Assembly: GCA_964646765.1 (NCBI GenBank)
Contig: CAZYIA010000003.1
Coordinates: 2,815 to 66,814 of the forward strand
Source: an uncultured Candidatus Saccharibacteria bacterium
Lineage (GTDB): Bacteria; Patescibacteriota; Minisyncoccia; Phycocordibacterales; UBA9973
DNA: 64,000 bases
Reading direction: 5' to 3'
The first letter of the stretch is position 1. The number at the start of each line of letters is the position of its first letter. This document shows positions 1-64,000 of the stretch, in pieces. A program made the position numbers and the translations under genes. Under the pieces are notes generated by a model. It worked only from the letters and a program-made list of their open reading frames with translations. It was not told where the DNA came from and searched no databases.

Positions 1-357
1 CACTATGACAATAACGGCAAAGTAGTTACCGGCCCTGCTTCTCGCGGCGGCAACAACTACACTTCTGTAAAACCAGTAACTGATAACAGGAATTTTGCGC
101 AAGCAAAAACGAATCAGTTCCAACCGAAGCAGTATCAACCTGCTTCAACTGGTAATAATTTCCAAAAACAGAATTTTCAGCCGAAGCAGCAGGCATCACA
201 GCAACGGTTTAATCAACCGAAGCAGCAAATGAATGCACCTCAGCGTTCGTTTACTCCATCTAACCAAGGAAGAGGCAATATGCAACAGATGCGTTCTGCC
301 TCCTCCTCTAACAGAGGTGGTGGTGGACAAAGAATGGCTATGATGGGCCATCGCTAA
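1..357 (+). CDS. 3' end of a gene starting upstream of the window; Q/N/G-rich low-complexity C-terminal tail, product not identifiable
   Basis: Frame 1 is open from the window edge to TAA at 355-357. The translation (..NFQPKQ..RGGGGQRMAMMGHR) is low complexity and has no recognisable domain. Confidence 0.4.
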   Translation, partial: HYDNNGKVVTGPASRGGNNYTSVKPVTDNRNFAQAKTNQFQPKQYQPASTGNNFQKQNFQPKQQASQQRFNQPKQQMNAPQRSFTPSNQGRGNMQQMRSASSSNRGGGGQRMAMMGHR

Positions 358-605
358 TGTTTTCTGTAGCGCAATAATAATGCGCAAAAATTGAAACTTG
401 GTTTTTCTAAATACGGGTGGGAAGGGTTCCTTAAAAAGTTCCTTTCCCCCTACTTTCAAGCTCTGAATCTTCCCTAGTTACATAACGGGGATCCGGTTGA
501 GCGCTTGATGGTAGGACTTTCCTAAAAAGGGAAGAAATTATAAGGCATTGACAATTATTAGAAGTCGTTCTAAGGTTCGCCTATTGACAGGTAGGTAGAA
601 TACGT

Positions 606-2822
606 ATGAAAAAAGCATTTAAAAATCTTTTCGTTCTCGGGGTGCTCGGCGCACTCTTCTTTTCTGTTGGAACTGCTTTTGCTCAAGAGCAGTTTTCAAC
701 GATGACTCCATTGCTTCGCTCAAAGCTTAATGAGGGTTCAAATTATAATAACTCGCTCGGTTGGAGCACATCGACCTCTGGAGTGAATGGAGGGGACACG
801 GTTGCCCTTACGGTGTTTCTCTATAATCCATCGCAGCAAACCGCGAATAACGTTCGCATCACTCTTACTCCGCAGTCGACTGGTTCAGTATCACAGCAGA
901 CATTTACGGCGACACTTACTGCTGACAACTTTGCGCAAGCAAATGGCAGTACTAGTGTTTCTTTAAATACCCCGACGACACTGACATTCACTGGGATCGA
1001 CTCACAAGGAGCAACTGCAGTTGCCCTTTGGAAGGATCTTGGCGGCACTAACGGTACTAGTGATGCAACTGTTTCATATATTGATGGTTCAGCACTCTTT
1101 AATGGTGGTTTAAATATCGGCTCCCTTGCCCCAGACTGTCCTGGAGATGGTGGCTGTCACCAGGGGGCTCTTGTTATTCATTTCCGTGCAGGTCAAGGAC
1201 AACAGCAGTCGCAGTGTTACATCAATAACTTCTACGCCTCACCATCAAACGTTTCGTACGGTTCAGCAACTACGCTCTACTGGAACTCAACAGGTTGTAC
1301 TAGCGCCAGTATTTCTGGACCTGGTATCTCAAGTACCAACCAGGGTCCGAACGGTTCAATTGGAACCAATGCTCTCTACAATTCTGCAACGTATACCATT
1401 ACCGCCTATGGGTCGGGAGGTTCTGACTCGCGTACTACGTATGTAACTGTAAATCAACAACAGCAACAGAGTTGTTCAATTTCTGCCTACGCTCTTCAAA
1501 ACCAAGTTTCCTACGGTGGTTCAACAACCCTCTACTGGAATTCAACTGGTGTAAACACCGTGTACATTTCTGGTTTGAACTATAACAACTACTACAATCA
1601 GTCATACTCAGGTTCAGTTTCAACCGGAGCAATTTACAACACTCAAACCTATACCTTTACTGCAAACTGTCAGAACGGTGGAACACAACAGCAGACAGTA
1701 ACAGTGTACGCAAATCAGCAGCAAACCTATCAGTGTAACGATGGATATGACAACGATGGCGATGGAAAAATCGACATGAATGATCCAGGTTGTACTTCAG
1801 TTTACGACAATGATGAATACAATCAGGCAACTGCTTCAGTAGTTACGGTGGATGCTTCAAGTATTACCCAGTCGTCTGCTCGCTTGAATGGTCTCTTGGT
1901 TAACTCTGGTGGTTATGCAACGAACGGCTACTTCCAGTGGGGAACAACGAGTGCTCTTGGTACAGCAACTTCAGCAATTTCTCTCGGTAGTGTTGGAACT
2001 AATTTCTACACGACAATCTTTGGTCTCTCGCCAAATACTACGTACTACTTCCGTGCAGTAGCAACAAACGCACTCGGAACATTTTATGGAGATATTGAAT
2101 CATTTGTAACTCCACCAGCAACAGTAATTACTCCACCGACCGTTGTTAACACAACAACAATTGTTTCGGGAACTGGTTCAGGTTCAAATCTTATTCAGCT
2201 TGAAATCGTTCCGAACAACTCAAACGTTGTTGGTATCACCACTGCAGGCGTAACAACTGCACCGACAGAAAATCCAATTATCGCTAATGTCTGTGTGGCT
2301 GACCACGTTACCTACCGTGTGTACTACAAAAATATTTCTGGTCGCACATTAAATGATGCAATCTTACACGTTGAGTTACCAAAGGATGTTACCTTTGAAG
2401 GAACAACTGCTGGTATTTATAACGCTTCTGATAGCACCATTACACTTCCAATTGGTACGCTCATCAAAAACCAAGACGGAACTTTCTTCATCACGGTAAC
2501 TGTGCTCCGCAGTGCTGTTGATCGCGACCTTCTTGTTGCAACCGCAACTATTACCGTTGAAAATCCAACCACGCTTGCTCGTGAGAATGCTATCGCTTAC
2601 GGTTTGGTTTCTACCACCCAATGTGCGAAGAATGGTCTTCTCGGCCTTGCGCTCTTCTCAGGATTCTGGCCAACAAGCCTTATTGGTTGGTTAATTCTTC
2701 TTCTCTTGGTTCTTATGGTGGTCTACCTTGCGAGTCGCTTTTACCGCGACCGTCGACCAGTAGCTCGCCCAGCTCCTCACTACGAGGATATGGATGTCCC
2801 AACGTATCGCCCGGGTCACTAA
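606..2822 (+). CDS. Large cell-surface protein with an N-terminal signal peptide, two tandem ~90-aa Ig-like repeats separated by poly-Q linkers, an FN3-like module and a C-terminal TM anchor
   Basis: ATG at 606. N-terminus MKKAFKNLFVLGVLGALFFSVGTAFA is a signal peptide. The motif SYG..TTLYWNSTG..Y.ITA.G is repeated twice. The module CNDGYDNDGDGKIDMNDPGC and an FN3-like 'NTTYYFRAVATN' are present. The C-terminal hydrophobic stretch LILLLLVLMVVYLASRFYRDRR is followed by a basic tail. Confidence 0.75.
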   Translation: MKKAFKNLFVLGVLGALFFSVGTAFAQEQFSTMTPLLRSKLNEGSNYNNSLGWSTSTSGVNGGDTVALTVFLYNPSQQTANNVRITLTPQSTGSVSQQTFTATLTADNFAQANGSTSVSLNTPTTLTFTGIDSQGATAVALWKDLGGTNGTSDATVSYIDGSALFNGGLNIGSLAPDCPGDGGCHQGALVIHFRAGQGQQQSQCYINNFYASPSNVSYGSATTLYWNSTGCTSASISGPGISSTNQGPNGSIGTNALYNSATYTITAYGSGGSDSRTTYVTVNQQQQQSCSISAYALQNQVSYGGSTTLYWNSTGVNTVYISGLNYNNYYNQSYSGSVSTGAIYNTQTYTFTANCQNGGTQQQTVTVYANQQQTYQCNDGYDNDGDGKIDMNDPGCTSVYDNDEYNQATASVVTVDASSITQSSARLNGLLVNSGGYATNGYFQWGTTSALGTATSAISLGSVGTNFYTTIFGLSPNTTYYFRAVATNALGTFYGDIESFVTPPATVITPPTVVNTTTIVSGTGSGSNLIQLEIVPNNSNVVGITTAGVTTAPTENPIIANVCVADHVTYRVYYKNISGRTLNDAILHVELPKDVTFEGTTAGIYNASDSTITLPIGTLIKNQDGTFFITVTVLRSAVDRDLLVATATITVENPTTLARENAIAYGLVSTTQCAKNGLLGLALFSGFWPTSLIGWLILLLLVLMVVYLASRFYRDRRPVARPAPHYEDMDVPTYRPGH

Positions 2823-2905
2823 CACCCTATAGAGACAATGTAGAATCCGCTCCAAAAGGGCGGATTTTGCGTGATAAAATAAGGGATAGGCAAAAAGCCT
2901 CTACT

Positions 2906-3349
2906 ATGAAAAAAACTTTTACCATTTCAGAACTCCCCGATATCGCGAAAATGATACTCGCTCATGTTGGTAAGGAAAAACGTGAGGGTGCATTGGTTGT
3001 GACCGTTACTGGAGATTTAGGCGCTGGGAAGACCTCGCTTATTCAAGCAATCGCTAAAAAATTACAGATTAAGGAAACAGTGCATAGTCCAACCTTTGTT
3101 ATTTTAAAACGGTATCTAATTCCTAAAACAGCATCCTTAGGGGTTCGGTTTTCCAACCTAATTCATATCGACGCCTACCGTTTGATGCACGAACAAGAAC
3201 TTTCTAAATTAGGTTGGCATGAATTAGTGCACGATCAAAAAAATCTTATTTTTCTTGAGTGGCCAGAAAAAGTTCCTGGTCTTATTCCTAAAGATGCCAT
3301 CTCTATTTCACTCGATCACAAAGGGGAAGCTCGGCGGATTTCGTGGTAG
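2906..3349 (+). CDS. tsaE: tRNA threonylcarbamoyladenosine biosynthesis protein TsaE (YjeE-type P-loop ATPase)
   Basis: Internal ATG at 2906 in ORF 2621..3349. MKKTFTISELPDIAKMIL...VTVTGDLGAGKTSLIQAIAK is the characteristic TsaE P-loop. The upstream extension overlaps the preceding gene and is rejected. Confidence 0.75.
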   Translation: MKKTFTISELPDIAKMILAHVGKEKREGALVVTVTGDLGAGKTSLIQAIAKKLQIKETVHSPTFVILKRYLIPKTASLGVRFSNLIHIDAYRLMHEQELSKLGWHELVHDQKNLIFLEWPEKVPGLIPKDAISISLDHKGEARRISW

Positions 3350-3360
3350 AGTAAGAACTT

Positions 3361-4050
3361 ATGACTCAATCTGCAGAAATCATCCGACAAGTTAGTGCTC
3401 TTTCTTACCTAGGTATTTTTGGGCTTTCATTACTTGCGAATGTTGTTATCCCAGTGCCTGAAGAAATCTCCCTATTGGCTATTGGCTACGTTATCGGCAT
3501 GGGGAAGATTGATCCATTTATTACCACAGCTATTGTTATTGCGGGGCTTTTGGTTAGTGATCTGGTAATCTTTGTTCTTGCTCGCGGAGGGAATAAACCG
3601 TTGTCATTCATCTATAATAAATTTTTTGCGCGCACCCTTTCTAAAGATCCGGACTTTGTAAAAAAACATGTAGAAAAATTTATTTTCTTCTCACGATTTC
3701 TTGTGCAGCTGCGGTTCCTTGGGCCATTTTTGGCCGGGAAAGAAAAAACGTCACTCCGTACTTTTTTAACCTACGAATTTGCTGCACTTTTTCTCTATGT
3801 TCCAATTCTCCTTGCTTTGGGTGATTATTTCCGCGACCGATTTGAAGCAGTCGTTAGTGACTTAGGGGCAGTGCGCAATATCATTCTTATTATTATCGGT
3901 ATTTTTCTTCTCCTCTCTGTTATGCGGGTGATTCGTCAGTTTTTCTTAGGAGATCTTCTCATTTCCCTCAAAAGCGAAAACGAAGAATATGAAAAAACCT
4001 GGATTCCAGGCCTTCTTCGTCGTAAAGAAGAAATGACCCAAGCAGAATAG
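3361..4050 (+). CDS. DedA/TVP38-family integral membrane protein
   Basis: Multi-TM protein with the VTT-type motif ANVVIPVPEEISLLAIGY. Confidence 0.6.
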   Translation: MTQSAEIIRQVSALSYLGIFGLSLLANVVIPVPEEISLLAIGYVIGMGKIDPFITTAIVIAGLLVSDLVIFVLARGGNKPLSFIYNKFFARTLSKDPDFVKKHVEKFIFFSRFLVQLRFLGPFLAGKEKTSLRTFLTYEFAALFLYVPILLALGDYFRDRFEAVVSDLGAVRNIILIIIGIFLLLSVMRVIRQFFLGDLLISLKSENEEYEKTWIPGLLRRKEEMTQAE

Positions 4051-4073
4051 GGAGAGTAGGGTATACTCTTCGT

Positions 4074-6464
4074 ATGGCTAAAGAGGCACGAAAAAAGCTG
4101 GTTTTACTTGACTCCCACGCGATTATTCACCGGGCATATCATGCCTTACCAGATTTTTCGTCGTCGAAAGGAGAGCCAACGGGGGCGCTTTACGGGCTCT
4201 CCACGATGCTTTTGCGTATCGTTACTGACTTAAAACCCGATTATATTATTGCTTGTTACGATCTTCCCCAGAAAACATTTCGTCATGAAGCATATGATGC
4301 CTATAAGGCAGGGAGAGCAAAAGCCGATGAAGCTCTTATCTCTCAGATCATTGAATCACGTCGCGTTTTCGAAGCCTTTGGTGTGCCTATTTATGATGCC
4401 GTTGGGTTTGAGGCCGATGACGTGCTTGGGACAATTGTTGAAATAAGTCGAAGCGAAAAAGATCTTGATATTATCATTGCTTCCGGAGACATGGACACAC
4501 TCCAGCTTGTTGAGGGTACGCGTGTATCTGTTTTTACGTTACGAAAGGGAATTAATGACACCGTGCTCTACGACGAAGAGAGCGTGCTTGAGCGTTTCGG
4601 TTTTAAGCCAAAACTCTTACCTGACTATAAAGGTCTTCGTGGAGATCCATCTGATAACATTATTGGGATCAAAGGTATTGGCGAGAAAACCGCGCAGATT
4701 TTAATTTCTAAAATTGGAACTATTGAGAACCTCTATAAAAAATTAAAAACTGAAAAAGGGAAAAAGGAAATTAAAGAATTAGGGCTTACTGATCGAGTGG
4801 TGAATCTTTTGGTTGAAGGTGAAGAAGAAGCGCTATTCTCAAAAACGCTTGCAACGATTCGTCGCGATGCCCCAATTGCGTTCACGGTACCAGAAAAAAC
4901 ATTTCGTCAGTCCATTATTCTCGCCAACATTGAAGCACTTTTTCGAGAACTCGAGTTTCGCTCGCTGGTGGATCGGTTGCGCAAAGTGTTTGCTGAACAA
5001 GCGGCAGTACAAACAACCATGTTCGAAGAGGCTAACATTTCATCTTTTGATCCAAAGCAGCTCAAAGAACTTACCATTGCAGTTTGGCTTTTAAATAGTG
5101 AGGAAGGGTTACCAACCCCAGAGGATGTCTTAAGGTATAAAAATGCAGCTACAGGAGAAAAAGCCGCTGAGCTTATTTTGGCTGATATTGAGAAAGCCGG
5201 GCTTAGCTATGTCTACAAAACAATTGAACTTCCTCTTATTCCAATAATTTCCAAGATGGAAGAACGTGGAATTGCAGTTGATGTTCAATTTCTTAAAGAG
5301 CTAGGTAAGGAGTACCATAAAAATCTCTCGGCTATTGAGAAAGAAATTTATCGTCATGCCGGGCGAGAATTTAACATCAACTCACCAAAACAGCTCGGTG
5401 AAGTTCTCTATGATGAACTTAAGCTAGGGGAGACGAAAGGTGTACGACTCAAAAAAACTGCTGGTGGTGCACGTTCAACACGCGAGAGTGAGCTCGAAAA
5501 ACTTCGTGAGGCACATCCAATTATCGACGCTATTCTTCGTTTCCGCGAAATTCAAAAACTTCTCTCAACCTATATTGATACTATCCCTGATTTAGTGGGA
5601 AGCGACGGACGTCTCCATGCAAAGTTTCATCAAGCCGGTACGACAACTGGTCGCTTTTCTTCAACTGATCCTAACCTCCAGAATATTCCCATTAAGAACG
5701 ATCTGGGGCGTCGCGTTCGTCGCGGATTCGTCGCGGCAAAAGGACACACACTGCTTTCATTCGACTATTCACAGATTGAACTTCGTATCGCAGCCCTTCT
5801 TTCACAGGATGAATATCTTTTGAAGGTATTTGAAGAAGGCCGGGATGTACATGCCGCGGTTGCTTCTCGAGTGTTTGGTGTTAAAGAAACAGATGTTACT
5901 CGCGAAATGCGCCGTCGCGCAAAGGTTATTAACTTCGGAATTCTCTATGGCATGGGAGTAACAGCCCTTCAACAAAATTTAGGTACTGATAGAAAAGAAG
6001 CTCAAGCTTTTTACGATAATTATTTTGCTGAATTTCCAACGATTCGTGGTTACCTTGATGGAGTACTCGAATTTGCTGAGGCGAAAGGTTTTACCGAAAC
6101 CCTTTTTGGTCGCCGTCGTTACTTTGCTGCTCTTAAATCTAAAATTCCCTTTATTAAGGCCGCAGCAGAGCGTACGGCTATCAATGCTCCAATTCAAGGA
6201 ACTGCTGCTGATGTGCTTAAAATTGCCATGCAGCGCGCCGAGCGTGAACTTGCCGCCCAGAAACTTTCTGACAAAGCCCACCTGCTTCTTCAGGTGCATG
6301 ACGAACTCATTTACGAAGTTGAAGACAGTGTTGTTCAAAAAGTGGAAAGCATTGTTGAGGAAGCAATGCAAAATGCTATTCCACCAGAATTTTTGAAAGG
6401 TAAAAAGCCAGTACCACTTGCTGTTGGTAAAGGGCAAGCTTCTAATTGGGAAGATCTAAAATAA
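4074..6464 (+). CDS. polA: DNA polymerase I (5'-3' exonuclease + polymerase domains)
   Basis: 796 aa. The N-terminal 5'-nuclease domain (LLDSHAIIHRAYHAL..) and the family-A polymerase motifs (RRRAKVINFGILYGMG, QVHDELIYEV) are present. Confidence 0.9.
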   Translation: MAKEARKKLVLLDSHAIIHRAYHALPDFSSSKGEPTGALYGLSTMLLRIVTDLKPDYIIACYDLPQKTFRHEAYDAYKAGRAKADEALISQIIESRRVFEAFGVPIYDAVGFEADDVLGTIVEISRSEKDLDIIIASGDMDTLQLVEGTRVSVFTLRKGINDTVLYDEESVLERFGFKPKLLPDYKGLRGDPSDNIIGIKGIGEKTAQILISKIGTIENLYKKLKTEKGKKEIKELGLTDRVVNLLVEGEEEALFSKTLATIRRDAPIAFTVPEKTFRQSIILANIEALFRELEFRSLVDRLRKVFAEQAAVQTTMFEEANISSFDPKQLKELTIAVWLLNSEEGLPTPEDVLRYKNAATGEKAAELILADIEKAGLSYVYKTIELPLIPIISKMEERGIAVDVQFLKELGKEYHKNLSAIEKEIYRHAGREFNINSPKQLGEVLYDELKLGETKGVRLKKTAGGARSTRESELEKLREAHPIIDAILRFREIQKLLSTYIDTIPDLVGSDGRLHAKFHQAGTTTGRFSSTDPNLQNIPIKNDLGRRVRRGFVAAKGHTLLSFDYSQIELRIAALLSQDEYLLKVFEEGRDVHAAVASRVFGVKETDVTREMRRRAKVINFGILYGMGVTALQQNLGTDRKEAQAFYDNYFAEFPTIRGYLDGVLEFAEAKGFTETLFGRRRYFAALKSKIPFIKAAAERTAINAPIQGTAADVLKIAMQRAERELAAQKLSDKAHLLLQVHDELIYEVEDSVVQKVESIVEEAMQNAIPPEFLKGKKPVPLAVGKGQASNWEDLK

Positions 6465-6515
6465 CTAGATTCTTTTTATATACACTCCGCGTCAGGGGTG
6501 GAGAATGTGTATAGT

Positions 6516-7313
6516 TTATTTTGGGCGAATTTCGGAGTCGAGGCGTTTTGCTTCTGCCCAAGACAGTTCGTAAATTTTTTTCATAGCGTCTGCAATTTCG
6601 GCACTTTCAATAATAATACCAAGTTTTTCTCGCCAAGAAGCAATCATAACTTTATTGTCGTAAATATTTATTTCGGGAGAAAAATAAAATTTGTCTTTTG
6701 GTACAAAGGCGCTCTCTCGAGATTCTTCCTTGTCGTGTCGTCCTCGCTCAAAGCCAATATCAGTGTAGGGAATAATAGCCCGAATAGCGATGCCAGCACC
6801 CGCGCGGCGCTTGTAGTACTTTGGGAAATAGTTTGGAAGTGCAGCATGCATGTCATCCACAGTAGCGTATGCTCGAATTGGTTCGTGGGCAGTCAGTGTA
6901 TCCTCGTATACTTGTTGCATTCCTTCGGTCCCTTCGTAAAAACGCACACGTGGCCGACCAGCAACATTGTGAAGCGATTTTAGTTCTGGCACGAGAGTTT
7001 CTTGCGCAAGTTTTAATGCCTCGTGGCGATTTTTAATTTCTTCTGAAATAAATATCTCAATAGCCTCGGGAGATTCAGCCGCGTATTCTTGTTTTGGTTC
7101 TTTTCCGGAAACACTCGCCAGACCTTTTTGGGTGAGGGAATCCAAAATATCGTAGCCAGTAGTTCGATTAATACCCGCTTTTCGAGCTATCTGAGAAACC
7201 GTTCCTTTTCCTAATTCAAGGAGGGCTAAATACACAGCAACTTCTTTCTCGGAAAAGCCAATAGATGAGAGGGAAGTGCGAACCTTTAAATACTTATCTG
7301 ACTGATTTTTCAT
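6516..7313 (-). CDS. TrmB-family HTH transcriptional regulator
   Basis: N-terminal wHTH GFSEKEVAVYLALLELGKGTVSQIARKAGINRTTGYDILDSLTQKGL is typical of the TrmB family. It is divergent from the Cys-rich protein gene across a 370-bp AT-rich region. Confidence 0.65.
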   Translation of the reverse strand: MKNQSDKYLKVRTSLSSIGFSEKEVAVYLALLELGKGTVSQIARKAGINRTTGYDILDSLTQKGLASVSGKEPKQEYAAESPEAIEIFISEEIKNRHEALKLAQETLVPELKSLHNVAGRPRVRFYEGTEGMQQVYEDTLTAHEPIRAYATVDDMHAALPNYFPKYYKRRAGAGIAIRAIIPYTDIGFERGRHDKEESRESAFVPKDKFYFSPEINIYDNKVMIASWREKLGIIIESAEIADAMKKIYELSWAEAKRLDSEIRPK

Positions 7314-7429
7314 ATTTCTAACCTTATCATATGGAGGCTAATTGTGTCAATAATATTCCACAAAATTATATATTTATTTAAATTAACTTTAAAATAAGGC
7401 TTTAAATAAGAATATATTGACGCTTGGTA

Positions 7430-7458
7430 TTGACAAATTAAAATCAAACTGCTATGCT
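7430..7458 (+). promoter_or_regulatory. Sigma-70-like promoter (TTGACA-17nt-TATGCT) about 230 nt upstream of CDS 7686
   Basis: ttgaca aattaaaatcaaactgc tatgct has near-consensus -35 and -10 elements with 17-nt spacing. It lies in the AT-rich divergent intergenic region. Confidence 0.35.
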
Positions 7459-7685
7459 TTCTGTGAAATTCTATGGTCGTTTAGTAGGTAACTGGTTATA
7501 GACATATGGTAATACTTTTTATTGTGTTGCTAGTGGTCGTGATTGTTTCTGTGAGCCCTTCACCAGATTGTCATAAGAATAAATTTGATTTGCACTAGTA
7601 TGAACACTAATTTTTAGGGTAGAGAAATTGTATTTATCTATCCTATAAAGTTAGTAGCAAATAACGTATACTGACTTTTATATCC

Positions 7686-9383
7686 ATGAAAGATACTCAG
7701 ACAGGTTCGATGCAAACATGCAAGACATGCTCAAAGGAATTTGAAATACGCATGGAAGATAAAATCTTCTACGAGCAGGTAAAGACGGTTTCGCCTTTAT
7801 TTTGCCCAGAATGTCGCATGGCGCAGCGATTACAGTTCCGAAATGAAAGAGTTCTCTATAAGCGACCATGTGATCTGTGTAAGAAAGATATGGTCACACT
7901 CTATTCTCCTGAATCACCATATGTAGTCTACTGCAGTAAGTGTTGGTGGAGTGACGAATGGAATCCAAAAGATTTTGGAATGGAGTACGATCCGAGTAAG
8001 AAATTTTTTGACCAATATCGTGAACTTCAAAGTAAAGTTCCGCGACTCGGATTAGTTGCAATTCAAAATGTACGAAGTGATTACACTAATGGCTCAGCAG
8101 AGAATAAAGATTGCTATCTTGTTTTTGCCGCAGATTATAATGAAGAGTGCTTATACGGACGCTTGCTTCAAAGAGATAAGCAGTGTGTAGACTGCGCTTT
8201 TTTGCACGAATCGGAACTTTGTTACGAATGTATTGACTGCCGAGAATGTTTTAAGTGCATGTTCTCTGAGCAATGTCAGTCTTCAACAGATCTACTGTTT
8301 TGCTACAACCTGAGAAATTCAAATAATTGTATTTTTTGTACTAATGGCAGGAATCTTTCAAACGCAATATTCAACGTCCAATATTCTAAAGAAGAATTCG
8401 AGAAGAAAAAAGCAGAAATTTTAAAAGACTATGAAAGCATTGAAGAAGCAAAAAAAGAGTTTGAAGCACTAAAGAAAAAGACGCTGCGCAAATTTACGAT
8501 GCAGACAAAATGCCACAATGTGACCGGTGACTACATTCACAATTGTTACGATGGTGTGGAGCTCTTTGATACCTACGATGCAAAGAACTGCTCATATATG
8601 AAAGATACCGAAAAGCCTCTTGATAGCATGGACTGCAATAACTATTACTATAATCCGCAACTCGGTTATAACGTCATGGGAGCTCTCGAAGGAAGCATGA
8701 TGAAAAATTCTGCCTTCGTCTTTTACTGTAACGACGTTGAGTACTGTGATAATTGTCATCATCTTTCAAATGGCATTGGTTGCATCTCGATACGGAAAGG
8801 GGATTACATGATTTTAAATAAAAGTTATTCAAAAGAAGAGTATCTTGATATCAAGAAAAAAATTGAGAACCAACTCAAGGAAGATAATTTACTAGGCCAG
8901 TTTTTCCCTCCCAACGTTGCTCCTTTTGCCTACAACGAGTCTTTGATCCAGGACTTTTACCCACTTTCTCGCGAAGAAGCATTACAAAGAGGGTATCGTT
9001 GGCAAGAACACCATACCGGCACTTTCGGTAAAGAAACAATTACCGAGGAAAATATTCCTACAAGTATTGAAACTACTCCCGATTCAGTTCTTTCAGAAAT
9101 TTTAGCTTGTACTGAATGCGGAAAGAATTTTCGTCTCACTGAGATGGAGCTTTCCTTCTATCGTCGTATGGGTATTCCAGTACCACATAAAGACTTTGAG
9201 TGTCGACATCAAGATCGAATGAAAAAGCGTAATAGCATGAAGCTTTGGCACCGTTCCTGTATGTGCGAACAAAATGGGCATGATCATGCCGGTAAGTGTC
9301 CAAATGAATTTGAAACAACCTATGCCCCGGAGCGAAGCGAACAGATTTACTGCGAACCCTGCTATCAAAAAGAGGTTTCCTAA
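7686..9383 (+). CDS. Cys-rich multi-zinc-ribbon protein of unknown function (paralog 1 of 2; 565 aa)
   Basis: About 60 Cys. An N-terminal zinc-ribbon pair (CKTCSKEF..FY..CPECR ... CDLCKK..VYCSKCWW) and a homologous C-terminal ribbon (CTECGKNF..FY..P..CRHQ ... CEPCY). The central CxxCxxCxxC cluster is ESELCYECIDCRECFKC. It has the same length and architecture as CDS 56267..57964. Confidence 0.8.
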   Translation: MKDTQTGSMQTCKTCSKEFEIRMEDKIFYEQVKTVSPLFCPECRMAQRLQFRNERVLYKRPCDLCKKDMVTLYSPESPYVVYCSKCWWSDEWNPKDFGMEYDPSKKFFDQYRELQSKVPRLGLVAIQNVRSDYTNGSAENKDCYLVFAADYNEECLYGRLLQRDKQCVDCAFLHESELCYECIDCRECFKCMFSEQCQSSTDLLFCYNLRNSNNCIFCTNGRNLSNAIFNVQYSKEEFEKKKAEILKDYESIEEAKKEFEALKKKTLRKFTMQTKCHNVTGDYIHNCYDGVELFDTYDAKNCSYMKDTEKPLDSMDCNNYYYNPQLGYNVMGALEGSMMKNSAFVFYCNDVEYCDNCHHLSNGIGCISIRKGDYMILNKSYSKEEYLDIKKKIENQLKEDNLLGQFFPPNVAPFAYNESLIQDFYPLSREEALQRGYRWQEHHTGTFGKETITEENIPTSIETTPDSVLSEILACTECGKNFRLTEMELSFYRRMGIPVPHKDFECRHQDRMKKRNSMKLWHRSCMCEQNGHDHAGKCPNEFETTYAPERSEQIYCEPCYQKEVS

Positions 9384-9389
9384 AGCGCA

Positions 9390-9923
9390 TTGCGTCCATT
9401 CTTAAGAGGTGTAGAATGGCAGAAGTATTGCGCTCCGTCAGTTTCTATGTGGAAAATCGATAAAACAAACCTCATTCATATTGTTTTAGGACATTCATAC
9501 CTTGTGTATTTTGCCTCTATTTTGATTGGTCTAGCTATCGATATTGGTTGGCAGTACCACCTGGAACAAACTCTTCTTACAGGAATAGTGGGTTGGGTGC
9601 TCATAGTTGTTGGACCAGCAATTGTGTACTGGGCGCAGCATTCGTCTGTAAAACTCGCGGTTAAGCGTATTTGTGATGTGCATGGTATTTGCCCTGATGA
9701 TTTTCGTAAAGGTCCATATGCCTTTACTCGAAGTCCAACAAATTTTGGACTTTTCCTAATGATCATTGGTCTTGGTTTTATCCTTTCATCAGTTTCAGTG
9801 GTAGTTACAACCATCATCGCATTTTTGCTCACCCGCTATGTATTTATTCGCAAAGAAGAACAGCTTCTCGAAGAAAAATATGGTGACGCCTACCGGGATT
9901 ACAAATCCCAAGTTCGCATCTAA
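9390..9923 (+). CDS. Membrane-bound methyltransferase of the isoprenylcysteine carboxyl methyltransferase/phospholipid MTase (ICMT/PEMT) family
   Basis: Four or five TM helices. The C-terminal motif is GPYAFTRSPTNFG...RKEEQLLEEKYGDAYRDYKSQV. The track start is a TTG; an internal ATG (MWKIDKT) is an alternative start. Confidence 0.6.
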   Translation: MRPFLRGVEWQKYCAPSVSMWKIDKTNLIHIVLGHSYLVYFASILIGLAIDIGWQYHLEQTLLTGIVGWVLIVVGPAIVYWAQHSSVKLAVKRICDVHGICPDDFRKGPYAFTRSPTNFGLFLMIIGLGFILSSVSVVVTTIIAFLLTRYVFIRKEEQLLEEKYGDAYRDYKSQVRI

Positions 9924-9929
9924 GGTTAT

Positions 9930-10652
9930 ATGCTTACCCTAATATATGGTACTGATGCAGTAAAACGCGCATCTGCTCGTGATGCTACGATTACGTTACT
10001 TCAAAAAAAATTTCCTGATCTTGAAGTAACTTTTCAAAATGCGCTTGATGCATCACGTGAACACCTTGAAAATCTTACTCAAGCAACAAATCTTTTTGGG
10101 GCACATCGCCTTGTTGTGCTTACTTCACTCTCCGAGCATGAAGAGGCTGGAAGTTTTTTTATCCCGCTTTTGAAAGAAGTAGGTGATCGCAGTGATGTCA
10201 CCGTACTCGTTGTTGAAGGAAAACTCACGAAAGATATTCTTTCGAAATATGAAAAGTATGCAGAGAGTGTGAGCGTGTATGACTTACCAAAAGAAAAAGC
10301 GGTCGAGAAGCGGAATCCATTTGCGCTTTCAGACGCCCTCTTTGCGCGTGACCGAAAACTTGCGTGGCAGTTGTATCGTGAAGCAATCGACAACGGAGCA
10401 GGGGAGGAAGAAATTGCAGGGCTTTTGTTTTGGGGATTAAAAGCACTTCTCTTAGCGGCAAAAGAAAATACAGCCACTGATGCAGGACTTCATCCGTTCG
10501 TGTTTGGAAAAGCAAAACGTGCACTTACAAAATGGCGAGAGGATGAACTTCAAAAAATTACTGGTGACCTCGTAGCGCTTGTACATGAATCACGCACTCG
10601 CTCTCTTGATCCGGAAATTTCTCTTGAGCAATTTATTTTGACTCGTGTTTAA
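9930..10652 (+). CDS. DNA polymerase III delta subunit-like protein (HolA-like, short form)
   Basis: 240 aa. The N-terminus LIYGTDAVKR and overall helical composition resemble clamp-loader delta, and there is no P-loop. The assignment is tentative. Confidence 0.35.
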   Translation: MLTLIYGTDAVKRASARDATITLLQKKFPDLEVTFQNALDASREHLENLTQATNLFGAHRLVVLTSLSEHEEAGSFFIPLLKEVGDRSDVTVLVVEGKLTKDILSKYEKYAESVSVYDLPKEKAVEKRNPFALSDALFARDRKLAWQLYREAIDNGAGEEEIAGLLFWGLKALLLAAKENTATDAGLHPFVFGKAKRALTKWREDELQKITGDLVALVHESRTRSLDPEISLEQFILTRV

Positions 10653-10670
10653 AATTCAAAGAAATAAAAA

Positions 10671-10735
10671 AAGAGCCTTGGATTCGTTATCCGAGATTTT
10701 ATTCTCCGATAACCGATCCAAGGCTCTTAACCTTT
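10671..10735. terminator. Long imperfect inverted repeat (about 25-bp arms) between convergent genes; bidirectional terminator candidate
   Basis: agagccttggattcgttatccgaga-ttttat-tctccgataaccgatccaaggctct, flanked by A-run and T-run sequence. Confidence 0.5.
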
Positions 10736-10951
10736 TGAGGAAAGAACGAGAGAGACCCACAAGGTCCTCTATACAAAGAATGGGCAGAACTGTGCACATT
10801 AATAATCGTGCGTGTTCTTCATCTTCTCTTACGTTACCTGCGACGTAAATATCTCTAAGCGAGAAACTTACAGGTGCAAAAGGAGCGTGCCATTTCGCTA
10901 TTAAGTATAACGCTCTTTAGAAAGTTCTTTACGGGGTATGTGGAAAAACCA

Positions 10952-11485
10952 CTATTTTCCTTGTCGTTCAAGGCCAATCCAGGCGGTGACGGTGAGTCCG
11001 AGGAGGCCAAGAAGTGACATGAGCGGGATAGTAACAAAACCGAATTCAGCCACGAAACGTTGTGTACATGATACCGCAGCATCACACACAAAGAGTGCCC
11101 CGCCACCCCAGTCGATATAATTGTGGTAGAGAGAAATAACTAAGCCAACAAGTGAGAGTACTAAGGTGTAACGGAAAACACTTCTGTCGCGAGTGATAAG
11201 TGCAACTGCGTAGAGAAGTACTTGCGGATAAATTGCAAGACGCTGCCACCAGCACAATTGGCATGGCGGGTAACCAATGTAGCCTGAATATAAGAGACTT
11301 ACAATTGCTCCAGAAAGTGCGATACCAAAACCGATCCACTCTAAATGTTTTGATACAGGGTCAAGAATAGGATGAGCAACTTTTCGGTTAAATGCGTGGG
11401 CGATAAGCGCCACCAAACCCACAGCTCCGATTGAGAGCGTGCCAATAGCAGCAATGAAGTTAAGTGTGTTGGTGAATGTTTGCAT
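10952..11485 (-). CDS. Disulfide bond formation protein B (DsbB/BdbC family) membrane oxidoreductase
   Basis: Four TM helices and the CQLCWWQR motif (compare BdbC CxxCWYQR), plus a second Cys pair CDAAVSC. Confidence 0.65.
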   Translation of the reverse strand: MQTFTNTLNFIAAIGTLSIGAVGLVALIAHAFNRKVAHPILDPVSKHLEWIGFGIALSGAIVSLLYSGYIGYPPCQLCWWQRLAIYPQVLLYAVALITRDRSVFRYTLVLSLVGLVISLYHNYIDWGGGALFVCDAAVSCTQRFVAEFGFVTIPLMSLLGLLGLTVTAWIGLERQGK

Positions 11486-11487
11486 AC

Positions 11488-12087
11488 TTATTTTTCAGCT
11501 GGTAACTGACAGCCAGTTTCTTCAGACAAAAGAGCGAGACTGGTTTCTCCTGAAAGGCGAGAAGTTGCTGGATCGAAGGTGTATGTTTTTTCATCTCCTT
11601 CTCCAGTGGTAGTTGGTGTACTTGTTGTCATTACGCGAACAGCTTCTCCGCTATTGAGTGTAAATACCCACTGCGTAAATAGTTTTGATTCGTTACCCCC
11701 TTCTCCTGGTTTTGAAACAATCGGATTAGTTTTTGTGTGAAGCACGATTGGTTTTGTAAAGGTCCATGTTGGGTATCCCTCGATTTTATTATCAGTACAT
11801 ACTTGCGTTTGTGATGCTCCATCTGGGTTAGAACATTCAGTGTATAGATCGATAGCTTCAAGTTTTTGGCGTGACATACCAAACTCACGTTCCTGGGCTT
11901 GGCAGTGTGGGCACCAGAATGCTCCGTAAAACTTTGCACCTTGGTCTTTCAAACACTGAGCAAAACCATCGTACACCCCTTTTTTATTTGATGAGTAAAT
12001 GGCAAAGGCAATAGCTCCGGCGATAAGAATAATGACAACTGCGATTGTAACTTTTTTTGATGTATCCATAGATAGAAAGTATAGCAA
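11488..12087 (-). CDS. Membrane-anchored thioredoxin-fold thiol-disulfide oxidoreductase (DsbA/BdbD-like) with a C-terminal extension
   Basis: N-terminal TM anchor followed by FYGAFWCPHCQAQ (CPHC active site). It sits immediately upstream (minus strand) of the DsbB-like gene. Confidence 0.65.
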   Translation of the reverse strand: MLYFLSMDTSKKVTIAVVIILIAGAIAFAIYSSNKKGVYDGFAQCLKDQGAKFYGAFWCPHCQAQEREFGMSRQKLEAIDLYTECSNPDGASQTQVCTDNKIEGYPTWTFTKPIVLHTKTNPIVSKPGEGGNESKLFTQWVFTLNSGEAVRVMTTSTPTTTGEGDEKTYTFDPATSRLSGETSLALLSEETGCQLPAEK

Positions 12088-12157
12088 AAAATGAGGCTAT
12101 AGGGATCGGTCACAAATCACTAAGTTTTTACCACGCAACGCGTGTTAAAACAAAGTG

Positions 12158-12250
12158 TTTGCGACCCCGCCTCGCCTGTCACTAGCGCGACATGGCTGCG
12201 GCCTTCGATCCCTGCTCGCATGTGAAGCAGTTCACATGCTTGAGCGGATA
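12158..12250 (-). repeat. tRNA-linked conserved element, copy A (downstream of tRNA-Lys): scaffold block + antisense T-arm segment + AAGCAGT-loop hairpin
   Basis: About 70% identical to copy B (47141..47245, opposite genomic orientation, same orientation relative to its tRNA), including a 16/16 block gcgaccccgcctcgcc (12161-12176). ttcgatccctgct (12204-12216) is the reverse orientation of the tRNA-Lys T-loop/T-stem. The hairpin catgtgaagcagttcacatg lies at 12219-12238. Confidence 0.6.
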
Positions 12251-12272
12251 AAAATCCGCTTCGTGATTTTTG

Positions 12273-12345
12273 TCCGCTCAGCAGGGATCGAACCTGCGAC
12301 CGTCTCCTTAAAAGGGAGCTGCTCTACCAACTGAGCTATGAGCGG
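12273..12345 (-). tRNA. tRNA-Lys (anticodon TTT)
   Basis: Minus-strand cloverleaf CCGCTCA-TA-GCTC-AGTTGGTA-GAGC-A-GCTCC-CTTTTAA-GGAGA-CGGTC-GCAGG-TTCGATC-CCTGC-TGAGCGG-A. Anticodon loop CTTTTAA. CCA is not encoded. Confidence 0.85.
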
Positions 12346-12461
12346 AAAACAGGTAGAAAGTACCACAGAATAGAGCCGAAATCAATTTTTTAAGCACGCT
12401 TCTCCCTGAAGTAAAAAAGAGCCTATTTTATAAATATCCTAACTAAGCTACTATTATCTCC

Positions 12462-13169
12462 ATGATTAAATTCAACGAAGTGACGTGGTACTCAAAGTTA
12501 GCCGCCATCGTTTTCTTTATTGGTGCTTTACCTGCTCTTACTTTTTATATAGGAACTGAGTACGAAAAAACGAAAGAGGTAACTATGCCGCTTACGGTAA
12601 CAACTCCAGCTACGTCTCATGTAACGACGAATGGTCATTACGAACTCTCCACTTACACCAACAAAATGTATGGCTGGAGTTTCAAATATCCAAGTACTTG
12701 GAAGGTTACTGAAGATAAAGATGGTACGGGAGTTTCAATTGACCCCGGTGTACGTGTCGCTGGTTACTTACCAGACCAAAAAGCTATGGTAGAAAAATAT
12801 AGCCTTGGCTTCTCGACAATTAAAAAGAAAGATTTTGGAACCATAAACAGTAAAGTTGGAATGATTAGTTTTGATTCCGCAAAAGATGCTCTGGTTGATG
12901 GTCTCGATACCCCAAGTCGTTGTCTTCCGGTTTCTGAACACATTGGTTTACATAATGCACTCTCGGGTTTTATGTACACTGGAAGTTTAATGTCTGACCC
13001 AGCGTATGGAGGTTCTGCGATCGTTACAAACAAGGACTACCTTATAACGTACGGCTGGCAATCATATGAAAACGATGACGCGTTTGCTCTCGGCCAAAGT
13101 ATTATTTACGGAACCTTTACTCTCGCTCCTGACGTATATTCCATTGTTCCTCGATGTGTAGCTCAGTAA
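12462..13169 (+). CDS. Hypothetical membrane-anchored/secreted protein
   Basis: N-terminal TM/signal anchor (LAAIVFFIGALPALTFYIG). No recognisable domain. Confidence 0.5.
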   Translation: MIKFNEVTWYSKLAAIVFFIGALPALTFYIGTEYEKTKEVTMPLTVTTPATSHVTTNGHYELSTYTNKMYGWSFKYPSTWKVTEDKDGTGVSIDPGVRVAGYLPDQKAMVEKYSLGFSTIKKKDFGTINSKVGMISFDSAKDALVDGLDTPSRCLPVSEHIGLHNALSGFMYTGSLMSDPAYGGSAIVTNKDYLITYGWQSYENDDAFALGQSIIYGTFTLAPDVYSIVPRCVAQ

Positions 13170-13645
13170 TGAACAAACAAGTATCCTTTCTTGTTCTCCT
13201 AAATATCCGCTCCGCCCAAAACGTCGGGTCTCTTTTTCGCACGGCAGATGCCGCTGGTATTTCTAAAATCTATCTCGTTGGCTACACTCCTGACCCAGTT
13301 GATCGTTTTAATCGTCCGCGTGCTGATGTTGCGAAAGCATCTTTGGGGGCTGAAAAAACCGTTGCATGGGAGCATGTAAAAACAGTTAGTCCACTGCTCA
13401 AAAAATTAAAAGGGCAGGGAGTACAACTTGTTGCTGTTGAACAGTCAGAAAGTTCTGTAGACTACAAAAAAATAAAACCACAGTTTCCTGTGGCATTTAT
13501 TCTTGGCAACGAGGTGGAAGGTATTTCCAAAAATGTTCTTTCTAAGGTAGATCTGGTTGCTGAAATTCCGATGGCAGGAAAGAAAGAATCACTCAATGTT
13601 TCCGTTGCTGGTGGTATTGCACTATTTCGGATGCTTAACCGTTAG
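13169..13645 (+). CDS. SpoU-class (TrmH/TrmL-like) RNA 2'-O-methyltransferase
   Basis: ATG at 13169 overlaps the upstream stop (TAATG). SPOUT motifs are present: LLNIRSAQNVGSLFRTADAAGI...ESLNVSVAGGIALF. Confidence 0.7.
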   Translation: MNKQVSFLVLLNIRSAQNVGSLFRTADAAGISKIYLVGYTPDPVDRFNRPRADVAKASLGAEKTVAWEHVKTVSPLLKKLKGQGVQLVAVEQSESSVDYKKIKPQFPVAFILGNEVEGISKNVLSKVDLVAEIPMAGKKESLNVSVAGGIALFRMLNR

Positions 13646-13880
13646 AAGCAGGCGTTGTTTGCTCTAATGGCTGCGCCCCTTCGTTTACTGGGGTAACCTC
13701 GTCGCCGCCTGGGCCGTAGACTTCACCGTTACCAATAGGACTTGGAGCGTTCATGAATGGTTTGTCTTTGTCAGTGCGCAGTGCACCGCCAGTAACGTAC
13801 CAAATTACCCAGAGCACAATGATGAGGCCAACAAGCCACCATAGCGGTCCGAATGTGCTCCCTCCTTCTCCGTGACTCAT
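13635..13880 (-). CDS. Small hypothetical membrane protein
   Basis: 81 aa. One TM helix (LWWLVGLIIVLWVIWYV) followed by a G/P-rich tail. Intergenic position between SpoU MTase and mutM. Confidence 0.4.
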   Translation of the reverse strand: MSHGEGGSTFGPLWWLVGLIIVLWVIWYVTGGALRTDKDKPFMNAPSPIGNGEVYGPGGDEVTPVNEGAQPLEQTTPASNG

Positions 13881-13889
13881 AACTATATA

Positions 13890-14834
13890 TTACGAATTAG
13901 CTAGTAATTTCTGATGAACCGAACAAAAGTGTGCGCTCCGGCCACCAACTACTTTGCGCAGTATAACACCTCTACAACCACGTTTTCTACATGGTTCACC
14001 TTTTCTTCGATACACATTATGATGATGCTGAAATTTTCCTGGCTTACCATCAATGTTGCGATAATCGCTGGTTGAGTCACCACCAAAATTAATTCCCTGA
14101 GCAAGTACTTTCTGCACCGACTGATAGAGTATTTTCAGTTTACTTTTTGGAATATTTTTTACGCGTTCCTCCGGATGAAGACCTGCAAGCCAAAGTGCTT
14201 CGTCAGAGTAAATATTGCCAATGCCGGAAATGAGCGTCTGATCCATAAGCGCTGTTTTGATTTTTCCATTCGGCCAAAGATTGAGTCGTTCACGAAAAAT
14301 TTCTTCAGTAAATTTTTTATCGAGGGGCTCGGGTCCTAAATGTGAGAGATGTTTGGAATCCAAAATATCTTTGGTGGGCACCACCGTTACTTTTGCAAAC
14401 TTTCGCATATCCGAAAGGGCCAGATGCTTACCGTTAGAAAATGAAAAAACCACGTGAATGAATTTGTTGAACGGATCTCGCAGAGCGTCATTCTTTTCTT
14501 TTTTAGCTGGTCGCCACAGTTCTTTCTTTTCCTCGAGTACTTTTTCGTATACTCCATAGAGCAAATGCCCTGTCATTTTCATGTGCACCAAAATAGTTTC
14601 TTTATTTGAGAGATGAATGAGAATATTTTTAGCCCGTCTGGAAACAGAAGTAACTTTTGCGCCAACAACCCGGCCGCGGAATGATTTAAAAAATAAATGA
14701 CTCTTAAGTGTTTCAGCTCGAATACCGCCAACAATTTTTAGTGGCAAGTCAGTCCACACGTCAGTAATTTTTAGTTTCGGTAGAACTTTTTGAAGAGAGG
14801 AGACTGTGGTTTGTACTTCAGGAAGCTCTGGCAT
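13890..14834 (-). CDS. mutM: Formamidopyrimidine-DNA glycosylase (Fpg/Nei family)
   Basis: N-terminal MPELPEV catalytic Pro/Glu. C-terminal zinc finger CRKRGCRGVILRKVVGGRSAHFCSVHQ. Confidence 0.8.
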   Translation of the reverse strand: MPELPEVQTTVSSLQKVLPKLKITDVWTDLPLKIVGGIRAETLKSHLFFKSFRGRVVGAKVTSVSRRAKNILIHLSNKETILVHMKMTGHLLYGVYEKVLEEKKELWRPAKKEKNDALRDPFNKFIHVVFSFSNGKHLALSDMRKFAKVTVVPTKDILDSKHLSHLGPEPLDKKFTEEIFRERLNLWPNGKIKTALMDQTLISGIGNIYSDEALWLAGLHPEERVKNIPKSKLKILYQSVQKVLAQGINFGGDSTSDYRNIDGKPGKFQHHHNVYRRKGEPCRKRGCRGVILRKVVGGRSAHFCSVHQKLLANS

Positions 14835-14835
14835 G

Positions 14836-15411
14836 TTATTTCTGGCCTAAAATTTTGAGTGCCTCCTTGATGCGAGCATTGGTATCAGTAATTTCAGATG
14901 GTACATGTTTTAATGCGTCACGGGCATCTCCCGCTGAATATCCGAGCGCTTGAAGTGCCAATATAGTGTCGCTTTCGGCACGAAGTGAATGCTTGCCTTC
15001 AGAAGAAGCGTGAGCGGCTAACTTGTCGCGAAGTTCAAGGACAATTTTTTCTGCCGTCTTTCTGCCGATACCAGAAACTTTAGTGAGGTATGAAGTATCG
15101 CCGGTCGCAATCGCGCGACGGAGCGCATCAGTAGAAGCGATACCCAAAATACCGAGTGCTGATTTTGGGCCAATACCAGAAACAGAAATTAGGAGCTCGA
15201 AGAAGCCAAGATCGTCTTCATTCGAAAATCCGTACAAATCGAGTGCATCTTCTCGTACCGCGAGGTACGTATGAAGTGCTGTTTCGGTTTTTCCCGAAAG
15301 TTCGGCTAAAAGATCATTTGTGCAAAACACCCGGTAGCCAACACCTGACACGTCAATGAGCACATACTTCTCAGTGACGGTTAAAATTCCTCCCCGAAGA
15401 TGACTAATCAT
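14836..15411 (-). CDS. ruvA: Holliday junction branch migration protein RuvA
   Basis: MISHLRGGILTVTEKYVLIDVSGVGYRVF, HhH motifs (ISVSGIGPKSALGIL; VSGIGRKTAEKIVLEL) and a C-terminal domain III. Confidence 0.85.
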   Translation of the reverse strand: MISHLRGGILTVTEKYVLIDVSGVGYRVFCTNDLLAELSGKTETALHTYLAVREDALDLYGFSNEDDLGFFELLISVSGIGPKSALGILGIASTDALRRAIATGDTSYLTKVSGIGRKTAEKIVLELRDKLAAHASSEGKHSLRAESDTILALQALGYSAGDARDALKHVPSEITDTNARIKEALKILGQK

Positions 15412-15544
15412 AAGGGAAGTATAGCATGTGTGCCGATTTGATTTTTAAAGGATTTCTGGTATAGTCATTCCACTTCAGTACAGTGTCTCGTACTAGAAGA
15501 TAGTACGTTAGATATTAGAAATTAGAACCTAGATATTCGCATTT

Positions 15545-15808
15545 ATGCCAATTACCCGTTCCGCAAAAAAGGCTCACCGCGTTTCTCTTCGCAAGAAAGC
15601 CGTTAATGACCAGTATAAAAAGGTTGTTAAGGAAGAAATCAAGAAGATTGAGCGTTTGGTTAAAGAAGGTAAGTTCGCCGATGCTAAGAAGCTTCTCTCA
15701 GAAGCTTACAGTGCTATCGATAAAGCAGCCAAGCACAAAGTGATCGAAAAGAACAACGCTTCTCGTAAGAAGTCTCGTCTCTCTCGCATTACGAAACCAG
15801 CTAAATAG
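15545..15808 (+). CDS. rpsT: 30S ribosomal protein S20
   Basis: MPITRSAKKAHRVSLRKKAVNDQYKK... is the typical basic S20 sequence. Confidence 0.85.
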   Translation: MPITRSAKKAHRVSLRKKAVNDQYKKVVKEEIKKIERLVKEGKFADAKKLLSEAYSAIDKAAKHKVIEKNNASRKKSRLSRITKPAK

Positions 15809-15816
15809 CTAGTACA

Positions 15817-15841
15817 AAAGCCTCCCAAGCGGAGGCTTTTG
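15817..15841 (+). terminator. Rho-independent terminator after rpsT
   Basis: aaaagcctcc-caagc-ggaggctttt hairpin followed by a T-run. Confidence 0.7.
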
Positions 15842-15974
15842 TAATGGTTGGTGGGGATGCGCGTCTATAGAGATGTCATGATTCTCCTTATTGGCACAGC
15901 CGTATATTTTGCAGTTCGTCGGACACTTTTGTCTTAGCCTTTTTACTTCCTGGTAAATACTATATACTGGCCCC

Positions 15975-16238
15975 ATGTCACACCTCATAAATTTTTACGG
16001 CGAAGAGTGTCCACATTGCCTCAAAATGCACACATTAGTGGAAAAGTTAGAGACTGAAACTGGAGCAAAAGTTGATCGTCTCGAAGTCTGGCATAACGAA
16101 GATAACTTAAAAAAACTGGAGGGATTTGATCCAAAAGGAGAATGCGGCGGTGTCCCATTTTTTGTGAATACCAAAAGCAATAAGTTTATCTGCGGCGAAG
16201 CAAGCTACGATGAACTTAAAGCGTGGGCAGCTGAGTAA
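15975..16238 (+). CDS. Small thioredoxin-fold redox protein (CPHC motif; glutaredoxin-like/redox-active disulfide protein)
   Basis: 87 aa. FYGEECPHCLKM near the N-terminus and a second Cys pair GECGG. Confidence 0.55.
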   Translation: MSHLINFYGEECPHCLKMHTLVEKLETETGAKVDRLEVWHNEDNLKKLEGFDPKGECGGVPFFVNTKSNKFICGEASYDELKAWAAE

Positions 16239-16952
16239 TTACCCAGCAATAGAGATAGCGATATAAATGACGAGGGCGCCAAGGATGGTCATCGCGGTGG
16301 TCCATTTTGTTGGATGTCCGTGAAAACTTTCAGGAATTAAGTCACTTGCACCAATGTACAAGAAGAATCCAGCGAAGAGAGAAAGTAGCAATGAAAGGGT
16401 GGATTCTGAAATAGGGAAGAGATATGCAATGAACACGCCAATAATTGGAGCAATGGAATCAGCTAAAAGCCAATGCATGGCTTTTTTTTGGTTCCCGCCA
16501 TTTTTCAATACAACACTAATAGTATTGATACCGTCAGAGAAATCGTGAGCGAGCACAGCAATGGCAACGATAATTCCTAAGCTCGCTGAAACTTGGAAGG
16601 ATAAACCAACACCGAGGCCATCTAAGAGACTGTGAAATGAAAGACTTCCTGCGCGCAAATCAGAACGTCGATGATCGTGGTCGTGACTCTCGTGAGTATG
16701 GGGGATAAAAAAGCGATCAACAACCAGATAGAGTAAAAAACCAATTGCTGTTACCAAAAGACCCGTTGAGAGAGGATGATAAGCGCTTCCTAATTCGAGC
16801 GATTCCGGAAGCAGATCAAAAAAAGCTACTCCAATAACTGCGCCAGCAGAAAATCCCAAGATAAGGTGGAGTTGGTCTTTAAACCGAAGAGCGAGAGAAC
16901 CGCCCAAGTAGGTCATGATGCCTGCGAGGAAGGCGATACTAATAATAAGCAT
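16239..16952 (-). CDS. ZIP-family divalent metal (zinc) transporter
   Basis: Eight TM helices, a His-rich loop HTHESHDHDHRRSD, and conserved HSLLDGLGVG / AHDFSDG motifs. Confidence 0.75.
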   Translation of the reverse strand: MLIISIAFLAGIMTYLGGSLALRFKDQLHLILGFSAGAVIGVAFFDLLPESLELGSAYHPLSTGLLVTAIGFLLYLVVDRFFIPHTHESHDHDHRRSDLRAGSLSFHSLLDGLGVGLSFQVSASLGIIVAIAVLAHDFSDGINTISVVLKNGGNQKKAMHWLLADSIAPIIGVFIAYLFPISESTLSLLLSLFAGFFLYIGASDLIPESFHGHPTKWTTAMTILGALVIYIAISIAG

Positions 16953-17057
16953 CTTTGTAATTTAACATCGGACCCAGTAAAAACAAGGGGTGTAACGGAA
17001 AAGTTTCTAGGACGTTAGCCTATAAAGGTCGGCTATTACTAACCCAAATTTTTACTT

Positions 17058-17453
17058 ATGAGATTTATATCGACTAAAACACACGGAATTATTGATTACA
17101 TTGTCGGCATTATTTTATTTTTTGCCCCTTCAATTTTTGGATTTTCTGAGTATGGTGGCGCAGCCGTTACAATTCCTCAGGTCCTCGGTGTGGCAATTTT
17201 GATTGTTACTCTTCTGACAAACTTTGAACCTGGTTTGATTAAGCTTATTCCAATGAGCTTACATCTCTGGTTTGATTACCTCGGTAGCATTCTCCTCATT
17301 GTTTCTCCTTGGCTCTTTAATTTCTCAAACTTGTCAGGATCTGTATGGACACCGCACGTTGTTGTCGGAGCACTTATTCTTGTTCAGGCACTCTTCTCTG
17401 AAAAAACTCCACATAGCGTTGGACATAAAAGTCATCGCTTAGGATATCGTTAA
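17058..17453 (+). CDS. Small SPW-repeat-type membrane protein, function unknown
   Basis: Four TM helices with 'SPW' (LLIVSPWLFNF). Confidence 0.45.
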   Translation: MRFISTKTHGIIDYIVGIILFFAPSIFGFSEYGGAAVTIPQVLGVAILIVTLLTNFEPGLIKLIPMSLHLWFDYLGSILLIVSPWLFNFSNLSGSVWTPHVVVGALILVQALFSEKTPHSVGHKSHRLGYR

Positions 17454-17572
17454 TCGAAATCTCGCAAAAAATCAAAAAGCACTATCGGGTGCTTTTTGAT
17501 TTTAGCCTGTAAAAACTGGACGAAATGGCAAAAATACCGTATAGTAGCAACGCTTTTAGCTTAAAAGGCTAT

Positions 17573-17647
17573 GGTCCCGTCGTTCAATGGATAGGACGCA
17601 AGATTGCGGATCTTGCAATGCAGGTTCGATTCCTGCCGGGATCACCA
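17573..17647 (+). tRNA. tRNA-Arg (anticodon GCG as read; CCA encoded)
   Basis: Cloverleaf GGTCCCG-TC-GTTC-AATGGATA-GGAC-G-CAAGA-TTGCGGA-TCTTG-CAAT-GCAGG-TTCGATT-CCTGC-CGGGATC-A-CCA. The anticodon loop TTGCGGA gives GCG. The overlapping track ORF 17525..17935 is spurious over this region. Confidence 0.7.
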
Positions 17648-17653
17648 GAGACA

Positions 17654-17680
17654 AAAAGACTGCCCTGCGGCAGTCTTTTT
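17654..17680 (+). terminator. Rho-independent terminator after tRNA-Arg
   Basis: agactgcc-ctgc-ggcagtct stem followed by ttttt. Confidence 0.7.
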
Positions 17681-17683
17681 ACT

Positions 17684-17935
17684 GTGTGTGATGACTACAG
17701 CTATGTTTCGCGAGCACGCGAAACCGCGAGGGGCGGGCTGCGAAAATTTCGAGCGACTGGCGAGAAATTATTTGTAGCCACACTAACTGATACGGGATCA
17801 CCTGGTCATGAATCAAGTAAATTAGGACCAAAGACAAAAGCAGCCCTGATTAAGTTCCAAAAGGCTCACGGTATTCTTCCAGCGACCGGAAGATTTGGGC
17901 CAAGAACAAGAGCTTACTTCAATCAGCATCCATAG
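17684..17935 (+). CDS. Possible small ORF/gene remnant with a peptidoglycan-binding-domain-like C-terminus (GTG start; no signal peptide)
   Basis: The 3' portion of track ORF 17525..17935 downstream of the tRNA encodes ..LGPKTKAALIKFQKAHGILPATGRFGPRTRAYFN, a PG_binding_1-type motif also present at the C-terminus of CDS 42822..45614. There is no ATG; a GTG lies at about 17684. Confidence 0.25.
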   Translation: MCDDYSYVSRARETARGGLRKFRATGEKLFVATLTDTGSPGHESSKLGPKTKAALIKFQKAHGILPATGRFGPRTRAYFNQHP

Positions 17936-18021
17936 TAGAAGATTTAAAAAAACCGCTTTTCGCGGGTTTTTTAAATCCGATTGTTTTTTAAGTATGTGTT
18001 GTTACACTGTCTGTATAGTTT

Positions 18022-18693
18022 ATGAAGTTTATTGATCTTACGCATACTCTCTCAAGCGATACTGTTTCCTGGGATGGCGATTGCGGATTTACTCTCACTA
18101 ATCAGGTTGATTACCAAGATTGCGTGTCACCAGATCTGTTTCGAGTCCAAAAAATAGAAACCCGAGCAGGAATGGGTACGCATATGGATGCTCCAGCACA
18201 CTGTATCTCTGGTGGAAAAACAATCGAAGCACTCGAACTTTCTGATTTGATAACCGATTGCGTGGTTATTGACGTTTCGAATGAAGCTGACGAAAATTTT
18301 TTGGTTACGCCGGAGGTAATAGAAAGCTTTGAAAAAGAATATGGAAAAATCCCCGAGCGTGCCTTCGTGATTTTTTATACCGGCTGGAGTAATTATTGGG
18401 ATGATAAAGAAAAGTATCGCAATAATCTACAGTTTCCTTCGGTTTCTGAAGAAACAGCAAAAGTATTACTTAAACGAAATATTGCAGGACTCGGTATTGA
18501 TACGCTCTCAGCTGACACAGGCAAAAATGGTTTTCCGGTACACCGATCAATTTTGGGCGCAGGGAAGTATCTGGTTGAAAACATTGCTAATGCAAGTGAG
18601 CTTCCACCAACTGGCTCAAAAATTTGCGTGTTGCCGATAAAAATTAAAGAGGGAACTGAGGCGCCTATTCGGTTAATCGCCCTTGTTGGGTAA
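18022..18693 (+). CDS. Cyclase-family protein (kynurenine formamidase-like metal-dependent hydrolase)
   Basis: HMDAPAH motif and the overall pattern (FIDLTHTLS...GIDTLSAD) match the putative cyclase / arylformamidase family. Confidence 0.6.
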   Translation: MKFIDLTHTLSSDTVSWDGDCGFTLTNQVDYQDCVSPDLFRVQKIETRAGMGTHMDAPAHCISGGKTIEALELSDLITDCVVIDVSNEADENFLVTPEVIESFEKEYGKIPERAFVIFYTGWSNYWDDKEKYRNNLQFPSVSEETAKVLLKRNIAGLGIDTLSADTGKNGFPVHRSILGAGKYLVENIANASELPPTGSKICVLPIKIKEGTEAPIRLIALVG

Positions 18694-18766
18694 GCTGAAA
18701 TTTTACTTTTCAACAAATAAATGTTATTGTGTCAAGTATCTACTAGCCCTAGCAATAAGAGTTTTC

Positions 18767-19294
18767 ATGAAAGATTTTAAGAAATCGAACGGATTTGGTA
18801 ATAGAGACCGTGGGGGAAATCGTTTCCCGAAGCGTGATTTTGGAGGCCGCCCAAGTTTTGGTGGACGCAATGATCGTGGCGGAGATTCTCGCCGACCAGA
18901 TATGCACCAGGCAACATGTGCTAACTGTAATAAACAGTGCCAAGTGCCATTTCGTCCAAACGGGGAAAAGCCAGTGTACTGTAATGACTGTTTTGGAAAT
19001 GTACGCGGTGATTCAAAGCCAAACTTTGAAAAGCGAGGTTTTAACGATCGCGGAGATCGTGGTAATCGTGAGAACTCATTTTCAAAACCTCAAAGTGAAC
19101 ATCGCGACACTCGCATCGATGACTTGAAGCGCGAAATTACTGCGATGAATATAAAACTCGATCGCGTCATGGAAATGTTGAAAGAAAGTACTGCAAAGGT
19201 TTCTATTCAATCCGAAACAAAAAAGTCAGCTAAGAAAGCAGAAAAAACTAAAACGATAGTAGTAAAGAAAAAGCCTGCTTCAAAAAAGAAATAA
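18767..19294 (+). CDS. R/G-rich, K-tailed zinc-ribbon protein (CxxC..CxxC), hypothetical
   Basis: ATG at 18767 (MKDFKK). RG/RGG-rich N-region, then CANCNKQCQVPFRPNGEKPVYCNDCF, then a lysine-rich C-terminus, suggesting nucleic-acid binding. Confidence 0.55.
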   Translation: MKDFKKSNGFGNRDRGGNRFPKRDFGGRPSFGGRNDRGGDSRRPDMHQATCANCNKQCQVPFRPNGEKPVYCNDCFGNVRGDSKPNFEKRGFNDRGDRGNRENSFSKPQSEHRDTRIDDLKREITAMNIKLDRVMEMLKESTAKVSIQSETKKSAKKAEKTKTIVVKKKPASKKK

Positions 19295-19302
19295 GGAACT
19301 AT

Positions 19303-19335
19303 AAAACCACCCAGCTCTGTACTGGGTGGTTTTCG
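19303..19335. terminator. Bidirectional rho-independent terminator between convergent genes
   Basis: aaaaccacccag-ctctgta-ctgggtggtttt. Confidence 0.7.
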
Positions 19336-19344
19336 TTTAGTTAC

Positions 19345-20586
19345 TTAGTGCATACTCGGCATGTTTTCAGTAGGGGAAGTCGGTGTAACTGCACTAAAAA
19401 TGTCGGGTTGCGGATCACCAGTTACTTCAAGCACAGCCCAGGCACCTTTATTCATGCGGGCGAGGGCGTGATCAACCAAAAGATATTTGCCGGGAACGTT
19501 TACGGTAAACTCAACGATACTTGCGCCACCAGGGAGCACAGCTGTCGTTTGCACATTGTGTTCTACGGCACCACCAATATTTGCTTCCGGATACACCGTG
19601 TCAAAAATTTCGCCAATAATGTGGAATGAAGAAATGAGATTCACTCCGCCGTTACCAACATACATGCGGATTTTATCGCCTACTTTGGCGTGCATGCGTG
19701 GAGCACTTTCGATTTTACCGTTAAAGGTTACATAGTTTGGATGACCATCAAGAAGGGCTTGCGAATCAAAGGCTACCAACCCTTTTTTACCCAGCTGACC
19801 TTTGGTGTAGAGTTCACCCTGCATGACATAAAATTCCTTATCTACTTTTGGTAGTCCATTTTCTGGTTCAACCAAAATCATGCCGTACTGTCCGTGTGAG
19901 TTATGGGTTGAAACGTTTGGCATCGCGCAGTGGTAGACATAGAGTCCTGGGTTGAGTGCTTTCCAGCGGAAGGTTTTTGTTTCGCCAGGCATAACTTCGG
20001 TAAGGGACGCGCCACCACCTTGGCCGGTAACAGCATGAAGATCAATGTTATGATGGTGAAGATTTTCTGGAGCGTTGGTGAGTGTAAGCTCAATAGTGTC
20101 ACCTTCACGAACATGGAGCATTGGCCCCGGCACCTGTTTATCGAAGGTCCAGTAGTTGTAGTAAATACCAGGAGCAACTTCAGCAATAACTTCCTTAACG
20201 GTTAGTTCTATATGCACAACACCATCTTTGTCGGGGGTAGCAAGCGGTGGAACAGCATTTGGATCAGCGCCAATGTCAGCTACACGTTCAAACTTATGTT
20301 CGTATAAAAAGAAATCGAGAATTTTAGAGAAGGGGATAGAAGGAGGAACGCCACCAGGTGCATGAGAGTGCATAAAAGCCGGCATAGCAAAATCTGGGGG
20401 ATAGGTTTCGTGTGAGAACCAACCGGCGAAAAACGCGATGACAAAAAGTATGAGGGGAATAAGGACTGCTCGATAGGTAAAGAATCGCAAAAAGTGCGTA
20501 TGGCGCTCAAGCTGAATGAGAATAAATATAATGGCAATAGCTCCAACTACAGCCGAGAATAATTCAAGGAGAAGATAGGTAAGCAT
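19345..20586 (-). CDS. Copper-containing nitrite reductase (NirK)-type multicopper oxidase, membrane-anchored
   Basis: HHHNIDLHAVTGQGGG and YVYHCAMP...HNSHGQYGMILVEP match the NirK type-1/type-2 Cu ligand motifs (HNIDFHAATG; YVYHCAP..M). The N-terminus has two TM helices. Confidence 0.7.
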   Translation of the reverse strand: MLTYLLLELFSAVVGAIAIIFILIQLERHTHFLRFFTYRAVLIPLILFVIAFFAGWFSHETYPPDFAMPAFMHSHAPGGVPPSIPFSKILDFFLYEHKFERVADIGADPNAVPPLATPDKDGVVHIELTVKEVIAEVAPGIYYNYWTFDKQVPGPMLHVREGDTIELTLTNAPENLHHHNIDLHAVTGQGGGASLTEVMPGETKTFRWKALNPGLYVYHCAMPNVSTHNSHGQYGMILVEPENGLPKVDKEFYVMQGELYTKGQLGKKGLVAFDSQALLDGHPNYVTFNGKIESAPRMHAKVGDKIRMYVGNGGVNLISSFHIIGEIFDTVYPEANIGGAVEHNVQTTAVLPGGASIVEFTVNVPGKYLLVDHALARMNKGAWAVLEVTGDPQPDIFSAVTPTSPTENMPSMH

Positions 20587-20590
20587 ATAA

Positions 20591-21136
20591 CTATGAACTT
20601 ATGAATAAGGTACCTGGTTGCCAAAAAGTTCCGAGATGCTTGAGGACAATACGATCAAAGCCAATGTAGCCGGCAGTTTTCCAAGCTAGGACAAGAAAAA
20701 TTTCAATAACAAACATGACGGGGTTAAGTGAAACCGCTCCAGCAAGCAGAAAATTTAAATTCATAAAAAGACCAAAGCCAGCGGCGATGCCAGTGAAGAT
20801 TCCTAGAATAAGGGCGATTCCAATAAGAACTTCTCCATAGGCTACAAGATGTGACCAGAGAGCGGGGTGAGATAGGACAACCGTTTTTAAAAAAGTTGCA
20901 TACCAACCTTGTACATCAGGATGGGCACCCTGGGTTTTTTCAAGAGCACCTTGAACAAACCCCGAAAGAGCTTTTCCGGCGTCACTTCCCACCCATGCAG
21001 GGTTTGAAATTTTATTCCACCCCGCCATAATCCACTCGTATCCGACATACAGGCGAGCCAAAAACCATACCCAGGCAACTTTTGTGTTACCAAATAAAAA
21101 CTTTGCGATCGGCGCATCATCAAATTCTATATACAT
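20591..21136 (-). CDS. DoxX-family membrane protein
   Basis: Four TM helices. The N-region KVAWVWFLARLYVGYEWIMAGWNKI is typical of DoxX. It lies immediately downstream (minus strand) of the NirK-like gene. Confidence 0.6.
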   Translation of the reverse strand: MYIEFDDAPIAKFLFGNTKVAWVWFLARLYVGYEWIMAGWNKISNPAWVGSDAGKALSGFVQGALEKTQGAHPDVQGWYATFLKTVVLSHPALWSHLVAYGEVLIGIALILGIFTGIAAGFGLFMNLNFLLAGAVSLNPVMFVIEIFLVLAWKTAGYIGFDRIVLKHLGTFWQPGTLFISS

Positions 21137-21258
21137 AGTAGTTCTAAGGTTAGTATACCTAATAAATTGACACTATGAGGTAAGGATTTCCAAAACTATA
21201 GTTAGAGTTATCCACTGTTGCCTCAGCTTATTGCCGGGCGTATACTCTTAACCCAACT

Positions 21259-21278
21259 AGTTTCGAAGTTTCGAAACT
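21259..21278. promoter_or_regulatory. Candidate operator palindrome upstream of the membrane protein-nrdJ-pduO operon
   Basis: agtttcgaa-gt-ttcgaaact, perfect 9-bp inverted repeat arms, about 60 nt upstream of ATG 21339. Confidence 0.3.
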
Positions 21279-21338
21279 ATGCAAATAGTATAGCAGCCTT
21301 TCCTTAGTCGGGAAAGGGATAAGCAAAGAGTTGCCACT

Positions 21339-21878
21339 ATGGAAACGTATCGTACAAATTGGTTCAAGTTCATTCTTGGATTCGTGGTCTGTCTTCTTAT
21401 TCGTCTTATCCCGTTCCGACCGCCAAATATTGAGCCGCTCCTGGCAACTCAAATGCCGTTTTCAAAAGCGTATGGCGGCTTTGCTGGGTTTACTTTCGCC
21501 TTCCTTTCGATTGTGCTCTTTGATCTTATCAGCGGAAAGGTTGGCATCTGGACATTTATTACCGCAATCGCCTACGGCCTATTAGGGCTCTGGGCAGGGA
21601 AGTATTTTCAGTATCGGAGTAATAAGCCACTCCAGTATGTTGGCTTTGCCGTTATTGCCACGATTATCTACGATGCGGTTACGGGTCTATCGGTTGGACC
21701 ACTCTTTTTTCACCAGCCTTTCATGGAGGCACTTATCGGCCAAATACCGTTTACCGGCATGCACCTCTTAGGCAATATTCTTTTTGCAGCTGTCCTTTCA
21801 CCACTTCTTTATACCTACGTAATAACGAACGAACGGTTCGAGAGTGGACGATTATTTGCTTTTAAACCAAGCGTATGA
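21339..21878 (+). CDS. Small polytopic membrane protein, possibly an ECF-type vitamin transporter S-component (candidate cobalamin uptake)
   Basis: 179 aa, five or six TM helices. It overlaps the nrdJ start by 4 nt (operonic). The S-component assignment is inference from size, topology and B12 context. Confidence 0.3.
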   Translation: METYRTNWFKFILGFVVCLLIRLIPFRPPNIEPLLATQMPFSKAYGGFAGFTFAFLSIVLFDLISGKVGIWTFITAIAYGLLGLWAGKYFQYRSNKPLQYVGFAVIATIIYDAVTGLSVGPLFFHQPFMEALIGQIPFTGMHLLGNILFAAVLSPLLYTYVITNERFESGRLFAFKPSV

Positions 21879-24148
21879 GGACAACTCAAAAAAATACCGA
21901 AATCTTAAAAACTCAAAAACGAAATGGTACATTGGTGCCATTTGATCTAGCCAGAATCACTCGAGCCATTATTCGAGCGATGGAAGCTACTGGTGAGGGC
22001 GGTGAAGAAGAAGCAAAAAAAGTTACCAGTGAGGTACTTGCTTCACTTATCAAATTAAAAAATGAGCGTCGTGAAAAACATTCAGTGCCGCATGTTGAAA
22101 CTATCCAAGATGTTGTTGAAAATGAACTGATTGCTCTTGGATTTATTCAAACAGCCAAGGCGTATATTTTGTATCGCAACGAGCGTGCGCGTGTTCGAAA
22201 AGAACGTGGTGACGTGCCAGAGCGCGTACGAGAACTGACTCTTGAGAGTAAGAAGTATTTTCGTAACCCTCTTGCAGAGTTTGTATATTATCGCACTTAC
22301 GCACGCTGGATTCCCGAAGAAGCTCGTCGGGAAACCTGGATTGAAACAGTTGATCGCTATATCAATTTCATGAAAGAAAATATCGGCGTTGGATTTACTG
22401 ATGGAGAGTACGCAGAAATACGTCAAACAATTTTAAAACAAGAAGCGATGCCTTCAATGCGGCTTCTTCAGTTTGCTGGACGTGCTGCTCGCCGCACGAA
22501 TGTCTGTGCTTACAACTGTTCATTTATTGCCCCCAAAACATTTCAGGATTTTGCTGAGATTATGTACATCTCAATGTGTGGCACCGGTGTTGGATTTTCA
22601 GTTGAAAGCGAAAATATTCAAGCGCTACCCCAAATTCAGAAGCAAACCGGAACACTGTTGCCGCGCTACATTGTTCCCGACACCAAAGAAGGCTGGGCAG
22701 ATGCATTGGCCTTTGGTTTAGAAACTTGGTTTTCTGGTTCTGACGTCGAGTTTGATTACTCGTTTATTCGGCCAGCCGGCTCTCGTCTAAAAACGATGGG
22801 GGGAAAGAGTTCTGGCCCGGAACCGCTTCGCTCACTTTTAACCTTTGCTCGTGAGCGTATTTTGCGACGACAAGGACGACGATTATCAAACCTCGATGCC
22901 CACGACATTATCTGCAAAATCGGTGAGTGCGTGGTGGCTGGTGGGGTGCGTCGTAGCGCAATGATTTCTCTCTCTGATCTCGATGATGAAGCAATTCGTG
23001 ACTCAAAGAAAGGTCAGTTCTATATAAATGAAGCACAGCGCATGCTCGCGAATAACTCGGCAGTGTACAACACAAAACCAAGCGCGGCTGAATTTTTGGA
23101 TGAATGGACAGCCCTCGTAAAATCGGGTAGTGGTGAGCGCGGTATTTTTAATCGAGGAAGTTTACCAAAAACGTTGCCGAAGCGCAGGCTTTCACAGTGG
23201 AGTGACGCGCTACCTTCATTTGGCACCAATCCGTGTGGAGAAATTATTTTACAGTCAAAACAGTTCTGTAATTTAACCGAAGTTATTGCTCGAGCCGAAG
23301 ATACCGAAGAAACACTTATTCGAAAAGTGCGAGTAGCCACCATGCTCGGCACCTATCAATCAGTGCTCACGTACTTTCCTTACCTTTCTCGTGAATGGAA
23401 AAAGAATTGTGAAAAAGAACGATTACTCGGAGTCTCAATTACTGGCCAGTGGGACTGTGCTCTTGCCCGTGATCCGAAAATGCTCGAAAAATTGAAAGCA
23501 GTAGCAATTGAAACAAACAAAAAATACGCTAAGCGATTTGGTGTTAATCAATCAACCTGCATTACCTGTGTAAAACCATCAGGCACTGTTTCGCAAACTG
23601 TAGATTGTGCTTCAGGTATGCATCCGCGACATGCCCCGTACTATATTCGTCGCATTCGTATTTCGGCAACTGACGCTCTATTTAAGATGCTGAAAGATCA
23701 GGGGGTACCGTACCATCCTGAAGTTGGCCAAGCACTCGGGACAGCGAGTACCTATGTTTTAGAATTTCCAGTGCAAGCACCCAAAGGAGCACTCTGTAAA
23801 GATGATATTTCTGCTATTACTCAGCTCGAGCATTGGAAGGTGGTGAAGGAACACTACACCGAACATAATCCATCGGTCACTATTTCAGTGGGGGAAGATG
23901 AATGGATTAAAGTAGGTAATTGGGTGTATGAAAACTGGGATCTTGTTGGTGGCCTTTCATTTTTACCGCGCTCAAACCACGTCTATCAATTAGCACCGTA
24001 TGAAGCGATTACCAAAGAGCGTTACGAAGAACTGCTTGAAAAAGTGCGACATATCGATTTTTCAAAAATTGTAACGTACGAGGCCGAAGATGAAACCGAA
24101 GTTAAACGCGAGCTTGCCTGCGCCGGTGGCGTGTGCGAAATCGCCTAA
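21875..24148 (+). CDS. nrdJ: Adenosylcobalamin-dependent (class II) ribonucleotide reductase NrdJ with an N-terminal ATP-cone
   Basis: 757 aa. ATP-cone-like N-terminus (KRNGTLVPFDLARITRAI) and active-site region NPCGEIILQSKQFCNLTEV typical of class II RNR. Confidence 0.8.
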   Translation: MRTTQKNTEILKTQKRNGTLVPFDLARITRAIIRAMEATGEGGEEEAKKVTSEVLASLIKLKNERREKHSVPHVETIQDVVENELIALGFIQTAKAYILYRNERARVRKERGDVPERVRELTLESKKYFRNPLAEFVYYRTYARWIPEEARRETWIETVDRYINFMKENIGVGFTDGEYAEIRQTILKQEAMPSMRLLQFAGRAARRTNVCAYNCSFIAPKTFQDFAEIMYISMCGTGVGFSVESENIQALPQIQKQTGTLLPRYIVPDTKEGWADALAFGLETWFSGSDVEFDYSFIRPAGSRLKTMGGKSSGPEPLRSLLTFARERILRRQGRRLSNLDAHDIICKIGECVVAGGVRRSAMISLSDLDDEAIRDSKKGQFYINEAQRMLANNSAVYNTKPSAAEFLDEWTALVKSGSGERGIFNRGSLPKTLPKRRLSQWSDALPSFGTNPCGEIILQSKQFCNLTEVIARAEDTEETLIRKVRVATMLGTYQSVLTYFPYLSREWKKNCEKERLLGVSITGQWDCALARDPKMLEKLKAVAIETNKKYAKRFGVNQSTCITCVKPSGTVSQTVDCASGMHPRHAPYYIRRIRISATDALFKMLKDQGVPYHPEVGQALGTASTYVLEFPVQAPKGALCKDDISAITQLEHWKVVKEHYTEHNPSVTISVGEDEWIKVGNWVYENWDLVGGLSFLPRSNHVYQLAPYEAITKERYEELLEKVRHIDFSKIVTYEAEDETEVKRELACAGGVCEIA

Positions 24149-24152
24149 GTAT

Positions 24153-24725
24153 ATGCTCTACACACGAAAAGGAGATGGTGGTACGACAAAACTTTTTACC
24201 ACGCCGCAGGGTGTGCGGATAGGGAAGGATTCAAAAATCTTTGAGGCGCTTGGCACTGTAGATGAACTCAATGCTTCGCTTGGATATGCTAAGGCGCTTT
24301 GTCGAAATGAACAGCTCACGGTACTCATTGGATTACAGCGTATGCCGTATGAGAAAGTGCTTACTGAACTTCAAAATACACTCTTCACTATCCAGGCGGA
24401 GATCGCTGGGTCAGATATGCATCCAACAGTGCATACGATAGAGTACGTTGAAAATATTATTTTTCAAATCGAGACACTCCTTCCACCAGTTCAATCATTT
24501 GTAGTTCCCGGGGGAACCCTAGCCGCAAGCTATCTTGATATTTGCCGGACCATTGCGCGAAGAGCTGAGCGACTTCTTGTGACAGTATCTCTTGGGAAAT
24601 ACTGTGAAGTATCGCCAGAAACACTTCAATTTATGAACCGACTCTCGAGTGTCCTCTACGCGTTAGCTCGCTTTGGTAACTATACTGGAGGCATAAGTGA
24701 AGACCCTCCTCACTACCATACTTAA
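24153..24725 (+). CDS. PduO-type ATP:cob(I)alamin adenosyltransferase
   Basis: ATG at 24153, 5 nt after the nrdJ stop. MLYTRKGDGGTTKLF...FEALGTVDELNASLGYA matches the PduO/MMAB N-terminal signature. Confidence 0.75.
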   Translation: MLYTRKGDGGTTKLFTTPQGVRIGKDSKIFEALGTVDELNASLGYAKALCRNEQLTVLIGLQRMPYEKVLTELQNTLFTIQAEIAGSDMHPTVHTIEYVENIIFQIETLLPPVQSFVVPGGTLAASYLDICRTIARRAERLLVTVSLGKYCEVSPETLQFMNRLSSVLYALARFGNYTGGISEDPPHYHT

Positions 24726-24733
24726 TTACCTAC

Positions 24734-25180
24734 ATGAGATCACTTTTTCGTACATCAGTATGGTTCTTCGGTGTCACCAGTATTGTGATTATTGGCTTAC
24801 TGTATTTGGTCGGCATCCAAAATGTTTCAGCGACTGCTTCAGAAAAAACGACTATCGCTGTGCCAATAGTTTTACAGCAACAGACTCTTTCAAAGAAATT
24901 AGCCTCTATTACTCTCATTGCAGGGAATACAAATATTGTAATCCCTTTACCCTCTAAGGCTACGCTCTATGAAACCTTACGTATCGCGCAAAAGGCAGGG
25001 ATGCTCCAATTTTCCGGGCGAATGTATCCAGGCTTAGGCTTCTTTATTACTGCTATTGGCTCATTACATGAAGAACATGGTCGGCACCTCTTCTATTATA
25101 AGAACGGTATTCCTGCCACGGTTGGTATTTCTTCATATGTCCCACATAACGGAGATCTCATAACATGGCAACTAAAGTAG
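24734..25180 (+). CDS. DUF4430-domain protein (transcobalamin beta-domain-like, putative B12-binding), membrane-anchored
   Basis: N-terminal TM, then the DUF4430 signature ..LFYYKNGIPATVGISSYVPHNGDLITWQL (W.Y..NG...G....L.DGD.I.W). Confidence 0.55.
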   Translation: MRSLFRTSVWFFGVTSIVIIGLLYLVGIQNVSATASEKTTIAVPIVLQQQTLSKKLASITLIAGNTNIVIPLPSKATLYETLRIAQKAGMLQFSGRMYPGLGFFITAIGSLHEEHGRHLFYYKNGIPATVGISSYVPHNGDLITWQLK

Positions 25181-27153
25181 TCACTATGAAAAACAATTTT
25201 TATCTATCACTATTTTTTAGTATCTTACTTTTTTTCTCAGTTCCTTCTATTACTAAGGCAGCTGATAGTGATGTAATTCAAGATACATCCGATTCAGGAA
25301 CGTCTCAAACTGTAACTGATGATACAACCACCAATGATATAACCCCAGATACTCCTCCGGCACCGTCCAATCCTCTAAGCTTTTCTGAAACAGTAATTGT
25401 TCGAGCAGGGGACAATGTGCTTTTTAATGGGGTAGTTGCTATTCCAGAAGAAGGAACTATCGAAGCACTTGATGCTACGGGAACATTACATTTTGTACCA
25501 ACGACAAGCGCTCTTGGATTACTTGAAGCTGTCGATGCAGTAAGTGATACTTTTTCTATTTCTGATCTTGAGTACTACGCTTCTTTTGGTTCTTTATATC
25601 TGAAATGTATTACTTCTAGTACCAATCAGTCATTATGTGACAACTGGCAGTTTGTCGTAAACGGGTCAACACCCACCGTTGGTATAGATAAAACGATGCT
25701 CTCTGACGGAGAAACAGTTGGATTTTATTTTGGCTCGCCACACCAGCTTATTTTTCCAGGAAGTACGTATCATGCAGGTGACACGATTACCGTGACTGCA
25801 GAGAACTATAACTACGAGGATAATACCTGGAGCCCACTCTCTGGAGTAACAGTGAGTGCAACAACACCTAATGCTAGTGACCCGTATACTCCTACTGTTG
25901 TTAGTGGTGGGATAACTGATACTGAAGGACACGCTTCATTTATTGTTGCAGATCCAGGGACATACGACGTTGGTATCCTTGAAGATTATTATTTCCCGTC
26001 ATATCCACTTACGGTTATATCACCTCAAAACACAGCACCTGCGCCAGTGATTATTTCTGGGGGAGGAGTCCCGCTAGAGATAATTGATAAAAAATTTGAT
26101 CCCCAAAAGGCAGCCCAATTTCTTATACAAAATTTTGACAATACTGAGACAGCAGACGGAGAACTCTACGGTGACTGGGCCATTATTGGTTTATCGGCTA
26201 CTGACCTATCCCCAGAATTGAAACAACAATTGCGTGACTATCTGTGTCGCACTAAAGCAGTAAGTCCACTACTCACTGATACTGAACGGCATGCCATGGC
26301 GATCCTTTCGCTTGGGGGTGACCCATATACTTTTTGCGGAGAAAACTATATTCAAGCAATTTTGCAGAACTTTGATGGTTCGCAATTTGGCGATAACTCT
26401 CTCGTCAATGATGATATTTTTGCGCTCATTCCACTTCTGGCTTCTGGCTACACTCTTAAAGATGCCAACATTCAAGCAGATACTACATTTATTCTTAACC
26501 ACCAAAAAGCAGATGGCTCGTGGGAAGAAAGTGTTGACCTCACTTCCGCTGCGGTCCAAGCTCTGTATCCTCTTGAGACAGTACCTGAGGTGGCAGTGGC
26601 AATTCAGCATGGAGTTGCCTATATTGATAGTTTTCAAAAAGAGAATGGAAGTTTCGATGATTCAGTTTTTTCTACCGCCTGGGCACTCCAATCAAAACAG
26701 ATAGTTCCTAACGAAGATAGTTCTTTGACGAATAGCCTGGCATATTTTGGCTCACTTCAGTCAGATGACGGAGGCCTACTCCAAACTGGAGAAAGCATGC
26801 ATCAGCGAATATGGGCAACAAGTTATGCATTGCCTGCCACCCTTCAAAAATCATGGATTACGATTCTTGTTCCCGCTCAAAGACCAGCTGAAATAACGAT
26901 CGATGTACCAAAAATAATTTCCCAACCTCCTGCTGATACTGCTCAAAAGAAACATACCAACCAAAAATATTCAACACAAACAGTGTCAGTATCTTCAAAG
27001 ACTCCCAAGGAAACTAAAAGTACGACCCCACAAGAAAAAGAATCTGTAAAACTTTCAGCTACAGTACTAGCAAGTGACGCCTCGCGTAGTTTCTCATTTA
27101 AGAGATTTTTCCAGTCACTCGTATCCGCCATACTCTCTAGGGTTGCTTTTTAG
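25165..27153 (+). CDS. Secreted surface protein with a DUF4430 (B12-binding beta) domain plus a squalene-cyclase/prenyltransferase-like alpha-alpha toroid (transcobalamin/intrinsic-factor-like)
   Basis: Signal peptide. NWQFVVNGSTPTVGIDKTMLSDGETVGFYFG is a DUF4430 signature. Downstream repeats (GDWAIIGLSAT; DDIFALIPLLASG; DGSWEESVDLTSAAVQALY; NGSFDDSVFSTAWALQ; DDGGL) are characteristic of alpha6/alpha6 toroid folds. The C-terminus is S/T/K-rich. Confidence 0.55.
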   Translation: MATKVVTMKNNFYLSLFFSILLFFSVPSITKAADSDVIQDTSDSGTSQTVTDDTTTNDITPDTPPAPSNPLSFSETVIVRAGDNVLFNGVVAIPEEGTIEALDATGTLHFVPTTSALGLLEAVDAVSDTFSISDLEYYASFGSLYLKCITSSTNQSLCDNWQFVVNGSTPTVGIDKTMLSDGETVGFYFGSPHQLIFPGSTYHAGDTITVTAENYNYEDNTWSPLSGVTVSATTPNASDPYTPTVVSGGITDTEGHASFIVADPGTYDVGILEDYYFPSYPLTVISPQNTAPAPVIISGGGVPLEIIDKKFDPQKAAQFLIQNFDNTETADGELYGDWAIIGLSATDLSPELKQQLRDYLCRTKAVSPLLTDTERHAMAILSLGGDPYTFCGENYIQAILQNFDGSQFGDNSLVNDDIFALIPLLASGYTLKDANIQADTTFILNHQKADGSWEESVDLTSAAVQALYPLETVPEVAVAIQHGVAYIDSFQKENGSFDDSVFSTAWALQSKQIVPNEDSSLTNSLAYFGSLQSDDGGLLQTGESMHQRIWATSYALPATLQKSWITILVPAQRPAEITIDVPKIISQPPADTAQKKHTNQKYSTQTVSVSSKTPKETKSTTPQEKESVKLSATVLASDASRSFSFKRFFQSLVSAILSRVAF

Positions 27154-27159
27154 AAAAAC

Positions 27160-27501
27160 TTGTTGCATACTTTCGAAACTAGTATGGCAACAAAAGAGCG
27201 CAAAATAAAACAGCCCCTTCCGCGTACAGCCTACCGACGAAACGCCGAAACTTACAAGATTTTGGCTAATTCAAAGCGTCTCGAAATTTTAAATTTACTC
27301 CGTGAACAGGAAATGTCAGTTGAAGAGTTGGTTAAGATTCTTGGCGTAGCTAAAGCAAATGTCTCGCAGCATCTCGCACTTTTACGTCACGCACATCTTG
27401 TAACGGTACATCGCAAAGGCTTAAATGCGTACTACAATATCATTGACCCTCGTATTGTTGAGCCATGTCGAATTCTCCACGCTCTCGCGCATAATCGCTA
27501 G
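27160..27501 (+). CDS. ArsR/SmtB-family HTH transcriptional regulator
   Basis: NSKRLEILNLLREQEMSVEELVKILGVAKANVSQHLALLRHAHLV. Confidence 0.7.
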   Translation: MLHTFETSMATKERKIKQPLPRTAYRRNAETYKILANSKRLEILNLLREQEMSVEELVKILGVAKANVSQHLALLRHAHLVTVHRKGLNAYYNIIDPRIVEPCRILHALAHNR

Positions 27502-27967
27502 TGAGTATGGAGGGTCTCGCTGTTAAGGCTAAAGCCTTGCTTGAAAAAATCCCATACATCACGCTTACTACAGTTTCAGAAAAAGGGGATCCGCACAACT
27601 CACCAGTATATGCTGTACACGATGAGAAGTATGCCTTTTTCTGGAATTCTTCCGTAGAATCTGTGCACTCAAAAAATATTGCAGCGAACGGAAAAGTATC
27701 TATTGTTGTCTACGATCAACTGTCCTTGAAGGACAAGGGTTTGGCGTCTACATGGATGGCATTGCAGAAGAGCTTACCGGTGAAGATCTTGAGCATGTAA
27801 TTGCAATTTTCTACGCGAAAAAAGGAAAAGAACCTGCGCCAACTAATGTATTTATGGCCCCATCGCTTCGCCGAATGTATCGAGTGGTACCAACAAAAAT
27901 TTGGGTAAATACTTACGAAAAAGGCCGCACGCCGCCTGATGGTAAGGCCGAAGTTCGCCTGGTTTAG
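27501..27967 (+). pseudogene. Pyridoxamine-5'-phosphate-oxidase-like (FMN-binding split-barrel) gene interrupted by a frameshift near 27735-27750
   Basis: Track ORFs 27501..27800 and 27752..27967 are consecutive halves of one PNPOx-like protein in different frames (..VSIVVYDQLS | GFGVYMDGIAEELTGEDLEHV..). This is either a real pseudogene or an assembly indel. Confidence 0.5.
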
Positions 27968-28008
27968 TCTTCATCAATTCTTCATCTCTCCTTGGTTATA
28001 CTGCACAG

Positions 28009-29694
28009 ATGCAGATTCCATTGGTATTTGAACGCGGTAAAGTGTTTGTTATGGGCCATAAAAAAATAGTTATTGGTGTGCTCTGTATTCTCGCGATCGG
28101 AGGCTATTTTATTTTTCGTACTAGTTCAAGCAAAGCTGAAACAAGTTATCTTATTTCCCCAGTTGAGAAGGGAACCATTATTGCTTCAATAACTGGTAGT
28201 GGTCAGGTTGAATCTTCCGATCAAATCGACCTGAAGTCACGTTCTTCTGGAGAAATAACTCGAATTAATGCACACGCTGGCCAAACAGTACATCGAGGAC
28301 AAACGCTTTTTGTAACCGATACTCGCGATGCTGAAAAGTTGGTTCGCGATGCCGAGACATCTCTTGAACTCACACAACTTGACCTCGATAAATTTACTGC
28401 TCCCCCAGAAAATACTGCAGTACAGAGTTTACAAAATGCGATGCTCAATGCGGAGAAAACAAAACATGATGCGGCAACTGATGTTGCAAAAGCCTACCAA
28501 AATCTTTTGAATTCATCAGTTGATGCTAGTGCTGATACCATTGCTAATTCAGTTACACCGCCCACAATTACTGGAACTTATACTAAAGGAGAAGAAGTAA
28601 CTATTACTATTTCTGTATATCAAACCGCAGATAGTGCATATTGGAGCGCTTCAAGTGATCCAAGTGGACTCGTAACAGGTTCAGGTATTGTTAGTTCAGC
28701 ATCCTCTCAACCTATTGGAGATTCCGGACTCTTTATTAAATTTTCTAACACAACAGCTATTCAACCCAAGTGGGTGATTGAGATTCCCAATAAGACGGTA
28801 GCTGCTTACGCAAGTAATCTTGTGGCATATCAAACTGCTCTTGCTAATCAAGAAAAAGTTGACCGAGATGCCGATCTTTCTGTTGCTCAGGCAAAAGAAG
28901 ATCTCAATACTCTCTACCACCCTGATGATCTTGAATTACGCACCAAGCAACTTGCTGTAAAACAAAAACAAGACGCACTCGAAGATGCTAAAAGTGCTCT
29001 CGCGGATTGCTATGTTACTGCTCCATTTGCAGGAACTATTGCAACAGTTACGGCAAAAGTAGGGGATACTGCTTCGGGGATACTTGGCACACTGATTACC
29101 GATCAAAAAGTGGCTACGATATCGCTGAACGAAGTTGATATTTCAAAAATCAAACTTGGTCAAAAAGCAACGCTTACCTTTGATGCTCTCGATGATTTTT
29201 CACTCACTGGGGAAGTTGCTGATATTGATGTTACGGGCACTGTTTCTCAAGGAGTAGTGAACTATAACGTCAAAATTGCTTTTGATACTGACAGCGAAAA
29301 AGTTAAACCCGGAATGAGTGTTTCAGCTGCGATTATCATTGATACAAAACAAGATGTTCTTACAGTTCCTGTTTCAGCTGTAAAGAACGGAGCCAATGGA
29401 AGTTATGTAGAAAAATTCCCTTCTACTGTAGCTCTTACTGCTTCTGCGAGTGGTCAGGGAGTGCTTTCAAAAGCCACTCCCGAGCAAGTGCCCGTCGAAA
29501 CAGGTATTTCTGACGATACTTCAATTGAAATTGTTTCAGGACTCTCGGAAGGAGAAAAAATTATTTCTCGCACTATTACTGCCGCGAAACCAACAACAGC
29601 TACACAAGCACCGAGCCTTCTTGGTGGAGGCGGGGCACGTTTAGGCGGCGGCGGTAACCGTTCATTTAGTGGCGGAGCAGCATTTGGCCGATAG
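28009..29694 (+). CDS. HlyD/MacA-type periplasmic adaptor (membrane fusion protein) with a long coiled-coil and a Gly-rich C-terminus
   Basis: N-terminal TM anchor, a biotinyl/lipoyl-like barrel (GSGQVESSDQIDLKSRSSGEITRINAHAGQTVHRGQTLF), a long alpha-helical hairpin, and a position immediately upstream of the MacB-type ABC pair. Confidence 0.7.
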   Translation: MQIPLVFERGKVFVMGHKKIVIGVLCILAIGGYFIFRTSSSKAETSYLISPVEKGTIIASITGSGQVESSDQIDLKSRSSGEITRINAHAGQTVHRGQTLFVTDTRDAEKLVRDAETSLELTQLDLDKFTAPPENTAVQSLQNAMLNAEKTKHDAATDVAKAYQNLLNSSVDASADTIANSVTPPTITGTYTKGEEVTITISVYQTADSAYWSASSDPSGLVTGSGIVSSASSQPIGDSGLFIKFSNTTAIQPKWVIEIPNKTVAAYASNLVAYQTALANQEKVDRDADLSVAQAKEDLNTLYHPDDLELRTKQLAVKQKQDALEDAKSALADCYVTAPFAGTIATVTAKVGDTASGILGTLITDQKVATISLNEVDISKIKLGQKATLTFDALDDFSLTGEVADIDVTGTVSQGVVNYNVKIAFDTDSEKVKPGMSVSAAIIIDTKQDVLTVPVSAVKNGANGSYVEKFPSTVALTASASGQGVLSKATPEQVPVETGISDDTSIEIVSGLSEGEKIISRTITAAKPTTATQAPSLLGGGGARLGGGGNRSFSGGAAFGR

Positions 29695-29695
29695 T

Positions 29696-30388
29696 ATGAT
29701 TACCATTACCGATATAACTAAAACGTATCAATCAGGTGATGTGTCATTTCAAGCACTTAAGGGAGTTTCGTTCTCAATTCATGACGGAGAATTTGTAGCT
29801 ATCATGGGTCCGTCGGGTTCAGGCAAGTCAACACTGATGCACATTCTTGGAGCGCTCGATAATCCAAGTTCCGGTAGTTATTTCCTTGACGGCAAAGATG
29901 TTTCAACACTCTCCGACGATGCGCTTGCTGATATTCGTCGAGAAAAAATCGGTTTTGTTTTTCAAGCATTTAATCTTCTCCCTCGGGCAACTGTTCTTCG
30001 AAATGTGGCATTACCCCTCGTATATGAAGGTATTCCATCTGAGTCGCGCGACGAAAAAGCTCGCACAGCGCTTCTCTCGGCGGGACTTGATGAACAATAT
30101 TTTACCCATCTCTCCAACCAACTTTCTGGAGGCCAGATTCAACGTGTGGCCATTGCTCGAGCGTTGGTTAATAATCCTTCGCTTATTCTTGCCGACGAAC
30201 CAACAGGAAATCTTGATTCCCGAACTGGGGAAATTGTGCTCTCTACATTTCAAAAATTAAATCGCGAAGAAAGGCGCACTATTATTTTGATTACCCACGA
30301 ACAAGATGTAGCCGAGCATGCCGATAGAATTATTTTCATTAAAGACGGATTAATAAAAAGCGACACGCCTGTACACCACACCGCATGA
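29696..30388 (+). CDS. ABC transporter ATP-binding protein (MacB/LolD-type)
   Basis: ATG at 29696. Walker [13 protein letters not shown] signature [15 protein letters not shown], Walker [13 protein letters not shown]. Confidence 0.85.
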
Positions 30389-31608
30389 CATTTAACGACA
30401 CACTCAACGAAACATATCTTGCGCTCTCGTCGAATAAAGTTCGATCAGGCCTTACCATGCTCGGCATTGTCATCGGTATCAGTTCAGTAATTGCTATGAC
30501 TGCTATCGGTAACGGGGCGCAGAGTACGATTGAAGCGAATATTCAATCAATCGGGGCAAACCTTATTACTATTGTTCCTGGGGCCCAGCGTGGAACTGGC
30601 GTACAAATTTCTGCTGGCCGTGGTTCGGCAAAATCTCTTACTTTGGCTGATGCTACTGCATTAGAGAGTGGTTTGGATTCGGTGAAAGCGGTTGCGCCAG
30701 AAGTTTCGGGACGCTATCAAATTGCGACAAAGGGGGCGAATACTAATACGTCGGTTTCTGGGGTAACTCCAGATTATCTTATTGTACACAATGCTGACAT
30801 TGACGAAGGAGTATTTATTAGTGATCAAAACATTACGAGCGCGAGTAAGGTTGCGGTTATTGGGCCTACGGTTCGCGATGACTTATTTGGTGAAGGAGTT
30901 AACGCTCTTGGGGCAACCATTCGCATTAAACAGATACAATTTAAAGTAATTGGGATCATGCGCTCAAAAGGGGGAACTGGTTTTAATAATCCCGATGATC
31001 AGGTTTATATTCCGATAACTTCTGCTCAACGATATTTTTCCGGTGATCAATACGTTTCTTCAATTAGTGTTGCGGCAACTGACGCCAACTCGACAACTAG
31101 CGCTCAAGAAGAGGTAACCACGGTACTTTTGGATCGCCATAAAATTTCTGATCCCACACTCGCTGACTTTTCGACCATCAACCAAGCAGACATTATCGCG
31201 ACTGCTTCTACGGTAACGGGTACTTTTACGAAATTACTTGCCGCCGTTGCCGGCATTTCACTACTGGTTGGGGGTATCGGTATCATGAATATGATGCTCA
31301 CCACCGTAACTGAGCGAACTCGCGAAATCGGGTTACGTAAGGCAATCGGCGCAAAAGAGAAAGATATCAATAAACAGTTTCTTGTGGAGGCAGTCATGCT
31401 CACCTGTATCGGCGGCACTATCGGGATTATTCTCGGATGGCTGATTACCTTTGCATTCACACATCTTGGCGTTATTCAGACGAAAGTCTCAATTAGTTCG
31501 ATTCTCCTTGCCTTTGGAGTTTCGACGGTTATCGGCATTCTATTCGGGTACTATCCAGCCCGTCGTGCTGCGAAGCTAAATCCGATTGAGGCGCTTCGCT
31601 ATGAGTAA
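30385..31608 (+). CDS. ABC transporter permease, FtsX/MacB family
   Basis: N-terminal TM, a large periplasmic domain, and three C-terminal TM helices with the FtsX-like region (GGIGIMNMMLTTVTERTREIGLRKAIGA). Confidence 0.8.
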   Translation: MTFNDTLNETYLALSSNKVRSGLTMLGIVIGISSVIAMTAIGNGAQSTIEANIQSIGANLITIVPGAQRGTGVQISAGRGSAKSLTLADATALESGLDSVKAVAPEVSGRYQIATKGANTNTSVSGVTPDYLIVHNADIDEGVFISDQNITSASKVAVIGPTVRDDLFGEGVNALGATIRIKQIQFKVIGIMRSKGGTGFNNPDDQVYIPITSAQRYFSGDQYVSSISVAATDANSTTSAQEEVTTVLLDRHKISDPTLADFSTINQADIIATASTVTGTFTKLLAAVAGISLLVGGIGIMNMMLTTVTERTREIGLRKAIGAKEKDINKQFLVEAVMLTCIGGTIGIILGWLITFAFTHLGVIQTKVSISSILLAFGVSTVIGILFGYYPARRAAKLNPIEALRYE

Positions 31609-31635
31609 CGTATTATTCAGTTAATTAGTATAGAT

Positions 31636-32085
31636 ATGGAAAAAAAATATAGTGCATATATTGTAGTTGGTGCGGTCATTCTCGCTGTCATTTCATTTTA
31701 TGGGGGAGAGGTGTACGCAAAATACAAAGTAAGCTCGTCATTTCGTAGCGGCCAAATGATGGGAAATCGCCAAGGTGGGTTTTCTGGTGGTCAACAAGGA
31801 AATCGTTTTCGTAGCAGTATGGGCGGCTTCATTGCCGGAACTATTTTAAGTAAAGATGCCCAAACTATAACTATCAGTCTTCCTGATGGCAGTTCAAAAA
31901 TTGTGCTTATCGGAGAAAGTACCCAAGTTTCAAAATTTACTCCTGGGACAGACAATGATTTAACCTTAGGAACTTCGGTTATGGTTATGGGAGCGCCAAA
32001 TTCTGATGGCTCAATTACCGCTCAATCTGTTCAAATTCGTCCAGCATCTTCAAATGGGACGAGTACGGCTCCACAAGTAAAATAG
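31636..32085 (+). CDS. Hypothetical exported protein (signal anchor; G/S/Q-rich)
   Basis: N-terminal hydrophobic anchor. No recognisable domain. Confidence 0.45.
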   Translation: MEKKYSAYIVVGAVILAVISFYGGEVYAKYKVSSSFRSGQMMGNRQGGFSGGQQGNRFRSSMGGFIAGTILSKDAQTITISLPDGSSKIVLIGESTQVSKFTPGTDNDLTLGTSVMVMGAPNSDGSITAQSVQIRPASSNGTSTAPQVK

Positions 32086-32268
32086 CAAACAAGCCTCTTT
32101 GACAGGTGTGCTACCATATATGTATGGAGTTTTTCGACGAGTTCATCGACTTTTTCGCTAAAATGAATGCCTGGGAATGGGCGGGATTTTTCGTAACCAT
32201 CTTTCTGACCTATGCTGTCGTAAAAATTATTATTTGGATTGTTCAATTATTAACCACACTATAATTGT

Positions 32269-32670
32269 ATGGATACAAACGAAAAAGTAGAAAAAACTGA
32301 ACGCGAGTGGCAGGAGAAGTTAACCGCTGAAGAATATGCAGTATTGCGTGGAAAGGGAACTGAGATGCCGGGCTCAGGAAAATATCTGCACGAAAAACGA
32401 GAAGGAAGCTACACCTGCAAAGCGTGTGGCAACCCACTTTTTTCTTCAGACACAAAGTTTGATTCTGGTACTGGTTGGCCATCATTCGATGAGGCTATTC
32501 CAGGAGCCGTGGAATTTATTGAAGATGGTAGTCATGGCATGGCGCGTACCGAAGTTGTTTGTGCAAAATGCAAATCACATCTGGGTCATGTATTTGATGA
32601 TGGTCCAACCAAAACTGGTAAGCGTTACTGTATGAACTCCGTGTGCTTAGATCTTAAAGAAAAAAAGTAG
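32269..32670 (+). CDS. msrB: Peptide methionine-(R)-S-oxide reductase MsrB
   Basis: CKACGNPLF...GTGWPSF...[16 protein letters not shown] with SelR zinc and catalytic Cys motifs. Confidence 0.85.
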
Positions 32671-32674
32671 CAAT

Positions 32675-32703
32675 CAAAAAAACCGGTATAGCCGGTTTTT
32701 TTG
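32675..32703. terminator. Bidirectional rho-independent terminator
   Basis: aaaaaaccggc-tata-gccggttttttt. Confidence 0.7.
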
Positions 32704-32705
32704 AT

Positions 32706-33188
32706 TTAGAATCCAAGAAGTTCGAGGAACTGATGCGTTTTCTGTTCAACCAGTTCTTGTTCTTTAATAAAAGGAGTAAGTTTGTCCTTAATTAAAGCTG
32801 GTGGGACTTCACCGATAGGAATAGCGACGAGAGGCATAACTTTACGGTTGGTCATGATAAGTAGATGTCGGTCATGGCCAGGGGGTACGATATCTGCTTC
32901 CTCAATCCAAAATGCGGAAATCGTTGAATATAAAAAGAGGGTTTCGTTAAGTCGAAGTCCACGGGCGCCAAGAGTTACGGTAAGTAGGCGCGGTGGGCGA
33001 GCAGTAAAGTAAAGTAAACTACCAACGCCAATTAACAAAAGGACGCCGAGGAGGAAATTTCCAAGAACAATAGAAGCAATAATGGCAATGAGGGTAACAA
33101 GCCCGATACCCCAATACCAGTCGTTTGAGTGGTTGCGGGGAGTATATTCGGGGATGCTCCACGAGAGTGCGTCGGGAGATTCTTGCAT
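32706..33188 (-). CDS. Hypothetical membrane protein (two TM helices + cytoplasmic domain)
   Basis: 160 aa with two adjacent TM helices. No recognisable motif. Confidence 0.45.
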   Translation of the reverse strand: MQESPDALSWSIPEYTPRNHSNDWYWGIGLVTLIAIIASIVLGNFLLGVLLLIGVGSLLYFTARPPRLLTVTLGARGLRLNETLFLYSTISAFWIEEADIVPPGHDRHLLIMTNRKVMPLVAIPIGEVPPALIKDKLTPFIKEQELVEQKTHQFLELLGF

Positions 33189-33216
33189 GTCACTATTGTA
33201 TCAAAAGAGTGAAAAC

Positions 33217-33456
33217 TTAGGAATGAGCTTCGTCTTGGTAAAAGTTTTTAGAGATCCAAAAGCGGAATGACGATAAGCATGAGCGCAATGAGTAGCAGTC
33301 TTTTGCTTTTGTTTCCTCAAGTGCTTGAGCAAGTTTTTCCCGAGAGGGGAGTGCTTCATTTTTTGCGCTGGCAAAGAGAGCTGCAATATGAGCTTCTTCA
33401 GCTTCGGTTACATCTTCTTTACCTCGATATTCAGTTGTAGTTGTGGTCTCCTTCAT
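33217..33456 (-). CDS. Small acidic protein translationally coupled to the ECF sigma factor (candidate anti-sigma factor)
   Basis: Its start overlaps the sigma-factor stop (ATGA-type overlap on the minus strand). 79 aa. The anti-sigma role is inferred from position only. Confidence 0.3.
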   Translation of the reverse strand: MKETTTTTEYRGKEDVTEAEEAHIAALFASAKNEALPSREKLAQALEETKAKDCYSLRSCLSSFRFWISKNFYQDEAHS

Positions 33457-34013
33457 AAGAGATCGTTACTACGGAACCGGTCTCGCAACTTGCGAAGCGC
33501 GCGGCTCTGTATTTGTCTAATATTTACTTCAGTCTTGCCCGTTTTTTGAGCAATTTCTTGGTTTGTAAGTTCATCGATGAAACGCATCGTGATAATATCG
33601 CGCTCATCACCGTGCAAAGTGGCAAGTGCTTCACGTACCAACTCTGAGGTCTCACGTTCTTCGGTTAGGTTTTGTGTGCCTGGTGTACTCTCGTCTAACT
33701 CTTTAATAAGGTCATCGCTCGGGATAGCCCGGTGAGGCTGTGAGCGAAAAAAGTCGATAACCAAGTTGCGGGCAGCAGTGTAGAGATACTTTTCTGGCGG
33801 GACTCCTCCACTGTAGGCGCTTAAACTGCGATACAGTTTGAGGAATAAGGTCTGGGTCAGATCTTCGGCCTCGCTTTTGCTCCGCACCCGGAAGAAGATA
33901 AATCGGTACAAGGGGGTATAGTAACTAAGGTAAATGGCCTCAAACGCTTCTTGGTCGCCATCCCGGTACCGCTCGATTAATTCTTTCAGGGCTATTTTTT
34001 CATTCAATCCCAT
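33453..34013 (-). CDS. RNA polymerase sigma-70 factor, ECF subfamily
   Basis: Region 2 (YLSYYTPLYRFIFFRVRSKSEAEDLTQTLFLKLY) and region 4 (DIITMRFIDELTNQEIAQKTGKTEVNIRQIQSRALRKLR). Confidence 0.8.
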   Translation of the reverse strand: MGLNEKIALKELIERYRDGDQEAFEAIYLSYYTPLYRFIFFRVRSKSEAEDLTQTLFLKLYRSLSAYSGGVPPEKYLYTAARNLVIDFFRSQPHRAIPSDDLIKELDESTPGTQNLTEERETSELVREALATLHGDERDIITMRFIDELTNQEIAQKTGKTEVNIRQIQSRALRKLRDRFRSNDLL

Positions 34014-34193
34014 ACATGGTAACGCACAGTCTTAGCTTTTCGTGACAAAGCTTCGGCTACACGTGTTAGCTAGTTTGCTAATGCCTGCTGGGTTAGCAGG
34101 TTCCTATAAAGGGTACCCCATACTTTTTGAATAGCAAGTCCTTTTTTCACGTTTTATTTAGAAAAATCAAGAGCCCATTTGGGGTTATAAAAA

Positions 34194-34904
34194 TTATGAA
34201 CCCTGGTTTTTAACCCGGTACACATTCATAACATTATGCGCCAAACGGGTTGGTTCAGGCATTCGATGGTCTCGGATTACTCGTAACACCCACCCAATAG
34301 ATTCTTGGACGGTAATGCGGTGACCAGGAGAAATAAACATTGGTTTCACTTTTCGCTTTGTTCGTACTGCGGCTCCGATGTTTTCTTTCGAAACAAACCT
34401 ATCACGTAAGTAAGAAAAAGAACCCCGTTCAAATTCTGGCTCCTCATATATTCCAGTGAGAACTTTTTTAGCACAACCGATGGTTGGAATATCTAATAGA
34501 ACGCCTAAGTGTGAAGCAATACCAATACGGCGTGGATGGGCAATGCCAACACCATCAACAAAAATAAGATCAGGAATCTGTTTCAGTTTTTTCCAAGCGT
34601 GAAGTAGCGCCGGCACTTCACGAAATGAGAGTAAGCCAGGAACATACGGGAACGATGTTTCTTCGCGTACTACCGCGTGGTCAACAAGAATAAGTTCAGG
34701 GTAGGTGAGAACAACAAAACCAGCGAAAATAGTTGTCGAATACAAATTCATCGAAACATCACATCCGGCAATAAAGCGGACTTTTTTGTTAAACGGTACG
34801 AGGCGCACTTTTTCTCGCAAATCTTTTTGAATTGCGACAGCTTCTTTGGGTGAAACATTCCAGTTGTGGGTAATTTTATTCATCATTTTTATACTAACGC
34901 GCAA
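34194..34904 (-). CDS. nfi: Endonuclease V (deoxyinosine 3' endonuclease)
   Basis: YVPGLLSFREVPALLHAWKKL...IFVDGVGIAHPRRIGIASHLGVLLDIPTIGCAKK matches the Endonuclease V family closely. The likely start is the internal MNKITHNW. Confidence 0.8.
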   Translation of the reverse strand: MRVSIKMMNKITHNWNVSPKEAVAIQKDLREKVRLVPFNKKVRFIAGCDVSMNLYSTTIFAGFVVLTYPELILVDHAVVREETSFPYVPGLLSFREVPALLHAWKKLKQIPDLIFVDGVGIAHPRRIGIASHLGVLLDIPTIGCAKKVLTGIYEEPEFERGSFSYLRDRFVSKENIGAAVRTKRKVKPMFISPGHRITVQESIGWVLRVIRDHRMPEPTRLAHNVMNVYRVKNQGS

Positions 34905-34969
34905 AAGAAAAGCCGGTTACACTCGCGAAAAACGAAAGTGTAACCGGCTAGAAAAAAGTTGGGTGGTAG

Positions 34970-36253
34970 TTAATTTAATGTTTTGGCTAAAGCCTGAGCA
35001 AATGTTGCTGCTTCAGTATAAGTATTATATGCAACTGGAGCAGCACGTAAAATATCGCCACGAATTTCACCGAAGCAATGGTGTTTTTTAGCCAAAGTTT
35101 CTAACACTCCACTCGCAGCATGCTGAGGGGTTGTGAATGAAATCTGGCAGCCACGGTGCTCCCATGCTGTTGGTGTAATAATTCCCACCTGAGGAATGCA
35201 TGAAAGTAAATCATACAAGTAGGTAGAAATTGTTTTGTGCTTCTCTTCAATTGCCGCAAAAGAATATTGTGTAACGATTTCCAAATTAGCCTTTAACCCT
35301 AAAGAATTAAAAATAGGGTCGTTGCTGGCTAAAAATCTCCGCGCACCTTTCGCTGGTTTATAGTTTTCTGTCGGTCCAAATCGGGTATCTTTGTCGATTC
35401 CCCACCAACCAAGCAGTAACGCCAGTTCTGCAATCAGTGCTTCCTTAATGTAAAATCCGGCTACTCCGCCAGGTCCTCCATTTAAGTATTTGTAAGAGCA
35501 GAAGGTGCTGAAATCTATATTCCAGTCGGTCATATGAAGCTGCATATTTCCGATACCGTGAGCGAGGTCAAGACCAATGAAGCCTCCGTTTGCATGTACC
35601 TGTTTTGCTAAATCTTGTACGGGGAAACGTTCTCCGGATTTGTAATTTACCATTTCAAAAAACCCAAGAGCGAGGTTTTTAGTTTCTCCAATAATGCCGC
35701 AGAGTCGGGCAAAATCGTACGTTTCTCCACCGCGAGGGTTAGCAATAACCAGGAATTCATCAATATCCATTTTCCCGTGGATGATTCGTAGAGCCGATTT
35801 GATCGACTCCAAATCAGAAGGGAAGATAGTTGCTATTGTTACTACTTTTGTTCTTCCTTCCTGTTTCTTTTTCCAAAGCGCAAACAGGATAAGAAGGAAG
35901 TTGTTGATACTCAATGAGTTACCGATAACGGCTTCTGGCACATCACCATTACAGCCAAGTAACTCGGCAAGCGGTTTTTCGTATTGCTCGCCATATATCC
36001 ACCAAGGTTCTTTACCTTCTAAGTGTCCATCATGGCCAAGGTTTCCCCATTTATGTGCTTCGTTGGCAAAAATAAGAGGGAACCGTTTGGGCATAAAACC
36101 CAAAGAGTTTCCTCTAAGATCTGCTATCCCACTAGGGCGGGAAAATTCTTGCACATAATTTTTTAAAGGGTCAGATTCATCTAATTGAAGAGCTTTTGCA
36201 AGCAGGTCTTTCCATTTTTTGTTTGTCATTGTTAAAGGATTTAGTATCGTCAC
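34970..36253 (-). CDS. kynU: Kynureninase (PLP-dependent, class V aminotransferase fold)
   Basis: 427 aa. The N-terminus MTNKKWKDLLAKALQLDESDPLKNYVQEF and PLP-lysine region (..CSYKYLNGGPGG..) are typical of KynU. Confidence 0.65.
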   Translation of the reverse strand: MTILNPLTMTNKKWKDLLAKALQLDESDPLKNYVQEFSRPSGIADLRGNSLGFMPKRFPLIFANEAHKWGNLGHDGHLEGKEPWWIYGEQYEKPLAELLGCNGDVPEAVIGNSLSINNFLLILFALWKKKQEGRTKVVTIATIFPSDLESIKSALRIIHGKMDIDEFLVIANPRGGETYDFARLCGIIGETKNLALGFFEMVNYKSGERFPVQDLAKQVHANGGFIGLDLAHGIGNMQLHMTDWNIDFSTFCSYKYLNGGPGGVAGFYIKEALIAELALLLGWWGIDKDTRFGPTENYKPAKGARRFLASNDPIFNSLGLKANLEIVTQYSFAAIEEKHKTISTYLYDLLSCIPQVGIITPTAWEHRGCQISFTTPQHAASGVLETLAKKHHCFGEIRGDILRAAPVAYNTYTEAATFAQALAKTLN

Positions 36254-36371
36254 TCTACAATATTTTTCTCTAAAGTAAAGAAAGGCTAAAATAGGAAGGG
36301 AAACAAAATAATGTTTAAAGCAGGTAAAAAAGTTTAGAAGAAGTTTAGAAATTTCTTGGTACGCTATACGT

Positions 36372-37037
36372 ATGAAAATTCTTGTAATTGAAGATGAGCC
36401 AGATATCGCCGCTTTTATTAAGAAAGGGCTCGAGGCAGAAACCTGTCTTGTAGAACTCGCTGCGACAGGCGAACGAGGTATTTCACTCGCACACTCATAT
36501 ACATATGATGCTATTGTTTTAGATTTTCATTTACCTGATATGCGTGGAGACGAAGCGTCTGCTCGGATTCGTAAAGTAAAGCCCTCTATTCCGATTCTTG
36601 TGCTCTCTGTCGAACGCAATATGGATATTAAATTGGATATGCTTTCCATTTGTGATGACTATCTTACGAAACCGTTTTCTCTTCGTGAGCTTGCCGTTCG
36701 GCTTCGTGCTCTTACTCGACGTGGGGAAGTGCTTCATGGAGATAGATTAGAAGCTGGTGGCCTCACTATGGATTTGGCAAAGCACTCAGTTTCTCTTGAA
36801 GGCAAACCAATTCAGCTTCGCAATAAAGAGTTTGCTCTTCTTGAGTACTTTATGCAGCATCCTGATATCGTTCTCTCACGAGAAATGATTTTGGATCACG
36901 TGTGGGATATGAATGCTGATCCGTTTACTAATACTGTTGATACTCATATTCGATTACTTCGTAAAAAGTTGGAAGACAAACGTCACACCTTTATCCATAC
37001 TGTTCCCAAGCGAGGGTATAAGTTTGCTATCGCTTAA
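36372..37037 (+). CDS. OmpR-family two-component response regulator
   Basis: Receiver domain (MKILVIEDEPDIA...DAIVLDFHLPDMRGDE) plus a winged-helix C-terminus (..PKRGYKF). Confidence 0.85.
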   Translation: MKILVIEDEPDIAAFIKKGLEAETCLVELAATGERGISLAHSYTYDAIVLDFHLPDMRGDEASARIRKVKPSIPILVLSVERNMDIKLDMLSICDDYLTKPFSLRELAVRLRALTRRGEVLHGDRLEAGGLTMDLAKHSVSLEGKPIQLRNKEFALLEYFMQHPDIVLSREMILDHVWDMNADPFTNTVDTHIRLLRKKLEDKRHTFIHTVPKRGYKFAIA

Positions 37038-37046
37038 ACGGGGGTA

Positions 37047-37077
37047 GAAAATGAACGCATAGAAGCGTTCATTTTTT
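37047..37077 (+). terminator. Rho-independent terminator after the response regulator gene
   Basis: gaaaatgaacgc-atagaa-gcgttcatttttt. Confidence 0.65.
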
Positions 37078-37142
37078 GTTTAGAATTTCTTTACATCAAG
37101 TTACATACAATTAAAACAATTTTTAAAACCAAAAACATTTTT

Positions 37143-38132
37143 ATGGCTCAGCAACTCCCCGTGTATGATCTACACACGCTTCCGGAGAATCCGGAACCCC
37201 ATGGTATTTACATTCTTAAACCCAACAATTTCTCGGAAGAGTTTTACCGAGAACGAACGCGACGTAATATCGATTGGATAACTCTTGAAGAGCAAGAAAT
37301 GCTCCGCAATTCTACTGTTGGTATATTCGGTGCTGGAGGTATGGGTGGCACCATCGTTGCTATTCTTGTCCGTTTAGGTATTGGTACCGTTATTCTTTTT
37401 GAACCGGAAACGTTTGATGTTTCAAATATTAACCGTCAATTTGGTGCAACAAAGCAAACGGTAGGGAAGTCAAAAGCTTTCGAAACCGCTCGCATGGTGC
37501 GTGCTATTACTGATGATACTACTTTGATTATTGCCGACGTTGGTTTAAGTGAATCAAATTATGCTTCGCTACAACCCTTTATTACACGTTGCGATATTAT
37601 TCTTGATGAGATTGAATTTTGGGCACTTGGTTCACGGCTTATGCTTCATGACGTTGCCCGAGAGCACAACATTCCTATCATTAATTGCAATACTGTTGGT
37701 CATCGTACCAATCTTTGGTACTTTTCCCGTGCCGGCAAGTCACTTTCTGAGTGTATGCATATCACAACAAGCGATGCTTGGGTATTACAGAAACGGATCC
37801 ACAAGCAGAAGGCGGGGAAAGATGAAATTGCTTTAGTGAAAAATAAAGTGATGAAAATATTTCTGCCGGAAGTTCCGGAGTACTCCGCTACCCCTGAGTT
37901 TTGGAGCACCGCTTCTAATTGGGATACTCGAATTAACCAAGGTGAAGCCATTGTTATTGCAACAAATCCGCCTATGGCTTCAGGTTTTGCGGCTAATCAC
38001 ACGCTATTTCAATTACTACATCAAAAGTCTTCAATAAAGCGAACCTTTATTCTGCCCCCTGAAATGCCCGGGTATATCATGTTTGATGCAGCATTTATGG
38101 AAACCAAACGTATCACAACGCAATGGTGGTAA
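37143..38132 (+). CDS. ThiF/MoeB/E1-like adenylyltransferase with an atypical N-terminal lead (~55 aa) and C-terminal extension (~130 aa)
   Basis: Rossmann GxGxxG VGIFGAGGMGGTIVAIL, conserved ..FDVSNINRQ.. (Arg finger), K...A and DEIE. No CxxC zinc motif. The C-terminal 130 aa have no obvious similarity. Confidence 0.65.
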   Translation: MAQQLPVYDLHTLPENPEPHGIYILKPNNFSEEFYRERTRRNIDWITLEEQEMLRNSTVGIFGAGGMGGTIVAILVRLGIGTVILFEPETFDVSNINRQFGATKQTVGKSKAFETARMVRAITDDTTLIIADVGLSESNYASLQPFITRCDIILDEIEFWALGSRLMLHDVAREHNIPIINCNTVGHRTNLWYFSRAGKSLSECMHITTSDAWVLQKRIHKQKAGKDEIALVKNKVMKIFLPEVPEYSATPEFWSTASNWDTRINQGEAIVIATNPPMASGFAANHTLFQLLHQKSSIKRTFILPPEMPGYIMFDAAFMETKRITTQWW

Positions 38133-38159
38133 TTCTTTCAACCAAAAATCCCTCTGACA

Positions 38160-38768
38160 ATGGAACAAGAATACATAATCCGCATACCCCACACTACTGA
38201 AGAACGTGACCGCGCAATTGAATACGTTTCTTCTCATATGTACAAGAAGCACGGTGGTCATCCACCTAAAGAAACTACCCCTCCGCATCTTTTTATCGCC
38301 CTCGATGGCGCGGAAGTTGTTGGTGCTGTTGGTATAGAATTTGGCACCAAAGATACCCCGTTACCGTTTGAAGAGCTTTACCTGTTTACTCAAGAGATGC
38401 TTCCTGTACAGTATCAGCGCGAAAAAACAATTTACTACTCTCGATGGAATTCGTCCCGCCCCAATATTGGTCCACCACTCTGGCTTGCTGCAACTGAATA
38501 CGCACTTTCTTGCGGCATAGTACATGGCGTTGCTATTACTAAAAAAGACATGGTTGCTTACTGTAAACAATCGCTTGGTTTTGATTGGCGAATTGTGTCT
38601 GGGGCAACCATTAACTCCCAGTACGTTCAGGCTAATGAAACAATTTATTTTTTTAGCCAAAATCCACCTCTCTTATGCTTCAGCGTCTTACCTGATGATG
38701 TTCTACTTCTCCGCATCCTCGTTCGCGATATTTGCCTTAAGCAACGAATTCATGTTGAGCTTCCTTAA
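38160..38768 (+). CDS. Hypothetical GNAT-fold-like (N-acyltransferase/autoinducer-synthase/thermostable-hemolysin-like) protein
   Basis: 202 aa. HLFIALDGAEVVGAVGIEFG resembles the beta4 strand/core of acyl-CoA N-acyltransferase-fold proteins. It lies 27 nt downstream of the ThiF-like gene. The assignment is by motif only. Confidence 0.3.
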   Translation: MEQEYIIRIPHTTEERDRAIEYVSSHMYKKHGGHPPKETTPPHLFIALDGAEVVGAVGIEFGTKDTPLPFEELYLFTQEMLPVQYQREKTIYYSRWNSSRPNIGPPLWLAATEYALSCGIVHGVAITKKDMVAYCKQSLGFDWRIVSGATINSQYVQANETIYFFSQNPPLLCFSVLPDDVLLLRILVRDICLKQRIHVELP

Positions 38769-38828
38769 CCTTTCTGGGGCCCGTCTATCTGATAGTACGG
38801 GCCTCTCTTTATCTTCAGAGTTTTTACA

Positions 38829-40823
38829 ATGTTACAATATTCTCCAATGCCATTTATTACTCAAGAAACGGTACTCGTGATCGTAAGCTCTTTTAACCTA
38901 TGTATTGGGATCTTTGTGTTTTGGTATCGGCCAGAACGTATCGTAAATCGAATGCTCTGTGCGATAACTCTCGGTATTGCGCTATGGGGCTTTGGGCTCA
39001 CACTACTCACTGAAACACATGATTTTTCATATAACACCGTAATGTTTTACGGTTTCTCACTCTTTATTTTTGGCTTTGTTACGTTTGCTCGGACGTTTCC
39101 CAACACTACTTTTATTCCAAAAAAATTTTATCTTATTTTTCTTCCGCTTGCCGGTGTTCCACTCGCGGCCTTATTTGGTTGGATTATAAAAAGTGCAACC
39201 TATGACATAAGCAATCATCCAGCACCAGTAAATGGTCCACTCTTTCCGTTTTTTGTGGCGCTATCGCTTTTTTATTTTTTGCTTGGCTTTTATTTTTTCA
39301 GACGCACGTATCGAACTTCTGTTGGTGTTGCTCGTATCCAAATCTATTATTTACTGTTCGGTCTTGGGGTACTCCTGCTTTCGACACTCATTTTTGACAT
39401 GCTCTTACCAATTCTTGGTGTTTTTAAACTTAATTTCTTAGGACCCATCTCATCTATCGTTCTTACCGGGATGACCGCTTATGCGATTGTGCGACACCAA
39501 CTTATGGATATTCGTATTATCATCCAACGCTCACTCATTTATGCGATTCTTCTAGGGCTCACGGTTGCATTCTATCTTGCTTCCGTTTCTCTTATTGGTT
39601 TTTTGTTTAATAGTGCGACAGGTACCAGTACTCTTCTTGGAGGTGCAATTACCACGTTGTTCGGTATTTTTACGGTGCCGCTGCTCGAACAATACTTTCG
39701 AAAAATCACTGACCCAATCTTTTTTAAAGATCACTATAACTATGCAGAAGCATTGCATCAGCTTTCAAAGATTTTATATACCAGTGTTCGGCAAGGGGAT
39801 ATTATGCGAGATACCTCAGCACTACTTCGAACACTTTTTAAAACTGAATATGTAGCATTCCGACTTATTGCTGAGAGCACCACATGTCCCTTTCCACCTA
39901 AGCAGGTAGCACTCATAGTTCCTATCCTCTTTGAACAAAAAGAAATTGGCCAACTTGAACTTGGCGAAAAACGTTCAGGAGAACGGTATAGTGCAGAGGA
40001 TCATAAACTTCTAGAAACCTTCGTCTTTCAAGCGGCGGTGGCTCTTGAGAAAGCAAAATTATATGAAAAAGTAGAAGAATATTCAGGAACACTTGAGCAG
40101 CTTGTTGAAAATCGTACTCAAGAAATTAGAAAACTTCAGGAAGACCAGAAGCAAACTATGATTGATATTTCTCATAATCTTCAAACTCCACTGGCAATTA
40201 TTCGCGGTGAACTCGAGCTTGTTACAGAGTCAGCTATGGATGCTGACAAAGTGCGCACGGTTAAAAAATCGCTCGACCGGGTATCACAATTTATTCGCCA
40301 GCTCTTACATTTGGCCAAGCTTGATAACTCCGCGTTTGCTGTGCGAAAAGAACCCGTTAATCTTACAACACTTGTGCGTGACCAAGCTGAGTACTTTGAG
40401 GTTATGGCAAACGAACAAGGAGTAGAGATCAAAACAACTCTTACTCCCAACGTATACAGTATTGGTGATAAACGATTACTCGAGGAACTCCTCACCAATT
40501 TGGTCGCCAACTCTCTCAAGTATCGACGTACTGACGTGGCAAGTCATGTTGAAATTTCCCTCACAAAAAATCAAACAGATATTATTCTTAGTGTTCGTGA
40601 TAATGGCTTAGGTATTCAAAAAGATATACTGCCTAATATTTTTACTCGTTATGTCACAGCTCGATCGTCGCCCAACTTAGAAAGTACCGGGCTCGGGCTC
40701 GCTATTTGTAAAAAGATAGTCCTGCGACACGAGGGGACAATTAGCGCAACTAGCCAGCCAGGGAAAGGGACTGAAGTTACTATTACCTTTCCACTTAGTT
40801 CTCATAATCCAGAAAAAGCTTGA
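38829..40823 (+). CDS. Sensor histidine kinase with an N-terminal ~8-TM sensor module (7TM-HK type), a GAF-like linker, HisKA and HATPase_c
   Basis: The first 330 aa contain about eight TM helices. H-box DISHNLQTPLAIIRGELE. N, G1 and G2 boxes (NLVANSLKY; DNGLGI; GLGLAICKKIV). Confidence 0.8.
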   Translation: MLQYSPMPFITQETVLVIVSSFNLCIGIFVFWYRPERIVNRMLCAITLGIALWGFGLTLLTETHDFSYNTVMFYGFSLFIFGFVTFARTFPNTTFIPKKFYLIFLPLAGVPLAALFGWIIKSATYDISNHPAPVNGPLFPFFVALSLFYFLLGFYFFRRTYRTSVGVARIQIYYLLFGLGVLLLSTLIFDMLLPILGVFKLNFLGPISSIVLTGMTAYAIVRHQLMDIRIIIQRSLIYAILLGLTVAFYLASVSLIGFLFNSATGTSTLLGGAITTLFGIFTVPLLEQYFRKITDPIFFKDHYNYAEALHQLSKILYTSVRQGDIMRDTSALLRTLFKTEYVAFRLIAESTTCPFPPKQVALIVPILFEQKEIGQLELGEKRSGERYSAEDHKLLETFVFQAAVALEKAKLYEKVEEYSGTLEQLVENRTQEIRKLQEDQKQTMIDISHNLQTPLAIIRGELELVTESAMDADKVRTVKKSLDRVSQFIRQLLHLAKLDNSAFAVRKEPVNLTTLVRDQAEYFEVMANEQGVEIKTTLTPNVYSIGDKRLLEELLTNLVANSLKYRRTDVASHVEISLTKNQTDIILSVRDNGLGIQKDILPNIFTRYVTARSSPNLESTGLGLAICKKIVLRHEGTISATSQPGKGTEVTITFPLSSHNPEKA

Positions 40824-40905
40824 AAAATAAGGTGATTTATGCTACACTCGCAACACGAACAATTTAAGAGTTTCCCAATACTGCGCCGGGAAAGCGCTCT
40901 TTCTT

Positions 40906-41352
40906 TTGTTCGTATCTATTTTCATTATTTCAAAATTTAAAAATTCAGATTTAAACCCCAAGACAGTTATGATGACATTACTTACCATTACGGCACACGT
41001 TGCCCCGCTAATTTTTTTGTTGACCCTCGTTTGCTTGATTGGCAATTCGCGTATCGCGAACCATCAACTTAATGGGCAATTTACCTTAGGTTTTTGCATA
41101 TCCCTTAGTGTATTCTCGCTTTTTGGCATTTTCGCCAGTATAAAAGCCAGTCTTCCTAACGCATATGCAGTATCCTATGCAGCGTTTACCCTCGGTAACG
41201 CCTGGGTGGTATTCCAAATATACTTTGGCATATCAAAGGTTTCTAAAGAAGAAGCAGAGCAGCAAACTCTTATTGCTCCCGTGCCTGTTGGCAGAGACTG
41301 GGACCCACGTTCCACTCAAAACAAAGAACATTCCGCTTCAGTAGAAGCATAG
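40906..41352 (+). CDS. Hypothetical membrane protein
   Basis: Four TM helices. Non-ATG (TTG) track start. The more likely start is the internal MMTLLTIT. Confidence 0.4.
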   Translation: MFVSIFIISKFKNSDLNPKTVMMTLLTITAHVAPLIFLLTLVCLIGNSRIANHQLNGQFTLGFCISLSVFSLFGIFASIKASLPNAYAVSYAAFTLGNAWVVFQIYFGISKVSKEEAEQQTLIAPVPVGRDWDPRSTQNKEHSASVEA

Positions 41353-41404
41353 TTATTTTAGGCGCAGAAATTTGTAATTCCCGGAGGTTGCCCTTCGGGA
41401 ATTA

Positions 41405-42076
41405 TTATTTTGCCACAAACGGATTGAAGTTTGTTTCCGTATCGTAGTAGTCCTCTTGTTCGTTTTTCTTCAGGAAACCAACGACGGCGTAGGTAATTGG
41501 AGTGAAGATAATTTCTACTCCCGTTTTAAAGAGGTAATTTGAGATGATGAGTGTTATCAAAAGTGAGTTTGGCAAGATGCCGAAAAAAGCGATAACAATA
41601 AAAAGTGCGCTATCGATGAGTTCACCAACAACTGTTGAACCGATTGTGCGGGTCCAAAGAGCATTTCCTTTCGTCCAGATTTTCATTTTGGCCAAAATGT
41701 AGGAGTTCGAAAATTCGCCGGCAAAGTAGGCAATGAGGCTTGCGATAACTAAGCGAGGAGTGAGGCCCAAAATAGCATCGTATGCTGCTTGGTTATTCCA
41801 ATCAGCCGCCGCTGGCAGTTTACCAACAACGATAAAGATGACTGACATTAAAAGTGCACAGAAAAATCCAAGCCAGATAGTTTGGCGGGAGCGCTTATAG
41901 CCATACACTTCAGTGAGAATGTCACCAAAGATGTATGAGAGTGGGAAGAGGAGAGTTCCCGCATCAAAGGTAAACCAGCCGAAGTCGACAATTTTAGTTG
42001 AAGCGACGTTTGAAATAAGTAGTACCGCGACAAAGAAAACGCTGATCGCGGTTAAATAATTGTATGATTTTTGCAT
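41405..42076 (-). CDS. Queuosine-precursor transporter YhhQ (VUT family)
   Basis: Six TM helices. The N-region NVASTKIVDFGWFTFDAGTLLFPLSYIFGDILTEVYGY is highly characteristic of YhhQ. Confidence 0.7.
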   Translation of the reverse strand: MQKSYNYLTAISVFFVAVLLISNVASTKIVDFGWFTFDAGTLLFPLSYIFGDILTEVYGYKRSRQTIWLGFFCALLMSVIFIVVGKLPAAADWNNQAAYDAILGLTPRLVIASLIAYFAGEFSNSYILAKMKIWTKGNALWTRTIGSTVVGELIDSALFIVIAFFGILPNSLLITLIISNYLFKTGVEIIFTPITYAVVGFLKKNEQEDYYDTETNFNPFVAK

Positions 42077-42085
42077 AGGGTGAGC

Positions 42086-42715
42086 TTAGCGTACTTGCTC
42101 GCGGATCACAACTTTTCCTTTACCAATTTTCTTGATCTTAGTAGGGAATGTTTCAGTATCAAATTCCAGTGCTGTTATTGTATCAATTCCAACACCAAAA
42201 CGTACCGGCGCTTCTTCCATGTCGAGTTCGAGAATTTTTTCTCGCTTTCTTTGGGTGTAGTGGGCCTCAATGGCAGTATCTTTGATCAAGTTTAATCCTT
42301 TCGCCATTTTGCTTTTAGGATCGCTTCCTGAAACACGAAAATAAGCGCCAAGCATTTTCGCTCCTGCGGACTCGCCGATAATGCACGAAGCATTTTTAAT
42401 AAGTCGAACTAATTTTGGGTTTTTCTTAAGAACCGCATGTAAGTTCATGATGCTACTTCCGCCACTGATGAAAATGAGTGGATTTTTTACCTTCGCCATA
42501 TCCACTTTGTTTTCTGAGTTTAGGTAAATGATCCCTGGATGTTTGATGTTTTTATGATACCAATCTCCTTGCCACTCCGGTTCTTTGGTTGTTACTCGAG
42601 CTGATGGGATATGAAGAACTTGCTTCGGTTTTTCCCGTTTGATAACTCGCTCAATCATTTTCATTTCTTTTATTCCTTCGCCTGTTTCTGCACCGCCGAA
42701 AAGTATAACTTTCAT
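42086..42715 (-). CDS. Peptidase S51 family (dipeptidase E-like Ser peptidase)
   Basis: MKVILFGGAE... plus the nucleophile elbow GESAGAKM and FISGGSS. Confidence 0.55.
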   Translation of the reverse strand: MKVILFGGAETGEGIKEMKMIERVIKREKPKQVLHIPSARVTTKEPEWQGDWYHKNIKHPGIIYLNSENKVDMAKVKNPLIFISGGSSIMNLHAVLKKNPKLVRLIKNASCIIGESAGAKMLGAYFRVSGSDPKSKMAKGLNLIKDTAIEAHYTQRKREKILELDMEEAPVRFGVGIDTITALEFDTETFPTKIKKIGKGKVVIREQVR

Positions 42716-42821
42716 AGTCTGTATACTACCGTAGTTCTATAGGGTCGCAAACAAGAGGAAAAACGTTTTCTTTGCTTAGAATCCCTAGGGTTACCTGATA
42801 TACTTCCTACATATAACACGT

Positions 42822-45614
42822 ATGAAAATATCCCACCTTCGATCGCTCGTAGTCGCCTTTATTATTTTAGTAGCGTTCAGTTTCACTACTCAGCAAGCGT
42901 ATGCTTTCTCAGGTGGGTCGGGTACCGATGGTGATCCGTATCAAATGACGACGTGTGCTGATTTTGAAAGTATGCTCTCTAGTCCAATGGCGTCGTTTAT
43001 TTTTGAAAACGATATCGACTGTACTGCGGATGGAAATGCGGTTGGCTTCGCCACTATTTTTGGAGGGCACATTAATGGTAATGGTCACAAATTAACCTAC
43101 GCACTTACTACAACCGGTCCGTCATCATCATGGGCGCTCATTGAGGATTTCTCAGGGATTATTGAAAATTTGTGGGTTGATGGCACCGTTACCGACACCT
43201 ATGGTTCTGATGTATTGAGTGGCCTTATCTATAGTATGGATAGTGGAACCATTTCGAATGTAAAAAATACGGTTACGATTGTTGGTGGCACAGGAACCGG
43301 CTTGGTTGGTGGTTTTGCGTCCTATATGCAGGGCGGAACTATTGAAGATTCCTACTTTAGCGGAAGTATTGTTACTAACGGCGATACTGTTGGTGGTTTA
43401 GTTGGCCGAATGAACGCGGGAACAATTACTAATTCCTATGCCGCTGGAACCGTTGAAGGGGTTAATAATGTCGGTGGGCTGGTTGGTTACTTAGATAGCG
43501 GAACCATTACTAACAGTTTTGCGTCACCAACAATGAGTGGGACAACCCTCGGTGGTTTAGTTGGTTGGTATCAGAGCATGGTTGGCGGGGGAGTATTTTC
43601 GGGAGATTATTGGGACATTACTCGTACCACACAAACAACATGTAATCAGCAAGGCGATATCATTTCCGGTTGTACTGGTGTAAATAGTGGAAGCAGTAGC
43701 CCGAACTATTTTACCGACAATACTAATGCGCCACTTTCAGCATGGAACACTTCTACCTGGACGTTCTCGCCCGGAAATAGTCTTCCCGAATTAACCCTGT
43801 TTTCTTCAGATTCAACATCATTTATTACTACCTGGAAAACTAATAACCCAGGTGTATCAGCGAATAACCAAATTACTATCCCAACCTTTTCTGGGGCAAC
43901 ATATAACTACAACGTTGATTGGGGCGATGGAGAGACAGACACTGGAGTAACCGGGAATATAACGCATACTTATGCGACAGCTGGAACGTACACAGTAAAA
44001 ATTTCTGGAACGTTCCCGCGCATTTATTTTGATGATGGCGGGTATACTGACGCACAAAAAATTCTTTCGATCGAGCAATGGGGAAATAATCCATGGACTT
44101 CTTTTGGTAATTCCTTTGCTGGTTGTATTAACCTTATTTTGAACGCAACTGATACACCCGATCTCTCAAACGTGACCGATATGGGATATATGTTCCTCAA
44201 TGCCACTTCTCTAAATACCGACATCCACACTTGGGACGTTTCTCATGTGCAAAGTATGTATGGAACATTTCAAAGTGCAACCTCATTCAATCAACCACTC
44301 AACAGTTGGAATGTTTCAAACGTTGTGAACATGGGCTATATGTTTGAAAATGCCACTCACTTCAATCAAGATCTCAGTTCCTGGAATACTTCAAATGTCA
44401 CTGAAATGGATTCCATGTTTAACCAAGCAAGTAACTTCAATCAGGATCTCAGCAATTGGGATGTTTCGCACGTAGTAAATATGGGAGCCATGTTTTATGC
44501 AGCGTATGCGTTTGATAACGGCGGAGTGGCACTTACCTGGAATACGGCGAGTGCACAGTATATGAATGGAATGTTTAATTTGTCGCAGTTCAATCAAGAC
44601 ATTAGTTCTTGGGATGTTTCGCACGTGACTACATTTGCAAGTATGTTTAACGCCGACCATGCATTCAATCAGGATATTAGCGGCTGGGATGTTTCGCATG
44701 CCAACGATATGAATTTAATGTTCTATGCCGCTAACGCTTTCAACCAAGACCTCAGTTCTTGGGATGTCTCACATGTGACGGATCTGAGCGGTATGTTTTA
44801 CTTTGCAACCTCATTCAATCAACCGCTCAACAGTTGGAATGTTTCAAGCGCTACCAACATGGCATACATGTTTGCAAACGCAAGTGCCTTCAATCAAAAT
44901 CTTGGTAACTGGAACGTATCGCACGTGACCAATATGGACACTATGTTTGGTGATGCTAGTTCGTTTGATCAAGATATAAGTTCATGGAATATTTCGCATG
45001 TAACAAACATGCTCGGCATGTTTACAAACGTAACGCTCTCCACTGCTCACTATGATGCGCTCCTTACCTCGTGGTCGGTAGAATCGCCAGAGTCCGGAGT
45101 ATCCTTTACCGCGGGTAACAGTTTGTATTGTTCTTCTGTCGAAGCTGCTCGTCGCATACTCACAACGACGTATAGTTGGGCGATCACTGACGGGGGAGTA
45201 GATGGCAGTTGTCCTACAGTTTCTTCAGGTGGCAGCAGTGGTGTCGTTCCCGTCTGGATTTTGCAATCTATGAGTGACCAACTACGTGCAGCTCAGACGG
45301 CTTCTCAGTCAACGAGCGCGGTACCTGCCAATCCAATACCTTCTACCACCGATGCATTTGTGTTTACAAAATATCTCAAGCTCGGGATGACTGACAGCCA
45401 GGTTAAAAAGTTGCAAGCATTCCTCAATGCGCACGGTGCACAAGTTTCAGCAAGTGGAGATGGTGCCCCTGGACACGAAACAACTTCTTTTGGAAAGAAA
45501 ACGCTTAAGGCTCTCGCTCTCTACCAAAAAGCAAATGGTATCAAGCCATCATCAGGATATTTTGGTCCGGTCACAATGAAGCTCGTCAACCAGTTACTCT
45601 CTCAGGAAAAGTAA
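42822..45614 (+). CDS. Giant secreted surface protein with Gly-rich (GGLVG) repeats, a PKD domain, about 11 tandem DUF285/BspA-type repeats and a C-terminal peptidoglycan-binding domain
   Basis: Signal peptide. The PKD-like segment is YNYNVDWGDGETDTGVTGNITHTYATAGTYTVKISG. The repeat unit F...FNQD(L/I)S.W(D/N)VSHV..M..MF is iterated from about 44130 to 45010. The C-terminus FGKKTLKALALYQKANGIKPSSGYFGPVTMKLVNQLL is PG_binding_1-like. Confidence 0.75.
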   Translation: MKISHLRSLVVAFIILVAFSFTTQQAYAFSGGSGTDGDPYQMTTCADFESMLSSPMASFIFENDIDCTADGNAVGFATIFGGHINGNGHKLTYALTTTGPSSSWALIEDFSGIIENLWVDGTVTDTYGSDVLSGLIYSMDSGTISNVKNTVTIVGGTGTGLVGGFASYMQGGTIEDSYFSGSIVTNGDTVGGLVGRMNAGTITNSYAAGTVEGVNNVGGLVGYLDSGTITNSFASPTMSGTTLGGLVGWYQSMVGGGVFSGDYWDITRTTQTTCNQQGDIISGCTGVNSGSSSPNYFTDNTNAPLSAWNTSTWTFSPGNSLPELTLFSSDSTSFITTWKTNNPGVSANNQITIPTFSGATYNYNVDWGDGETDTGVTGNITHTYATAGTYTVKISGTFPRIYFDDGGYTDAQKILSIEQWGNNPWTSFGNSFAGCINLILNATDTPDLSNVTDMGYMFLNATSLNTDIHTWDVSHVQSMYGTFQSATSFNQPLNSWNVSNVVNMGYMFENATHFNQDLSSWNTSNVTEMDSMFNQASNFNQDLSNWDVSHVVNMGAMFYAAYAFDNGGVALTWNTASAQYMNGMFNLSQFNQDISSWDVSHVTTFASMFNADHAFNQDISGWDVSHANDMNLMFYAANAFNQDLSSWDVSHVTDLSGMFYFATSFNQPLNSWNVSSATNMAYMFANASAFNQNLGNWNVSHVTNMDTMFGDASSFDQDISSWNISHVTNMLGMFTNVTLSTAHYDALLTSWSVESPESGVSFTAGNSLYCSSVEAARRILTTTYSWAITDGGVDGSCPTVSSGGSSGVVPVWILQSMSDQLRAAQTASQSTSAVPANPIPSTTDAFVFTKYLKLGMTDSQVKKLQAFLNAHGAQVSASGDGAPGHETTSFGKKTLKALALYQKANGIKPSSGYFGPVTMKLVNQLLSQEK

Positions 45615-45661
45615 CATTCTCTTGAGCCCATTCTGATTTTTGGGCAGACTCGGGTAACGGG

Positions 45662-46918
45662 TTAAGCTGTACCCCGGTTTAAATATGCGGAGTATCGAAA
45701 CATTCCAATTCCCGCAGCGATAATGGCTGCGATGCCGCCAACTGTTAGGCTGTACCGCGGGCCAAAGTGTTCTCCAATGTAACCGATGATTGGAGCGCCG
45801 ATAAGTGTGGAACCCAAAAAGGCCATGGCCCACAGTGCCATTACTTGGCCGCGCATGTGACTATCGCTATTTGATTGCATGGTGCTATTGCCCCAAGAAA
45901 TGAAACTAATGGAAAAGATACCAACGAAGAACATTCCTACAACGGCAGCATTGATATCAGGAAGCACTGAAATTACCGTAAATGTAATCCCAAATAAAAA
46001 GGCTGCGGCGATGAGCAGTTTTTGTGAAGTTTTTTTAACAAAGGCTGCACCGGCAAGGCCACCAATAATTGATCCAAGTCCCAAAGCAGTAACTAACGCT
46101 GCATACGTCGCAGCTGTTCCATGAAAAGTATTCTGAGCTAAGAGTGGTAAACTTACTGAAAATTCGTATGAGAGCGTGCCGATAATTGCCATCATTAACA
46201 GCGTGTTCGAAAGAATTGGGGAAGAGCGAACGTAGCGGAGCCCATCGAGAATGGTAAGTTTTGCGTCTCGTTTTGGTTCGCGATGAAGCTCTGAAGATCG
46301 CATGAGGGCGAGCACGATAATAACGGCGATGAATGACGCGGCGTTTAACAGAAAACAAACACCGAGCCCAACAGCCGCAATAACAGCGCCACCAATAGCT
46401 GGGCCGAGGGCGCGAGTAACACTTACTTCAGTTGCAAAGAGACTAATGGCATTAGTGATGCGATCTCTTCCAACCATTTCAGAAACAAAACTTTGCCGTG
46501 CCGGATTATCGAGAGCGTTTACTATTCCGAGACATGTTGCAAAAATGTACACCATCCACAATTGGATCGTTCCTGTTACCACTAACAATCCAAGAAGAAG
46601 AGCTAATACTCCAGAGAGACCTTGAGTAATATATAGAACACGGCGTTTCTCAAAACGATCAGCAATCAAACCTCCAAAGGGAGCAAAGAAAAGCACTGGG
46701 CCGTACTGAAGCGCCGAAACGATACCGAGCTGCGTGCCAGAGTGGGAGAGGGTAAGTACCAGCCAATCTTGTGCAATCGTTTGCATCCAAGTTCCAGAAA
46801 GAGAAATTGCTTGGCCGATGAAGTAGAGCCGGAAATTGCGAACTTCAAGTGAGTGGAACGTTTTCTTAAGAAATTGGCGGCCGTTTTCAAGAATTTTTGG
46901 AATAGTAAGAGTTTGCAT
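45662..46918 (-). CDS. MFS transporter
   Basis: 418 aa, 12 predicted TM helices, MFS loop motif. Confidence 0.7.
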   Translation of the reverse strand: MQTLTIPKILENGRQFLKKTFHSLEVRNFRLYFIGQAISLSGTWMQTIAQDWLVLTLSHSGTQLGIVSALQYGPVLFFAPFGGLIADRFEKRRVLYITQGLSGVLALLLGLLVVTGTIQLWMVYIFATCLGIVNALDNPARQSFVSEMVGRDRITNAISLFATEVSVTRALGPAIGGAVIAAVGLGVCFLLNAASFIAVIIVLALMRSSELHREPKRDAKLTILDGLRYVRSSPILSNTLLMMAIIGTLSYEFSVSLPLLAQNTFHGTAATYAALVTALGLGSIIGGLAGAAFVKKTSQKLLIAAAFLFGITFTVISVLPDINAAVVGMFFVGIFSISFISWGNSTMQSNSDSHMRGQVMALWAMAFLGSTLIGAPIIGYIGEHFGPRYSLTVGGIAAIIAAGIGMFRYSAYLNRGTA

Positions 46919-47015
46919 ACAGAAATGAAGTCACCATTATAGTCTCTAGTTACAGAAATGCCCAAATTTTTAATAAACATTGAAAAAAGCTTGAAAATAC
47001 TGTAGTGTATGCCGC

Positions 47016-47100
47016 GGAGGCGTGGGTGAGTGGTTTAAACCAACGGTCTTGAAAACCGTCGTGTCGAAAGGCACCGTGAGTTCGAATCTCACCGCCTCCG
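47016..47100 (+). tRNA. tRNA-Ser (anticodon TGA)
   Basis: GGAGGCG-TG-GGT-GAGTGGTTTAA-ACC-A-ACGGT-CTTGAAA-ACCGT-[long variable arm CGTGTCGAAAGGCACC]-GTGAG-TTCGAAT-CTCAC-CGCCTCC-G. CCA is not encoded. Confidence 0.85.
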
Positions 47101-47110
47101 CAAGTACAAA

Positions 47111-47140
47111 AAAGAGCCCGAAAGGGCCTTTTTTGTTTGA
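47111..47140 (+). terminator. Weak rho-independent terminator after tRNA-Ser
   Basis: gccc-gaaa-gggc stem plus ttttttg. Confidence 0.4.
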
Positions 47141-47245
47141 CGCAGGCGAGCACGCAGACTGCTTTACGTGCGGGTGAGATTCGAAAGCCGCAGCGTGTCG
47201 CCTTGGCGACGGCGAGGCGGGGTCGCGAACACTTGGTAGTTTTGG
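47141..47245 (+). repeat. tRNA-linked conserved element, copy B (downstream of tRNA-Ser)
   Basis: About 70% identity to the reverse complement of 12158..12250, including the 16/16 block ggcgaggcggggtcgc (47211-47226). ggtgagattcgaa (47173-47185) is the reverse complement of the tRNA-Ser T-loop/T-stem (ttcgaatctcacc). A hairpin with an aaagcagt loop precedes it. Confidence 0.6.
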
Positions 47246-47364
47246 GAGTGAGACGAGCAAAAATACTTAGTGATTCGTGACCGAATCTCCCGTTCTTAAG
47301 TTTTAGTCGCGGGCGAATCGGCCGTCTCCGCAGAAATAGATAATTCTGATATTATTTTAATTGC

Positions 47365-47781
47365 ATGGAAGGAAAACCTCCTAAAATTGGAAAGCCAAAC
47401 ATCGAAGTCTTAGAACAGGGTAATGACATATCTTTCACTGCTCGACAACAAGAAAAAATACTCGCATCCTTGCAATGTGAAAAAGATTTGCCGCGCGCAG
47501 CACTCATTGCTCGGACAATTGTTGTTGAAAAAGATTTTACTAAACAGGGAATAGGTAGCAACTTACTTATCGAAGCTATTAACTATGCGAGAAGTCATAA
47601 ACTTTCACTCGAAACTGACTACGGTATTAGTGAAAACGCTGAAAAACTAATCCAGTCTCTTTCTGAGAAAGGATATTCATTTATCAAAAATTCTGGGGCT
47701 ATTGAGCGAGCCGGGACTGAAGGAAAGAGAATTGTTACGCTAGATGGATCTCCTGTCTATATTTTAGAAGATAAAGAGTAG
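47365..47781 (+). CDS. Hypothetical protein (possible small GNAT-like acetyltransferase)
   Basis: 138 aa. VVEKDFTKQGIGSNLLIEAINYARSHK weakly resembles GNAT motif A. Confidence 0.3.
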   Translation: MEGKPPKIGKPNIEVLEQGNDISFTARQQEKILASLQCEKDLPRAALIARTIVVEKDFTKQGIGSNLLIEAINYARSHKLSLETDYGISENAEKLIQSLSEKGYSFIKNSGAIERAGTEGKRIVTLDGSPVYILEDKE

Positions 47782-47790
47782 ATACTAACC

Positions 47791-48213
47791 ATGACAAATA
47801 TAAATCCTTGGATCAATTTTAATGGTAATGCCGAAGAAGCGTTCACTTTCTATAAGTCAGTCTTTGGCGGAGAGTTTGGAAAAATCGTACGCCTCAAAGA
47901 TCTGGCAACTCCTGAATTTCAGGTAGAGGAAAAAGATGCGAATAAAATTATGCTCATTACCTTGCCAATAGGTAACAATATGCTGATGGCTAATGATGTG
48001 CCGGAATTTTTGGGTAAAGTAAATGAGCGTGAAAATCGAAGTAAAATTTCAGTAAGCGTAGATTCTAAAGAAGAAGCCAACAGAATCTTCAGCGGCCTTT
48101 CAGTAGGTGGGGAAATAGAGGCTCCAATGGGTGATAGTCCCTGGGGAACGTACTTCGGTGCATTTCGAGATAAGTACGGTATTGAGTGGATGATTGAATT
48201 TAATTCAAAATAG
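47791..48213 (+). CDS. VOC-family (glyoxalase/bleomycin-resistance fold; PhnB-like) protein
   Basis: [27 protein letters not shown]...[24 protein letters not shown]. Confidence 0.65.
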
Positions 48214-48218
48214 TCAGT

Positions 48219-48566
48219 ATGCTTAAACACAATCTTTACAAAACTCCTTTCGCAAAGGTCTATCCCTATTACGTTGCCAAAGCGGAGAAAAAAGGCCGAA
48301 CTAAAGCTGAAGTAGACGAAATTATTCGTTGGCTAACTGGATATACCCAGAAGCAGTTTGAGGCGCACTTAAAAAAGCAAACCGACTTTGAAACTTTTTA
48401 TACTAAAGCAAAAATGAATCCTCTGCGATCACTTATTATCGGCGTAGTATGTGGCGTACGAATTGAAGAAATTAAAGATCCAATTATGCGAGAGATTCGC
48501 TATCTAGATAAACTGATTGATGAGTTGGCAAAAGGGAGGCCAATGGAAAAAATTAAACGAACTTAA
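48219..48566 (+). CDS. DUF2200-family protein
   Basis: [37 protein letters not shown] is the recognisable DUF2200 signature. Confidence 0.55.
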
Positions 48567-48586
48567 AACTAGTTCGCTTGTTTAAG

Positions 48587-48623
48587 TAAAAAAATAGCTG
48601 GGCAAACCCAGCTATTTTTTTAC
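48587..48623. terminator. Bidirectional rho-independent terminator
   Basis: aaaaaatagctggg-caaa-cccagctattttttt. Confidence 0.75.
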
Positions 48624-49174
48624 ATCTCTTCAATTTCTTTTCGTAGTTTTTTGATTTCACCACGTTCGTCACTAATACGAGAATTTCTATTTCGTCCATT
48701 AACAGGCTCGCCAAGATCTTCAAGTTCGTTCATGGTGTGAAAATCTTCCTCGTGTGTTTCGGTTTGCTGGCGTATTTCTTCTAGTTCTTTATCAACAGGA
48801 GGCATGAAAAGCTTCTTTAGAAGCTCCGTATTTTTTGGATTGATGACAAATTCCTTTTTTCCCGAAGGAGTGTCATCAAGAGCAAGAAAGTCACCCGGAA
48901 AATCTTCAGAGCCCATTCCCTCAAGTCTGTACAGCAAGGTTGATCGTGCTATCCCTGCATCACCAAAATATTTTTTATATTCAGCATACAGTTTTTCAGG
49001 TCGTACAAATCCATCTTTTTCAGTTTCTCCTTCGTAGTCAAACGGGATATTTTTTAATGCTTCTTGGAAAGAAACAAACTCTCTTTCAAGAGGATATGAC
49101 TCATGCTCAGCGCCTATCTTATACTTCGGAGATTTAGGAGCTTCTGGTGCCGGAAAACCGTTTTCTATCTTCAT
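48620..49174 (-). CDS. Hypothetical acidic protein
   Basis: 184 aa, E/D/K-rich. No recognisable motif. Confidence 0.4.
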   Translation of the reverse strand: MKIENGFPAPEAPKSPKYKIGAEHESYPLEREFVSFQEALKNIPFDYEGETEKDGFVRPEKLYAEYKKYFGDAGIARSTLLYRLEGMGSEDFPGDFLALDDTPSGKKEFVINPKNTELLKKLFMPPVDKELEEIRQQTETHEEDFHTMNELEDLGEPVNGRNRNSRISDERGEIKKLRKEIEEM

Positions 49175-49219
49175 ACTGTATATCCTTACTAATTAGAGCT
49201 TTTGTGTCAAACAGGTAAT

Positions 49220-50134
49220 TTATACTCCCAGTGCTTCGCACAACAGCGCCATGCGGATATACAAGCCATTTTGTGGCTGGCGGAAGTAGGCGGCGCGCTT
49301 GTCGGCATCGATTGCGGTGTCGATTTCGTTTACTCGCGGTAGGGGGTGCATGATGATTGCGGTTGGTTTCATCAAGTCTAAATGAGGAGCTTTAAGGAGG
49401 AACATATCTTTCACTCGCTCGTAATCTTCTTTGTTTTCAAAACGTTCTTTTTGAACGCGCGTCATATATACAACATCAGCGGCTTTGAGCGCTTCGTCGA
49501 GATTTTCGGTTTCGGTAAATGAAACTCCTTTTTCATAAAGTTCGCTCGTTAATTCTTCTGGTACGCGAAGTTCTTTTGGCGAAACAAAGATAAATGAGTT
49601 GTTTGAATATTCAATAAGAAGAGGAACAAGGGAATGAAGTGTGCGGCTATTTTTTAGGTCGCCAACAAACACGACCGTTAAGTTTTCGAGCCGGCCTTGT
49701 TCTTTTTGAATGGTGTACAGATCAAGAAAACCTTGTGAAGGATGTTGGTTGGCGCCATCACCAGCGTTTAATACTGGTTTGGTTGCCACTTTTGCTGCTG
49801 CTTCGGCAGAACCAATTTTTGGATGGCGCATGACGATGGCGTCAGCATATGACGAGAGCATGCGCGCAGTGTCTTCGATGGTTTCGCCTTTAAATGCAGA
49901 AGAACTCTCGGCAGCATTTTCAACGGTGATGATTTGGCCGCCTAAGCGAAGCACAGCCGTTTCAAATGAGAGACGAGTGCGGGTTGAAGGCTCAAAGAAA
50001 ACTGAAGCGACAATTTTGCCTTTCAAAAGTTCAGGCAGCGTGCCGTTTGCGTGTTCAACTTCAAGCGCTTTTGCTCGAGCGAGAATGTTCTCGACGTCGC
50101 TTTTTGAAAACTGGCTGGTGGAGAGAATATGCAT
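49220..50134 (-). CDS. pyrB: Aspartate carbamoyltransferase catalytic subunit
   Basis: STRTR and HPLP motifs. 304 aa. Confidence 0.9.
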   Translation of the reverse strand: MHILSTSQFSKSDVENILARAKALEVEHANGTLPELLKGKIVASVFFEPSTRTRLSFETAVLRLGGQIITVENAAESSSAFKGETIEDTARMLSSYADAIVMRHPKIGSAEAAAKVATKPVLNAGDGANQHPSQGFLDLYTIQKEQGRLENLTVVFVGDLKNSRTLHSLVPLLIEYSNNSFIFVSPKELRVPEELTSELYEKGVSFTETENLDEALKAADVVYMTRVQKERFENKEDYERVKDMFLLKAPHLDLMKPTAIIMHPLPRVNEIDTAIDADKRAAYFRQPQNGLYIRMALLCEALGV

Positions 50135-50135
50135 G

Positions 50136-53100
50136 TTAGCTTACGTATTCTTTGTATGACTTAATTTCGAGATCATCGATAGAGTAGTTGGAGAGAGCTT
50201 TTACGAAGGCACGGGCGAGGTGAAGATCGGTGAAGAGGGGAATTTGGTTGTCGACAGCCGCGCGGCGAATCTGGAAACCATCGGTTGTTTTCTTACCTGC
50301 TTTTATGCGTCCGGTCTCACTTAAATTTACCACAAAGCCAACATTCTTGCCGTTTACAAGATCGAGGAAGTTTGGTGATGGCTCAGAAGCCTTGCGAACC
50401 ATATTACAAGCCACGCCTTGGCCTTTTAAGAAGTTTGCCGTGCCTTCGGTTGCTGAAATGTTATAGCCAAGGGTAACGAGCTGGCGGGCTGCTTCGATAA
50501 ATTTGGCTTTGTTGATTTCACCGCCCAGAGAAAGGAGAACATCTTTTTTACGATAGTCGAAAGTGTGCGCACTCATAATCGATTTCAAAAGTGCTTCGTC
50601 GTAGTCCTTGCCGAAACAAGCCACTTCGCCGGTTGATGACATTTCGACGCGGAGAATTGGGTCGGCACCCAAGAGGCGAGAGAAGGAAAACTGCGGTGAT
50701 TTTACGATCACGCTTCGTGGATATTCGTAGTCGTGCTTTTTAGCTTTGCCAAAGAAACTGTCGACAGCCATGCCTGGAAAGTTTACGTCCATAGCTTTTG
50801 AAAGCATGGGGAAGGTTCGAGATGCGCGAAGGTTCACTTCGATAACTGATGGCTTGTTATCTTTCACCAAGAACTGAATATTGAACGGGCCAGTGATCGA
50901 AAGTTCTTTAGCAATTTTTTTCGAGATATCGCGAATCTGAAATTCAGTTGAAGCGTACACACGTTGCGTAGGGAAGACGATCGTGGCGTCACCAGAGTGC
51001 ACACCAGCGTTTTCAACGTGTTCAGAAATTCCGTACACCATCAGTTCGCCGTTCTGGGCTACCGCATCAAACTCAAGTTCCTTAGCGTTCTCGACGAATT
51101 TCGAAATCGTTACTGGATGCTCTGGGCCAAGCACTGCTGCTTTGCCAATAAAGGCTTCAAGCTGTTCTTGGTTATAACAGACACTCATGGCCGCACCAGA
51201 GAGCACGTATGATGGACGAACGAGTACAGGGTAGCCAACAGCGTCAGTAAATTTTTTGGCTTCTTCTACCGTGCTGAAACTCTGCCACTTTGGCTGAAGA
51301 ATTTCGAGCTTATCGAGCATGGCCGAGAAAGCGTTACGATCTTCAGCGCGGTCGATGTTGGCGGCAGTTGTACCAAGAATAGGGAAGCCTTCTTTTGAAA
51401 GTTTCTTAGCGAGGTTGTTTGGACGCTGGCCACCCACTGAAATAATCAGGCCGCCAGAATGTTCGAACTCAAAAATGTCAGCAACGGTTTCAAATGAGAG
51501 GTTTTCGAAGTAGAGGCGATCAGAGATATCGTAGTCGGTTGAAACAGTTTCTGGATTACAGTTTACGATGACTGAAAGTTTTTTGTGGCGCTTAAGAGCG
51601 AGGGCTGCATTCACACATGACCAGTCGAATTCAACTGAAGAACCAATGTGGTATGGGCCAGAACCAAGCACGGTGATGGCGCTTTTACCAAGCGGCTTCA
51701 CATCATGGTGATTGCCGTGATAGGTGAGGTAGAGGTAGTTGGTTTTTGCTGGCACTTCGCCGGCGAGGGTATCGATTTGGAAAACGTTCGGCATGATGCC
51801 AAGTTTCTTACGGAGCTTTCGGACTTCGAATTCAGTTTTGTGGAGGAGAGCGCCGATTTTTTTATCAGAGAAACCAAGCTGTTTTAAGTTTGTGAGATTT
51901 TCTTTATCGAGTTTTTTAGTAACGAGCAGATCTTTTTCTGCTTCAACAATTGCCTGCACGCGGTAGAGGAACCATGGATCAACACCAGTGATTTTATAGA
52001 GCTCTTCGACTGACTTTCCGCGTTTCAAACTTTCGGCGATAGCAAAGAGTCGCTTCGGAGTTGGTGTTTCCAAAAACTTTTTCAGCGTTTCATCGCCAAA
52101 GCCGTTATCGGTTACGCTTTCAATCGCACCGCTTTGCATGCGCACCGCCTTTTGTAGTGCTTCTTCAAAGTTTCGGCCAATAGCCATTACTTCACCAACC
52201 GATTTCATTGCGCTACCAATTTTCTCATCAGCGCCAACAAATTTTTCCAAGTCCCAGCGTGGGAATTTAACCACCACATAGTCGAGGGCTGGCTCGAAGA
52301 AGCTTTGAGTAACTTGAGTGATTTTGTTTTTGATATCGAGGAGGCTGTAGCCAAGAGCGAGTTTTGCGGCAACGTAGGCGAGAGGGTAGCCCGTAGCTTT
52401 TGATGCAAGCGCTGAAGAGCGGGAGAGACGAGCGTTTACTTCGATAACATAGTAGTCGAGTTCGCCATTTTTTGGGTTTGGATTTACGGCGTACTGCACG
52501 TTACATTCGCCAACAATGCCGAGCGACTGCACTATCTTAATAGAAGCGAGGCGAAGGCCATGATATTCGTCGTTTGAAAGGGTCTGCGATGGAGCGATAA
52601 CAATTGAGTCGCCAGTGTGAATACCGAGCGGATCAAAGTTTTCCATGTTACATACCGTCACCGTATTGTTGAATGAATCACGTACCACTTCGTACTCAAG
52701 TTCTTTAAAGTGGTGAAGATACTTTTCAATAAGTACTTGTGGCGAAACTGCGAGCGCACCTTCTACAATTTCTTTGAGTTCTGCTTCTGTGTGAGCCACA
52801 CCTGACTTTTGGCCGCCGAGAGTAAATGCTGCGCGTACCATAACCGGCAAACCGATTTGAGTAGCCAGTTTTTGTGCCTCTACTAAAGTTGTAGCTGCCC
52901 CAGAAGGAGCAGTTGGAATACCGATAGCACGGAGGTGGTCAGCAAAGAGCTGGCGGTCTTCGGTAAGTTCAATGGAGTCAACCGGTGTCCCGAGTACTGC
53001 GACCCCATATTTTTTGAGAATGCCTTTTTCTCGAAGAGCTAAACCACAGTTAAGTGCTGTTTGGCCGCCGAATGAGAGCATGATGCCGTCCGGCTTTTCT

Positions 53101-53330
53101 TTAGCAATTACTTTTTCAACGAAATAGGTGTTCACTGGTAAAAAGTACACTTCGTCAGCAAGTTCTTTCGACGTTTGAAATGTCGCAATGTTTGGGTTGA
53201 TGAGAATACTTTTGATTCCTTCTTCTTTGAGCGCCTTGATTGCTTGTGAGCCCGAATAATCGAATTCGCCGGCTTCACCAATTTTAAGCGCGCCACTTCC
53301 AAGCACTAGAATTTTTTTGAATTTTTTCAT
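50136..53330 (-). CDS. carB: Carbamoyl-phosphate synthase large subunit
   Basis: 1064 aa. Duplicated ATP-grasp halves and an MGS-like C-terminus. 1-nt intergenic gaps to carA and pyrB. Confidence 0.95.
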   Translation of the reverse strand: MKKFKKILVLGSGALKIGEAGEFDYSGSQAIKALKEEGIKSILINPNIATFQTSKELADEVYFLPVNTYFVEKVIAKEKPDGIMLSFGGQTALNCGLALREKGILKKYGVAVLGTPVDSIELTEDRQLFADHLRAIGIPTAPSGAATTLVEAQKLATQIGLPVMVRAAFTLGGQKSGVAHTEAELKEIVEGALAVSPQVLIEKYLHHFKELEYEVVRDSFNNTVTVCNMENFDPLGIHTGDSIVIAPSQTLSNDEYHGLRLASIKIVQSLGIVGECNVQYAVNPNPKNGELDYYVIEVNARLSRSSALASKATGYPLAYVAAKLALGYSLLDIKNKITQVTQSFFEPALDYVVVKFPRWDLEKFVGADEKIGSAMKSVGEVMAIGRNFEEALQKAVRMQSGAIESVTDNGFGDETLKKFLETPTPKRLFAIAESLKRGKSVEELYKITGVDPWFLYRVQAIVEAEKDLLVTKKLDKENLTNLKQLGFSDKKIGALLHKTEFEVRKLRKKLGIMPNVFQIDTLAGEVPAKTNYLYLTYHGNHHDVKPLGKSAITVLGSGPYHIGSSVEFDWSCVNAALALKRHKKLSVIVNCNPETVSTDYDISDRLYFENLSFETVADIFEFEHSGGLIISVGGQRPNNLAKKLSKEGFPILGTTAANIDRAEDRNAFSAMLDKLEILQPKWQSFSTVEEAKKFTDAVGYPVLVRPSYVLSGAAMSVCYNQEQLEAFIGKAAVLGPEHPVTISKFVENAKELEFDAVAQNGELMVYGISEHVENAGVHSGDATIVFPTQRVYASTEFQIRDISKKIAKELSITGPFNIQFLVKDNKPSVIEVNLRASRTFPMLSKAMDVNFPGMAVDSFFGKAKKHDYEYPRSVIVKSPQFSFSRLLGADPILRVEMSSTGEVACFGKDYDEALLKSIMSAHTFDYRKKDVLLSLGGEINKAKFIEAARQLVTLGYNISATEGTANFLKGQGVACNMVRKASEPSPNFLDLVNGKNVGFVVNLSETGRIKAGKKTTDGFQIRRAAVDNQIPLFTDLHLARAFVKALSNYSIDDLEIKSYKEYVS

Positions 53331-53331
53331 C

Positions 53332-54411
53332 TTATTTCTTTGCGGACTTTTTAGCCGGAGCGACGAGGCCAGCTTTTTCTAAGAAGTAATCAAAGATCCA
53401 GTCAGTATCGAGTGGGCCAGGGGAGCTTTCAGGGTGGAACTGTACACTCATAAATGGAAGTTTTTCGTGAATGATTCCTTCGTTCGTGCCGTCGTTTCCG
53501 TTATAGAACCATTCTTTAAATCCTTTCGGAATTTTCTTTACTGCAAAGCCGTGGTTTTGGGTGGTGAGGTAGGCTTGCTTGGTTCCGGAGAGTACCGCTG
53601 GTTGGTTTTGGCTGCGGTGGCCGAATTTTAGTTTGTAGGTAGAGCCGCCAGACGCGAGTGCTAAAATTTGGTTACCAAGACAAATACCGAGGGTTGGAAT
53701 TTTCTTAGCCACAATCTTTTTTACGTTCGCAATTGTTGCTTTTACTTTCGTTGGATCACCAGGACCGTTTGAAATGAGTACTGCATCAACAGGGAATGGG
53801 AGTGCGGTGACGTCGGTATCCCAAGGAACGACAACCACTTTTAATCCGCGAGCGAGTAAACGGCGAACCATGTTGCGCTTTTCGCCACAGTCGATAACCA
53901 CAATTGTTTTTGCGCCGTTACCTTGCGAGACAATTTCTTTGGTTGAAACTTCAGCAGAAAGGTTACGAACGTTTGGATCTTCAAACGGAATGTTTTTTCC
54001 GCCTGCCTGAATTTTGCCAAGCATCACACCTTTAGTGCGGAGTTTTTGAGTAAGGCCGCGAGTGTCTTTTATTTCAAGCGCTGGAATACCTTCAGCTTTG
54101 AACCAATCAGAGAGAGTGCGGAGGGAAGCATGATGCGATGGTGTGCCCACATAGGAAGAAACGATGAGACCGGCAACTTGGATTTTTGAAGATTCCCAAC
54201 TTTCTGGTTTCGGTACGCCATAGTTTCCAACAAGTGGAAATGTCATAACCAAAATTTGCCCGCGGAATGATGGATCGGTTAACGCTTCGGGGTAGCCCAC
54301 CATACCGGTAGCAAATACCACTTCGCCCGCCATCGAAACATCGGCGCCGAAACTCATTCCTTCTAATGTTGTGCCGTCTTTTAAGACCAGCGTTCCTTTT
54401 TTAGTTGCCAT
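53332..54411 (-). CDS. carA: Carbamoyl-phosphate synthase small (glutamine amidotransferase) subunit
   Basis: GATase triad context (GICLGNQIL...HRSQNQP...FHPE). Confidence 0.9.
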   Translation of the reverse strand: MATKKGTLVLKDGTTLEGMSFGADVSMAGEVVFATGMVGYPEALTDPSFRGQILVMTFPLVGNYGVPKPESWESSKIQVAGLIVSSYVGTPSHHASLRTLSDWFKAEGIPALEIKDTRGLTQKLRTKGVMLGKIQAGGKNIPFEDPNVRNLSAEVSTKEIVSQGNGAKTIVVIDCGEKRNMVRRLLARGLKVVVVPWDTDVTALPFPVDAVLISNGPGDPTKVKATIANVKKIVAKKIPTLGICLGNQILALASGGSTYKLKFGHRSQNQPAVLSGTKQAYLTTQNHGFAVKKIPKGFKEWFYNGNDGTNEGIIHEKLPFMSVQFHPESSPGPLDTDWIFDYFLEKAGLVAPAKKSAKK

Positions 54412-55630
54412 ACACTCTTCCTTTAATTACTGTCATAACCTGACGACCAGGAAACTCCAGGCCCTCAAACGGCGACCAACCGCATTTGGTTTTTAAATGT
54501 GACCTCTCAATAACTTTTTCTCCGGTAATATCACGAATCGTTAGAGAACCAACATAGCCTTCCTCGATTTTTCCGTACTTTGTAGGGAGGAAATTATTCA
54601 AAAAGTTTCCGGGATTTTCGGCGCAGACGCGAGCAATATCTTCGGGAGTAAAACTATGTTCGCGCATGAGCCAGTTGGTGAACGGAGCGTAGGTGTCGAG
54701 ATGTGGCATTCCAGAAATCCCAGTTTGTTTTTCTTCGAGGGTGTGTGGTGCGTGATCGGTAGCGAGATAATCGATGCGGCCATCTTTGAGAGCGGCGATG
54801 AGGGCTAGGCGATTTTCTTTGGTTTGGCGAATTGGCGGATTAACTTGGAGTTTGCGGTGGAGTTCAGTGTCGAACATTGATGCATCAAAGTAGAGATGAT
54901 GCGGTGTTACTTCAACAGTGACATCAACGCCGCGCTTTTTTGCTTCGTTTATTTTTTCCACTGCTTCTATAGTTGAAGCGTGGCAGATTTTTCCGTGAAG
55001 TTCGTATTTTTCAATGAGAGCGATGGCGGTGTCGACGGCAGATGCTTCGGCTTCGGGTGGCCGCTTAGCTTCATGCGTGCGAGCGTTTTTGTGTTCGTCC
55101 ATAATTTTTGGGTCTTCGCAGTGGAAACTGACAAACTCGCCGCGATAATTTTCGAGCGCCTTTTCTAAATCTTCACGTGAAGTAAAGAACATGTCGCCGA
55201 TTGATTTTCCCATGAACACTTTGTAGGGAACTTTTTTTGAAAGTGGTTTGGTGTGGACACCGATCGCTGCGTATAACAGTACTTCGGCAATTGATTTTTT
55301 AGTGAGCAGTTCTTTTGCCGCGTAGGTTGCATCATCAGATGGGGGAATTGGGTTGTTTGGCATTTCAGCGTAGGCAACTACACCGCCATTTACTGCAGCG
55401 AGGCCGGCAGTTTTAAAATCCTCTTTATATTCTTGGGTGTGGCTCATGTCTTCACGAGCGTGGACGTGGAGATCGATGAAGCCCGGGAAGATCAGTTCGC
55501 TTGCGAGGGTAATGTCGGCGCTTCCAGTTGGCTCACTAATAGAAGTAATAAGGCCGGTTGCCGTATCGATTTCAATTCGGCAGCGTTTGACCCCTGTATT
55601 CAGTACAGCGTTTCCTTCGATACTAAACAT
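54401..55630 (-). CDS. pyrC: Dihydroorotase (amidohydrolase superfamily)
   Basis: Likely start at the internal MFSIEGNAV (55630). FPGFIDLHVHARE metal-binding motif. It overlaps the carA start, giving a pyrC-carA-carB-pyrB operon. Confidence 0.75.
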   Translation of the reverse strand: MFSIEGNAVLNTGVKRCRIEIDTATGLITSISEPTGSADITLASELIFPGFIDLHVHAREDMSHTQEYKEDFKTAGLAAVNGGVVAYAEMPNNPIPPSDDATYAAKELLTKKSIAEVLLYAAIGVHTKPLSKKVPYKVFMGKSIGDMFFTSREDLEKALENYRGEFVSFHCEDPKIMDEHKNARTHEAKRPPEAEASAVDTAIALIEKYELHGKICHASTIEAVEKINEAKKRGVDVTVEVTPHHLYFDASMFDTELHRKLQVNPPIRQTKENRLALIAALKDGRIDYLATDHAPHTLEEKQTGISGMPHLDTYAPFTNWLMREHSFTPEDIARVCAENPGNFLNNFLPTKYGKIEEGYVGSLTIRDITGEKVIERSHLKTKCGWSPFEGLEFPGRQVMTVIKGRVYGN

Positions 55631-55832
55631 ATATTTGGGACAAAAAAATAGCCCCCACAACGGGGACTTCCTCGATACAATCTGCGGAGCTCTTCGCCTC
55701 GGCATTACGACACATTGGGTACGATGATAGCATCTTTCGTTAGTATTGCAAGCAAAAGCAGGTTTTTATATATCTTTAAAATACATTGAAAAATAAGGGT
55801 TAAATTGGATATTTAGTAATCCCCATGCTACT

Positions 55833-56264
55833 ATGCATAGAGTGAAGTATCTCGGTATCGATTATGGCACCAAACGTATCGGCCTCGCCCTCTCGGACGA
55901 GAGCGGCACTTTAGCATTTCCGCACAGTGTTTTGCCCAATGCAATGGGTGTAACAGCAGCAATTGAAGATTTAATTCGAAGTGAAAAGATTGAAGGTATT
56001 GTGATGGGAGAATCTATCGCAGCAGACGGTAGTGAAAATCCAGTACAAGCCCAAGCAAAAAATTTTGCCGTAGCACTCGAGCGTCGTTTTGAGGTGCCGG
56101 TATATTTTGAAAAAGAATTTTTTACCTCAGCACACGCGCATGGCGGAAAAGGGAAAGAGTCTCTCCATGCTCGCCAAACAAAATTTAACGCGCCAGAAAA
56201 TTTAGATGCTTCTGCCGCCGCACTCATTCTTCAGCGGTATTTAGATAAACAGAAAAAGTCTTAG
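55833..56264 (+). CDS. ruvX: Holliday-junction-resolvase-like / pre-16S rRNA nuclease YqgF (RuvX)
   Basis: LGIDYGTKRIGLALSDESGTLAFP is the RNase H-fold YqgF signature. Confidence 0.8.
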   Translation: MHRVKYLGIDYGTKRIGLALSDESGTLAFPHSVLPNAMGVTAAIEDLIRSEKIEGIVMGESIAADGSENPVQAQAKNFAVALERRFEVPVYFEKEFFTSAHAHGGKGKESLHARQTKFNAPENLDASAAALILQRYLDKQKKS

Positions 56265-56266
56265 CT

Positions 56267-57964
56267 ATGGAAAATCGAAACTGCCAAAATTGTAAAAAGA
56301 ATTTCACAATTGAATCTCGTGATTTTAACTATTACGAGAAAATTGGTGTTCCAGCACCGTCATGGTGCCCACTCTGTCGTTTTATTCGCCGCACGGCGTT
56401 TGTGAACGGGTGGTCACTTTTTTGGCGAAACTGCGACAAGTGTTCAAAGCGCACGCTTTCGATGTATCCACCGGATCAAAAAATTACGGTGTACTGCCAA
56501 CCGTGTTGGTGGGGAGATAGTTGGGATGGAACCGAGTATGCGCAAGACTATGATCCGTCGAGGCCATTCTTAGAGCAGGTGAAAGAACTTTCAGAGAAGA
56601 CACCATTTTGCGCGCTCGAGACTACATACCTAACGCTCAAAGACTGCGAGTATTGTAATGCAATTGCTTACGGTAAAAACTGCATGCTCGCGACTTGGCT
56701 CGACTACTGCGAAAATGTCTGTTTTTCTTCATACTTAAATGGCAGTAAAGATATTTCAGACTGTCTTCGCATGCAGGAATCGGAACTCTGCTATGAATCA
56801 ATTGGCCAAACAAAAGGGTATCACGTTTTTTATTCAGAAGAGTGTGATGGTTGTACTGATGTATGGTTCTCCCGCAATCTCTATAGTTCGAGTAACTGTA
56901 TTGGCTGTGTAAATATGCGTGGTGCTTCGTACTGTATTTTTAATGAGAAATATACGAAAGAAGAATACGCGGAAAAATTGAAAGAGTTTAAATTACATAC
57001 TCGAGCGGGAATTCTCGCTTTTAAAGAAAAAGCGGAGGCGTTTTGGAAATCTCATCCGTATCGCGAGTACTCAGGAAATACCTTGAACGTAAACGTTACC
57101 GGAGAATATACCTACCAGTCAAAAAATTCTACCGACATGTACATTTCGACTGGCGCCGAAGATTGTGCGCACAGCCAATTTATTACGGTAGCACCAGCGC
57201 GCGACTGTACAGATTACTCGGGGTGGGGAAATGGTGCTGAACTTATTTATGAATCAGCAAACATTGGTGACAACGTGAACAATGTTCGATTTTCGGTCTA
57301 TTGTTTTCCAGATGTGCTGCAGACTGAATACTCAATGTGGGCGATTGCTGGAAAATATAATTTTGGTTGCGTAAATCTTAAAAGAAAACAGTATGCGATC
57401 TTGAACAAGGTTTATGATAAAGAAACTTATGAAAAACTTCGTGCCGAAATTATCGAAGATATGAAAAAGCGTCCATATGTAGATGTAACTGGCAAACAAT
57501 TTTTCTACGGTGAATTTTTCCCGCCGGAGTTTTCAAAGTTTGCATATAACACTTCGAACGCTTCTAAATATTTTTGGAAAACAAAAGAAGAAGTCGCTCT
57601 CATGGGTTCATTTTGGTACGACGAGGAACCGCAAAATATCGTAGCAACAATAACTGCTGATGCATTGCCAGAAACAATTGCCGAAGTGAGCGAGGCGATT
57701 ATGAAAGAAACTATTCAGTGCGCTACCTGTGATCGAAAATATCGTATTGCTCAACTTGAGCTTTCTATTCTCCAAAAGCTCTTAATGCCGATTCCGACGA
57801 GTTGCCCAAAGTGCCGTGAAGCGAGTCGCTTTAAAAAGATGAATATGCCAATACTTCGAGACTCAAGCTGTGCACATTGTGGTAAAGCCATTAAAACGGC
57901 GTTTCCAGCTGATACGGACAAAACTGTGTATTGTGTCTCTTGCTATCAGGCCACAGTGATATAA
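56267..57964 (+). CDS. Cys-rich multi-zinc-ribbon protein of unknown function (paralog 2 of 2; 565 aa)
   Basis: Starts 3 nt after the ruvX stop. It has the same length and architecture as 7686..9383: N-terminal ribbons (CQNCKKNF..YY..P..CPLCR ... CDKCSK..VYCQPCWW), conserved ESELCYE, and C-terminal ribbons (CATCDRKY.. CPKCR ... CAHCGK ... YCVSCY). About 30% identity to paralog 1. Confidence 0.8.
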   Translation: MENRNCQNCKKNFTIESRDFNYYEKIGVPAPSWCPLCRFIRRTAFVNGWSLFWRNCDKCSKRTLSMYPPDQKITVYCQPCWWGDSWDGTEYAQDYDPSRPFLEQVKELSEKTPFCALETTYLTLKDCEYCNAIAYGKNCMLATWLDYCENVCFSSYLNGSKDISDCLRMQESELCYESIGQTKGYHVFYSEECDGCTDVWFSRNLYSSSNCIGCVNMRGASYCIFNEKYTKEEYAEKLKEFKLHTRAGILAFKEKAEAFWKSHPYREYSGNTLNVNVTGEYTYQSKNSTDMYISTGAEDCAHSQFITVAPARDCTDYSGWGNGAELIYESANIGDNVNNVRFSVYCFPDVLQTEYSMWAIAGKYNFGCVNLKRKQYAILNKVYDKETYEKLRAEIIEDMKKRPYVDVTGKQFFYGEFFPPEFSKFAYNTSNASKYFWKTKEEVALMGSFWYDEEPQNIVATITADALPETIAEVSEAIMKETIQCATCDRKYRIAQLELSILQKLLMPIPTSCPKCREASRFKKMNMPILRDSSCAHCGKAIKTAFPADTDKTVYCVSCYQATVI

Positions 57965-58015
57965 TAGAGGAGTTACTAAAGGTCCTCTTTTATTAGCACT
58001 CACATATACATTTGT

Positions 58016-58270
58016 ATGATGATGCATAAAGGTCCAACAGCAAAAATTTGCTGGATCCTCGTTATTATTGGCGGGCTTAACTGGGGTCTTGTCGGTCTCG
58101 GTATGCTTATTGGCACCAACTTAAATGTGGTGAACCTTATCTTCGGCAGCATGCCGACGCTTGAGGCAATCATTTACCTCATTGTTGGTCTGTCTACCTT
58201 GTGTAAAATTTTTATGCACGGTAAGCACATGGAAGCTCCGATGGGGCAGCCAGGAATGGGCGCAAAGTAA
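58016..58270 (+). CDS. DUF378-family small membrane protein
   Basis: ICWILVIIGGLNWGLVGL..IIYLIVGLSTL is the DUF378 signature. Confidence 0.6.
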   Translation: MMMHKGPTAKICWILVIIGGLNWGLVGLGMLIGTNLNVVNLIFGSMPTLEAIIYLIVGLSTLCKIFMHGKHMEAPMGQPGMGAK

Positions 58271-58285
58271 ATATAAAGGTACTTC

Positions 58286-58319
58286 AAAAACACTCCGACA
58301 ATCTGTCGGAGTGTTTTTG
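58286..58319 (+). terminator. Rho-independent terminator
   Basis: aaaaacactccgaca-atc-tgtcggagtgttttt. Confidence 0.75.
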
Positions 58320-58343
58320 AATAAATAGTGTAAAATACCGACT

Positions 58344-58754
58344 ATGAGTGAAGAACAAAAAATTTCGGAGGTAACAGAAACTGTGCCAGCTCCGGCAGCG
58401 CCCGTATATGTTTCGTATGATGAATTTAAAAAGATGGACATGCGCGTTGGCACGATTCAGGAAATTACGCCGGTTGAAGGTGCTGATAAACTACTTCGTT
58501 GTCTTATCGATTTCGGCGAAAAAAATGAAGATGGTACCCGCAAGCTTCGCCAAATCGTTTCTGGTATCCGGGAGTATTTTCCAGAGTTTGAACAGCTGGT
58601 AGGGAAGCAGGTGCTCTACATCATTAACCTTGAGCCGCGAACGATCCGCGGCGTAGAGTCACATGGCATGCTTATGGCCGTTGATGGTATTGATGGCAAA
58701 CCAGTATTTCTTACGCCCGACGTGCCAGTGGCTCCTGGTACCAAAGTTCGCTAA
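58344..58754 (+). CDS. tRNA-binding protein (CsaA/Trbp111-type OB-fold domain)
   Basis: ..DMRVGTIQEITPVEGADKLLRCLIDFGE...VVNLEPRTIRGVESHGMLMA matches the MetG-C-terminal/EMAP-like tRNA-binding domain. Confidence 0.7.
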   Translation: MSEEQKISEVTETVPAPAAPVYVSYDEFKKMDMRVGTIQEITPVEGADKLLRCLIDFGEKNEDGTRKLRQIVSGIREYFPEFEQLVGKQVLYIINLEPRTIRGVESHGMLMAVDGIDGKPVFLTPDVPVAPGTKVR

Positions 58755-59356
58755 TGAATTGGCTTAACCCAACATTCTTACTCCAAACATTTGGCCTAGC
58801 CGGAGTTTTTGCAATTGTGTTTGCTGAAACAGGAATGCTCCTTGGATTATTTCTGCCGGGTGATTCACTTCTGTTTGTGGCAGGACTTTTTGCTTGGCAT
58901 GGATACTTTTCTATCTGGGTGCTCTATATCGGTACGACGCTCGCAGCAATTATTGGCGACAGCACAGGCTACTGGCTTGGGAAAAAAGCCGGTCCAAAGA
59001 TTTTTGTTCGCGAGGAATCTTTGTTCTTTAAAAAAAGCCATGTAGAAAAAACCCAAGCATTTTTTGATCGCTACGGAGCGTGGACAATTTTTGTTGCGCA
59101 TTTTATTCCTTTTGTCCGTACGGTTGCTCCTACTATGGCAGGAGTAGGGCAGATGCCGTATCGAACCTTTTTCTTTTGGAATGTATTAGGTGGTATTGTT
59201 TGGACCGCAGTATTCATTTTTAGCGGATTCTTTCTTGGCAAGATATTACCGAATAGCGAGCATCTTCTTTCATACCTAACACTTGGCATCATTGTCGTTT
59301 CTCTCATTCCGGTTGGAGTTCAGCTATTTCGGGTTTGGAAAAATAAACATCACTAG
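58754..59356 (+). CDS. DedA-family membrane protein
   Basis: LFLPGDSLLFVAGLFAW...GYWLGKKAGPKIF is the DedA/SNARE-associated signature. Confidence 0.75.
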   Translation: MNWLNPTFLLQTFGLAGVFAIVFAETGMLLGLFLPGDSLLFVAGLFAWHGYFSIWVLYIGTTLAAIIGDSTGYWLGKKAGPKIFVREESLFFKKSHVEKTQAFFDRYGAWTIFVAHFIPFVRTVAPTMAGVGQMPYRTFFFWNVLGGIVWTAVFIFSGFFLGKILPNSEHLLSYLTLGIIVVSLIPVGVQLFRVWKNKHH

Positions 59357-59394
59357 GCTGTTTCTTGGAGCAAGTTCGCGTATAATGGGGGAGT

Positions 59395-60477
59395 ATGTCC
59401 GTGTCCTCCCTTAAAACATTTTTCCCAATACCATCGATCATTACGCCGCGTTCAGTTGGTTTTGATGTTTCTGATCAATCAATCAAGTTTGTGGAACTTG
59501 CTGAGCGTTCTTACGGACTCGACGTCATCCGCCACGGTGCAATTTCTATCCCCCAAGGGGTCATTATCTCTGGCAAGATCCAAGACACCGTTCGCTTTAC
59601 CGATATTTTGCAAACATTTCAAAAAAAAGAGCGCGTTAGTCGTGTACGCGTGTCGCTTCCTGAAGAGCAAGTATATCTTTTTGAAATTAGTATCCCGAAA
59701 GTTGAGCCGAAAGAAATTCCAGGAACTATTGAGTTGTCACTTGAGGAACATATTCCAATTAAAGCTTCCGAAGCAGTATTTGATTATTCGCTGATTCGAG
59801 AAACAGAAACAAATTTTGATCTTCAGGTAGCCGCACTTCCTGTTGGCGTAGCAGAAAGTTATGTTTCGGTCTTTCGTGATGCAGGACTTGATCCAATTTC
59901 ATTAGAGCTTGAAGCTCAAGCGGTGGCTCGAGCGGTAACGCAACGAGGGGAGAAAGTAACCGTATTGGTTATCGATTTTGGTGAAACACGAACTGGCATT
60001 TCGATTGTTGAAAATGGCTTGGTGCGGTTTACGACGACGCTTGAAATTGGAGGTTACGCTATTACCAAAACAATTGAAAAAATGTGCCAGTGTAATTTTG
60101 CTGATGCTGAGCGGATGAAGCGCACCATCGGTCTTTCACGCAAGCCTGAGCACGAAGAACTTTTTTCAACATTACTCCAAAGCATTGCCGTACTCCGTGA
60201 CGAAGTAAATAAACACTATCTCTATTGGCATACGCACAAAGATGAGCTTGGCGGGGAACACCAGAAAATTGCGAGTATTACGCTAGTAGGCGGTAATGCG
60301 AACATGCCTGGTCTACAAGAATATCTTGCAGCTTCTCTTAAGACAAAAGTAACGATTGCTAATCCTTGGATTAACATCACCGATCCTCATGTGCGAATTC
60401 CTTCTATTGAAAGTACTGACGCGCTTTCCTATGCCACGGCTCTTGGTCTTGCCTTAGGCGACGAATCATATGATTAA
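59395..60477 (+). CDS. pilM: Type IV pilus assembly ATPase-fold protein PilM
   Basis: Actin-like fold pattern (VGFDVSDQSIKFVEL...VIDFGETRTGISIVENG...VGGNANMPGLQEYL). Confidence 0.75.
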   Translation: MSVSSLKTFFPIPSIITPRSVGFDVSDQSIKFVELAERSYGLDVIRHGAISIPQGVIISGKIQDTVRFTDILQTFQKKERVSRVRVSLPEEQVYLFEISIPKVEPKEIPGTIELSLEEHIPIKASEAVFDYSLIRETETNFDLQVAALPVGVAESYVSVFRDAGLDPISLELEAQAVARAVTQRGEKVTVLVIDFGETRTGISIVENGLVRFTTTLEIGGYAITKTIEKMCQCNFADAERMKRTIGLSRKPEHEELFSTLLQSIAVLRDEVNKHYLYWHTHKDELGGEHQKIASITLVGGNANMPGLQEYLAASLKTKVTIANPWINITDPHVRIPSIESTDALSYATALGLALGDESYD

Positions 60478-61024
60478 CATGCTGCCACAACAAGAGCAGA
60501 GCAGGTTACGCCGAGCATACCAATTTCGGATCGCGGCTCTTGGGACAATGATGGCGTCGCTGGTGATGCTTGTTGCCGTTGCTCTCTTACTTCCAGCATA
60601 TATTCTTACGAGTATCCGCCGTCAAACAGTTGCGGATCGTTTAAAAATGTTGGACACACGAGAAATTGATTCTAAGGTTGGTTCACTCAATAGCATCATT
60701 ACTGATATTAATGACCGACTAAAAATTTTCAAAAAGCCTAATGAAATAATGGTGGTTTCATCCGATATGTTGCTCCCGGTGCTTGCACAAACAAAGAGCA
60801 CGCTTTTAGTAAATTCTTTTTCTACCGATCGAACACCGGAGGGGCTCTATACTATTTCAGTTGGTGGGGTGGCAAAAAATCGTGAAGCTCTTCTTATGTT
60901 TGAACGAGCACTACGTGCAACACCAACATTTACTGGGGTAGATGTTCCGATTTCTAACTTTGTACGAGGTTCAGATATTCTCTTTTCAATGCAATTTACC
61001 AAGACTAGTGAAACCAATAAGTAG
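60470..61024 (+). CDS. Type IV pilus assembly protein PilN
   Basis: MINMLPQQEQSRLRRAYQFRI plus a single TM. Overlaps pilM by 8 nt. Confidence 0.65.
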   Translation: MINMLPQQEQSRLRRAYQFRIAALGTMMASLVMLVAVALLLPAYILTSIRRQTVADRLKMLDTREIDSKVGSLNSIITDINDRLKIFKKPNEIMVVSSDMLLPVLAQTKSTLLVNSFSTDRTPEGLYTISVGGVAKNREALLMFERALRATPTFTGVDVPISNFVRGSDILFSMQFTKTSETNK

Positions 61025-61025
61025 T

Positions 61026-61727
61026 ATGCGAGAATTACGAAAAAGCACGACGCTCTTTATCGCAAGTCTCATCGGATTCTTGGCTCTTTCGGGTATCTAT
61101 ACTTTTATTTTTCTTGACCTTCGAGATAGAAACGCTGCTATTCTCATGATGCACCAGGATCTTTTAGAAAAAGAACATCAGGCAAAAGAACGTTTAGAGC
61201 TTGAGCGAACCATCATCACTACCGATGCTGATCGTCAAACGCTTCAGTCCTACTTTGTTTCCGGAGATAAAGCCGTGGCGTTTCTTGAAACCCTTGAATC
61301 TTACGGAAAAACAGCGGGGACGGCTTTTGAAATTCAAACAGTAGATATTATTAACCCTACAACCCAGACAACAGCTACGTCTCAACCTCAAGGAGATGCT
61401 ACTGATACGAATCAGCCAACAACTACGGTGAAGCCAAGTAACGATGAGCACCCATCATTAGTATTTACTGTTCATGCGTTGGGCCGATTTGAAGATATTT
61501 ATCAGCTTTTGCTTCTGTTAGAAAACGCACCATACGAATTTGAGTTTGAGAAAGTAACCCTACACCATCTTGATTTGAGTAAGAACATCTCTCCAACCGC
61601 TAAGATTGAAGAGGTACTGCCTAAGATGGCTAACATTGAGCGTATTAACCCGGCAAGTATTCTTTACTTATGGGATGCAACATTTACGATTAAACTTCTT
61701 ACATTTACCCCAACGTCACAAGAGTAG
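61026..61727 (+). CDS. PilO-like pilus assembly protein
   Basis: ATG at 61026, 2 nt after the pilN stop. N-terminal TM plus a coiled-coil (LLEKEHQAKERLELER). Confidence 0.5.
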   Translation: MRELRKSTTLFIASLIGFLALSGIYTFIFLDLRDRNAAILMMHQDLLEKEHQAKERLELERTIITTDADRQTLQSYFVSGDKAVAFLETLESYGKTAGTAFEIQTVDIINPTTQTTATSQPQGDATDTNQPTTTVKPSNDEHPSLVFTVHALGRFEDIYQLLLLLENAPYEFEFEKVTLHHLDLSKNISPTAKIEEVLPKMANIERINPASILYLWDATFTIKLLTFTPTSQE

Positions 61728-61729
61728 CT

Positions 61730-62050
61730 ATGGATAAACTCAAACACATTTTTGCGCATCATAAACGAACACCGAAGTTTTCGAAGCCGTTTGAGCATTC
61801 TCCGGTACGCATTTGGAAAATTTTTCTCATTGCAACAACACTACTCTCGATTGGAGCTGTGATTGCATCTTGGTTTTTCTTCCGGACTCTTACAACCGAT
61901 GCGGTGTTTGATTCAGACGTACAAGGATCTTCGGGTGAACTTATTCAACACAGTAAATTAGAAACAGTGCTTTCCCACTATAAAGATAAGACAGAAAAGT
62001 TTAAACAATACTCAGAAGAGAAACCGGTGATTAAAGATCCGAGTATATAG
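61730..62050 (+). CDS. Small hypothetical membrane protein (pilus-cluster associated)
   Basis: 106 aa, one TM. Immediately follows the PilO-like gene. Confidence 0.4.
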   Translation: MDKLKHIFAHHKRTPKFSKPFEHSPVRIWKIFLIATTLLSIGAVIASWFFFRTLTTDAVFDSDVQGSSGELIQHSKLETVLSHYKDKTEKFKQYSEEKPVIKDPSI

Positions 62051-62123
62051 TATTCGCTTGGCCACGAATAATTTCTCGCCGTCGCTCAAAATTTTCTCGG
62101 CCCCGGCTCACGGTTTTTCACCA

Positions 62124-62732
62124 CTAGGTGGAGGAAATCTGAACAGTGTTTATTTTTGTAAGTACCCGCCTTCGTATCAGGCAGATAACTATTAGCACCG
62201 TATTCGCAGCTGAAATTGCAATAAGGTAACTCAGTGTTAGAAAGTTATATTCTTTTAAGGCAGCAATCGCAAAACAGTTTCCAACAACAAATAAGATGAA
62301 TGTTAAGACCGTCTCACTCCATGGTTCTTGAAATGCTTTTCGGTAGCTTGGTATATACCCCAAGACATCAATAATACAGATCAGAAGAATTGAAAGGAAA
62401 GGATTTTTAAGTTGCCACCAAATTATTATTGCAGAAAGAACAGCTATAAGTATGACTGTATCGCCGAGAGTGATATTTCTTGTGCCATATTTGAAAGACA
62501 AGAGAAAGATAAGGCACATCATTACTGTCCCTATAATTAACTCAAGTCCACCAATTCCGCCTCCACCATATAACAATCCGGCGAGTGCAGTTCCTTGCGT
62601 CAGAATCCATATGAACCAGGTATAAGCGTGCGGTTGAGTCTTTTTTAAGAAGATGTCTCTTATATAGGGGAGAAACGCCGTTGTACCAACAGCGACAGAG
62701 ATGAAGGCGAATATGAGTTTAATAGGCAACAA
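62124..62732 (-). CDS. Hypothetical polytopic membrane protein
   Basis: Six TM helices. TTG start in the track. Confidence 0.45.
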   Translation of the reverse strand: MLPIKLIFAFISVAVGTTAFLPYIRDIFLKKTQPHAYTWFIWILTQGTALAGLLYGGGGIGGLELIIGTVMMCLIFLLSFKYGTRNITLGDTVILIAVLSAIIIWWQLKNPFLSILLICIIDVLGYIPSYRKAFQEPWSETVLTFILFVVGNCFAIAALKEYNFLTLSYLIAISAANTVLIVICLIRRRVLTKINTVQISST

Positions 62733-62766
62733 TTTGAGTATATCAAAATTATAGTTTCTAATTTTG

Positions 62767-62838
62767 TGCCCCCGCGAGGAATCGAACCTCGAATAGCGGC
62801 TTAGAAGTCCGCAGTTATATCCATTTAACTACAGGGGC
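62767..62838 (-). tRNA. tRNA-Arg (anticodon TCT)
   Basis: Minus-strand GCCCCTG-TA-GTTA-AATGGATA-TAAC-T-GCGGA-CTTCTAA-GCCGC-TATT-CGAGG-TTCGATT-CCTCG-CGGGGGC-A. Confidence 0.75.
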
Positions 62839-62929
62839 AAGTGGGCATATCTATTGTACTTCAAAAAACAGTTCGGGACTCGCCGACTACATCGGCAGGT
62901 ACTTTTCTCATTTGCTTCTCAAATATAGA

Positions 62930-62975
62930 AAAGTCTTTCAAGTTCCTCACGCGAGCAAAGCAGTTTGCTCGCTCC
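62930..62975 (-). repeat. tRNA-linked element, diverged copy C (downstream of tRNA-Val): antisense T-arm segment + AAGCAGT-loop hairpin
   Basis: ttcaagttcctcac (62937-62950) matches the tRNA-Val T-loop/T-stem (ttcaagtccctcac) 13/14 in inverted orientation. It is followed by the hairpin gcgagcaaagcagtttgctcgc (62951-62972). Confidence 0.5.
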
Positions 62976-62981
62976 CGCGCA

Positions 62982-63007
62982 AAGACGCCCTTGAGGGGCG
63001 TCTTTTT
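62982..63007. terminator. Hairpin terminator abutting the tRNA-Val 3' end
   Basis: aagacgccc-ttgag-gggcgtctt plus ttttt. Confidence 0.6.
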
Positions 63008-63008
63008 G

Positions 63009-63081
63009 TGCGCGGTGAGGGACTTGAACCCCCGACCTTTCCGGTGTAAACGGATTGCTCTACCAACTGAGCTAACCGCGC
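63009..63081 (-). tRNA. tRNA-Val (anticodon TAC)
   Basis: Minus-strand GCGCGGT-TA-GCTC-AGTTGGTA-GAGC-A-ATCCG-TTTACAC-CGGAA-AGGTC-GGGGG-TTCAAGT-CCCTC-ACCGCGC-A. Confidence 0.8.
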
Positions 63082-63145
63082 AGGTAGAACACAGTCTACA
63101 CAATTTATCCTTTTTTTCAATGGGTATTGCTGCTATAGTGCCCGT

Positions 63146-63931
63146 ATGCAAAAAAGTGCCTATCTCGCCACTGCTATCTCGCTTGCCAAGGAGGCAGGTG
63201 AGATTATGCGTAAAAACTTTACGCTTAATATGCAGAAAGAATGGAAAGCTGATCATACTGCGGTTACCGAAACTGATCTTGCCATTAACGAGCTTGTCCT
63301 TAAGAAGCTCAAAGAAAAATATCCTGATCATAGTATTCTCTCAGAAGAAGGAGATGATTTTTCACACGAAAGCGAATATGTTTGGGTATGTGATCCGCTT
63401 GATGGTACGCACAATTTCTCTCATGGAGTTCCTACATCAACATTTGCTCTCGCGCTAACCCACCAGGGAACGCCGATACTAGGCGTGATCTATGATCCTT
63501 TTCTTGATCGAATGTTTTATGCTGAACAAGGGAAGGGAGCCTACTTAAATGGTTCACCAATTCATGTTTCGGAAAGCCCTCTACTTAAAAGAACGGTTAT
63601 TGGTTTAGGAAAATGGGATGGTGTACGCAATTTGTTTCCAGTCGCCGAAGAACTTCGTAATCATGGAGTTAGATTAGTAACCGGGCTTTCCATACATTAC
63701 ATGAGCGCGCTTGTTGCTGCTGGAGAATTTGCTGCTACTTTTTTTAGCAGTACAGCTCCGCATGATACTGCGGCAGCAAAAATTCTTGTTGAAGAGGCTG
63801 GGGGAAAAGTTACTAACCTTTTTGGTGGTTCGAGCCGTTATGATCGTGACGTCGAAGGTCAGCTGACATCAAATGGAATTTTACATGAAGAGCTGCTTGC
63901 CATTATGGACCGTGTTTCTCCTAAAAAATAA
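63146..63931 (+). CDS. Inositol monophosphatase family protein (SuhB-like)
   Basis: WVCDPLDGTHNFSHGVP and the metal-binding motifs are present. 261 aa. Confidence 0.8.
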   Translation: MQKSAYLATAISLAKEAGEIMRKNFTLNMQKEWKADHTAVTETDLAINELVLKKLKEKYPDHSILSEEGDDFSHESEYVWVCDPLDGTHNFSHGVPTSTFALALTHQGTPILGVIYDPFLDRMFYAEQGKGAYLNGSPIHVSESPLLKRTVIGLGKWDGVRNLFPVAEELRNHGVRLVTGLSIHYMSALVAAGEFAATFFSSTAPHDTAAAKILVEEAGGKVTNLFGGSSRYDRDVEGQLTSNGILHEELLAIMDRVSPKK

Positions 63932-63933
63932 TC

Positions 63934-64000
63934 ATGCATTTTAACGATAGTATTTTATATGAAGATAACGATGTGCTCGTTATCAATAAACCAGCGGGGA
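63934..64000 (+). CDS. RluA-family pseudouridine synthase, 5' end (continues beyond window)
   Basis: MHFNDSILYEDNDVLVINKPAG, where VINKPAG is the RluA/RluD family signature. Confidence 0.6.
   Translation, partial: MHFNDSILYEDNDVLVINKPAG

Follow-up and report, generated by a model that had tools for sequence, protein, structure and literature searches.

The window, i.e. the whole 64-kb stretch of DNA analyzed, carries at positions 17573-17647 a tRNA-Arg gene with a GCG anticodon, followed on the same strand by a structured non-coding element (17653-17785) and by the remnant of a protein-coding gene (Table 1). ARAGORN placed gcg at position 34 of a forward-strand tRNA-Arg, the same isotype and anticodon placement as a sequence-only reading had given, and that reading was correct on all three points (tRNA, Arg, GCG): the Rfam tRNA model scores the gene at 60.7 bits against a gathering score of 29, and the sequence folds into a cloverleaf of -30 kcal/mol with CCA in the gene. 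The 7-nt anticodon loop, UUGCGGA, provides C35 and G36, and the D-loop AAUGGAUA, read from the sequence, puts A at position 20. C35, G/U36 and A20 are the identity elements established for E. coli ArgRS, and all three are predicted for this tRNA. The gene at 17573-17647 is a sound, ordinary and functional tRNA gene. The promoter consensus scan gave one site near it where 1.1 were expected.

Table 1. Features of the tRNA-Arg(GCG) locus (positions in the window)
Feature	Position	Strand	Evidence or remark
Promoter-like site TGGACG-17-TATAGT, ~28 nt 5' of the tRNA	17517..17545	+	Consensus scan only, weak evidence
136-codon ORF of the gene track, artefact across tRNA and element	17525..17935	+	
tRNA-Arg, anticodon GCG (G34 C35 G36), A20 in D-loop, CCA encoded	17573..17647	+	ARAGORN, Rfam tRNA, fold
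P1, 12-bp hairpin AAAAAGACUGCC-CUGC-GGCAGUCUUUUU, first helix of the family, CUGC loop	17653..17680	+	Sequence; R1 and R2 alignments
Antisense cassette GTGAT	17688..17692	+	Complementary to tRNA 3'-terminal ATCAC (17641-17645); prolongs P1 to the tRNA 3' end
GAC-UACAGCUAU junction, P3 hairpin, CGCGAGGGGC junction	17693..17734	+	Alignment to 46 other unique copies
P3 hairpin GTTTCGCG-AGCA-CGCGAAAC, also written GUUUCGCG-AGCA-CGCGAAAC	17705..17724	+	
P4, long hairpin GGCUGCGAAAAUUU...AAAUUAUUUGUAGCC, two G.U pairs invariant across the family	17736..17779	+	
Element 3' end CACAC, can pair with GUGUG 17684-17688 (P2)	17779..17785	+	Model alignments
CGGGATCACC, 10-nt direct repeat of the tRNA 3' end (17637-17646)	17793..17802	+	At +145 nt
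3' remnant of a PG_binding_1-domain gene, then stop codon, no own start	17795..17935	+	Pfam, BLASTP, start-codon list

The first helix of the element, P1, has the shape of an intrinsic terminator, being GC-rich with a U-tract, and was missed by the terminator scanner (17653-17680) because pairing of the A-tract with the U-tract uses up the tail. In the minimum free energy fold GAUCACC of the tRNA end pairs with GUGUGAU of the cassette region, and the extended hairpin including the tRNA end has a fold z-score of -5.8. All 8 pairs of the P3 hairpin show compensatory variants across copies, and the only broken pair in the window copy is a U.C in P3b (columns 17-41), unique to that copy. The P4 sequence is identical to that in 57 metagenome loci, an invariance that for the short subtype is partly by construction because the search pattern fixed P4. 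In blastn comparison with the closest relative (locus L113) similarity stops at window position 17785; the two orthologous copies are 82% identical and the flanking non-coding DNA has no similarity. The cassette of the relative is GGTGAT against ATCACC, compared with GTGAT against ATCAC (5 nt) in the window, and the long anti-T-arm cassette of 12-13 nt is not present in the tRNA-Arg copy of the window. The repeat CGGGATCACC lies where long-subtype relatives carry a copy of the tRNA 3' end, there as clear direct repeats of 12-27 nt; the 10-nt repeat may be coincidental, because it overlaps and also encodes the conserved G-S-P of the peptidoglycan-binding remnant.

Members of the same family trail four of the five tRNAs in the window, a long subtype behind tRNA-Lys, tRNA-Ser and tRNA-Val and a short subtype behind tRNA-Arg. 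The short subtype consists, in order, of the P1 hairpin, a 5-7 nt cassette antisense to the last bases of the upstream tRNA, and a core of ~95 nt with a GCGAGG junction between the P3 and P4 hairpins. In the long subtype the cassette measures 12-19 nt and is antisense to the T-loop and the 3' T-stem, and the element terminates in a direct copy of the 3' part of the tRNA. Searching with the exact core sequence gave no match in the first 104 loci, and covariance models were therefore built. One of them, R2, was derived from relatives only, excluding window sequences, and it matches 17656-17799 with 46.8 bits (E about 2e-10) over model positions 1-129, i.e. full length, where the best background score is 14.9; the other window copies score 102, 90 and 49 bits. 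A metagenome scan yielded 57 loci with 62 copies. In 47 of the 55 uncut metagenome copies a same-strand tRNA ends 78-117 nt before the core (GAGGGG), the short subtype keeping to 78-82 nt, and these tRNAs have nine different anticodons. Cassette and tRNA end covary, the cassette being complementary to the last 5-7 nt of the upstream tRNA in 40+ short-subtype copies, and covariation was also seen in P3b, P3 and the P4 apex in an alignment of unique copies. In an alignment of 16 R1 matches, itself fitted to the model, 95% of cells paired (slid controls: about 40%) and compensatory changes occurred at 38 of the 45 pairs. G.U/U.G pairs outnumber A.C/C.A pairs by 34 to 6, and the fold is therefore specific to the tRNA-sense strand. 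This asymmetry and the compensatory changes may indirectly point to a role of the element as RNA.

Rfam 15 at the gathering threshold returned only the five tRNAs of the window, and when 17560-17960 and 47000-47360 were searched with E up to 10, nothing rose above noise (25 bits at most). A literature search on the element and its core sequences matched no paper; extended to tRNA-Arg GCG/tadA, to structured RNAs of the candidate phyla radiation and to tRNA-like RNAs, it brought up the Mollicutes precedent discussed below and nothing else. The family is a conserved, structured element found behind many Patescibacteria tRNA genes on the same strand, and is apparently undescribed. The stretch at 17653-17785 matches R2, lies on the tRNA strand with its core beginning 82 nt after the tRNA 3' end, and has the antisense cassette. 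It is an intact, full-length copy of a shorter and very conserved subtype of this family.

The locus as a whole is probably explained best by an ordinary tRNA-Arg(GCG) gene, an intact short-subtype element and an artefactual ORF. As to what the element does, we tentatively favor the possibility that it is a co-transcribed and processed tRNA-trailer RNA, a function inferred from its structure and position. The element would be transcribed together with the tRNA, as its 3' trailer, and the cassette would prolong P1 into a long duplex reaching the tRNA 3' terminus. This P1/cassette duplex could then serve as a processing stem, recognized by nucleases of the RNase III type or by others, whose cleavage would set the 3' end of the tRNA and free the core as a stable small RNA, while copies might spread among tRNA genes via recombination through the duplicated tRNA 3' end. 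P1 of the window copy is a good-looking intrinsic terminator, and therefore the core may be transcribed rarely. Against this explanation of the locus are the single broken pair and the short, 5-nt cassette of this copy; moreover, a mobile DNA element would equally well explain why sites are polymorphic for the presence of the element and have the tRNA 3' end duplicated, why copies stand in tandem, and why different tRNAs are followed by nearly the same core.

The nearest known counterparts of such a trailer are small RNAs that tRNA processing sets free, among them the 3' external transcribed spacer RNAs of tRNAs, e.g. E. coli 3'ETS-leuZ. Like 3'ETS-leuZ, the element is a non-coding stretch directly 3' of a tRNA on the same strand, and it would use the tRNA promoter and be freed by processing. 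Unlike these RNAs, it has a conserved multi-helix fold of roughly 100-130 nt that occurs behind many different tRNAs, and its cassette covaries with the 3' end of each tRNA; to our knowledge neither property is found among 3'ETS RNAs. It is conceivable that the four copies in the window represent a class, so far undescribed, of structured RNAs anchored to tRNAs or of mobile modules resembling RNA, widespread in Patescibacteria and each programmed by its cassette to the 3' end or T-arm of its tRNA. If true, maturation of tRNA 3' ends, or the targeting of tRNA genes, would in this lineage be coupled by a mechanism of its own to a conserved RNA of ~100 nt that has no counterpart in known RNA families. 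On confirmation, the element could prove to be a small RNA of a new, tRNA-linked kind; it could represent a novel way of processing tRNA 3' ends where the RNA-processing machinery is minimal; or it could be a miniature tRNA-gene-targeting element of a new type.

The strongest alternative, though rather unlikely, sees in the element above all a small, non-autonomous piece of mobile or integrative DNA that targets the 3' ends of tRNAs, any RNA being incidental. A recombinase encoded elsewhere would insert it and thereby duplicate the end of the tRNA; in single-stranded form, antisense cassette and tRNA 3'-end copy would fold into a duplex mimicking the target site. Filled and empty sites agree with such insertion: in locus L024 the sequence after the second tRNA-end copy is that which directly follows the tRNA in locus L028, and the pairs L083/L094 and L057/L041 show matching offsets too. 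About 45 of 202 tRNAs, compared with 3-4 in upstream controls, have direct copies (up to 27 nt) at +120 to +180 and antisense copies at +40 to +80. Tandem arrays exist, near-identical cores stand behind different tRNAs within a genome while the cassettes of each copy match its own tRNA (L018; window copies A and B), and a strand-specific fold suits single-stranded DNA as well. On the other hand, none of the copies examined has an integrase, transposase or reverse transcriptase nearby, and Pfam context of the whole window and of locus L108 revealed no recombinase gene in or beside the element. The short subtype has almost no target duplication, and the fixed distance and orientation to the tRNA suit co-transcription. 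Furthermore, the hairpin of the short subtype varies freely and its core is strongly conserved across genomes with RuvA only 64% identical, which argues for selection on function and not for recent spread. A search for full-size integrated elements through distant direct repeats of tRNA ends gave only a few ambiguous cases. Two matches were obtained in a scan of viral contigs, of which L108 has real tandem copies; these are flanked by cellular genes, and the match is therefore no evidence for a phage origin.

Known recombination systems resemble the element in part. As with the att duplications of tRNA-targeting integrases (T-loop-type attB), the long subtype is flanked by a direct repeat running from the tRNA T-loop to the 3' end, and filled and empty sites and tandem arrays are shared with att, CIME and MITE-like elements. 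Integron attC and CTX phage attP are folded single-strand recombination sites, and as in these the fold is strand-specific and structure is conserved more than sequence. The element differs from att-site, CIME and MITE systems in an insert of only about 130-200 bp, the lack of a recombinase nearby and an inverted target copy, and the short subtype, to which the studied copy belongs, is essentially without the duplication of att-site systems. A T-box riboswitch antiterminator, whose UGGN pairs with tRNA NCCA, likewise has a short segment that matches the tRNA 3' terminus by base complementarity, covarying with the discriminator region. Unlike a T-box, the element lies 3' of a tRNA gene and not in an mRNA leader, has neither Stem I nor a specifier, and pairs in cis with the genomic trailer; no Rfam T-box match was obtained. 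Along with the T-box, other identities were rejected because conserved cores or Rfam support were missing: a hammerhead or other self-cleaving ribozyme, a box C/D k-turn (GUGAUGA...CUGA occurs only in the 17653-17785 copy), a retron msr/msd (no reverse transcriptase), and an IS110 bridge RNA or TnpB/IscB guide RNA (no nuclease or recombinase).

It is improbable that the copy at 17653-17785 is a decaying, non-functional relic of which only the hairpin still works, as a terminator for the tRNA. Such decay would account for the P3b mismatch seen in this copy and no other, for a 1-nt insertion in the P4 apex and a cassette of 5 nt in place of 6-7 nt, for the GC-rich P1 with its U-tract and for the rearrangement of the neighborhood relative to L113. 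It does not sit well with the sequence identity retained by the orthologous copies amid flanking non-coding DNA that has none, or with the intactness of all other helices; in addition, one P3 pair is compensated (C-G for U-A), which indicates continued selection.

The decoding role of the tRNA was assessed by scanning species-representative genomes with the anticodon arm of the window tRNA-Arg, leaving position 34 free. This matched 102 species genomes, nearly all of Patescibacteria, with GCG in 98, CCG in 4 and ACG in none. No A34 tRNA was found among the 202 tRNAs in these loci, nor among 95 tRNAs from loci of relatives picked independently of the anticodon, so that the absence of A34, tRNA-Arg(ACG) and tadA refers to a sample of 297 tRNAs and 1.2 Mb of genome fragments. 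Arg tRNAs with CCG, UCG and UCU anticodons lie close by in relatives, in the flanks of their loci. Arg codons in the window number 224 CGT, 244 CGC, 192 CGA, 62 CGG, 52 AGA and 14 AGG; ARAGORN found no UCG or CCG tRNA-Arg in the 64 kb, despite the use of CGA. No deaminase of the HAE...PCxxC type is encoded in the 64-kb window. Two TadA-like deaminases in the 1.2 Mb of relatives, with 85 and 59 bits, fall well under the curated NCBIfam TadA cut-off of 150 (NF008113); one of them resembles guanine deaminase (B. subtilis GuaD). Judging by the genes found, tRNA-Arg(GCG) is the standard reader of CGU and CGC in Patescibacteria, and CGA and CGG would fall to UCG and CCG isoacceptors. The lineage, as sampled, encodes G34 and not A34, and inosine made by TadA would therefore not be needed.

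Archaea have G34 in all four-codon boxes. As there, and as in Mollicutes, where GCG and UCG tRNAs do the decoding after loss of tadA (Yokobori et al. 2013, PMC3711424), G34 is encoded instead of A34/I34 for CGU and CGC, with separate UCG and CCG isoacceptors in relatives. In contrast to the Mollicutes, in which the trait is confined to a few reduced Mycoplasma clades that lost tadA, it is phylum-wide in Patescibacteria, and CGN codons are heavily used here (722 of 788 Arg codons in the window). If confirmed, CGN arginine codons would appear to be read throughout a bacterial superphylum with no A34/I34 tRNA, by the archaeal and Mycoplasma solution, which bears on the essentiality of TadA in bacteria and on annotation of tRNA sets in candidate-phyla-radiation genomes.

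The sequence-only reading had regarded the GCG anticodon as unusual, unless GCG were the norm in this lineage, and the downstream element as a truncated scaffold copy with its center deleted. The first point fails because GCG is indeed the lineage norm, and the second is contradicted by the full-length R2 alignment, by a complete set of helices and by other genomes in which tRNA-Arg(gcg) is followed by a near-identical copy (L014, L113, L116, L140, L154). Its resemblance to copy B is genuine for 'gcgagg.cgggg', which is homologous at the junction into helix P4, but the 10/10 match of gcgagcacgc is at chance level (5 window matches with at most 1 mismatch versus an expectation of 2.6, a result equalled in 15 of 100 shuffles) and is not positionally homologous, since it forms the 5' foot of hairpin P1 in copy B and the tip of the P3 hairpin here. 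Similarly, the central hairpin said to be lost is present, whereas the 12-13 nt cassette is absent as claimed, with the 5-nt GTGAT instead. An anomalous isoacceptor followed by a deleted copy is thus very improbable: the rarity of GCG tRNA-Arg in most bacterial phyla (PMC3711424) and the missing long cassette agree with it, but the anticodon distribution in the lineage, the complete R2 alignment with its central hairpin, the chance-level gcgagcacgc match and more than 40 near-identical complete copies behind other tRNAs do not.

The ORF at 17525-17935 is a gene-caller artefact of which only 17795-17935, the last ~45 codons, is protein-derived. Its residues 93-130 match positions 19-55 of the 57 in the PG_binding_1 profile (Pfam, 29.7 bits), and over 44 aa its tail shares 52% identity with the C-terminal end of the 930-aa protein (BLASTP), which bears out in substance the earlier view of the tail as a gene fragment with no ATG and no signal peptide. 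The fragment has no usable start: in-frame starts exist only at 17525, which precedes the tRNA, at 17618, within it, and at 17684, a GTG that belongs to the element. A rearrangement would have left the C-terminal two-thirds of the domain, with its breakpoint abutting the 3' end of the element. A homologue search with the fragment returned the fragment itself only, and a synteny search found no full-length gene at the matching position in relatives, their PG-domain matches lying elsewhere or on the other strand. A tblastn match of the ORF to another element copy (L166) lies in the part translated from P4 and therefore reflects conservation of the element, not of a protein; a similarity of 'LRKFRA' to 'VKKLQA' 5' of the remnant was rejected, as this stretch is the conserved P4 helix. 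A genuine small peptidoglycan-binding protein encoded by the ORF, in full or as the 83-codon version that starts with GTG at 17684, is hardly credible: gene callers predict it, the frame is open for 136 codons and the PG_binding_1 score exceeds the Pfam cut-off, but the N-terminal 90 codons are tRNA gene and conserved RNA element, the domain lacks its first third, no Shine-Dalgarno precedes GTG 17684, and signal peptide and independent homologues are lacking.

Two side observations concern annotation and assembly. Elements of this family are translated by gene callers, which here called 'proteins' of 136 and 83 aa, and assemblies break at them.

The segment behind tRNA-Arg(GCG) is a complete member of a family of tRNA-trailing elements, and the worth of the finding lies in this family rather than in the anticodon or in the deleted copy of a scaffold that the sequence-only reading had proposed. 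Copies follow four of the five tRNAs in the window (elements A to D). Elements A and B share a layout of P1 (a CUGC-loop hairpin), the closing helix P2, P3 (an outer stem around an inner hairpin), a GCGAGG junction, the long hairpin P4 and a short stretch of T-arm sequence in sense orientation. In both, the 5' strand of P2 is the reverse complement of the T-loop and 3' T-stem of the upstream tRNA over 13 nt. This antisense cassette matches its own tRNA at 13/13 positions in A, 13/13 in B and 13/14 in D, and in A and B it matches the tRNA over 13 nt vs. 8 nt for the element's own sense copy.

A covariance model built from A and B (R1) found element D as an additional copy and gave a 26.5-bit match on element C; its matches in relatives are always on the same strand just 3' of a tRNA, mostly behind tRNA-Arg(gcg). 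A second model (R2) was built from the relatives' R1 matches only, so as to avoid circularity. Since R2 aligns element C in full, at the score listed in the table against a best background score of 14.9 bits (filters off), this copy is a complete family member.

Positions of the elements, the tRNA-Arg gene and the overlapping reading frame
Feature	Position	Strand	Remarks
Element A	12088-12239	-	after tRNA-Lys(ttt); long subtype; R2 102 bits
136-codon frame	17525-17935	+	begins 5' of tRNA-Arg, passes through tRNA and element
tRNA-Arg, anticodon GCG	17573-17647	+	ARAGORN
Element C	17656-17799	+	after tRNA-Arg(gcg); R2 46.8 bits, E about 2e-10, model positions 1-129
Element B	47150-47302	+	after tRNA-Ser(tga); long subtype; R2 90 bits
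Element D	62862-62972	-	after tRNA-Val(tac); long subtype; R2 49.1 bits; absent from the sequence-only reading

A metagenome scan with the P4 sequence of element C (GAGGGGCGGGCTGCGAAAA...TTTGTAGCC) returned 62 copies at 57 loci. Of the 55 uncut copies, 47 have a tRNA on the same strand that ends 5' of GAGGGG, at a distance of 78-82 nt in a short subtype (82 nt in element C) and 105-117 nt in four copies of the long subtype, which has the longer anti-T-arm cassette and a tRNA-end copy; two second copies of tandem pairs lie further away (213-216 nt). The upstream tRNAs are Arg tct (13), Arg gcg (7), Ala tgc (6), Lys ttt (6), Glu ttc (4), Ile gat (4), Arg cct (4), Ala ggc (2) and Leu cag (1). The short-subtype consensus runs from the tRNA through an A-tract, stem, loop (often ACUGCUU), stem and U-tract to a cassette of 5-7 nt antisense to the last 5-7 nt of the tRNA, followed by GACCRCAGCGATG, the hairpin GTTTTGCGAGCACGCAAAAC and CGCGAGGGGCGGGCTGCGAAAATTYCGAGCGACGGCGAGRAATTATTTGTAGCCACA. 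Examples of cassette and tRNA end are GGTGCC/GGCACC, GTGGA/TCCAC and, in the relative L113, whose tRNA end is that of the window, GGTGAT/ATCACC. Covariation outside the part fixed by the search pattern supports the predicted fold: P3b column pair 16-42 is C-G in 14 and U-A in 6, the P3 hairpin has compensatory variants at every pair, and the P4 apex pairs 65-81 (U-A 10, C-G 8) and 70-76 (C-G 15, U-A 5) vary likewise. P4 also has two G.U pairs that never vary.

Element C fits this consensus at every point. Its cassette GTGAT (17688-17692) is antisense to ATCAC of the tRNA-Arg, and in the MFE fold of 17634-17696 the tRNA end pairs with the cassette (z = -5.8). It carries a single broken pair, U.C in P3b; one P3 pair is compensated, and the P4 apex has an insertion of 1 nt. 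The deleted-copy reading is therefore wrong: the central hairpin thought missing is present, and gcgagcacgc, taken for an end of copy B, is the P3 hairpin tip, its identity to the foot of B's P1 being a chance match. Only the long anti-T-arm cassette is truly absent, as had been stated. A near-twin behind tRNA-Arg(gcg) in another relative (L014 2643-2779, 52 bits) likewise looks cassette-less. The closest relative is L113, a 609-kb contig with a 64% identical RuvA, where rpsT-tRNA-Arg(gcg)-element has 82% nucleotide identity to 17572-17785 and the similarity stops exactly at the element 3' end. A motif like GAGCGAAGCGAG, which includes the mini-hairpin sequence GCGAAGC, recurs at many loci (L014, L040, L055, L057, L083) in the tips of hairpins and in the tRNA trailers of these elements; the P4 apex of element C (17750-17764), CGAGCGACUGGCGAG, is akin to it. 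The sole window tRNA without a trailer element, tRNA-Arg(tct) in the interval 62700-62838 (-), has an ORF beginning about 35 nt downstream, and is the tRNA most often trailed by the short subtype in metagenomes (13 copies).

In a model-fitted alignment of 16 R1 matches, 95% of cells pair vs. about 40% with slid partners, and 38 of the 45 pairs show compensatory changes. Because G.U/U.G pairs exceed A.C/C.A pairs by 34 to 6, the fold is specific to the tRNA-sense strand, as would be expected for an RNA or for one DNA strand. We also compared the last 32 nt of each of 202 tRNAs with its own downstream 350 nt. About 45 of them are followed there by copies of their own end, antisense ones of 10 nt or more (usually at +40 to +80) and/or direct ones of 10 to 27 nt (usually at +120 to +180); upstream controls reached a 10-nt match only 3-4 times. 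Full versions (L040, L057, L083) carry an anti-acceptor strand also on the 5' side and end 3' in T-loop, T-stem, acceptor, discriminator and CCA; the full element then looks like the acceptor/T helix of a tRNA whose T-loop has taken up P3-P4. In one clean filled/empty pair, L024 past its second TACTGAGGGCAC is homologous to L028 directly past the tRNA. The pairs L083/L094 and L057/L041 agree in their offsets, so elements of the long subtype behave as insertions duplicating the tRNA 3' end. Copies in tandem are found in L014, L046, L057, L108, L147, L157 and L165. No Rfam family matches the element even at E up to 10, and a literature search that included the core sequences as queries found no paper on it.

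The fold is conserved, covarying, strand-specific and anchored to tRNA 3' ends, with a cassette that tracks each tRNA. One possible explanation is that the element is the 3' trailer of the tRNA, in which the cassette would extend P1 into a duplex of 20-30 bp including the tRNA terminal nucleotides; this duplex would serve as a processing stem, setting the tRNA 3' end and releasing the core as a small RNA. We regard this mechanism as a whole as tentative, and transcription of the element C core is uncertain because P1 makes a good terminator-like hairpin. The main alternative, about equally tentative, is a miniature DNA element aimed at tRNA genes, with recombination via a folded, target-mimicking hairpin; the filled/empty sites and tandem arrays speak for it. 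The fixed geometry relative to the tRNA, a hairpin variable beside a strongly conserved core and the lack of recombinases favour the RNA trailer: the surroundings of the copies in the window and in L108 contain no gene for an integrase, transposase or reverse transcriptase, nor a Cas-like one. The two readings are not mutually exclusive. That element C is partly decayed is unlikely.

Three tandem trailer elements lie at L108 2837-3319 (-) on a contig filed as viral (IMG/VR UViG_3300033463_005745); the neighbouring genes are cellular (GalE-like epimerase, cytidine deaminase, GDSL lipase, acetyltransferase) and the viral label is doubtful. In one genome, tRNA-Arg(gcg) (L018 462-534) and tRNA-Arg(tct) (4840-4912) have identical acceptor stems and T-arms and near-identical trailers and elements, which suggests concerted evolution or gene conversion of tRNA+element units. 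Logan contigs of the window's own genome (L105, L107, L002), from independent assemblies, break off inside tRNA-Lys (~12328), element B (~47260) and tRNA-Arg (~17591), suggesting that such tRNA/element repeats fragment metagenome assemblies.

The tail of the overlapping frame is a gene remnant, as the sequence-only reading had held. Its PG_binding_1 match covers residues 93-130 only, profile positions 19-55 of 57 (29.7 bits), and the proposed likeness to the C-terminus of the 930-aa protein (42822-45614) amounts to 52% identity over 44 aa. There is no in-frame start past GTG 17684, itself within the element and without a ribosome-binding site, and a database search returned nothing but this fragment, annotated as a protein of 83 aa. 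The remnant's homology begins about 10 nt past the element 3' end; at 17793-17802, where relatives carry the tRNA-end copy, a 10-nt direct repeat of the tRNA-Arg 3' end doubles as the codons for G-S-P, a conserved part of the domain. Protein similarity of the N-terminal part of the frame to L166 (tblastn) was discarded as a translated P4 helix.

For the tRNA-Arg gene, ARAGORN gave the isotype and anticodon read by eye, and the Rfam tRNA model scores 60.7 bits (gathering score 29). Its fold is a cloverleaf in which the acceptor stem has 7 bp, the discriminator is A and CCA is encoded, and since the anticodon loop UUGCGGA reads G34-C35-G36 and the D-loop AAUGGAUA has A20, the gene carries the known identity elements for ArgRS. 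About 28 nt 5' of it is a promoter-like site, TGGACG-17-TATAGT. Its anticodon-loop 10-mer (17602-17611), GATTGCGGAT, recurs at 18079-18088 within a cyclase gene, most likely by coincidence; lone 10-nt repeats are therefore weak evidence here.

A GCG anticodon is unusual for tRNA-Arg among bacteria generally, and had been singled out as such; it is correctly read, yet ordinary for this lineage. The anticodon arm GACGCAAGATTNCGGATCTTGC, with position 34 free, matched 102 genomes of the GTDB collection (one per species), essentially all Patescibacteria/CPR (Paceibacterota/Parcubacteria, Taylor-, Yanofsky-, Magasanik-, Wolfe-, Harrison-, Colwell- and Falkowbacteria), and position 34 is G in 98 of these, C in the other 4 and never A. 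None of the 202 tRNAs that ARAGORN called on these loci has A34 (Arg gcg 95, ccg 5, tcg 1, tct 6, cct 1), and none does in a second sample of 95 tRNAs from loci picked via the trailer element, independently of the anticodon (Arg gcg 9, acg 0). The order ruvA-rpsT-tRNA-Arg(gcg) is kept in about 30 of the anticodon-scan genomes, so the gene is ancestral rather than a stray one.

CGN makes up 722 of the 788 Arg codons in the window (CGT 224, CGC 244, CGA 192, CGG 62), a strong skew in a 43% GC genome, and AGA (52) and AGG (14) are rare (66). CGA is common, although no tRNA in the window is able to read it; given the heavy CGN use, a partner with UCG and/or CCG is to be expected in another part of the genome, and in relatives such genes adjoin the GCG gene. 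A precedent is documented for the Mycoplasma pneumoniae group, in which GCG took the place of ACG after tadA loss (PMC3711424). No HAE...PCxxC deaminase was found in the window. An endonuclease V gene (PF04493) is present at 34194-34904 (-), in a lineage apparently without inosine-34 tRNA. Fragments of relatives (1.2 Mb) contain two TadA-like deaminases, which score 85 and 59 bits where the curated cut-off for TadA is 150; the gene of the former, of CDA fold, begins 1 nt past tRNA-Arg(gcg) (L050 3489-3956, +), and its product resembles B. subtilis guanine deaminase (GuaD).

Follow-up and report, generated by a model that had tools for sequence, protein, structure and literature searches.

The 64,000-nucleotide stretch analysed here (the window) contains a tightly packed operon of an ultra-small CPR/Patescibacteria bacterium. 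Five consecutive + strand genes encode an S-component-like membrane protein (179 aa), a class II ribonucleotide reductase (NrdJ, 757 aa), a PduO-type adenosyltransferase, and two DUF4430 proteins of 148 and 662 aa (Table 1). All five open reading frames were found where a preliminary description had placed them, and its gene calls were upheld by profile, fold and PDB matches. The tight spacing it reported was also confirmed: the S-component gene and nrdJ share 4 nt (ATGA) and, with the likely start codons, the other gaps are 4-8 nt. The functional unit reaches further downstream, to an ArsR-family gene.

Table 1. Features of the operon and its flanks, in window positions.
Feature	Coordinates	Strand	Basis
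DnaA-box-like element TTATCCACT, abutting -35 hexamer	21208..21216	+	8/9 positions match TTATNCACA
Promoter-like site: -35 TTGCCT, 17-nt spacer, -10 TATACT	21218..21246	+	consensus scan
Predicted operator, four half-sites, 8-bp register	21258..21287	.	TAGTT tcg AAGTT tcga AACTA tgc AAATA
5' UTR hairpin (CCTTTCCT / tagtc / GGGAAAGG)	21297..21317	+	RNAfold
ECF-type S-component (CbrT-like), putative cobalamin-binding/translocating membrane protein	21339..21878	+	PF07155, fold, CbrT match
Class II (adenosylcobalamin-dependent) ribonucleotide reductase, RTPR-like, N-terminal ATP-cone	21875..24148	+	domain and PDB matches
PduO-type ATP:cob(I)alamin adenosyltransferase	24153..24725	+	PF01923, TIGR00636; longest ORF 24090-24725
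Small N-terminally anchored DUF4430 (transcobalamin beta-domain / SLBB) protein	24734..25180	+	PF14478
Surface-tethered transcobalamin-like protein	25165..27153	+	PF14478, AF2 domains, Foldseek
Second operator-like site TACTTTCGAAACTA, directly before arsR start codon	27168..27181	.	motif scan
ArsR/SmtB-family HTH regulator, proposed operon repressor	27184..27501	+	PF01022, NF033788; longest ORF from TTG 27160

The two enzymes of the operon are readily assigned. NrdJ contains the Pfam domains ATP-cone, RNR_Alpha, RNR-II_ins_dom (the class II insertion) and a barrel domain, and among PDB entries it matches the L. leichmannii RTPR best (1L1L, 3e-55), in agreement with the B12-dependent class II enzyme proposed previously. 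The RTPR model TIGR02505 scores 319 bits, below its cut-off of 340; NPCGEI and a C-terminal CAGGVC are seen in the translation. The PduO call lies far over the cut-offs (PF01923, 1.2e-43; TIGR00636, 148 bits versus a cut-off of 108). The longest pduO reading frame overlaps nrdJ by 59 nt, but because the Pfam match begins at residue 23 and an ATG is found 4 nt past the nrdJ stop, translation likely starts at 24153.

The small membrane protein had been described as a possible ECF S-component, and this is borne out by PF07155 (32.2 bits, cut-off 26.7), with DUF6580 also just over its threshold (27.5, cut-off 27), and by its fold: the AF2 model (pLDDT 83) retrieves S-components as all of its top ~22 Foldseek PDB matches (TM 0.5-0.69). 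The family, present in at least 530 species genomes of Patescibacteria, shows 54-72% identity. Its profile matches a single PDB sequence, 6fnp_A (ECF-CbrT, E=0.0087), and aligning the S-component with CbrT residues 20-158 in hhalign yields E=1.4e-4 with a probability of 52%, pointing weakly to a relationship with CbrT.

Both proteins encoded at the end of the operon exceed the gathering score of DUF4430 (PF14478, 23.8 bits), a domain that forms the C-terminal part of transcobalamins. The 148-aa protein scores 39.3 bits over residues 77-147, and its translation shows a hydrophobic stretch at the N-terminus; the 662-aa protein scores 27.8 bits. Pairwise comparison of the two DUF4430 domains showed no similarity. 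The 662-aa protein runs from a signal peptide through a small beta-domain plus DUF4430/SLBB (~73-190) and an Ig-like sandwich (~193-285) to an alpha/alpha toroid (~313-567), a low-complexity stalk and a C-terminal helix. The motifs GDWAIIGLSAT, DGSWEE and NGSFDD, the signal peptide and the toroid were all seen as previously reported, together with a C-terminal anchor; signal peptides and C-terminal anchors recur across homologues. Because these homologues begin MKK/MKN, the start codon is probably ATG 25186, 5 nt past the preceding stop. In the AF2 model the domains are resolved (pLDDT 79.9), while a pTM of 0.50 makes the inter-domain geometry uncertain. The two-domain architecture of B12 carriers, claimed in the preliminary description, is present in its parts, beta-domain and toroid, but not in its arrangement, the order beta, Ig-like, alpha being the reverse of that in eukaryotic carriers. 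Structural likeness to these carriers is likewise partial: Foldseek matches the toroid to transcobalamin and haptocorrin (TM(target) 0.43-0.50), as well as to TED domains and terpene cyclases, but transcobalamin was not among the PDB matches of a beta-domain sub-profile. PF01122 (Cobalamin_bind) is matched by 23 of 53 family members, with 8 of 9 tested over the cut-off; the window's own 662-aa protein falls below it.

The region 5' of the S-component gene is rich in conserved elements. The DnaA-box-like site occurs only once in the 64-kb window. Of 77 related loci, 49 carry exact TTATCCAC in coding-strand orientation no more than 200 nt 5' of the S-component gene, against 0.007 expected per locus, and these sites represent 49 of all 86 occurrences in 1.18 Mb; DnaA may bind this element. 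Further downstream, 37 aligned loci share a conserved gTATAaT box 8 nt 5' of the operator core. The palindrome agtttcgaa-gt-ttcgaaact noted previously lies at 21260-21279, 59 nt before the ATG, at a site conserved across genomes; we estimate that ~0.005 perfect 9+9 palindromes with a spacer of up to 6 are expected per 202-nt spacer (~1400 placements x 4^-9). Its proposed role as an operator is supported by this conservation, but the conserved centre of symmetry falls on the CG of the second TTCGAA, inside an operator of ~30 bp. The conserved core is AAGTTTCGAAACTA (21266-21279) and the extended consensus gTTTAgtAGTTgCGAAACTATGCAACTA. In related loci the core, AGTT[G/T]CG[A/C]AACT with at most one mismatch, is located 20-95 nt 5' of the S-component ATG, and 38 of its 53 occurrences in 1.18 Mb fall within a 130-nt interval 5' of that codon. 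Judged by this sequence conservation, the predicted operator just 3' of the -10 box appears genuine. Of 33 distinct leaders, nearly all are folded by RNAfold into a hairpin at the corresponding place, with differing stems, and 14 alignable leaders share a 6-bp consensus stem with compensatory changes in three pairs, which makes a weak to moderate case for a conserved 5' UTR hairpin.

The ArsR-family gene scores well above threshold (PF01022, 2.3e-14; NF033788, 81.9 bits versus a cut-off of 55). Its median identity across loci (81%) is higher than that of NrdJ (75%), and it contains a near-invariant IIDPRIVEPCRILH segment. This regulator, which accompanies the operator, had been missed in the preliminary description. 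In 34 of 80 loci its gene comes after pduO or the toroid gene; when metagenome loci were seeded with ArsR instead, nrdJ adjoined in 33 of 35, so that the association is repeated in an independent collection, and it persists in a divergent arrangement. Cross-tabulation of the operator motif against arsR gives 28/2/4/21 across loci (Fisher p=4e-9), kinship being ignored in this as in the other association statistic. The operator-like site before arsR is one of only two matches (at most two mismatches) in the 64-kb window; similar sites precede arsR in 11 of 34 loci, and other loci carry TAGTTGCA-n6-TGCAACT there.

Gene order was compared in 80 species-level genomes, with evaluable loci as denominators. 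The S-component gene is adjacent to nrdJ in 73 of 78 loci, pduO comes next in 55 of 65, and the DUF4430/toroid pair is present in 24 of the 44 that are fully evaluable. A cobalamin riboswitch, suggested for inspection earlier, is absent from the window. Among related loci carrying the pair, however, an AdoCbl or AdoCbl-II riboswitch (called at or above the Rfam gathering score, coding strand only) precedes it by 56-500 nt in 20 of 28, while 4 loci without the pair have no AdoCbl-class riboswitch. This association is the strongest new evidence obtained here and independently supports the B12 reading. The module of scavenging, adenosylation and use put forward in the preliminary description is supported overall. 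No cob/cbi genes were found within the 64-kb window. Because neither the window nor the 10 kb around each of the 80 related clusters yielded an ECF energising module (EcfT/EcfA/EcfA'), the term "self-contained" used for this module is unproven and an energised ECF mechanism is unsupported here.

The role of the S-component can be read in other ways. It may be a conventional group II ECF subunit needing an EcfAA'T module from elsewhere in the genome, in which case the island is not self-contained; we rate the chances of this as evenly balanced. It has the canonical fold, and its homologues are named "ECF transporter S component" at NCBI. Against this stand the missing EcfT/EcfA genes just described and the sequence of TM1, which reads GxxxC and not AxxxA, the motif for S-component docking on EcfT. 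Shared ECF modules in Firmicutes are normally encoded apart from their S-components (Rodionov 2009, as cited in PMC5997447), but solitary S-component-like B12 transporters also exist (BtuM, PMC6072759), and the arguments against a group II subunit are not decisive. It is very unlikely, on the other hand, that the protein imports riboflavin, a nucleoside or another precursor and lies next to nrdJ incidentally. The best Pfam match, PF07155, is indeed the riboflavin S-component family, RibU is the top Foldseek match, the NCBIfam riboflavin S-component model matches weakly (18 bits) and similarity to CbrT is marginal. Yet the coupling to nrdJ through a shared 4 nt is conserved (73 of 78 loci) in a family found in more than 500 species, and cobalamin is the sole nutritional need specific to nrdJ. 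In addition, the profile finds only CbrT although the PDB also contains RibU, ThiT, BioY, FolT, PanT and others, an invariant C(TM1), PN[IV][EQ]P, G[IV]WT and HxxGN are common to the family and CbrT, and L. delbrueckii provides a precedent with the same gene context.

For the surface proteins, binding of heme or another ligand (polysaccharide, isoprenoid) would place the pair outside a B12 pathway. For the toroid, squalene-hopene cyclase, drimenyl-diphosphate synthase and complement TED domains are matches no poorer than transcobalamin, the pair is absent from about 45% of related clusters, and a homologous L. sakei pair has been proposed for heme uptake (bioRxiv 10.1101/864751). We nevertheless find this highly improbable given the AdoCbl-class riboswitches 5' of the pair, the DUF4430 scores of both proteins, the matches of family members to the eukaryotic cobalamin-binding family, and the invariable placement of the pair between pduO (or nrdJ) and arsR. 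Finally, the palindrome might bind a different regulator and not the downstream ArsR, or mainly control the Cu-oxidase or DoxX genes that are divergent upstream in many loci; a Cu-oxidase gene also follows arsR in three loci, and the co-occurrence statistics ignore phylogeny. We regard this as unlikely: the motif is found at the same distance from the ATG in ArsR-positive loci without Cu-oxidase/DoxX upstream (for instance L004, L007, L008, L010 and L011), it lies 3' of the + strand -10 box, its occurrence follows that of arsR, ArsR-seeded loci carry it either at the promoter of the nrdJ operon or, where arsR and nrdJ diverge, in the spacer between them, and a second such site is present at arsR.

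Most likely, then, the operon functions in the capture of B12 at the surface, its import, its activation and its use for DNA building blocks. The explanation as a whole, a cobalamin salvage-and-use operon with a four-step pathway and ArsR-type control, is in our view probable. The 148-aa DUF4430 protein and the stalk-tethered 662-aa protein would bind extracellular cobalamin, the corrin perhaps being clasped between beta-grasp domain and toroid as in transcobalamin. Cobalamin would then be passed to the CbrT-like S-component and might cross the membrane by the toppling typical of ECF S-components, energised by an ECF module encoded elsewhere or by solo action like that of BtuM and some BioY proteins. 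As their family assignments predict, PduO would convert cob(I)alamin to AdoCbl, and the RTPR-like reductase would use it to make deoxyribonucleotides, with the ATP-cone as a presumed allosteric on/off switch. Transcription would proceed from the sigma-70-like promoter, with the DnaA-box-like element abutting its -35 and the four-half-site operator covering the start region. Co-occurrence and position suggest that the ArsR-family repressor, whose gene closes the operon at its 3' end, most likely binds this operator, and that arsR is controlled by its own product through its own operator-like site. In many relatives AdoCbl would turn off the extracellular pair via the riboswitch; in the window, that riboswitch is absent and the pair forms part of the putatively ArsR-controlled operon.

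Systems of this kind are already known. In the L. delbrueckii nrdJ-cbrS-cbrT-pduO cluster, B12 transport by ECF-CbrT is proven (Santos et al. 2018, PMC5997447; PDB 6FNP). As here, genes for an AdoCbl-dependent reductase of RTPR type and for a PduO adenosyltransferase accompany that of an S-component, the host being a B12 auxotroph, as is presumed here. The CPR profile matches CbrT as its sole solved protein, and among solved structures the reductase comes closest to the L. leichmannii enzyme. Unlike in L. delbrueckii, the gene order is different, with translational coupling of the S-component to nrdJ, identity to CbrT is ~21% and of marginal significance, the reductase has an ATP-cone, transcobalamin-like surface proteins and putative ArsR-type operator control are added, and no ECF module is known for CPR genomes. 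Thiobacillus denitrificans has a solitary S-component-like transporter for cobalamin, BtuM (Rempel et al. 2018, PMC6072759). It too is a small six-helix protein of S-component fold that serves B12, the CPR ligand being putative, and its host has no ECF module. The CPR family carries an invariant Cys and His, but its profile does not match BtuM by sequence among PDB entries; BtuM is a possible mechanistic model if CPR genomes lack EcfT.

Bacterial surface proteins combining SLBB (beta-grasp) and alpha/alpha-toroid domains were predicted to be B12 scavengers by Burroughs, Balaji, Iyer and Aravind (2007, PMC1796856). Insofar as that paper is drawn on here, its proteins share with ours the signal peptide, SLBB/DUF4430 fused to a toroid (in either order there) and Ig-like extras, and its operons a second SLBB gene, in hosts without B12 synthesis, which is presumed here. 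Those operons typically include CbiO/CbiQ (ECF module), whereas here there are none, the partners are nrdJ and pduO and the lineage is Patescibacteria; nor, in the same portion of that account, is the riboswitch link of our relatives among the features described, and the two DUF4430 domains here differ from that set in lacking pairwise similarity. Transcobalamin, intrinsic factor and haptocorrin (PDB 2BB5, 2BB6, 2V3N, 4KKI) also combine an alpha/alpha toroid with a DUF4430 beta-domain. Here, unlike in these eukaryotic carriers, the order is reversed with Ig-like and extra small beta-domains between, sequence identity is ~15%, the 662-aa protein is membrane- or wall-tethered, and a second beta-domain protein is separate.

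The regulator belongs to the winged-helix ArsR/SmtB family (HlyU, SmtB, CzrA, PagR), matching solved members at 3e-11 to 1e-8, and as in such systems an inverted-repeat operator lies over the promoter/start site and the gene is apparently autoregulated. The canonical alpha5 metal-ligand set of SmtB is not conserved (D88 remains, R90 stands in place of His106) and there is no alpha3 CxC; a single Cys95, His99, His63 and His69 are conserved. The putative target, a ribonucleotide reductase/B12 operon, also differs from those of metal-efflux ArsR/SmtB repressors. In E. coli, the nrdAB ribonucleotide reductase genes are under DnaA-box control, and a DnaA-box consensus is likewise present at the promoter here, but as a single putative box abutting the -35 of a class II operon in CPR. 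What is new at this locus is the proposed use of a dedicated repressor in place of a B12 riboswitch.

The six genes from the S-component to arsR, the regulatory elements around them and other features of the window are collected in the table. The five + strand reading frames listed in the preliminary description are all present. The S-component and nrdJ reading frames share an ATGA overlap, and the Pfam match of the longest pduO reading frame, which begins within nrdJ, runs from residue 23 onward, with a candidate ATG start 4 nt past the nrdJ stop. For the 662-aa reading frame, the later of two starts is more probably the right one because of homologue N-termini. The DNA comes from a Patescibacteria/CPR genome and also occurs in Logan assemblies SRR11845633/4. 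The cobalamin interpretation offered earlier is supported by the gene identities, by synteny and by riboswitches upstream of the last two genes in relatives, and we consider it likely that the operon serves cobalamin capture, import, adenosylation and use. No cob/cbi genes are found in the 64-kb window.

Features of the operon, its regulatory region and other parts of the window
Feature	Position	Strand	Remark
136-aa ORF	17525-17935		public gene call
tRNA-Arg(GCG)	17573-17647		same strand as 136-aa ORF
Multicopper oxidase and DoxX genes	19345-21136	-	
DnaA-box-like element	21208-21216		TTATCCACT
Operator	21258-21287		
Palindrome	21260-21279		
5' UTR hairpin	21297-21317		
S-component gene	21339-21878	+	179 aa
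nrdJ	21875-24148	+	757 aa
pduO	24153-24725	+	longest ORF begins 24090
DUF4430 gene	24734-25180	+	148 aa
DUF4430/toroid gene	25165-27153	+	662 aa; likelier start 25186
Second operator-like site	27168-27181		TACTTTCGAAACTA
arsR	27184-27501		
PNPOx-fold ORF	27501-27800		
Pyrimidine de novo block	49220-55705	-	

That nrdJ encodes a class II ribonucleotide reductase, as proposed, is borne out by its domains, which comprise an ATP-cone (PF03477, 2e-20), RNR_Alpha, the class II insertion (B12-binding) domain (PF21995, 34 bits, cut-off 27) and the barrel (PF02867, 28 bits against 23.9), and by its best solved relative, L. leichmannii RTPR (1L1L, 3e-55). The translation contains FGTNPCGEI and a C-terminal CAGGVCEIA, in which we take NPCGE to be the catalytic thiyl-radical loop and CAGGVC the redox cysteine pair. 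The best NCBIfam model, RTPR (TIGR02505), is narrowly missed (319.3 bits, cut-off 340.05), and the enzyme is therefore RTPR-like, not a strict equivalog. The next gene encodes, unambiguously, the PduO-type ATP:cob(I)alamin adenosyltransferase it had been taken for, with both family models far past their cut-offs (PF01923, 149.5 bits against 24; TIGR00636, 148.1 against 108.45).

The suggestion that the small polytopic membrane protein is a possible ECF S-component holds in family assignment and in fold; its similarity to CbrT, the cobalamin S-component of Lactobacillus delbrueckii ECF-CbrT, is marginal. The protein scores 32.2 bits with PF07155 (cut-off 26.7) and 27.5 with DUF6580 (cut-off 27), whereas CbrT itself falls in PF12822, a family that some homologues of the window protein also carry. 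Its AF2 model (179 aa; pLDDT 83, pTM 0.78) is all-helical, and the top ~22 Foldseek matches in the PDB are RibU, FolT, PanT, ThiT and BioY (TM 0.5-0.69), only ECF S-components standing at the top of the list. Single-sequence phmmer against the PDB gave only noise, and a profile of 25 homologues returned the S-component of ECF-CbrT (6fnp_A) as its sole PDB match, at a marginal E=0.0087 over residues 16-150. Aligning the family with hhalign to CbrT residues 20-158, rebuilt from the 6fnp_A profile alignment, gave E=1.4e-4, a probability of 52% and 21% identity over 132 columns. CbrT and the CPR family have in common a C in TM1, PN[IV][EQ]P, G[IV]WT and HxxGN, all invariant in the CPR family, and the two also have an nrdJ/pduO neighbourhood in common.

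How this S-component would be energised was considered from its sequence and its surroundings. In S-components, an AxxxA motif in TM1 docks on EcfT. TM1 of the window protein, WFKFILGFVVCLLIR, contains the invariant G14 and C18 in a small-xxx-small arrangement, and no AxxxA is seen on reading it. Neither EcfT nor EcfA is encoded in the 64-kb window, and no ECF module lies within 10 kb of 80 related loci; any ABC ATPase occurs in that range at 9 of the 80, the single tandem pair is Liv-type, and probing these loci with ABC ATPases for nearby ECF modules retrieved MacB- and Liv-type systems only. This does not imply absence from the genome, because genes for shared ECF modules usually lie at other sites. 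BtuM, on the other side, provides a precedent for B12 transport by a solitary, ECF-free S-component-like protein (PMC6072759), and we regard an ECF module elsewhere and a solitary BtuM-like mode as about evenly matched.

The two genes downstream of pduO, hereafter the pair, are proposed to encode extracellular B12-capture proteins. Both were described as DUF4430 proteins and both indeed exceed the gathering score of PF14478 (39.3 bits for the 148-aa and 27.8 bits for the 662-aa protein, cut-off 23.8), while BLASTP finds no similarity between them. DUF4430 corresponds to the C-terminal β-domain of transcobalamins (TCN proteins; PMC1796856). The transcobalamin-like two-domain architecture attributed to the 662-aa protein stood as regards the signal peptide, DUF4430 and toroid, with the domains in reverse order. 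AF2 models the protein confidently, with a signal peptide, β-domains (~73-190), an Ig-like sandwich (~193-285), an α/α toroid (~313-567), a disordered stalk and a C-terminal helix, so that it runs β, Ig-like, toroid rather than from an N-terminal toroid to a C-terminal β-domain. Eukaryotic transcobalamin, intrinsic factor and haptocorrin carry the toroid and then the β-domain in one soluble chain, whereas the 662-aa protein is reversed and has a C-terminal tether; a signal peptide and a C-terminal TM or amphipathic anchor are present in all its homologues. The start of the β-region (residues ~73-112) weakly resembles YgdR/YgdI-type small lipoprotein domains (2rd1, E~0.01), which points to an extra small β-domain ahead of the DUF4430 domain.

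Foldseek with the 662-aa toroid places transcobalamin and haptocorrin among the best matches (TM(target) 0.43-0.50), and complement TED domains and class II terpene cyclases rank beside them, so that the toroid alone does not discriminate. PF01122 (eukaryotic cobalamin-binding) is matched by 23 of 53 members of the 662-aa family, above cut-off in 8 of 9 tested; the window protein itself has no PF01122 match, and SQHop_cyclase_C and TED score similarly. Against the PDB, the full-length family profile found terpene cyclases and no transcobalamin, the β-domain sub-profile gave spurious designer-Kelch matches and a YgdR-like match to its first ~50 residues, and single-sequence phmmer with the 148-aa and 662-aa proteins gave noise only. 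Bacteroides BtuH was considered as a DUF4430 protein and dropped, as the paper text gave no support. The 662-aa protein is predicted to work like transcobalamin, yet it lies outside the eukaryotic family.

A search seeded with the S-component matched upward of 530 species-representative genomes, practically all of them Patescibacteria, the hosts belonging to Nomurabacteria, Paceibacteria, Magasanikbacteria and similar groups. Synteny was assessed in the best 80 loci of these. nrdJ directly follows the S-component in 73/78 evaluable loci and pduO comes next in 55/65. With S for the S-component, J for nrdJ, O for pduO, d for the small DUF4430 protein, B for the 662-aa homologue and R for arsR, the architectures in the 44 loci of sufficient length are S-J-O-d-B (12), S-J-O-R (11), S-J-O (6), S-J-O-d-B-R (6), S-J-R (3), S-J-d-B-R (3) and S-J-B-R (3). 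The core is therefore the S-component, nrdJ and usually pduO, the pair and arsR being frequent modules. Median identity to the window proteins in related loci is 81% for ArsR, 75% for NrdJ, 62% for the S-component, 46% for PduO and ~40% for the extracellular proteins.

A cobalamin riboswitch, which had been raised as a possibility for the window, was not found: no Rfam match at E<=1 lies in 20500-27600, and none of RF00174, RF01482 and RF01689 reaches gathering score in the whole window. In relatives, we counted riboswitches at or above gathering score, on the coding strand and 56-500 nt before the first match of the pair. An AdoCbl (RF01482) or AdoCbl-II (RF01689) riboswitch precedes the pair in 20 of the 28 loci that carry it (our handles L005, L014, L024, L028, L030 at 13429-13555, L036, L038, L039, L040, L048, L051, L052 at 13350-13427, L056, L062, L063, L065, L069, L078, L079 and L082), and none was found in 4 scanned loci without the pair. 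This placement provides a separate line of evidence that the pair responds to cobalamin as a unit, and nothing else supports the earlier B12 reading as strongly. It is also independent evidence, of a kind seldom available, for the 2007 proposal that DUF4430+toroid proteins of bacteria scavenge B12. The 8 loci that have the pair and no riboswitch all carry ArsR, like the window (ArsR versus riboswitch in evaluable loci only, 12/4/8/0, Fisher p=0.0013, uncorrected for phylogeny). Only 8 nt separate pduO from the DUF4430 gene in the window, and the pair is therefore fused into the upstream operon.

Alignment of the upstream regions across loci reveals a conserved AGTTATCCAC element adjoining the -35, then a -10 box (TATAAT/TATACT) and, 8 nt past it, a core AGTT[G/T]CG[A/C]AACT flanked by half-sites on an 8-bp register, with the extended consensus gTTTAgtAGTTgCGAAACTATGCAACTA. 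The palindrome previously put forward as an operator is present and lies within this conserved operator, the palindrome itself arising from two half-sites that contain TTCGAA and lie side by side. Within 1.18 Mb, 38 of 53 occurrences of the core fall no more than 130 nt upstream of an S-component gene, and the core tends to be present where the ArsR gene is (28/2/4/21, p=4e-9, not corrected for phylogeny). Other identities for the palindrome were rejected: NrdR boxes, as the NrdR consensus is unrelated, and a terminator of the upstream DoxX gene, as the site is kept downstream of a + strand -10 even without DoxX. The core is also present where neither a Cu-oxidase nor a DoxX gene lies upstream.

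The second operator-like site, TACTTTCGAAACTA, ends 3 nt before the arsR ATG within a conserved TTGCTT-17-CATACT promoter-like stretch, which suggests arsR autoregulation and a near-leaderless arsR transcript. In an independent search of metagenome contigs seeded with ArsR, 33/35 evaluable loci whose ArsR is at >=75% identity carry nrdJ upstream and in the same orientation. Lineages whose ArsR is 59-67% identical instead have nrdJ divergent from arsR, the operator motif in the common spacer and the DUF4430/toroid genes after arsR; the ArsR association survives rearrangement. Metagenome loci L148, L149, L151, L156 and L157 contain this rearranged module in more distant Patescibacteria lineages. 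ArsR matches PF01022 (HTH_5 winged-helix, 53.4 bits, cut-off 22) and NF033788 (81.9 against 55) and is nearly invariant across loci, including IIDPRIVEPCRILH. Canonical metal-sensing sites are not found in it: there is no α3N CxC, and the α5 DxH...HxxE is not kept, since D104 of SmtB corresponds to D88 while H106 is replaced by R90 and the distal H/E are not conserved. On balance, ArsR is probably a repressor acting at the operator. It is a good deal less likely, and here we speculate, that the near-invariant ArsR is a hitherto unrecognised, Patescibacteria-specific repressor devoted to a class II reductase/B12-salvage regulon, sensing the status of the cofactor (cobalamin, cobalt or redox) through its conserved Cys/His segment. 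It would then stand in for the AdoCbl riboswitch of sister lineages, and the CbrT-like S-component would import B12 with no ECF module at all.

The DnaA-box-like element, which we compared with the consensus TTATNCACA, adjoins the -35 of the operon promoter. An exact TTATCCAC, matching this consensus, is present in 49/77 related loci (0.007 expected per locus), whether or not they have the ArsR operator, and suggests a putative coupling of dNTP supply to replication initiation. The 5' UTR hairpin of the S-component mRNA is conserved in position across loci, with differing stem sequences and some compensatory changes; in one clade, its stem pairs with the Shine-Dalgarno sequence.

Divergent from the same intergenic region as the operon are two genes, one for a multicopper oxidase of two domains and one for the membrane protein DoxX. 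Many loci have either of them upstream of the cluster, three have the Cu-oxidase gene after arsR instead, and a functional link to the ArsR regulon is possible. Directly after arsR lies a small PNPOx-fold ORF with weak matches to F420/PPOX-class and HutZ/HugZ heme-utilisation families; it also adjoins the cluster in the related locus L007, and a tetrapyrrole-related role is conceivable. The pyrimidine block comprises aspartate carbamoyltransferase, the large and small chains of carbamoyl-phosphate synthase and a dihydroorotase-like amidohydrolase, and is notable because nucleotide synthesis is commonly said to be missing from CPR genomes. The 136-aa ORF has only a weak PG_binding_1 match, and its start is probably miscalled because it overlaps tRNA-Arg(GCG).

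Patescibacteria/CPR are mostly uncultured and rely on other cells for metabolites. The conservation of the operon across 530 or more species-level genomes indicates a B12-dependent reductase as the source of deoxyribonucleotides in much of the Paceibacteria/Nomurabacteria branch. Cobalamin must therefore come from the surroundings or a host, a need that amounts to a concrete, testable growth requirement for CPR cultivation. To our knowledge, almost nothing is known of gene regulation in CPR bacteria, and the ArsR-operator pairing, together with the complementary riboswitch distribution, offers a defined DNA-protein pair for its study. Proteins annotated as "prenyltransferase/squalene oxidase repeat" or "terpene cyclase/mutase family protein" would gain a functional label, B12 capture. 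One CPR paper scores cobalamin biosynthesis as 'not missing' in MAGs, which we suspect to be a module-scoring artefact from pduO.

The system is coherent, useful for CPR biology and cultivation, and unsurprising in kind; we found no published description of this module in CPR bacteria in the literature. Its closest known counterparts are the L. delbrueckii nrdJ-cbrS-cbrT-pduO cluster and the bacterial SLBB+toroid surface proteins predicted as B12 scavengers by Burroughs et al. 2007 (PMC1796856), a paper that already describes both domain orders, added Ig-like domains, a second SLBB gene and hosts auxotrophic for B12. The window system differs from these in its Patescibacteria-wide lineage and breadth, in an S-component family of its own that is coupled in translation to nrdJ and has no ECF genes beside it, and in having an ArsR-type operator and a DnaA-box-like element in place of the riboswitch of sister lineages.

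Follow-up and report, generated by a model that had tools for sequence, protein, structure and literature searches.

Why would an adenylating enzyme and an acyltransferase stand between the response regulator and the sensor kinase of a two-component system? The question is raised by a locus of an uncultured Candidatus Saccharibacteria bacterium (GCA_964646765.1 CAZYIA010000003.1:2815-66814), found within the stretch of 64,000 nucleotides that we analysed as a whole, hereafter the window. All four open reading frames lie on the plus strand, in the order OmpR-type response regulator (RR), terminator hairpin, ThiF/E1-like protein (E1), 202-aa protein, hairpin and histidine kinase (HK):

36331..36350, plus strand: two identical AGTTTAGAA direct repeats whose starts are 11 bp apart, with 21 nt between their end and the RR start codon
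36372..37037, plus strand: OmpR/PhoB-type RR, 221 aa (Response_reg 1.4e-20, Trans_reg_C 5.8e-27)
37046..37081, plus strand: 13-bp hairpin (37046-37077) followed by a U run, intrinsic-terminator-like, splitting the RR transcript from the downstream operon (dG -16.7 kcal/mol, z -4.35)
37077..37111, plus strand: TGTTTAGAA, TTTACAT and TTACAT at 10-11-bp spacing, running into a TACAAT -10-like hexamer
37143..38132, plus strand: ThiF/E1-like adenylating enzyme, 329 aa (PF00899 ThiF 4.4e-27)
38160..38768, plus strand: predicted LuxI/FeeM-fold N-acyltransferase, 202 aa, of highly diverged sequence (structure model)
38776..38805, plus strand: GC-rich 13-bp hairpin with a weak U tract in the acyltransferase-HK spacer (dG -19.9, z -3.3)
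38829..40823, plus strand: polytopic sensor HK, 664 aa (HisKA_7TM, two more hydrophobic segments, a GAF-like region, HisKA and HATPase_c)
38829..39428, plus strand: HK residues 1-200, roughly the first five transmembrane helices, the predicted ligand-specificity region (co-variation with the acyltransferase)

Every checked detail of the original prediction was borne out: the gene order and sizes, the 27-nt gap between the E1 and acyltransferase genes (the RR-E1 and acyltransferase-HK spacers are 105 and 60 nt), the hairpins and the polytopic HK. Its description of the two enzymes as "inserted between" the RR and the HK is misleading, as RR-E1-acyltransferase-HK is an ancestral, conserved cassette of Patescibacteria and not a disrupted two-component system. 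Among informative loci of the close family in this phylum, the HK is found downstream of the E1 gene in 32 of 36 and the RR upstream in 27 of 35, while the genes flanking the cassette are unrelated and differ from locus to locus; no two-component system was found beside any of 20 more distant E1 homologues. The E1 and acyltransferase genes abut or overlap in most loci and are fused in that order in some CPR genomes, and the reverse order, acyltransferase-E1, is found elsewhere. The adjacency, which the prediction had allowed might not be conserved, is therefore kept across loci, and its recurrence in dozens of genomes places the arrangement far beyond chance. These sequence comparisons indicate that the cassette is a conserved four-gene unit of Patescibacteria/CPR rather than a stray insertion. 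The terminator-like hairpin after the RR gene and the hairpin before the HK gene could be taken to mean that a local rearrangement had brought together enzymes and a two-component system with no functional link, but we find this hardly credible: the order persists in dozens of genomes with different flanks, the co-variation of acyltransferase and kinase sensor described below is domain-specific, and the comparative data thus already contradict it.

What, then, does the E1-like enzyme act on? It has the marks of the ThiF/E1 superfamily (PF00899), namely the GxGxxG loop (GAGGMGG), the N-terminal Arg, NxxRQ (NINRQ), the conserved Lys and the Mg-binding Asp (in DEIE), together with a family-specific N-terminal beta-hairpin and a helical C-terminal extension of ~130 aa. 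CxxC is absent, and of its 3 Cys residues (150, 182 and 204) none is invariant across the family; the intact motifs and the missing zinc site agree with what had been claimed. The subfamily defined by this C-terminal extension is narrow, with 54 clusters at E<=1e-30 among 1.84 billion representatives, and no other enzyme of the cassette is conserved as well. Every NCBIfam equivalog stays far under its cutoff with the window E1; the Rv1355c (TrzS) model gives 8e-12 and PRK08223 gives 2.6e-32. No carrier of the beta-grasp type was apparent, as the whole 64-kb window lacks 40-130-aa ORFs with a terminal GG, and none was found in related cassettes. Rhodanese, E2 and JAB partners were missing by Pfam and PADLOC and among the 90 nearest relatives, no RRE domains were found, and the 105-, 27- and 60-nt spacers contain no ORF of at least 20 aa outside the genes. 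These small-ORF and domain searches confirm the earlier statement that no ThiS/MoaD, E2, JAB or precursor gene lies nearby. An ordinary MoeB/ThiF, the less remarkable outcome that had been considered, does not match an enzyme with neither carrier, CxxC nor rhodanese, and we rejected the sulfur-carrier or Ubl-activating E1s more broadly (MoeB, ThiF proper, UbaA, Cap2 and BilD), given that there is no GG-ending partner, CxxC, invariant Cys, rhodanese, E2 or JAB.

The relatives of the enzyme point in another direction. Fusions among the 90 nearest outgroup ThiFs are FeeM-like in 4, to a nitroreductase in 4 (the OxzB/TrzS architecture) and to a methyltransferase in 5; the ThiF-nitroreductase fusions match with E about 1e-21 to 1e-23 and 33-34% core identity. 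Taking these small-molecule-type fusions together with the lack of a carrier, CxxC, conserved Cys, E2, JAB and rhodanese, the substrate of the E1 is likely a small molecule. In the competing scheme, the E1 would activate a polypeptide C-terminus, which the GNAT-fold protein would acylate or transfer, as in MccB/PaaA-like RiPP maturation, Ubl-like conjugation or an anti-phage E1 module. This appears very improbable to us: there is no precursor ORF in the spacers and no GG-ending ORF in the window, E2, JAB and RRE domains and a conserved Cys are absent, PADLOC found no defence-system match for the 202-aa protein, and the nearest ThiFs bear the fusions just mentioned. Two further ThiF-like proteins of ~250-270 aa, TcdA (tRNA t6A dehydratase, which acts on tRNA) and AclA of Tenacibaculum discolor (PDB 9egb), both lack the C-terminal extension of the window E1; our literature search found no function for AclA.

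The nature of the 202-aa protein is seen best in its structure. The model (pLDDT 93.5) has AHL synthases and FeeM as its best structural matches, and structure comparison assigns it the LuxI/FeeM variant of the GNAT fold, so the unrelated fold that would have undone the original assignment was not found. At the sequence level the GNAT/autoinducer-synthase call found no confirmation: the best Pfam match, FeeM, lies below cutoff (E=0.068), PF00765 is not matched, and the family profile reaches only E=0.095 against TofI. LuxI-type synthases share a conserved N-terminal acidic/aromatic cluster and an E-x-S-R motif. In the window protein the S-R of this motif is kept and the Glu is replaced by Tyr, with Gln in most relatives, and the acidic N-terminal insert, present only in loci L009, L032 and L036, is absent from it as from most family members. 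Given the Glu replacement and the lost acidic insert, catalysis may differ from that of the LuxI enzymes. We predict that the protein works much like an N-acyl amino acid synthase and forms the specificity-determining half of the synthase, and that the E1 adenylates the carboxylate of its product.

This pairing recalls the oxazolone synthetases OxzA/OxzB of Pseudoalteromonas rubra, TyzA/TyzB/TyzC, and TrzA/TrzS of Mycobacterium tuberculosis, in which a FeeM/AHL-synthase-fold N-acyltransferase likewise stands beside a ThiF-like enzyme, also with no sulfur carrier; the ThiF-nitroreductase and FeeM-ThiF fusions among its nearest relatives place the window E1 in the same neighbourhood. According to the published reports, a FeeM-like N-acyltransferase and a ThiF cyclase together make N-acyl oxazolones; in TrzS the ThiF step comes first, and disabling the oxidase leads to accumulation of the saturated ring (PMC10404671; PMC12856293; bioRxiv 10.1101/2020.06.11.147165). 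Our cassettes differ in three respects. Firstly, we took the nitroreductase halves of P0219 and P0242 as phmmer queries to every ORF from 84 sources, made up of 83 loci plus a 21-kb part of the window, and found no flavin oxidase of the nitroreductase superfamily (FDO), fused or adjacent, in any CPR cassette, the only matches being in L068 (Elusimicrobiota) and L072 (Chitinophagales). Because this oxidase is missing, the known unsaturated oxazolone would not be possible as a product. Secondly, the fusion partner of the ThiF-like enzyme in CPR cassettes is the acyltransferase itself. Thirdly, the window cassette is embedded in a two-component system, and for the oxazolone systems our literature searches found no regulator or receptor in the accessible portions of the sources.

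LuxI-like genes beside sensor kinases have been described before. Bernard et al. 2020 (PMC7567580) reported them in Parcubacteria-type genomes, read them as AHL synthases and proposed complete quorum-sensing systems; this synteny probably overlaps the cassette described here. Their text and supplements contain 0 occurrences of a ThiF-like partner, and no fusions, RR or co-variation. The LuxI-like/kinase adjacency in CPR is accordingly already known; the ThiF partner and the co-variation were not part of that account. Could the 202-aa protein then be a SAM-using AHL synthase, with the ThiF-like gene as a passenger? The structural matches to AHL synthases, the above-threshold PF00765 Autoind_synth scores of some fused homologues and the 18 CPR LuxI homologues adjoining a putative sensory kinase in that study (PMC7567580) speak for canonical AHL quorum sensing. 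We nevertheless think it improbable. The ThiF-like gene is no passenger, since it is the best conserved, and its translation is coupled to that of the acyltransferase or the two are fused, with either one first. For the window protein Pfam gives no LuxI match, the acidic N-terminal segment is absent, and sequence similarity to LuxI-type AHL synthases and FeeM is marginal (E about 0.1). Moreover, FeeM and TyzA, of the same fold, make N-acyl amino acids and not AHLs (PMC10404671). Unlike the LuxI-type AHL synthases and FeeM, the window acyltransferase is predicted to need its ThiF partner.

If the two enzymes make a small molecule, the kinase may be what recognises it. We compared divergence across 28 cassettes by Mantel tests. 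Divergence of the acyltransferase correlated with that of kinase residues 1-245 (r=0.73, p=1e-4), also after controlling for the E1, the kinase middle region, the kinase core and GC difference (partial r=0.69, p=2e-4) and after removal of 7 outlier loci (r=0.48, p=1e-4), whereas the correlation with the kinase core was not significant (r=0.14). Along the kinase, windows within residues 1-180 gave r of 0.57-0.68, falling to ~0 past residue 240, and E1 C-terminal windows, equally adjacent on the DNA, reached merely 0.27-0.41. Because their divergence tracks that of the acyltransferase, residues 1-200 of the HK are predicted to be its ligand-specificity region, although physical contact between enzyme and kinase, or block-wise recombination of adjacent DNA, could produce the co-variation instead of ligand recognition. 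The RR, for its part, diverges with the kinase core (r=0.70, p=1e-4), and the cassette's own pair are the only RR and HK genes in the 64-kb window, so the concern that the two might be non-cognate was not realised. A domain-resolved profile of this kind would offer a cheap route to nominate ligand-binding regions in orphan kinases.

The upstream sequences suggest how such a circuit could be closed. Exact copies of AGTTTAGAA occur in the 64-kb window only as the two repeats upstream of the RR gene, a putative OmpR-type RR binding site for autoregulation, and the repeats at 37077..37111 may form an RR-dependent promoter of the E1-acyltransferase-HK operon. In the RR-E1 spacer, TTTAGRA was found in 12 of 24 loci, with 13 hits against 0.66 expected, and the extended direct-repeat pattern gave 7 hits against 0.08, both enrichments being inflated by a mostly coding background. 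Neither cassette hairpin was matched in any of 200 shuffles. Hairpins resembling the one after the RR gene are visible 3' of this gene in L004, L014 and L036; the one before the HK gene is possibly an attenuator or an element for mRNA processing or stabilisation.

Based on these findings, we propose, with confidence that is evenly balanced, that the cassette is an autoinduction-type synthase/receptor module, in which the cell makes the ligand of its own sensor kinase. As its fold and homology suggest, the 202-aa LuxI/FeeM-fold enzyme would N-acylate an amino acid or a related amine. [quoted passage not shown] This hydrophobic product would be recognised by about the first five transmembrane helices of the kinase, as their co-diversification with the acyltransferase suggests, and the kinase would phosphorylate the OmpR-type RR by standard two-component chemistry. 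The RR would bind the enriched TTTAGRA repeats 5' of the RR gene itself and of the operon for E1, acyltransferase and kinase, and binding at both sites would close a positive feedback loop. Among the functions considered at the outset, N-acyl amino acid or signal synthesis is thus favoured, and an MccB-like peptide adenylate, a Ubl-like pathway or defence finds no support in the searches for precursor and GG-ending ORFs or in PADLOC. A point against the proposal concerns the acyl donor: to our knowledge, CPR bacteria are generally considered unable to make fatty acids.

Peptide quorum-sensing cassettes with a polytopic kinase (agrBDCA and comQXPA) and autoinducer pairs with a membrane kinase (LuxM/LuxN and CqsA/CqsS) are familiar precedents for such a module. 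As in these, signal-making enzymes, a multi-pass HK and the cognate RR share one conserved locus; as in agr- or com-type loci, the synthase and the receptor's sensor domain diversify jointly, uncoupled from the kinase core, and a putative RR box precedes the operon. In contrast to all of them, a ThiF and LuxI-fold pair is predicted to make an N-acyl amino acid derivative as the signal, rather than a peptide, AHL or hydroxyketone, the window cassette has no protease, precursor or exporter, and the proteins have no sequence relationship to those of the precedents.

Intramembrane-sensing kinases are well known as monitors of membrane state, and the same gene anatomy would also fit envelope-lipid remodelling under two-component control. 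The kinase would then sense the state of the membrane or envelope and the RR would turn on the E1 and the acyltransferase, while the N-acyl amino acid or oxazolone-type lipids would stay in the producer's membrane; the sensor would co-vary with the acyltransferase by monitoring the lipid as feedback or by docking the enzyme. We found no exporter in the cassette, and according to PMC10404671 and PMC12856293 tyrazolones and tryptazolones came mainly from cell pellets, both of which agree with this account. We consider it rather doubtful, as lock-step diversification with a receptor at ~20% identity, while the E1, the RR and the kinase core stay conserved, would be unexpected, and synthase genes placed in the kinase operon behind a putative RR box are typical of autoinduction loops.

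Under the autoinduction-type reading, oxazolone-like enzyme logic is tied directly to a sensor kinase and a regulator of its own, and the kinase co-evolves in its sensor half with the acyltransferase. A 2025 review gives oxazolone formation from N-acyl amino acids as the only validated non-RiPP ThiF-like example (PMC12596934), and the authors on mycobacterial oxazolones describe what the products do physiologically as "a major unresolved question" (PMC12856293). The cassette would make this question directly testable, as a ligand-receptor hypothesis. CPR bacteria are host-dependent, and their genomes are tiny. We know of no CPR signalling circuit that has been characterised experimentally, and a self-contained, conserved module of four genes, small enough for heterologous reconstitution, would be a practical way into CPR signalling. 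We suggest only tentatively, as a possibility short of a favoured conclusion, that CPR cells communicate through a new autoinducer class, an N-acyl amino acid cyclised with ATP, for instance a saturated azlactone/oxazolone, or a methylated product derived from it. If that were true, a receptor for ATP-cyclised N-acyl amino acids would have been identified for the first time in the 7TM kinase, synthase and sensor would form specificity groups ("pherotypes") as in agr, and a signalling role could extend to the oxazolone-type lipids of Mycobacterium and Pseudoalteromonas. Putative tailoring genes, which also speak for the proposed module, are found inside some cassettes: SAM methyltransferases and, in addition, one ADI/DDAH-like gene.

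The response regulator (RR), the ThiF/E1-like protein (E1), the 202-aa protein and the histidine kinase are encoded on the forward strand, in agreement with the original prediction for every position, and two hairpins lie in the spacers between them.

Features of the cassette in the window
36372-37037, + strand: OmpR/PhoB-type RR, 221 aa; Pfam Response_reg and Trans_reg_C
37046-37081, + strand: 13-bp hairpin followed by a U run, 3' of the RR gene; dG -16.7, z -4.35
37143-38132, + strand: ThiF-like E1, 329 aa; PF00899, 4.4e-27
38160-38768, + strand: 202-aa open reading frame (ORF), the predicted acyltransferase; starts 27 nt past the E1 stop
38776-38805, + strand: GC-rich hairpin in the spacer 5' of the kinase gene; dG -19.9, z -3.3
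38829-40823, + strand: kinase, 664 aa; Pfam HisKA_7TM, GAF, HisKA and HATPase_c

No further RR, kinase, E1 or acyltransferase homologues occur elsewhere in the 64-kb window, and an Rfam scan of it returned tRNAs and nothing else. The original prediction took the E1 and acyltransferase genes for an insertion that interrupts an RR/kinase pair; the related loci show instead that the four-gene order is a conserved cassette. A word-index search returned 238 E1 homologues, and those with names belong to the Patescibacteria (Paceibacterota, Parcubacteria, Lipton-, Azam- and Nomurabacteria), the closest being from a Candidatus Nomurabacteria MAG at 59% identity. The order RR, E1, 200-aa protein, kinase is shared by contigs whose E1 proteins are 59% and 54% identical to ours, and the related locus L001 keeps it among wholly different flanking genes. 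Scanning one genome per GTDB species gave 80 loci; with the window and L001, 40 loci make up the close family. With genes of the related loci called crudely as longest ORFs, the kinase lies downstream, on the same strand and within the next genes, in 32 of the 36 close-family loci with enough downstream sequence, and the RR lies upstream in 27 of the 35 whose upstream sequence is long enough. In most cassettes no gap separates the E1 gene from the 200-aa gene, the two abutting or overlapping by 4-10 nt. Of the more distantly related E1 homologues, 20 were compared (from Streptomyces, Amycolatopsis, Pseudomonas and others), and no two-component system lies beside any of them. Set beside these counts, adjacency by chance is extremely improbable. 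Second kinases of 684-697 aa, homologous to the cassette kinase, lie near three cassettes (L005 and L009, upstream on the opposite strand; L032, downstream, with a 530-aa RR-like ORF) and could be paralogous receptors. In two MAGs labelled Rickettsiales (L033:7971-13333 and L034), genes for a TonB-dependent receptor, a YfiR/HmsC-like protein and a shorter kinase (514 aa) come after a full-length family E1 (about 40% identity), and no 200-aa acyltransferase adjoins E1; perhaps the cassette has been rearranged in Gram-negative bacteria, or the contigs are mis-binned.

From sequence alone, the 202-aa protein is nearly an orphan: its best Pfam match is FeeM (E=0.068), NCBIfam returned nothing, and word-indexed searches found 3 and then 9 homologues. 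Its structure model, built from 19 sequences, has a pLDDT of 93.5. In an alignment with TofI, Arg95, the sole nearly invariant residue of the family, corresponds to the Arg of the LuxI-type E-x-S-R motif; the motif Glu is Tyr in the window protein and Gln in most relatives, and only L009, L032 and L036 retain the acidic N-terminal segment that is usual in LuxI/FeeM-like enzymes. Bernard et al. (2020; PMC7567580) listed 36 LuxI homologues in Patescibacteria (accessions include OGF73591.1 and PIZ44308.1), 18 of them adjoining a "putative sensory kinase," and proposed AHL quorum sensing; their text and supplements contain no mention of ThiF. The corresponding reading, a plain AHL synthase with E1 as a passenger, runs against this motif record and also against the fusions of the two enzymes, and we consider it improbable. 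About ten of the 120 best E1 matches are E1-acyltransferase fusions of 490-527 aa, in which an N-terminal ThiF part is followed by a domain that Pfam assigns to Acetyltransf_5, Autoind_synth, FeeM or T_hemolysin; the window 202-aa protein matches these C-terminal domains directly (P0008, 1.4e-18). In L019 and L028, such a fusion sits within an otherwise normal cassette, and the reverse order, FeeM-like then ThiF, is present outside the family. Judged from these sequences, E1 and the acyltransferase appear to be one functional unit. Of additional note, the 680-aa protein P0234 is a triple fusion (PilZ, FeeM-like, ThiF), so that in another lineage the enzyme pair is linked to a domain that binds c-di-GMP.

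The nucleotide loop, the NINRQ motif and the Mg-binding Asp are all present in E1; CxxC is absent, and no Cys is invariant across the family. In its model (pLDDT 93.1), a ThiF core is preceded by an N-terminal hairpin and followed by a C-terminal extension that is helical. When 1.84 billion cluster representatives were searched exhaustively, 9,294 ThiF relatives were found, only 54 of them at E<=1e-30, and all full-length matches that include the extension fall among these 54. Among the next 90 representatives, which match over the core only, 5 are fused to SAM methyltransferases, 4 to FeeM-like acyltransferases, 4 to nitroreductases and 1 to a glycosyltransferase, and none carries a rhodanese, E2 or JAB domain. 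The idea that the pair serves a peptide, ubiquitin-like (Ubl) or defence function is in our judgement very improbable. A Ubl/sulfur-carrier pathway was rejected since no ORF of 40-130 aa in the 64 kb ends in Gly-Gly and E1 lacks both CxxC and a conserved Cys; a RiPP precursor was rejected since there is no small ORF in the cassette spacers (105, 27 and 60 nt); and a defence system was rejected since PADLOC gave weak matches to the E1 core only and did not match the 202-aa protein at all. Structurally, E1 is closest to PDB 9egb/9egc/9egd, a 2025 release titled "AclA from Tenacibaculum discolor in complex with substrate"; a literature search on AclA/9egb found no paper, and the AclA substrate could bear on the role of E1.

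The best PDB profile matches of E1 are TcdA and ThiF. TcdA adenylates and cyclises N-acylated threonine on tRNA, the same logic as that of the N-acyl oxazolone systems, except that it works on tRNA. According to the reports on those systems (bioRxiv 10.1101/2020.06.11.147165; PMC10404671; PMC12856293), OxzA, TyzA and TrzA are N-acyltransferases of the FeeM/AHL-synthase fold that make N-acyl amino acids from acyl-CoA, a ThiF-like enzyme (such as TyzB, P95234, or OxzB, A0A5S3UR53) then cyclises these to oxazolones with ATP, and a nitroreductase-superfamily flavin oxidase desaturates the ring; in TrzS the ThiF step precedes desaturation, and disabling the oxidase makes the saturated ring build up. 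Acid or methanol causes hydrolysis of oxazolones (PMC12856293). A 2025 review names oxazolone formation as the sole validated non-RiPP role of a ThiF-like enzyme (PMC12596934). By analogy with this precedent and with TcdA, the window E1 and acyltransferase most likely act in the same way. Whereas OxzAB, TyzACB and TrzAS have the oxidase, no flavin oxidase is fused to or adjoins any patescibacterial cassette, nitroreductase neighbours being found only in L068 (Elusimicrobiota) and L072 (Chitinophagales); therefore, the product should differ from the known unsaturated oxazolones. Between the four genes, additional ones are found in some cassettes: SAM methyltransferases (Methyltransf_11/25) in L011 (7092-7823), L012 (2-856), L038 (7130-7837), L041 (76-864) and L031 (two; 7161-11138), the last also with an arginine-deiminase (ADI)/DDAH-like gene. 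These are consistent with tailoring of a small molecule.

More distant E1 homologues occur in other settings. In Pseudomonas syringae (L071:6847-12820), one of about 28-33% identity lies in an apparent biosynthetic cluster with an alpha/beta hydrolase, an MFS transporter, an Acetyltransf_5 GNAT, a class-III aminotransferase and a haem-oxygenase-like di-iron protein; L074, L075, L078 and L083 resemble it, and we found no published description of this cluster type. A set of three genes recurs in L064:7144-9777 (Herbaspirillum), L065:6905-9826 (Actinopolyspora) and L066; it encodes an HTH regulator, an E1 homologue and an aspartate/ornithine-carbamoyltransferase-like protein. This grouping suggests that the ThiF enzyme uses an N-carbamoyl amino acid as its substrate, in which case TcdA-like chemistry would take place on a free metabolite. 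Together, the P. syringae cluster and the carbamoyltransferase-like pairings are a hint that, in general, the partners of this ThiF neighbourhood are N-acylating or N-carbamoylating enzymes.

We aligned the four proteins across cassettes and compared their pairwise distance matrices by Mantel tests.

Mean pairwise identity across cassettes
RR: 0.56
E1: about 0.49
Acyltransferase: about 0.20
Kinase residues 1-245: 0.32
Kinase residues 246-430: 0.33
Kinase residues 431-664: 0.37

In 28 cassettes, acyltransferase distances followed distances over kinase residues 1-245 (Mantel r=0.73, p=1e-4) and not significantly those of the kinase middle region (r=0.07) or catalytic core (r=0.14), in tests that covered 19-28 loci and leave part of the phylogenetic non-independence in place. 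Since the acyltransferase alignments are near the twilight zone, they add noise, which would weaken a correlation rather than create one. The partial correlation controlling for E1, the other two kinase regions and GC difference was 0.69 (p=2e-4), and after seven outlier loci were dropped r was 0.48 (p=1e-4), against 0.17 and -0.08 for the other two kinase regions. In a sliding window, the acyltransferase signal lies in kinase residues 1-180 (r=0.57-0.68) and is gone past about residue 240, while along the same stretch the correlation with the kinase core climbs from about 0.1 to >0.6. RR distances correlate with those of the kinase core at r=0.70 (p=1e-4) and show no correlation with those of the acyltransferase (0.03). 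A GC-content artefact was rejected, |dGC| giving r<=0.22 with every distance matrix and its addition as a covariate leaving r at 0.69, as was the idea that both partners merely evolve fast, since the kinase middle is as divergent as the transmembrane region, yet uncorrelated. Pure DNA linkage is weakened: E1 C-terminal windows are encoded equally near the acyltransferase gene, yet their r is only 0.27-0.41.

From these domain-specific correlations, the cassette appears to consist of two co-evolving halves, the acyltransferase with the sensor helices and the kinase core with the RR, as expected if the acyltransferase fixes the identity of the ligand read by the transmembrane domain. The reading that we favour, at about even confidence, is an autoinduction-type module, in which the acyltransferase and E1 would be the synthase, kinase residues 1-200 the receptor, and the kinase core with the RR the transducer. 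The same enzymes might instead make a membrane lipid under envelope-sensing control, a less likely possibility that agrees with the same sequence data; readings beyond those named here are, taken together, unlikely.

The cassette also has putative regulatory elements. Two exact copies of AGTTTAGAA lie 11 bp apart just 5' of the RR gene, with no other exact copies in the window, and TGTTTAGAA-TTTACAT-TTACAT, at 10-11-bp spacing, follows the RR terminator and abuts a TACAAT hexamer before E1. In the RR-E1 spacers of 24 loci, TTTAGRA was observed 13 times against 0.66 expected and the two-repeat pattern 7 times against 0.08, fold-enrichments that are overstated since the background is mostly coding sequence. 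These elements fit a putative OmpR/PhoB-type box that would drive both the RR gene and the E1-acyltransferase-kinase operon, a form of positive feedback.

While the logic of ThiF plus acyltransferase is already known from the oxazolone work, several features appear new within the literature searched: its combination with LuxI-like/kinase synteny, the fixed four-gene architecture, an E1 subfamily that has its own extension and no oxidase, the fusions with the acyltransferase and the sensor-specific co-variation.

Directly upstream of the RR gene and divergent from it is a kynureninase-like class-V aminotransferase (Aminotran_5 and KYNU_C; 34970-36253, - strand), placed outside the cassette since it is syntenic in the closest relative and not in L001. 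Directly 3' of the kinase, a 148-aa hydrophobic membrane ORF (called as 127 aa; 40906-41352, + strand) without a Pfam match is present only in the near-identical contigs L002 and L003; it is missing from the P0004 and L001 cassettes and is therefore excluded from the unit. At 32706-34013 (- strand), an ECF-type sigma factor (186 aa) precedes ORFs of 79 and 160 aa, the latter of which has hydrophobic segments; together they probably form a sigma/anti-sigma unit, which is syntenic in the P0004 contig. A 930-aa secreted-looking protein (42822-45614, + strand), with many DUF285 repeats and PKD-like and peptidoglycan-binding Pfam matches, may serve at the surface or in adhesion of a patescibacterial cell attached to its host.
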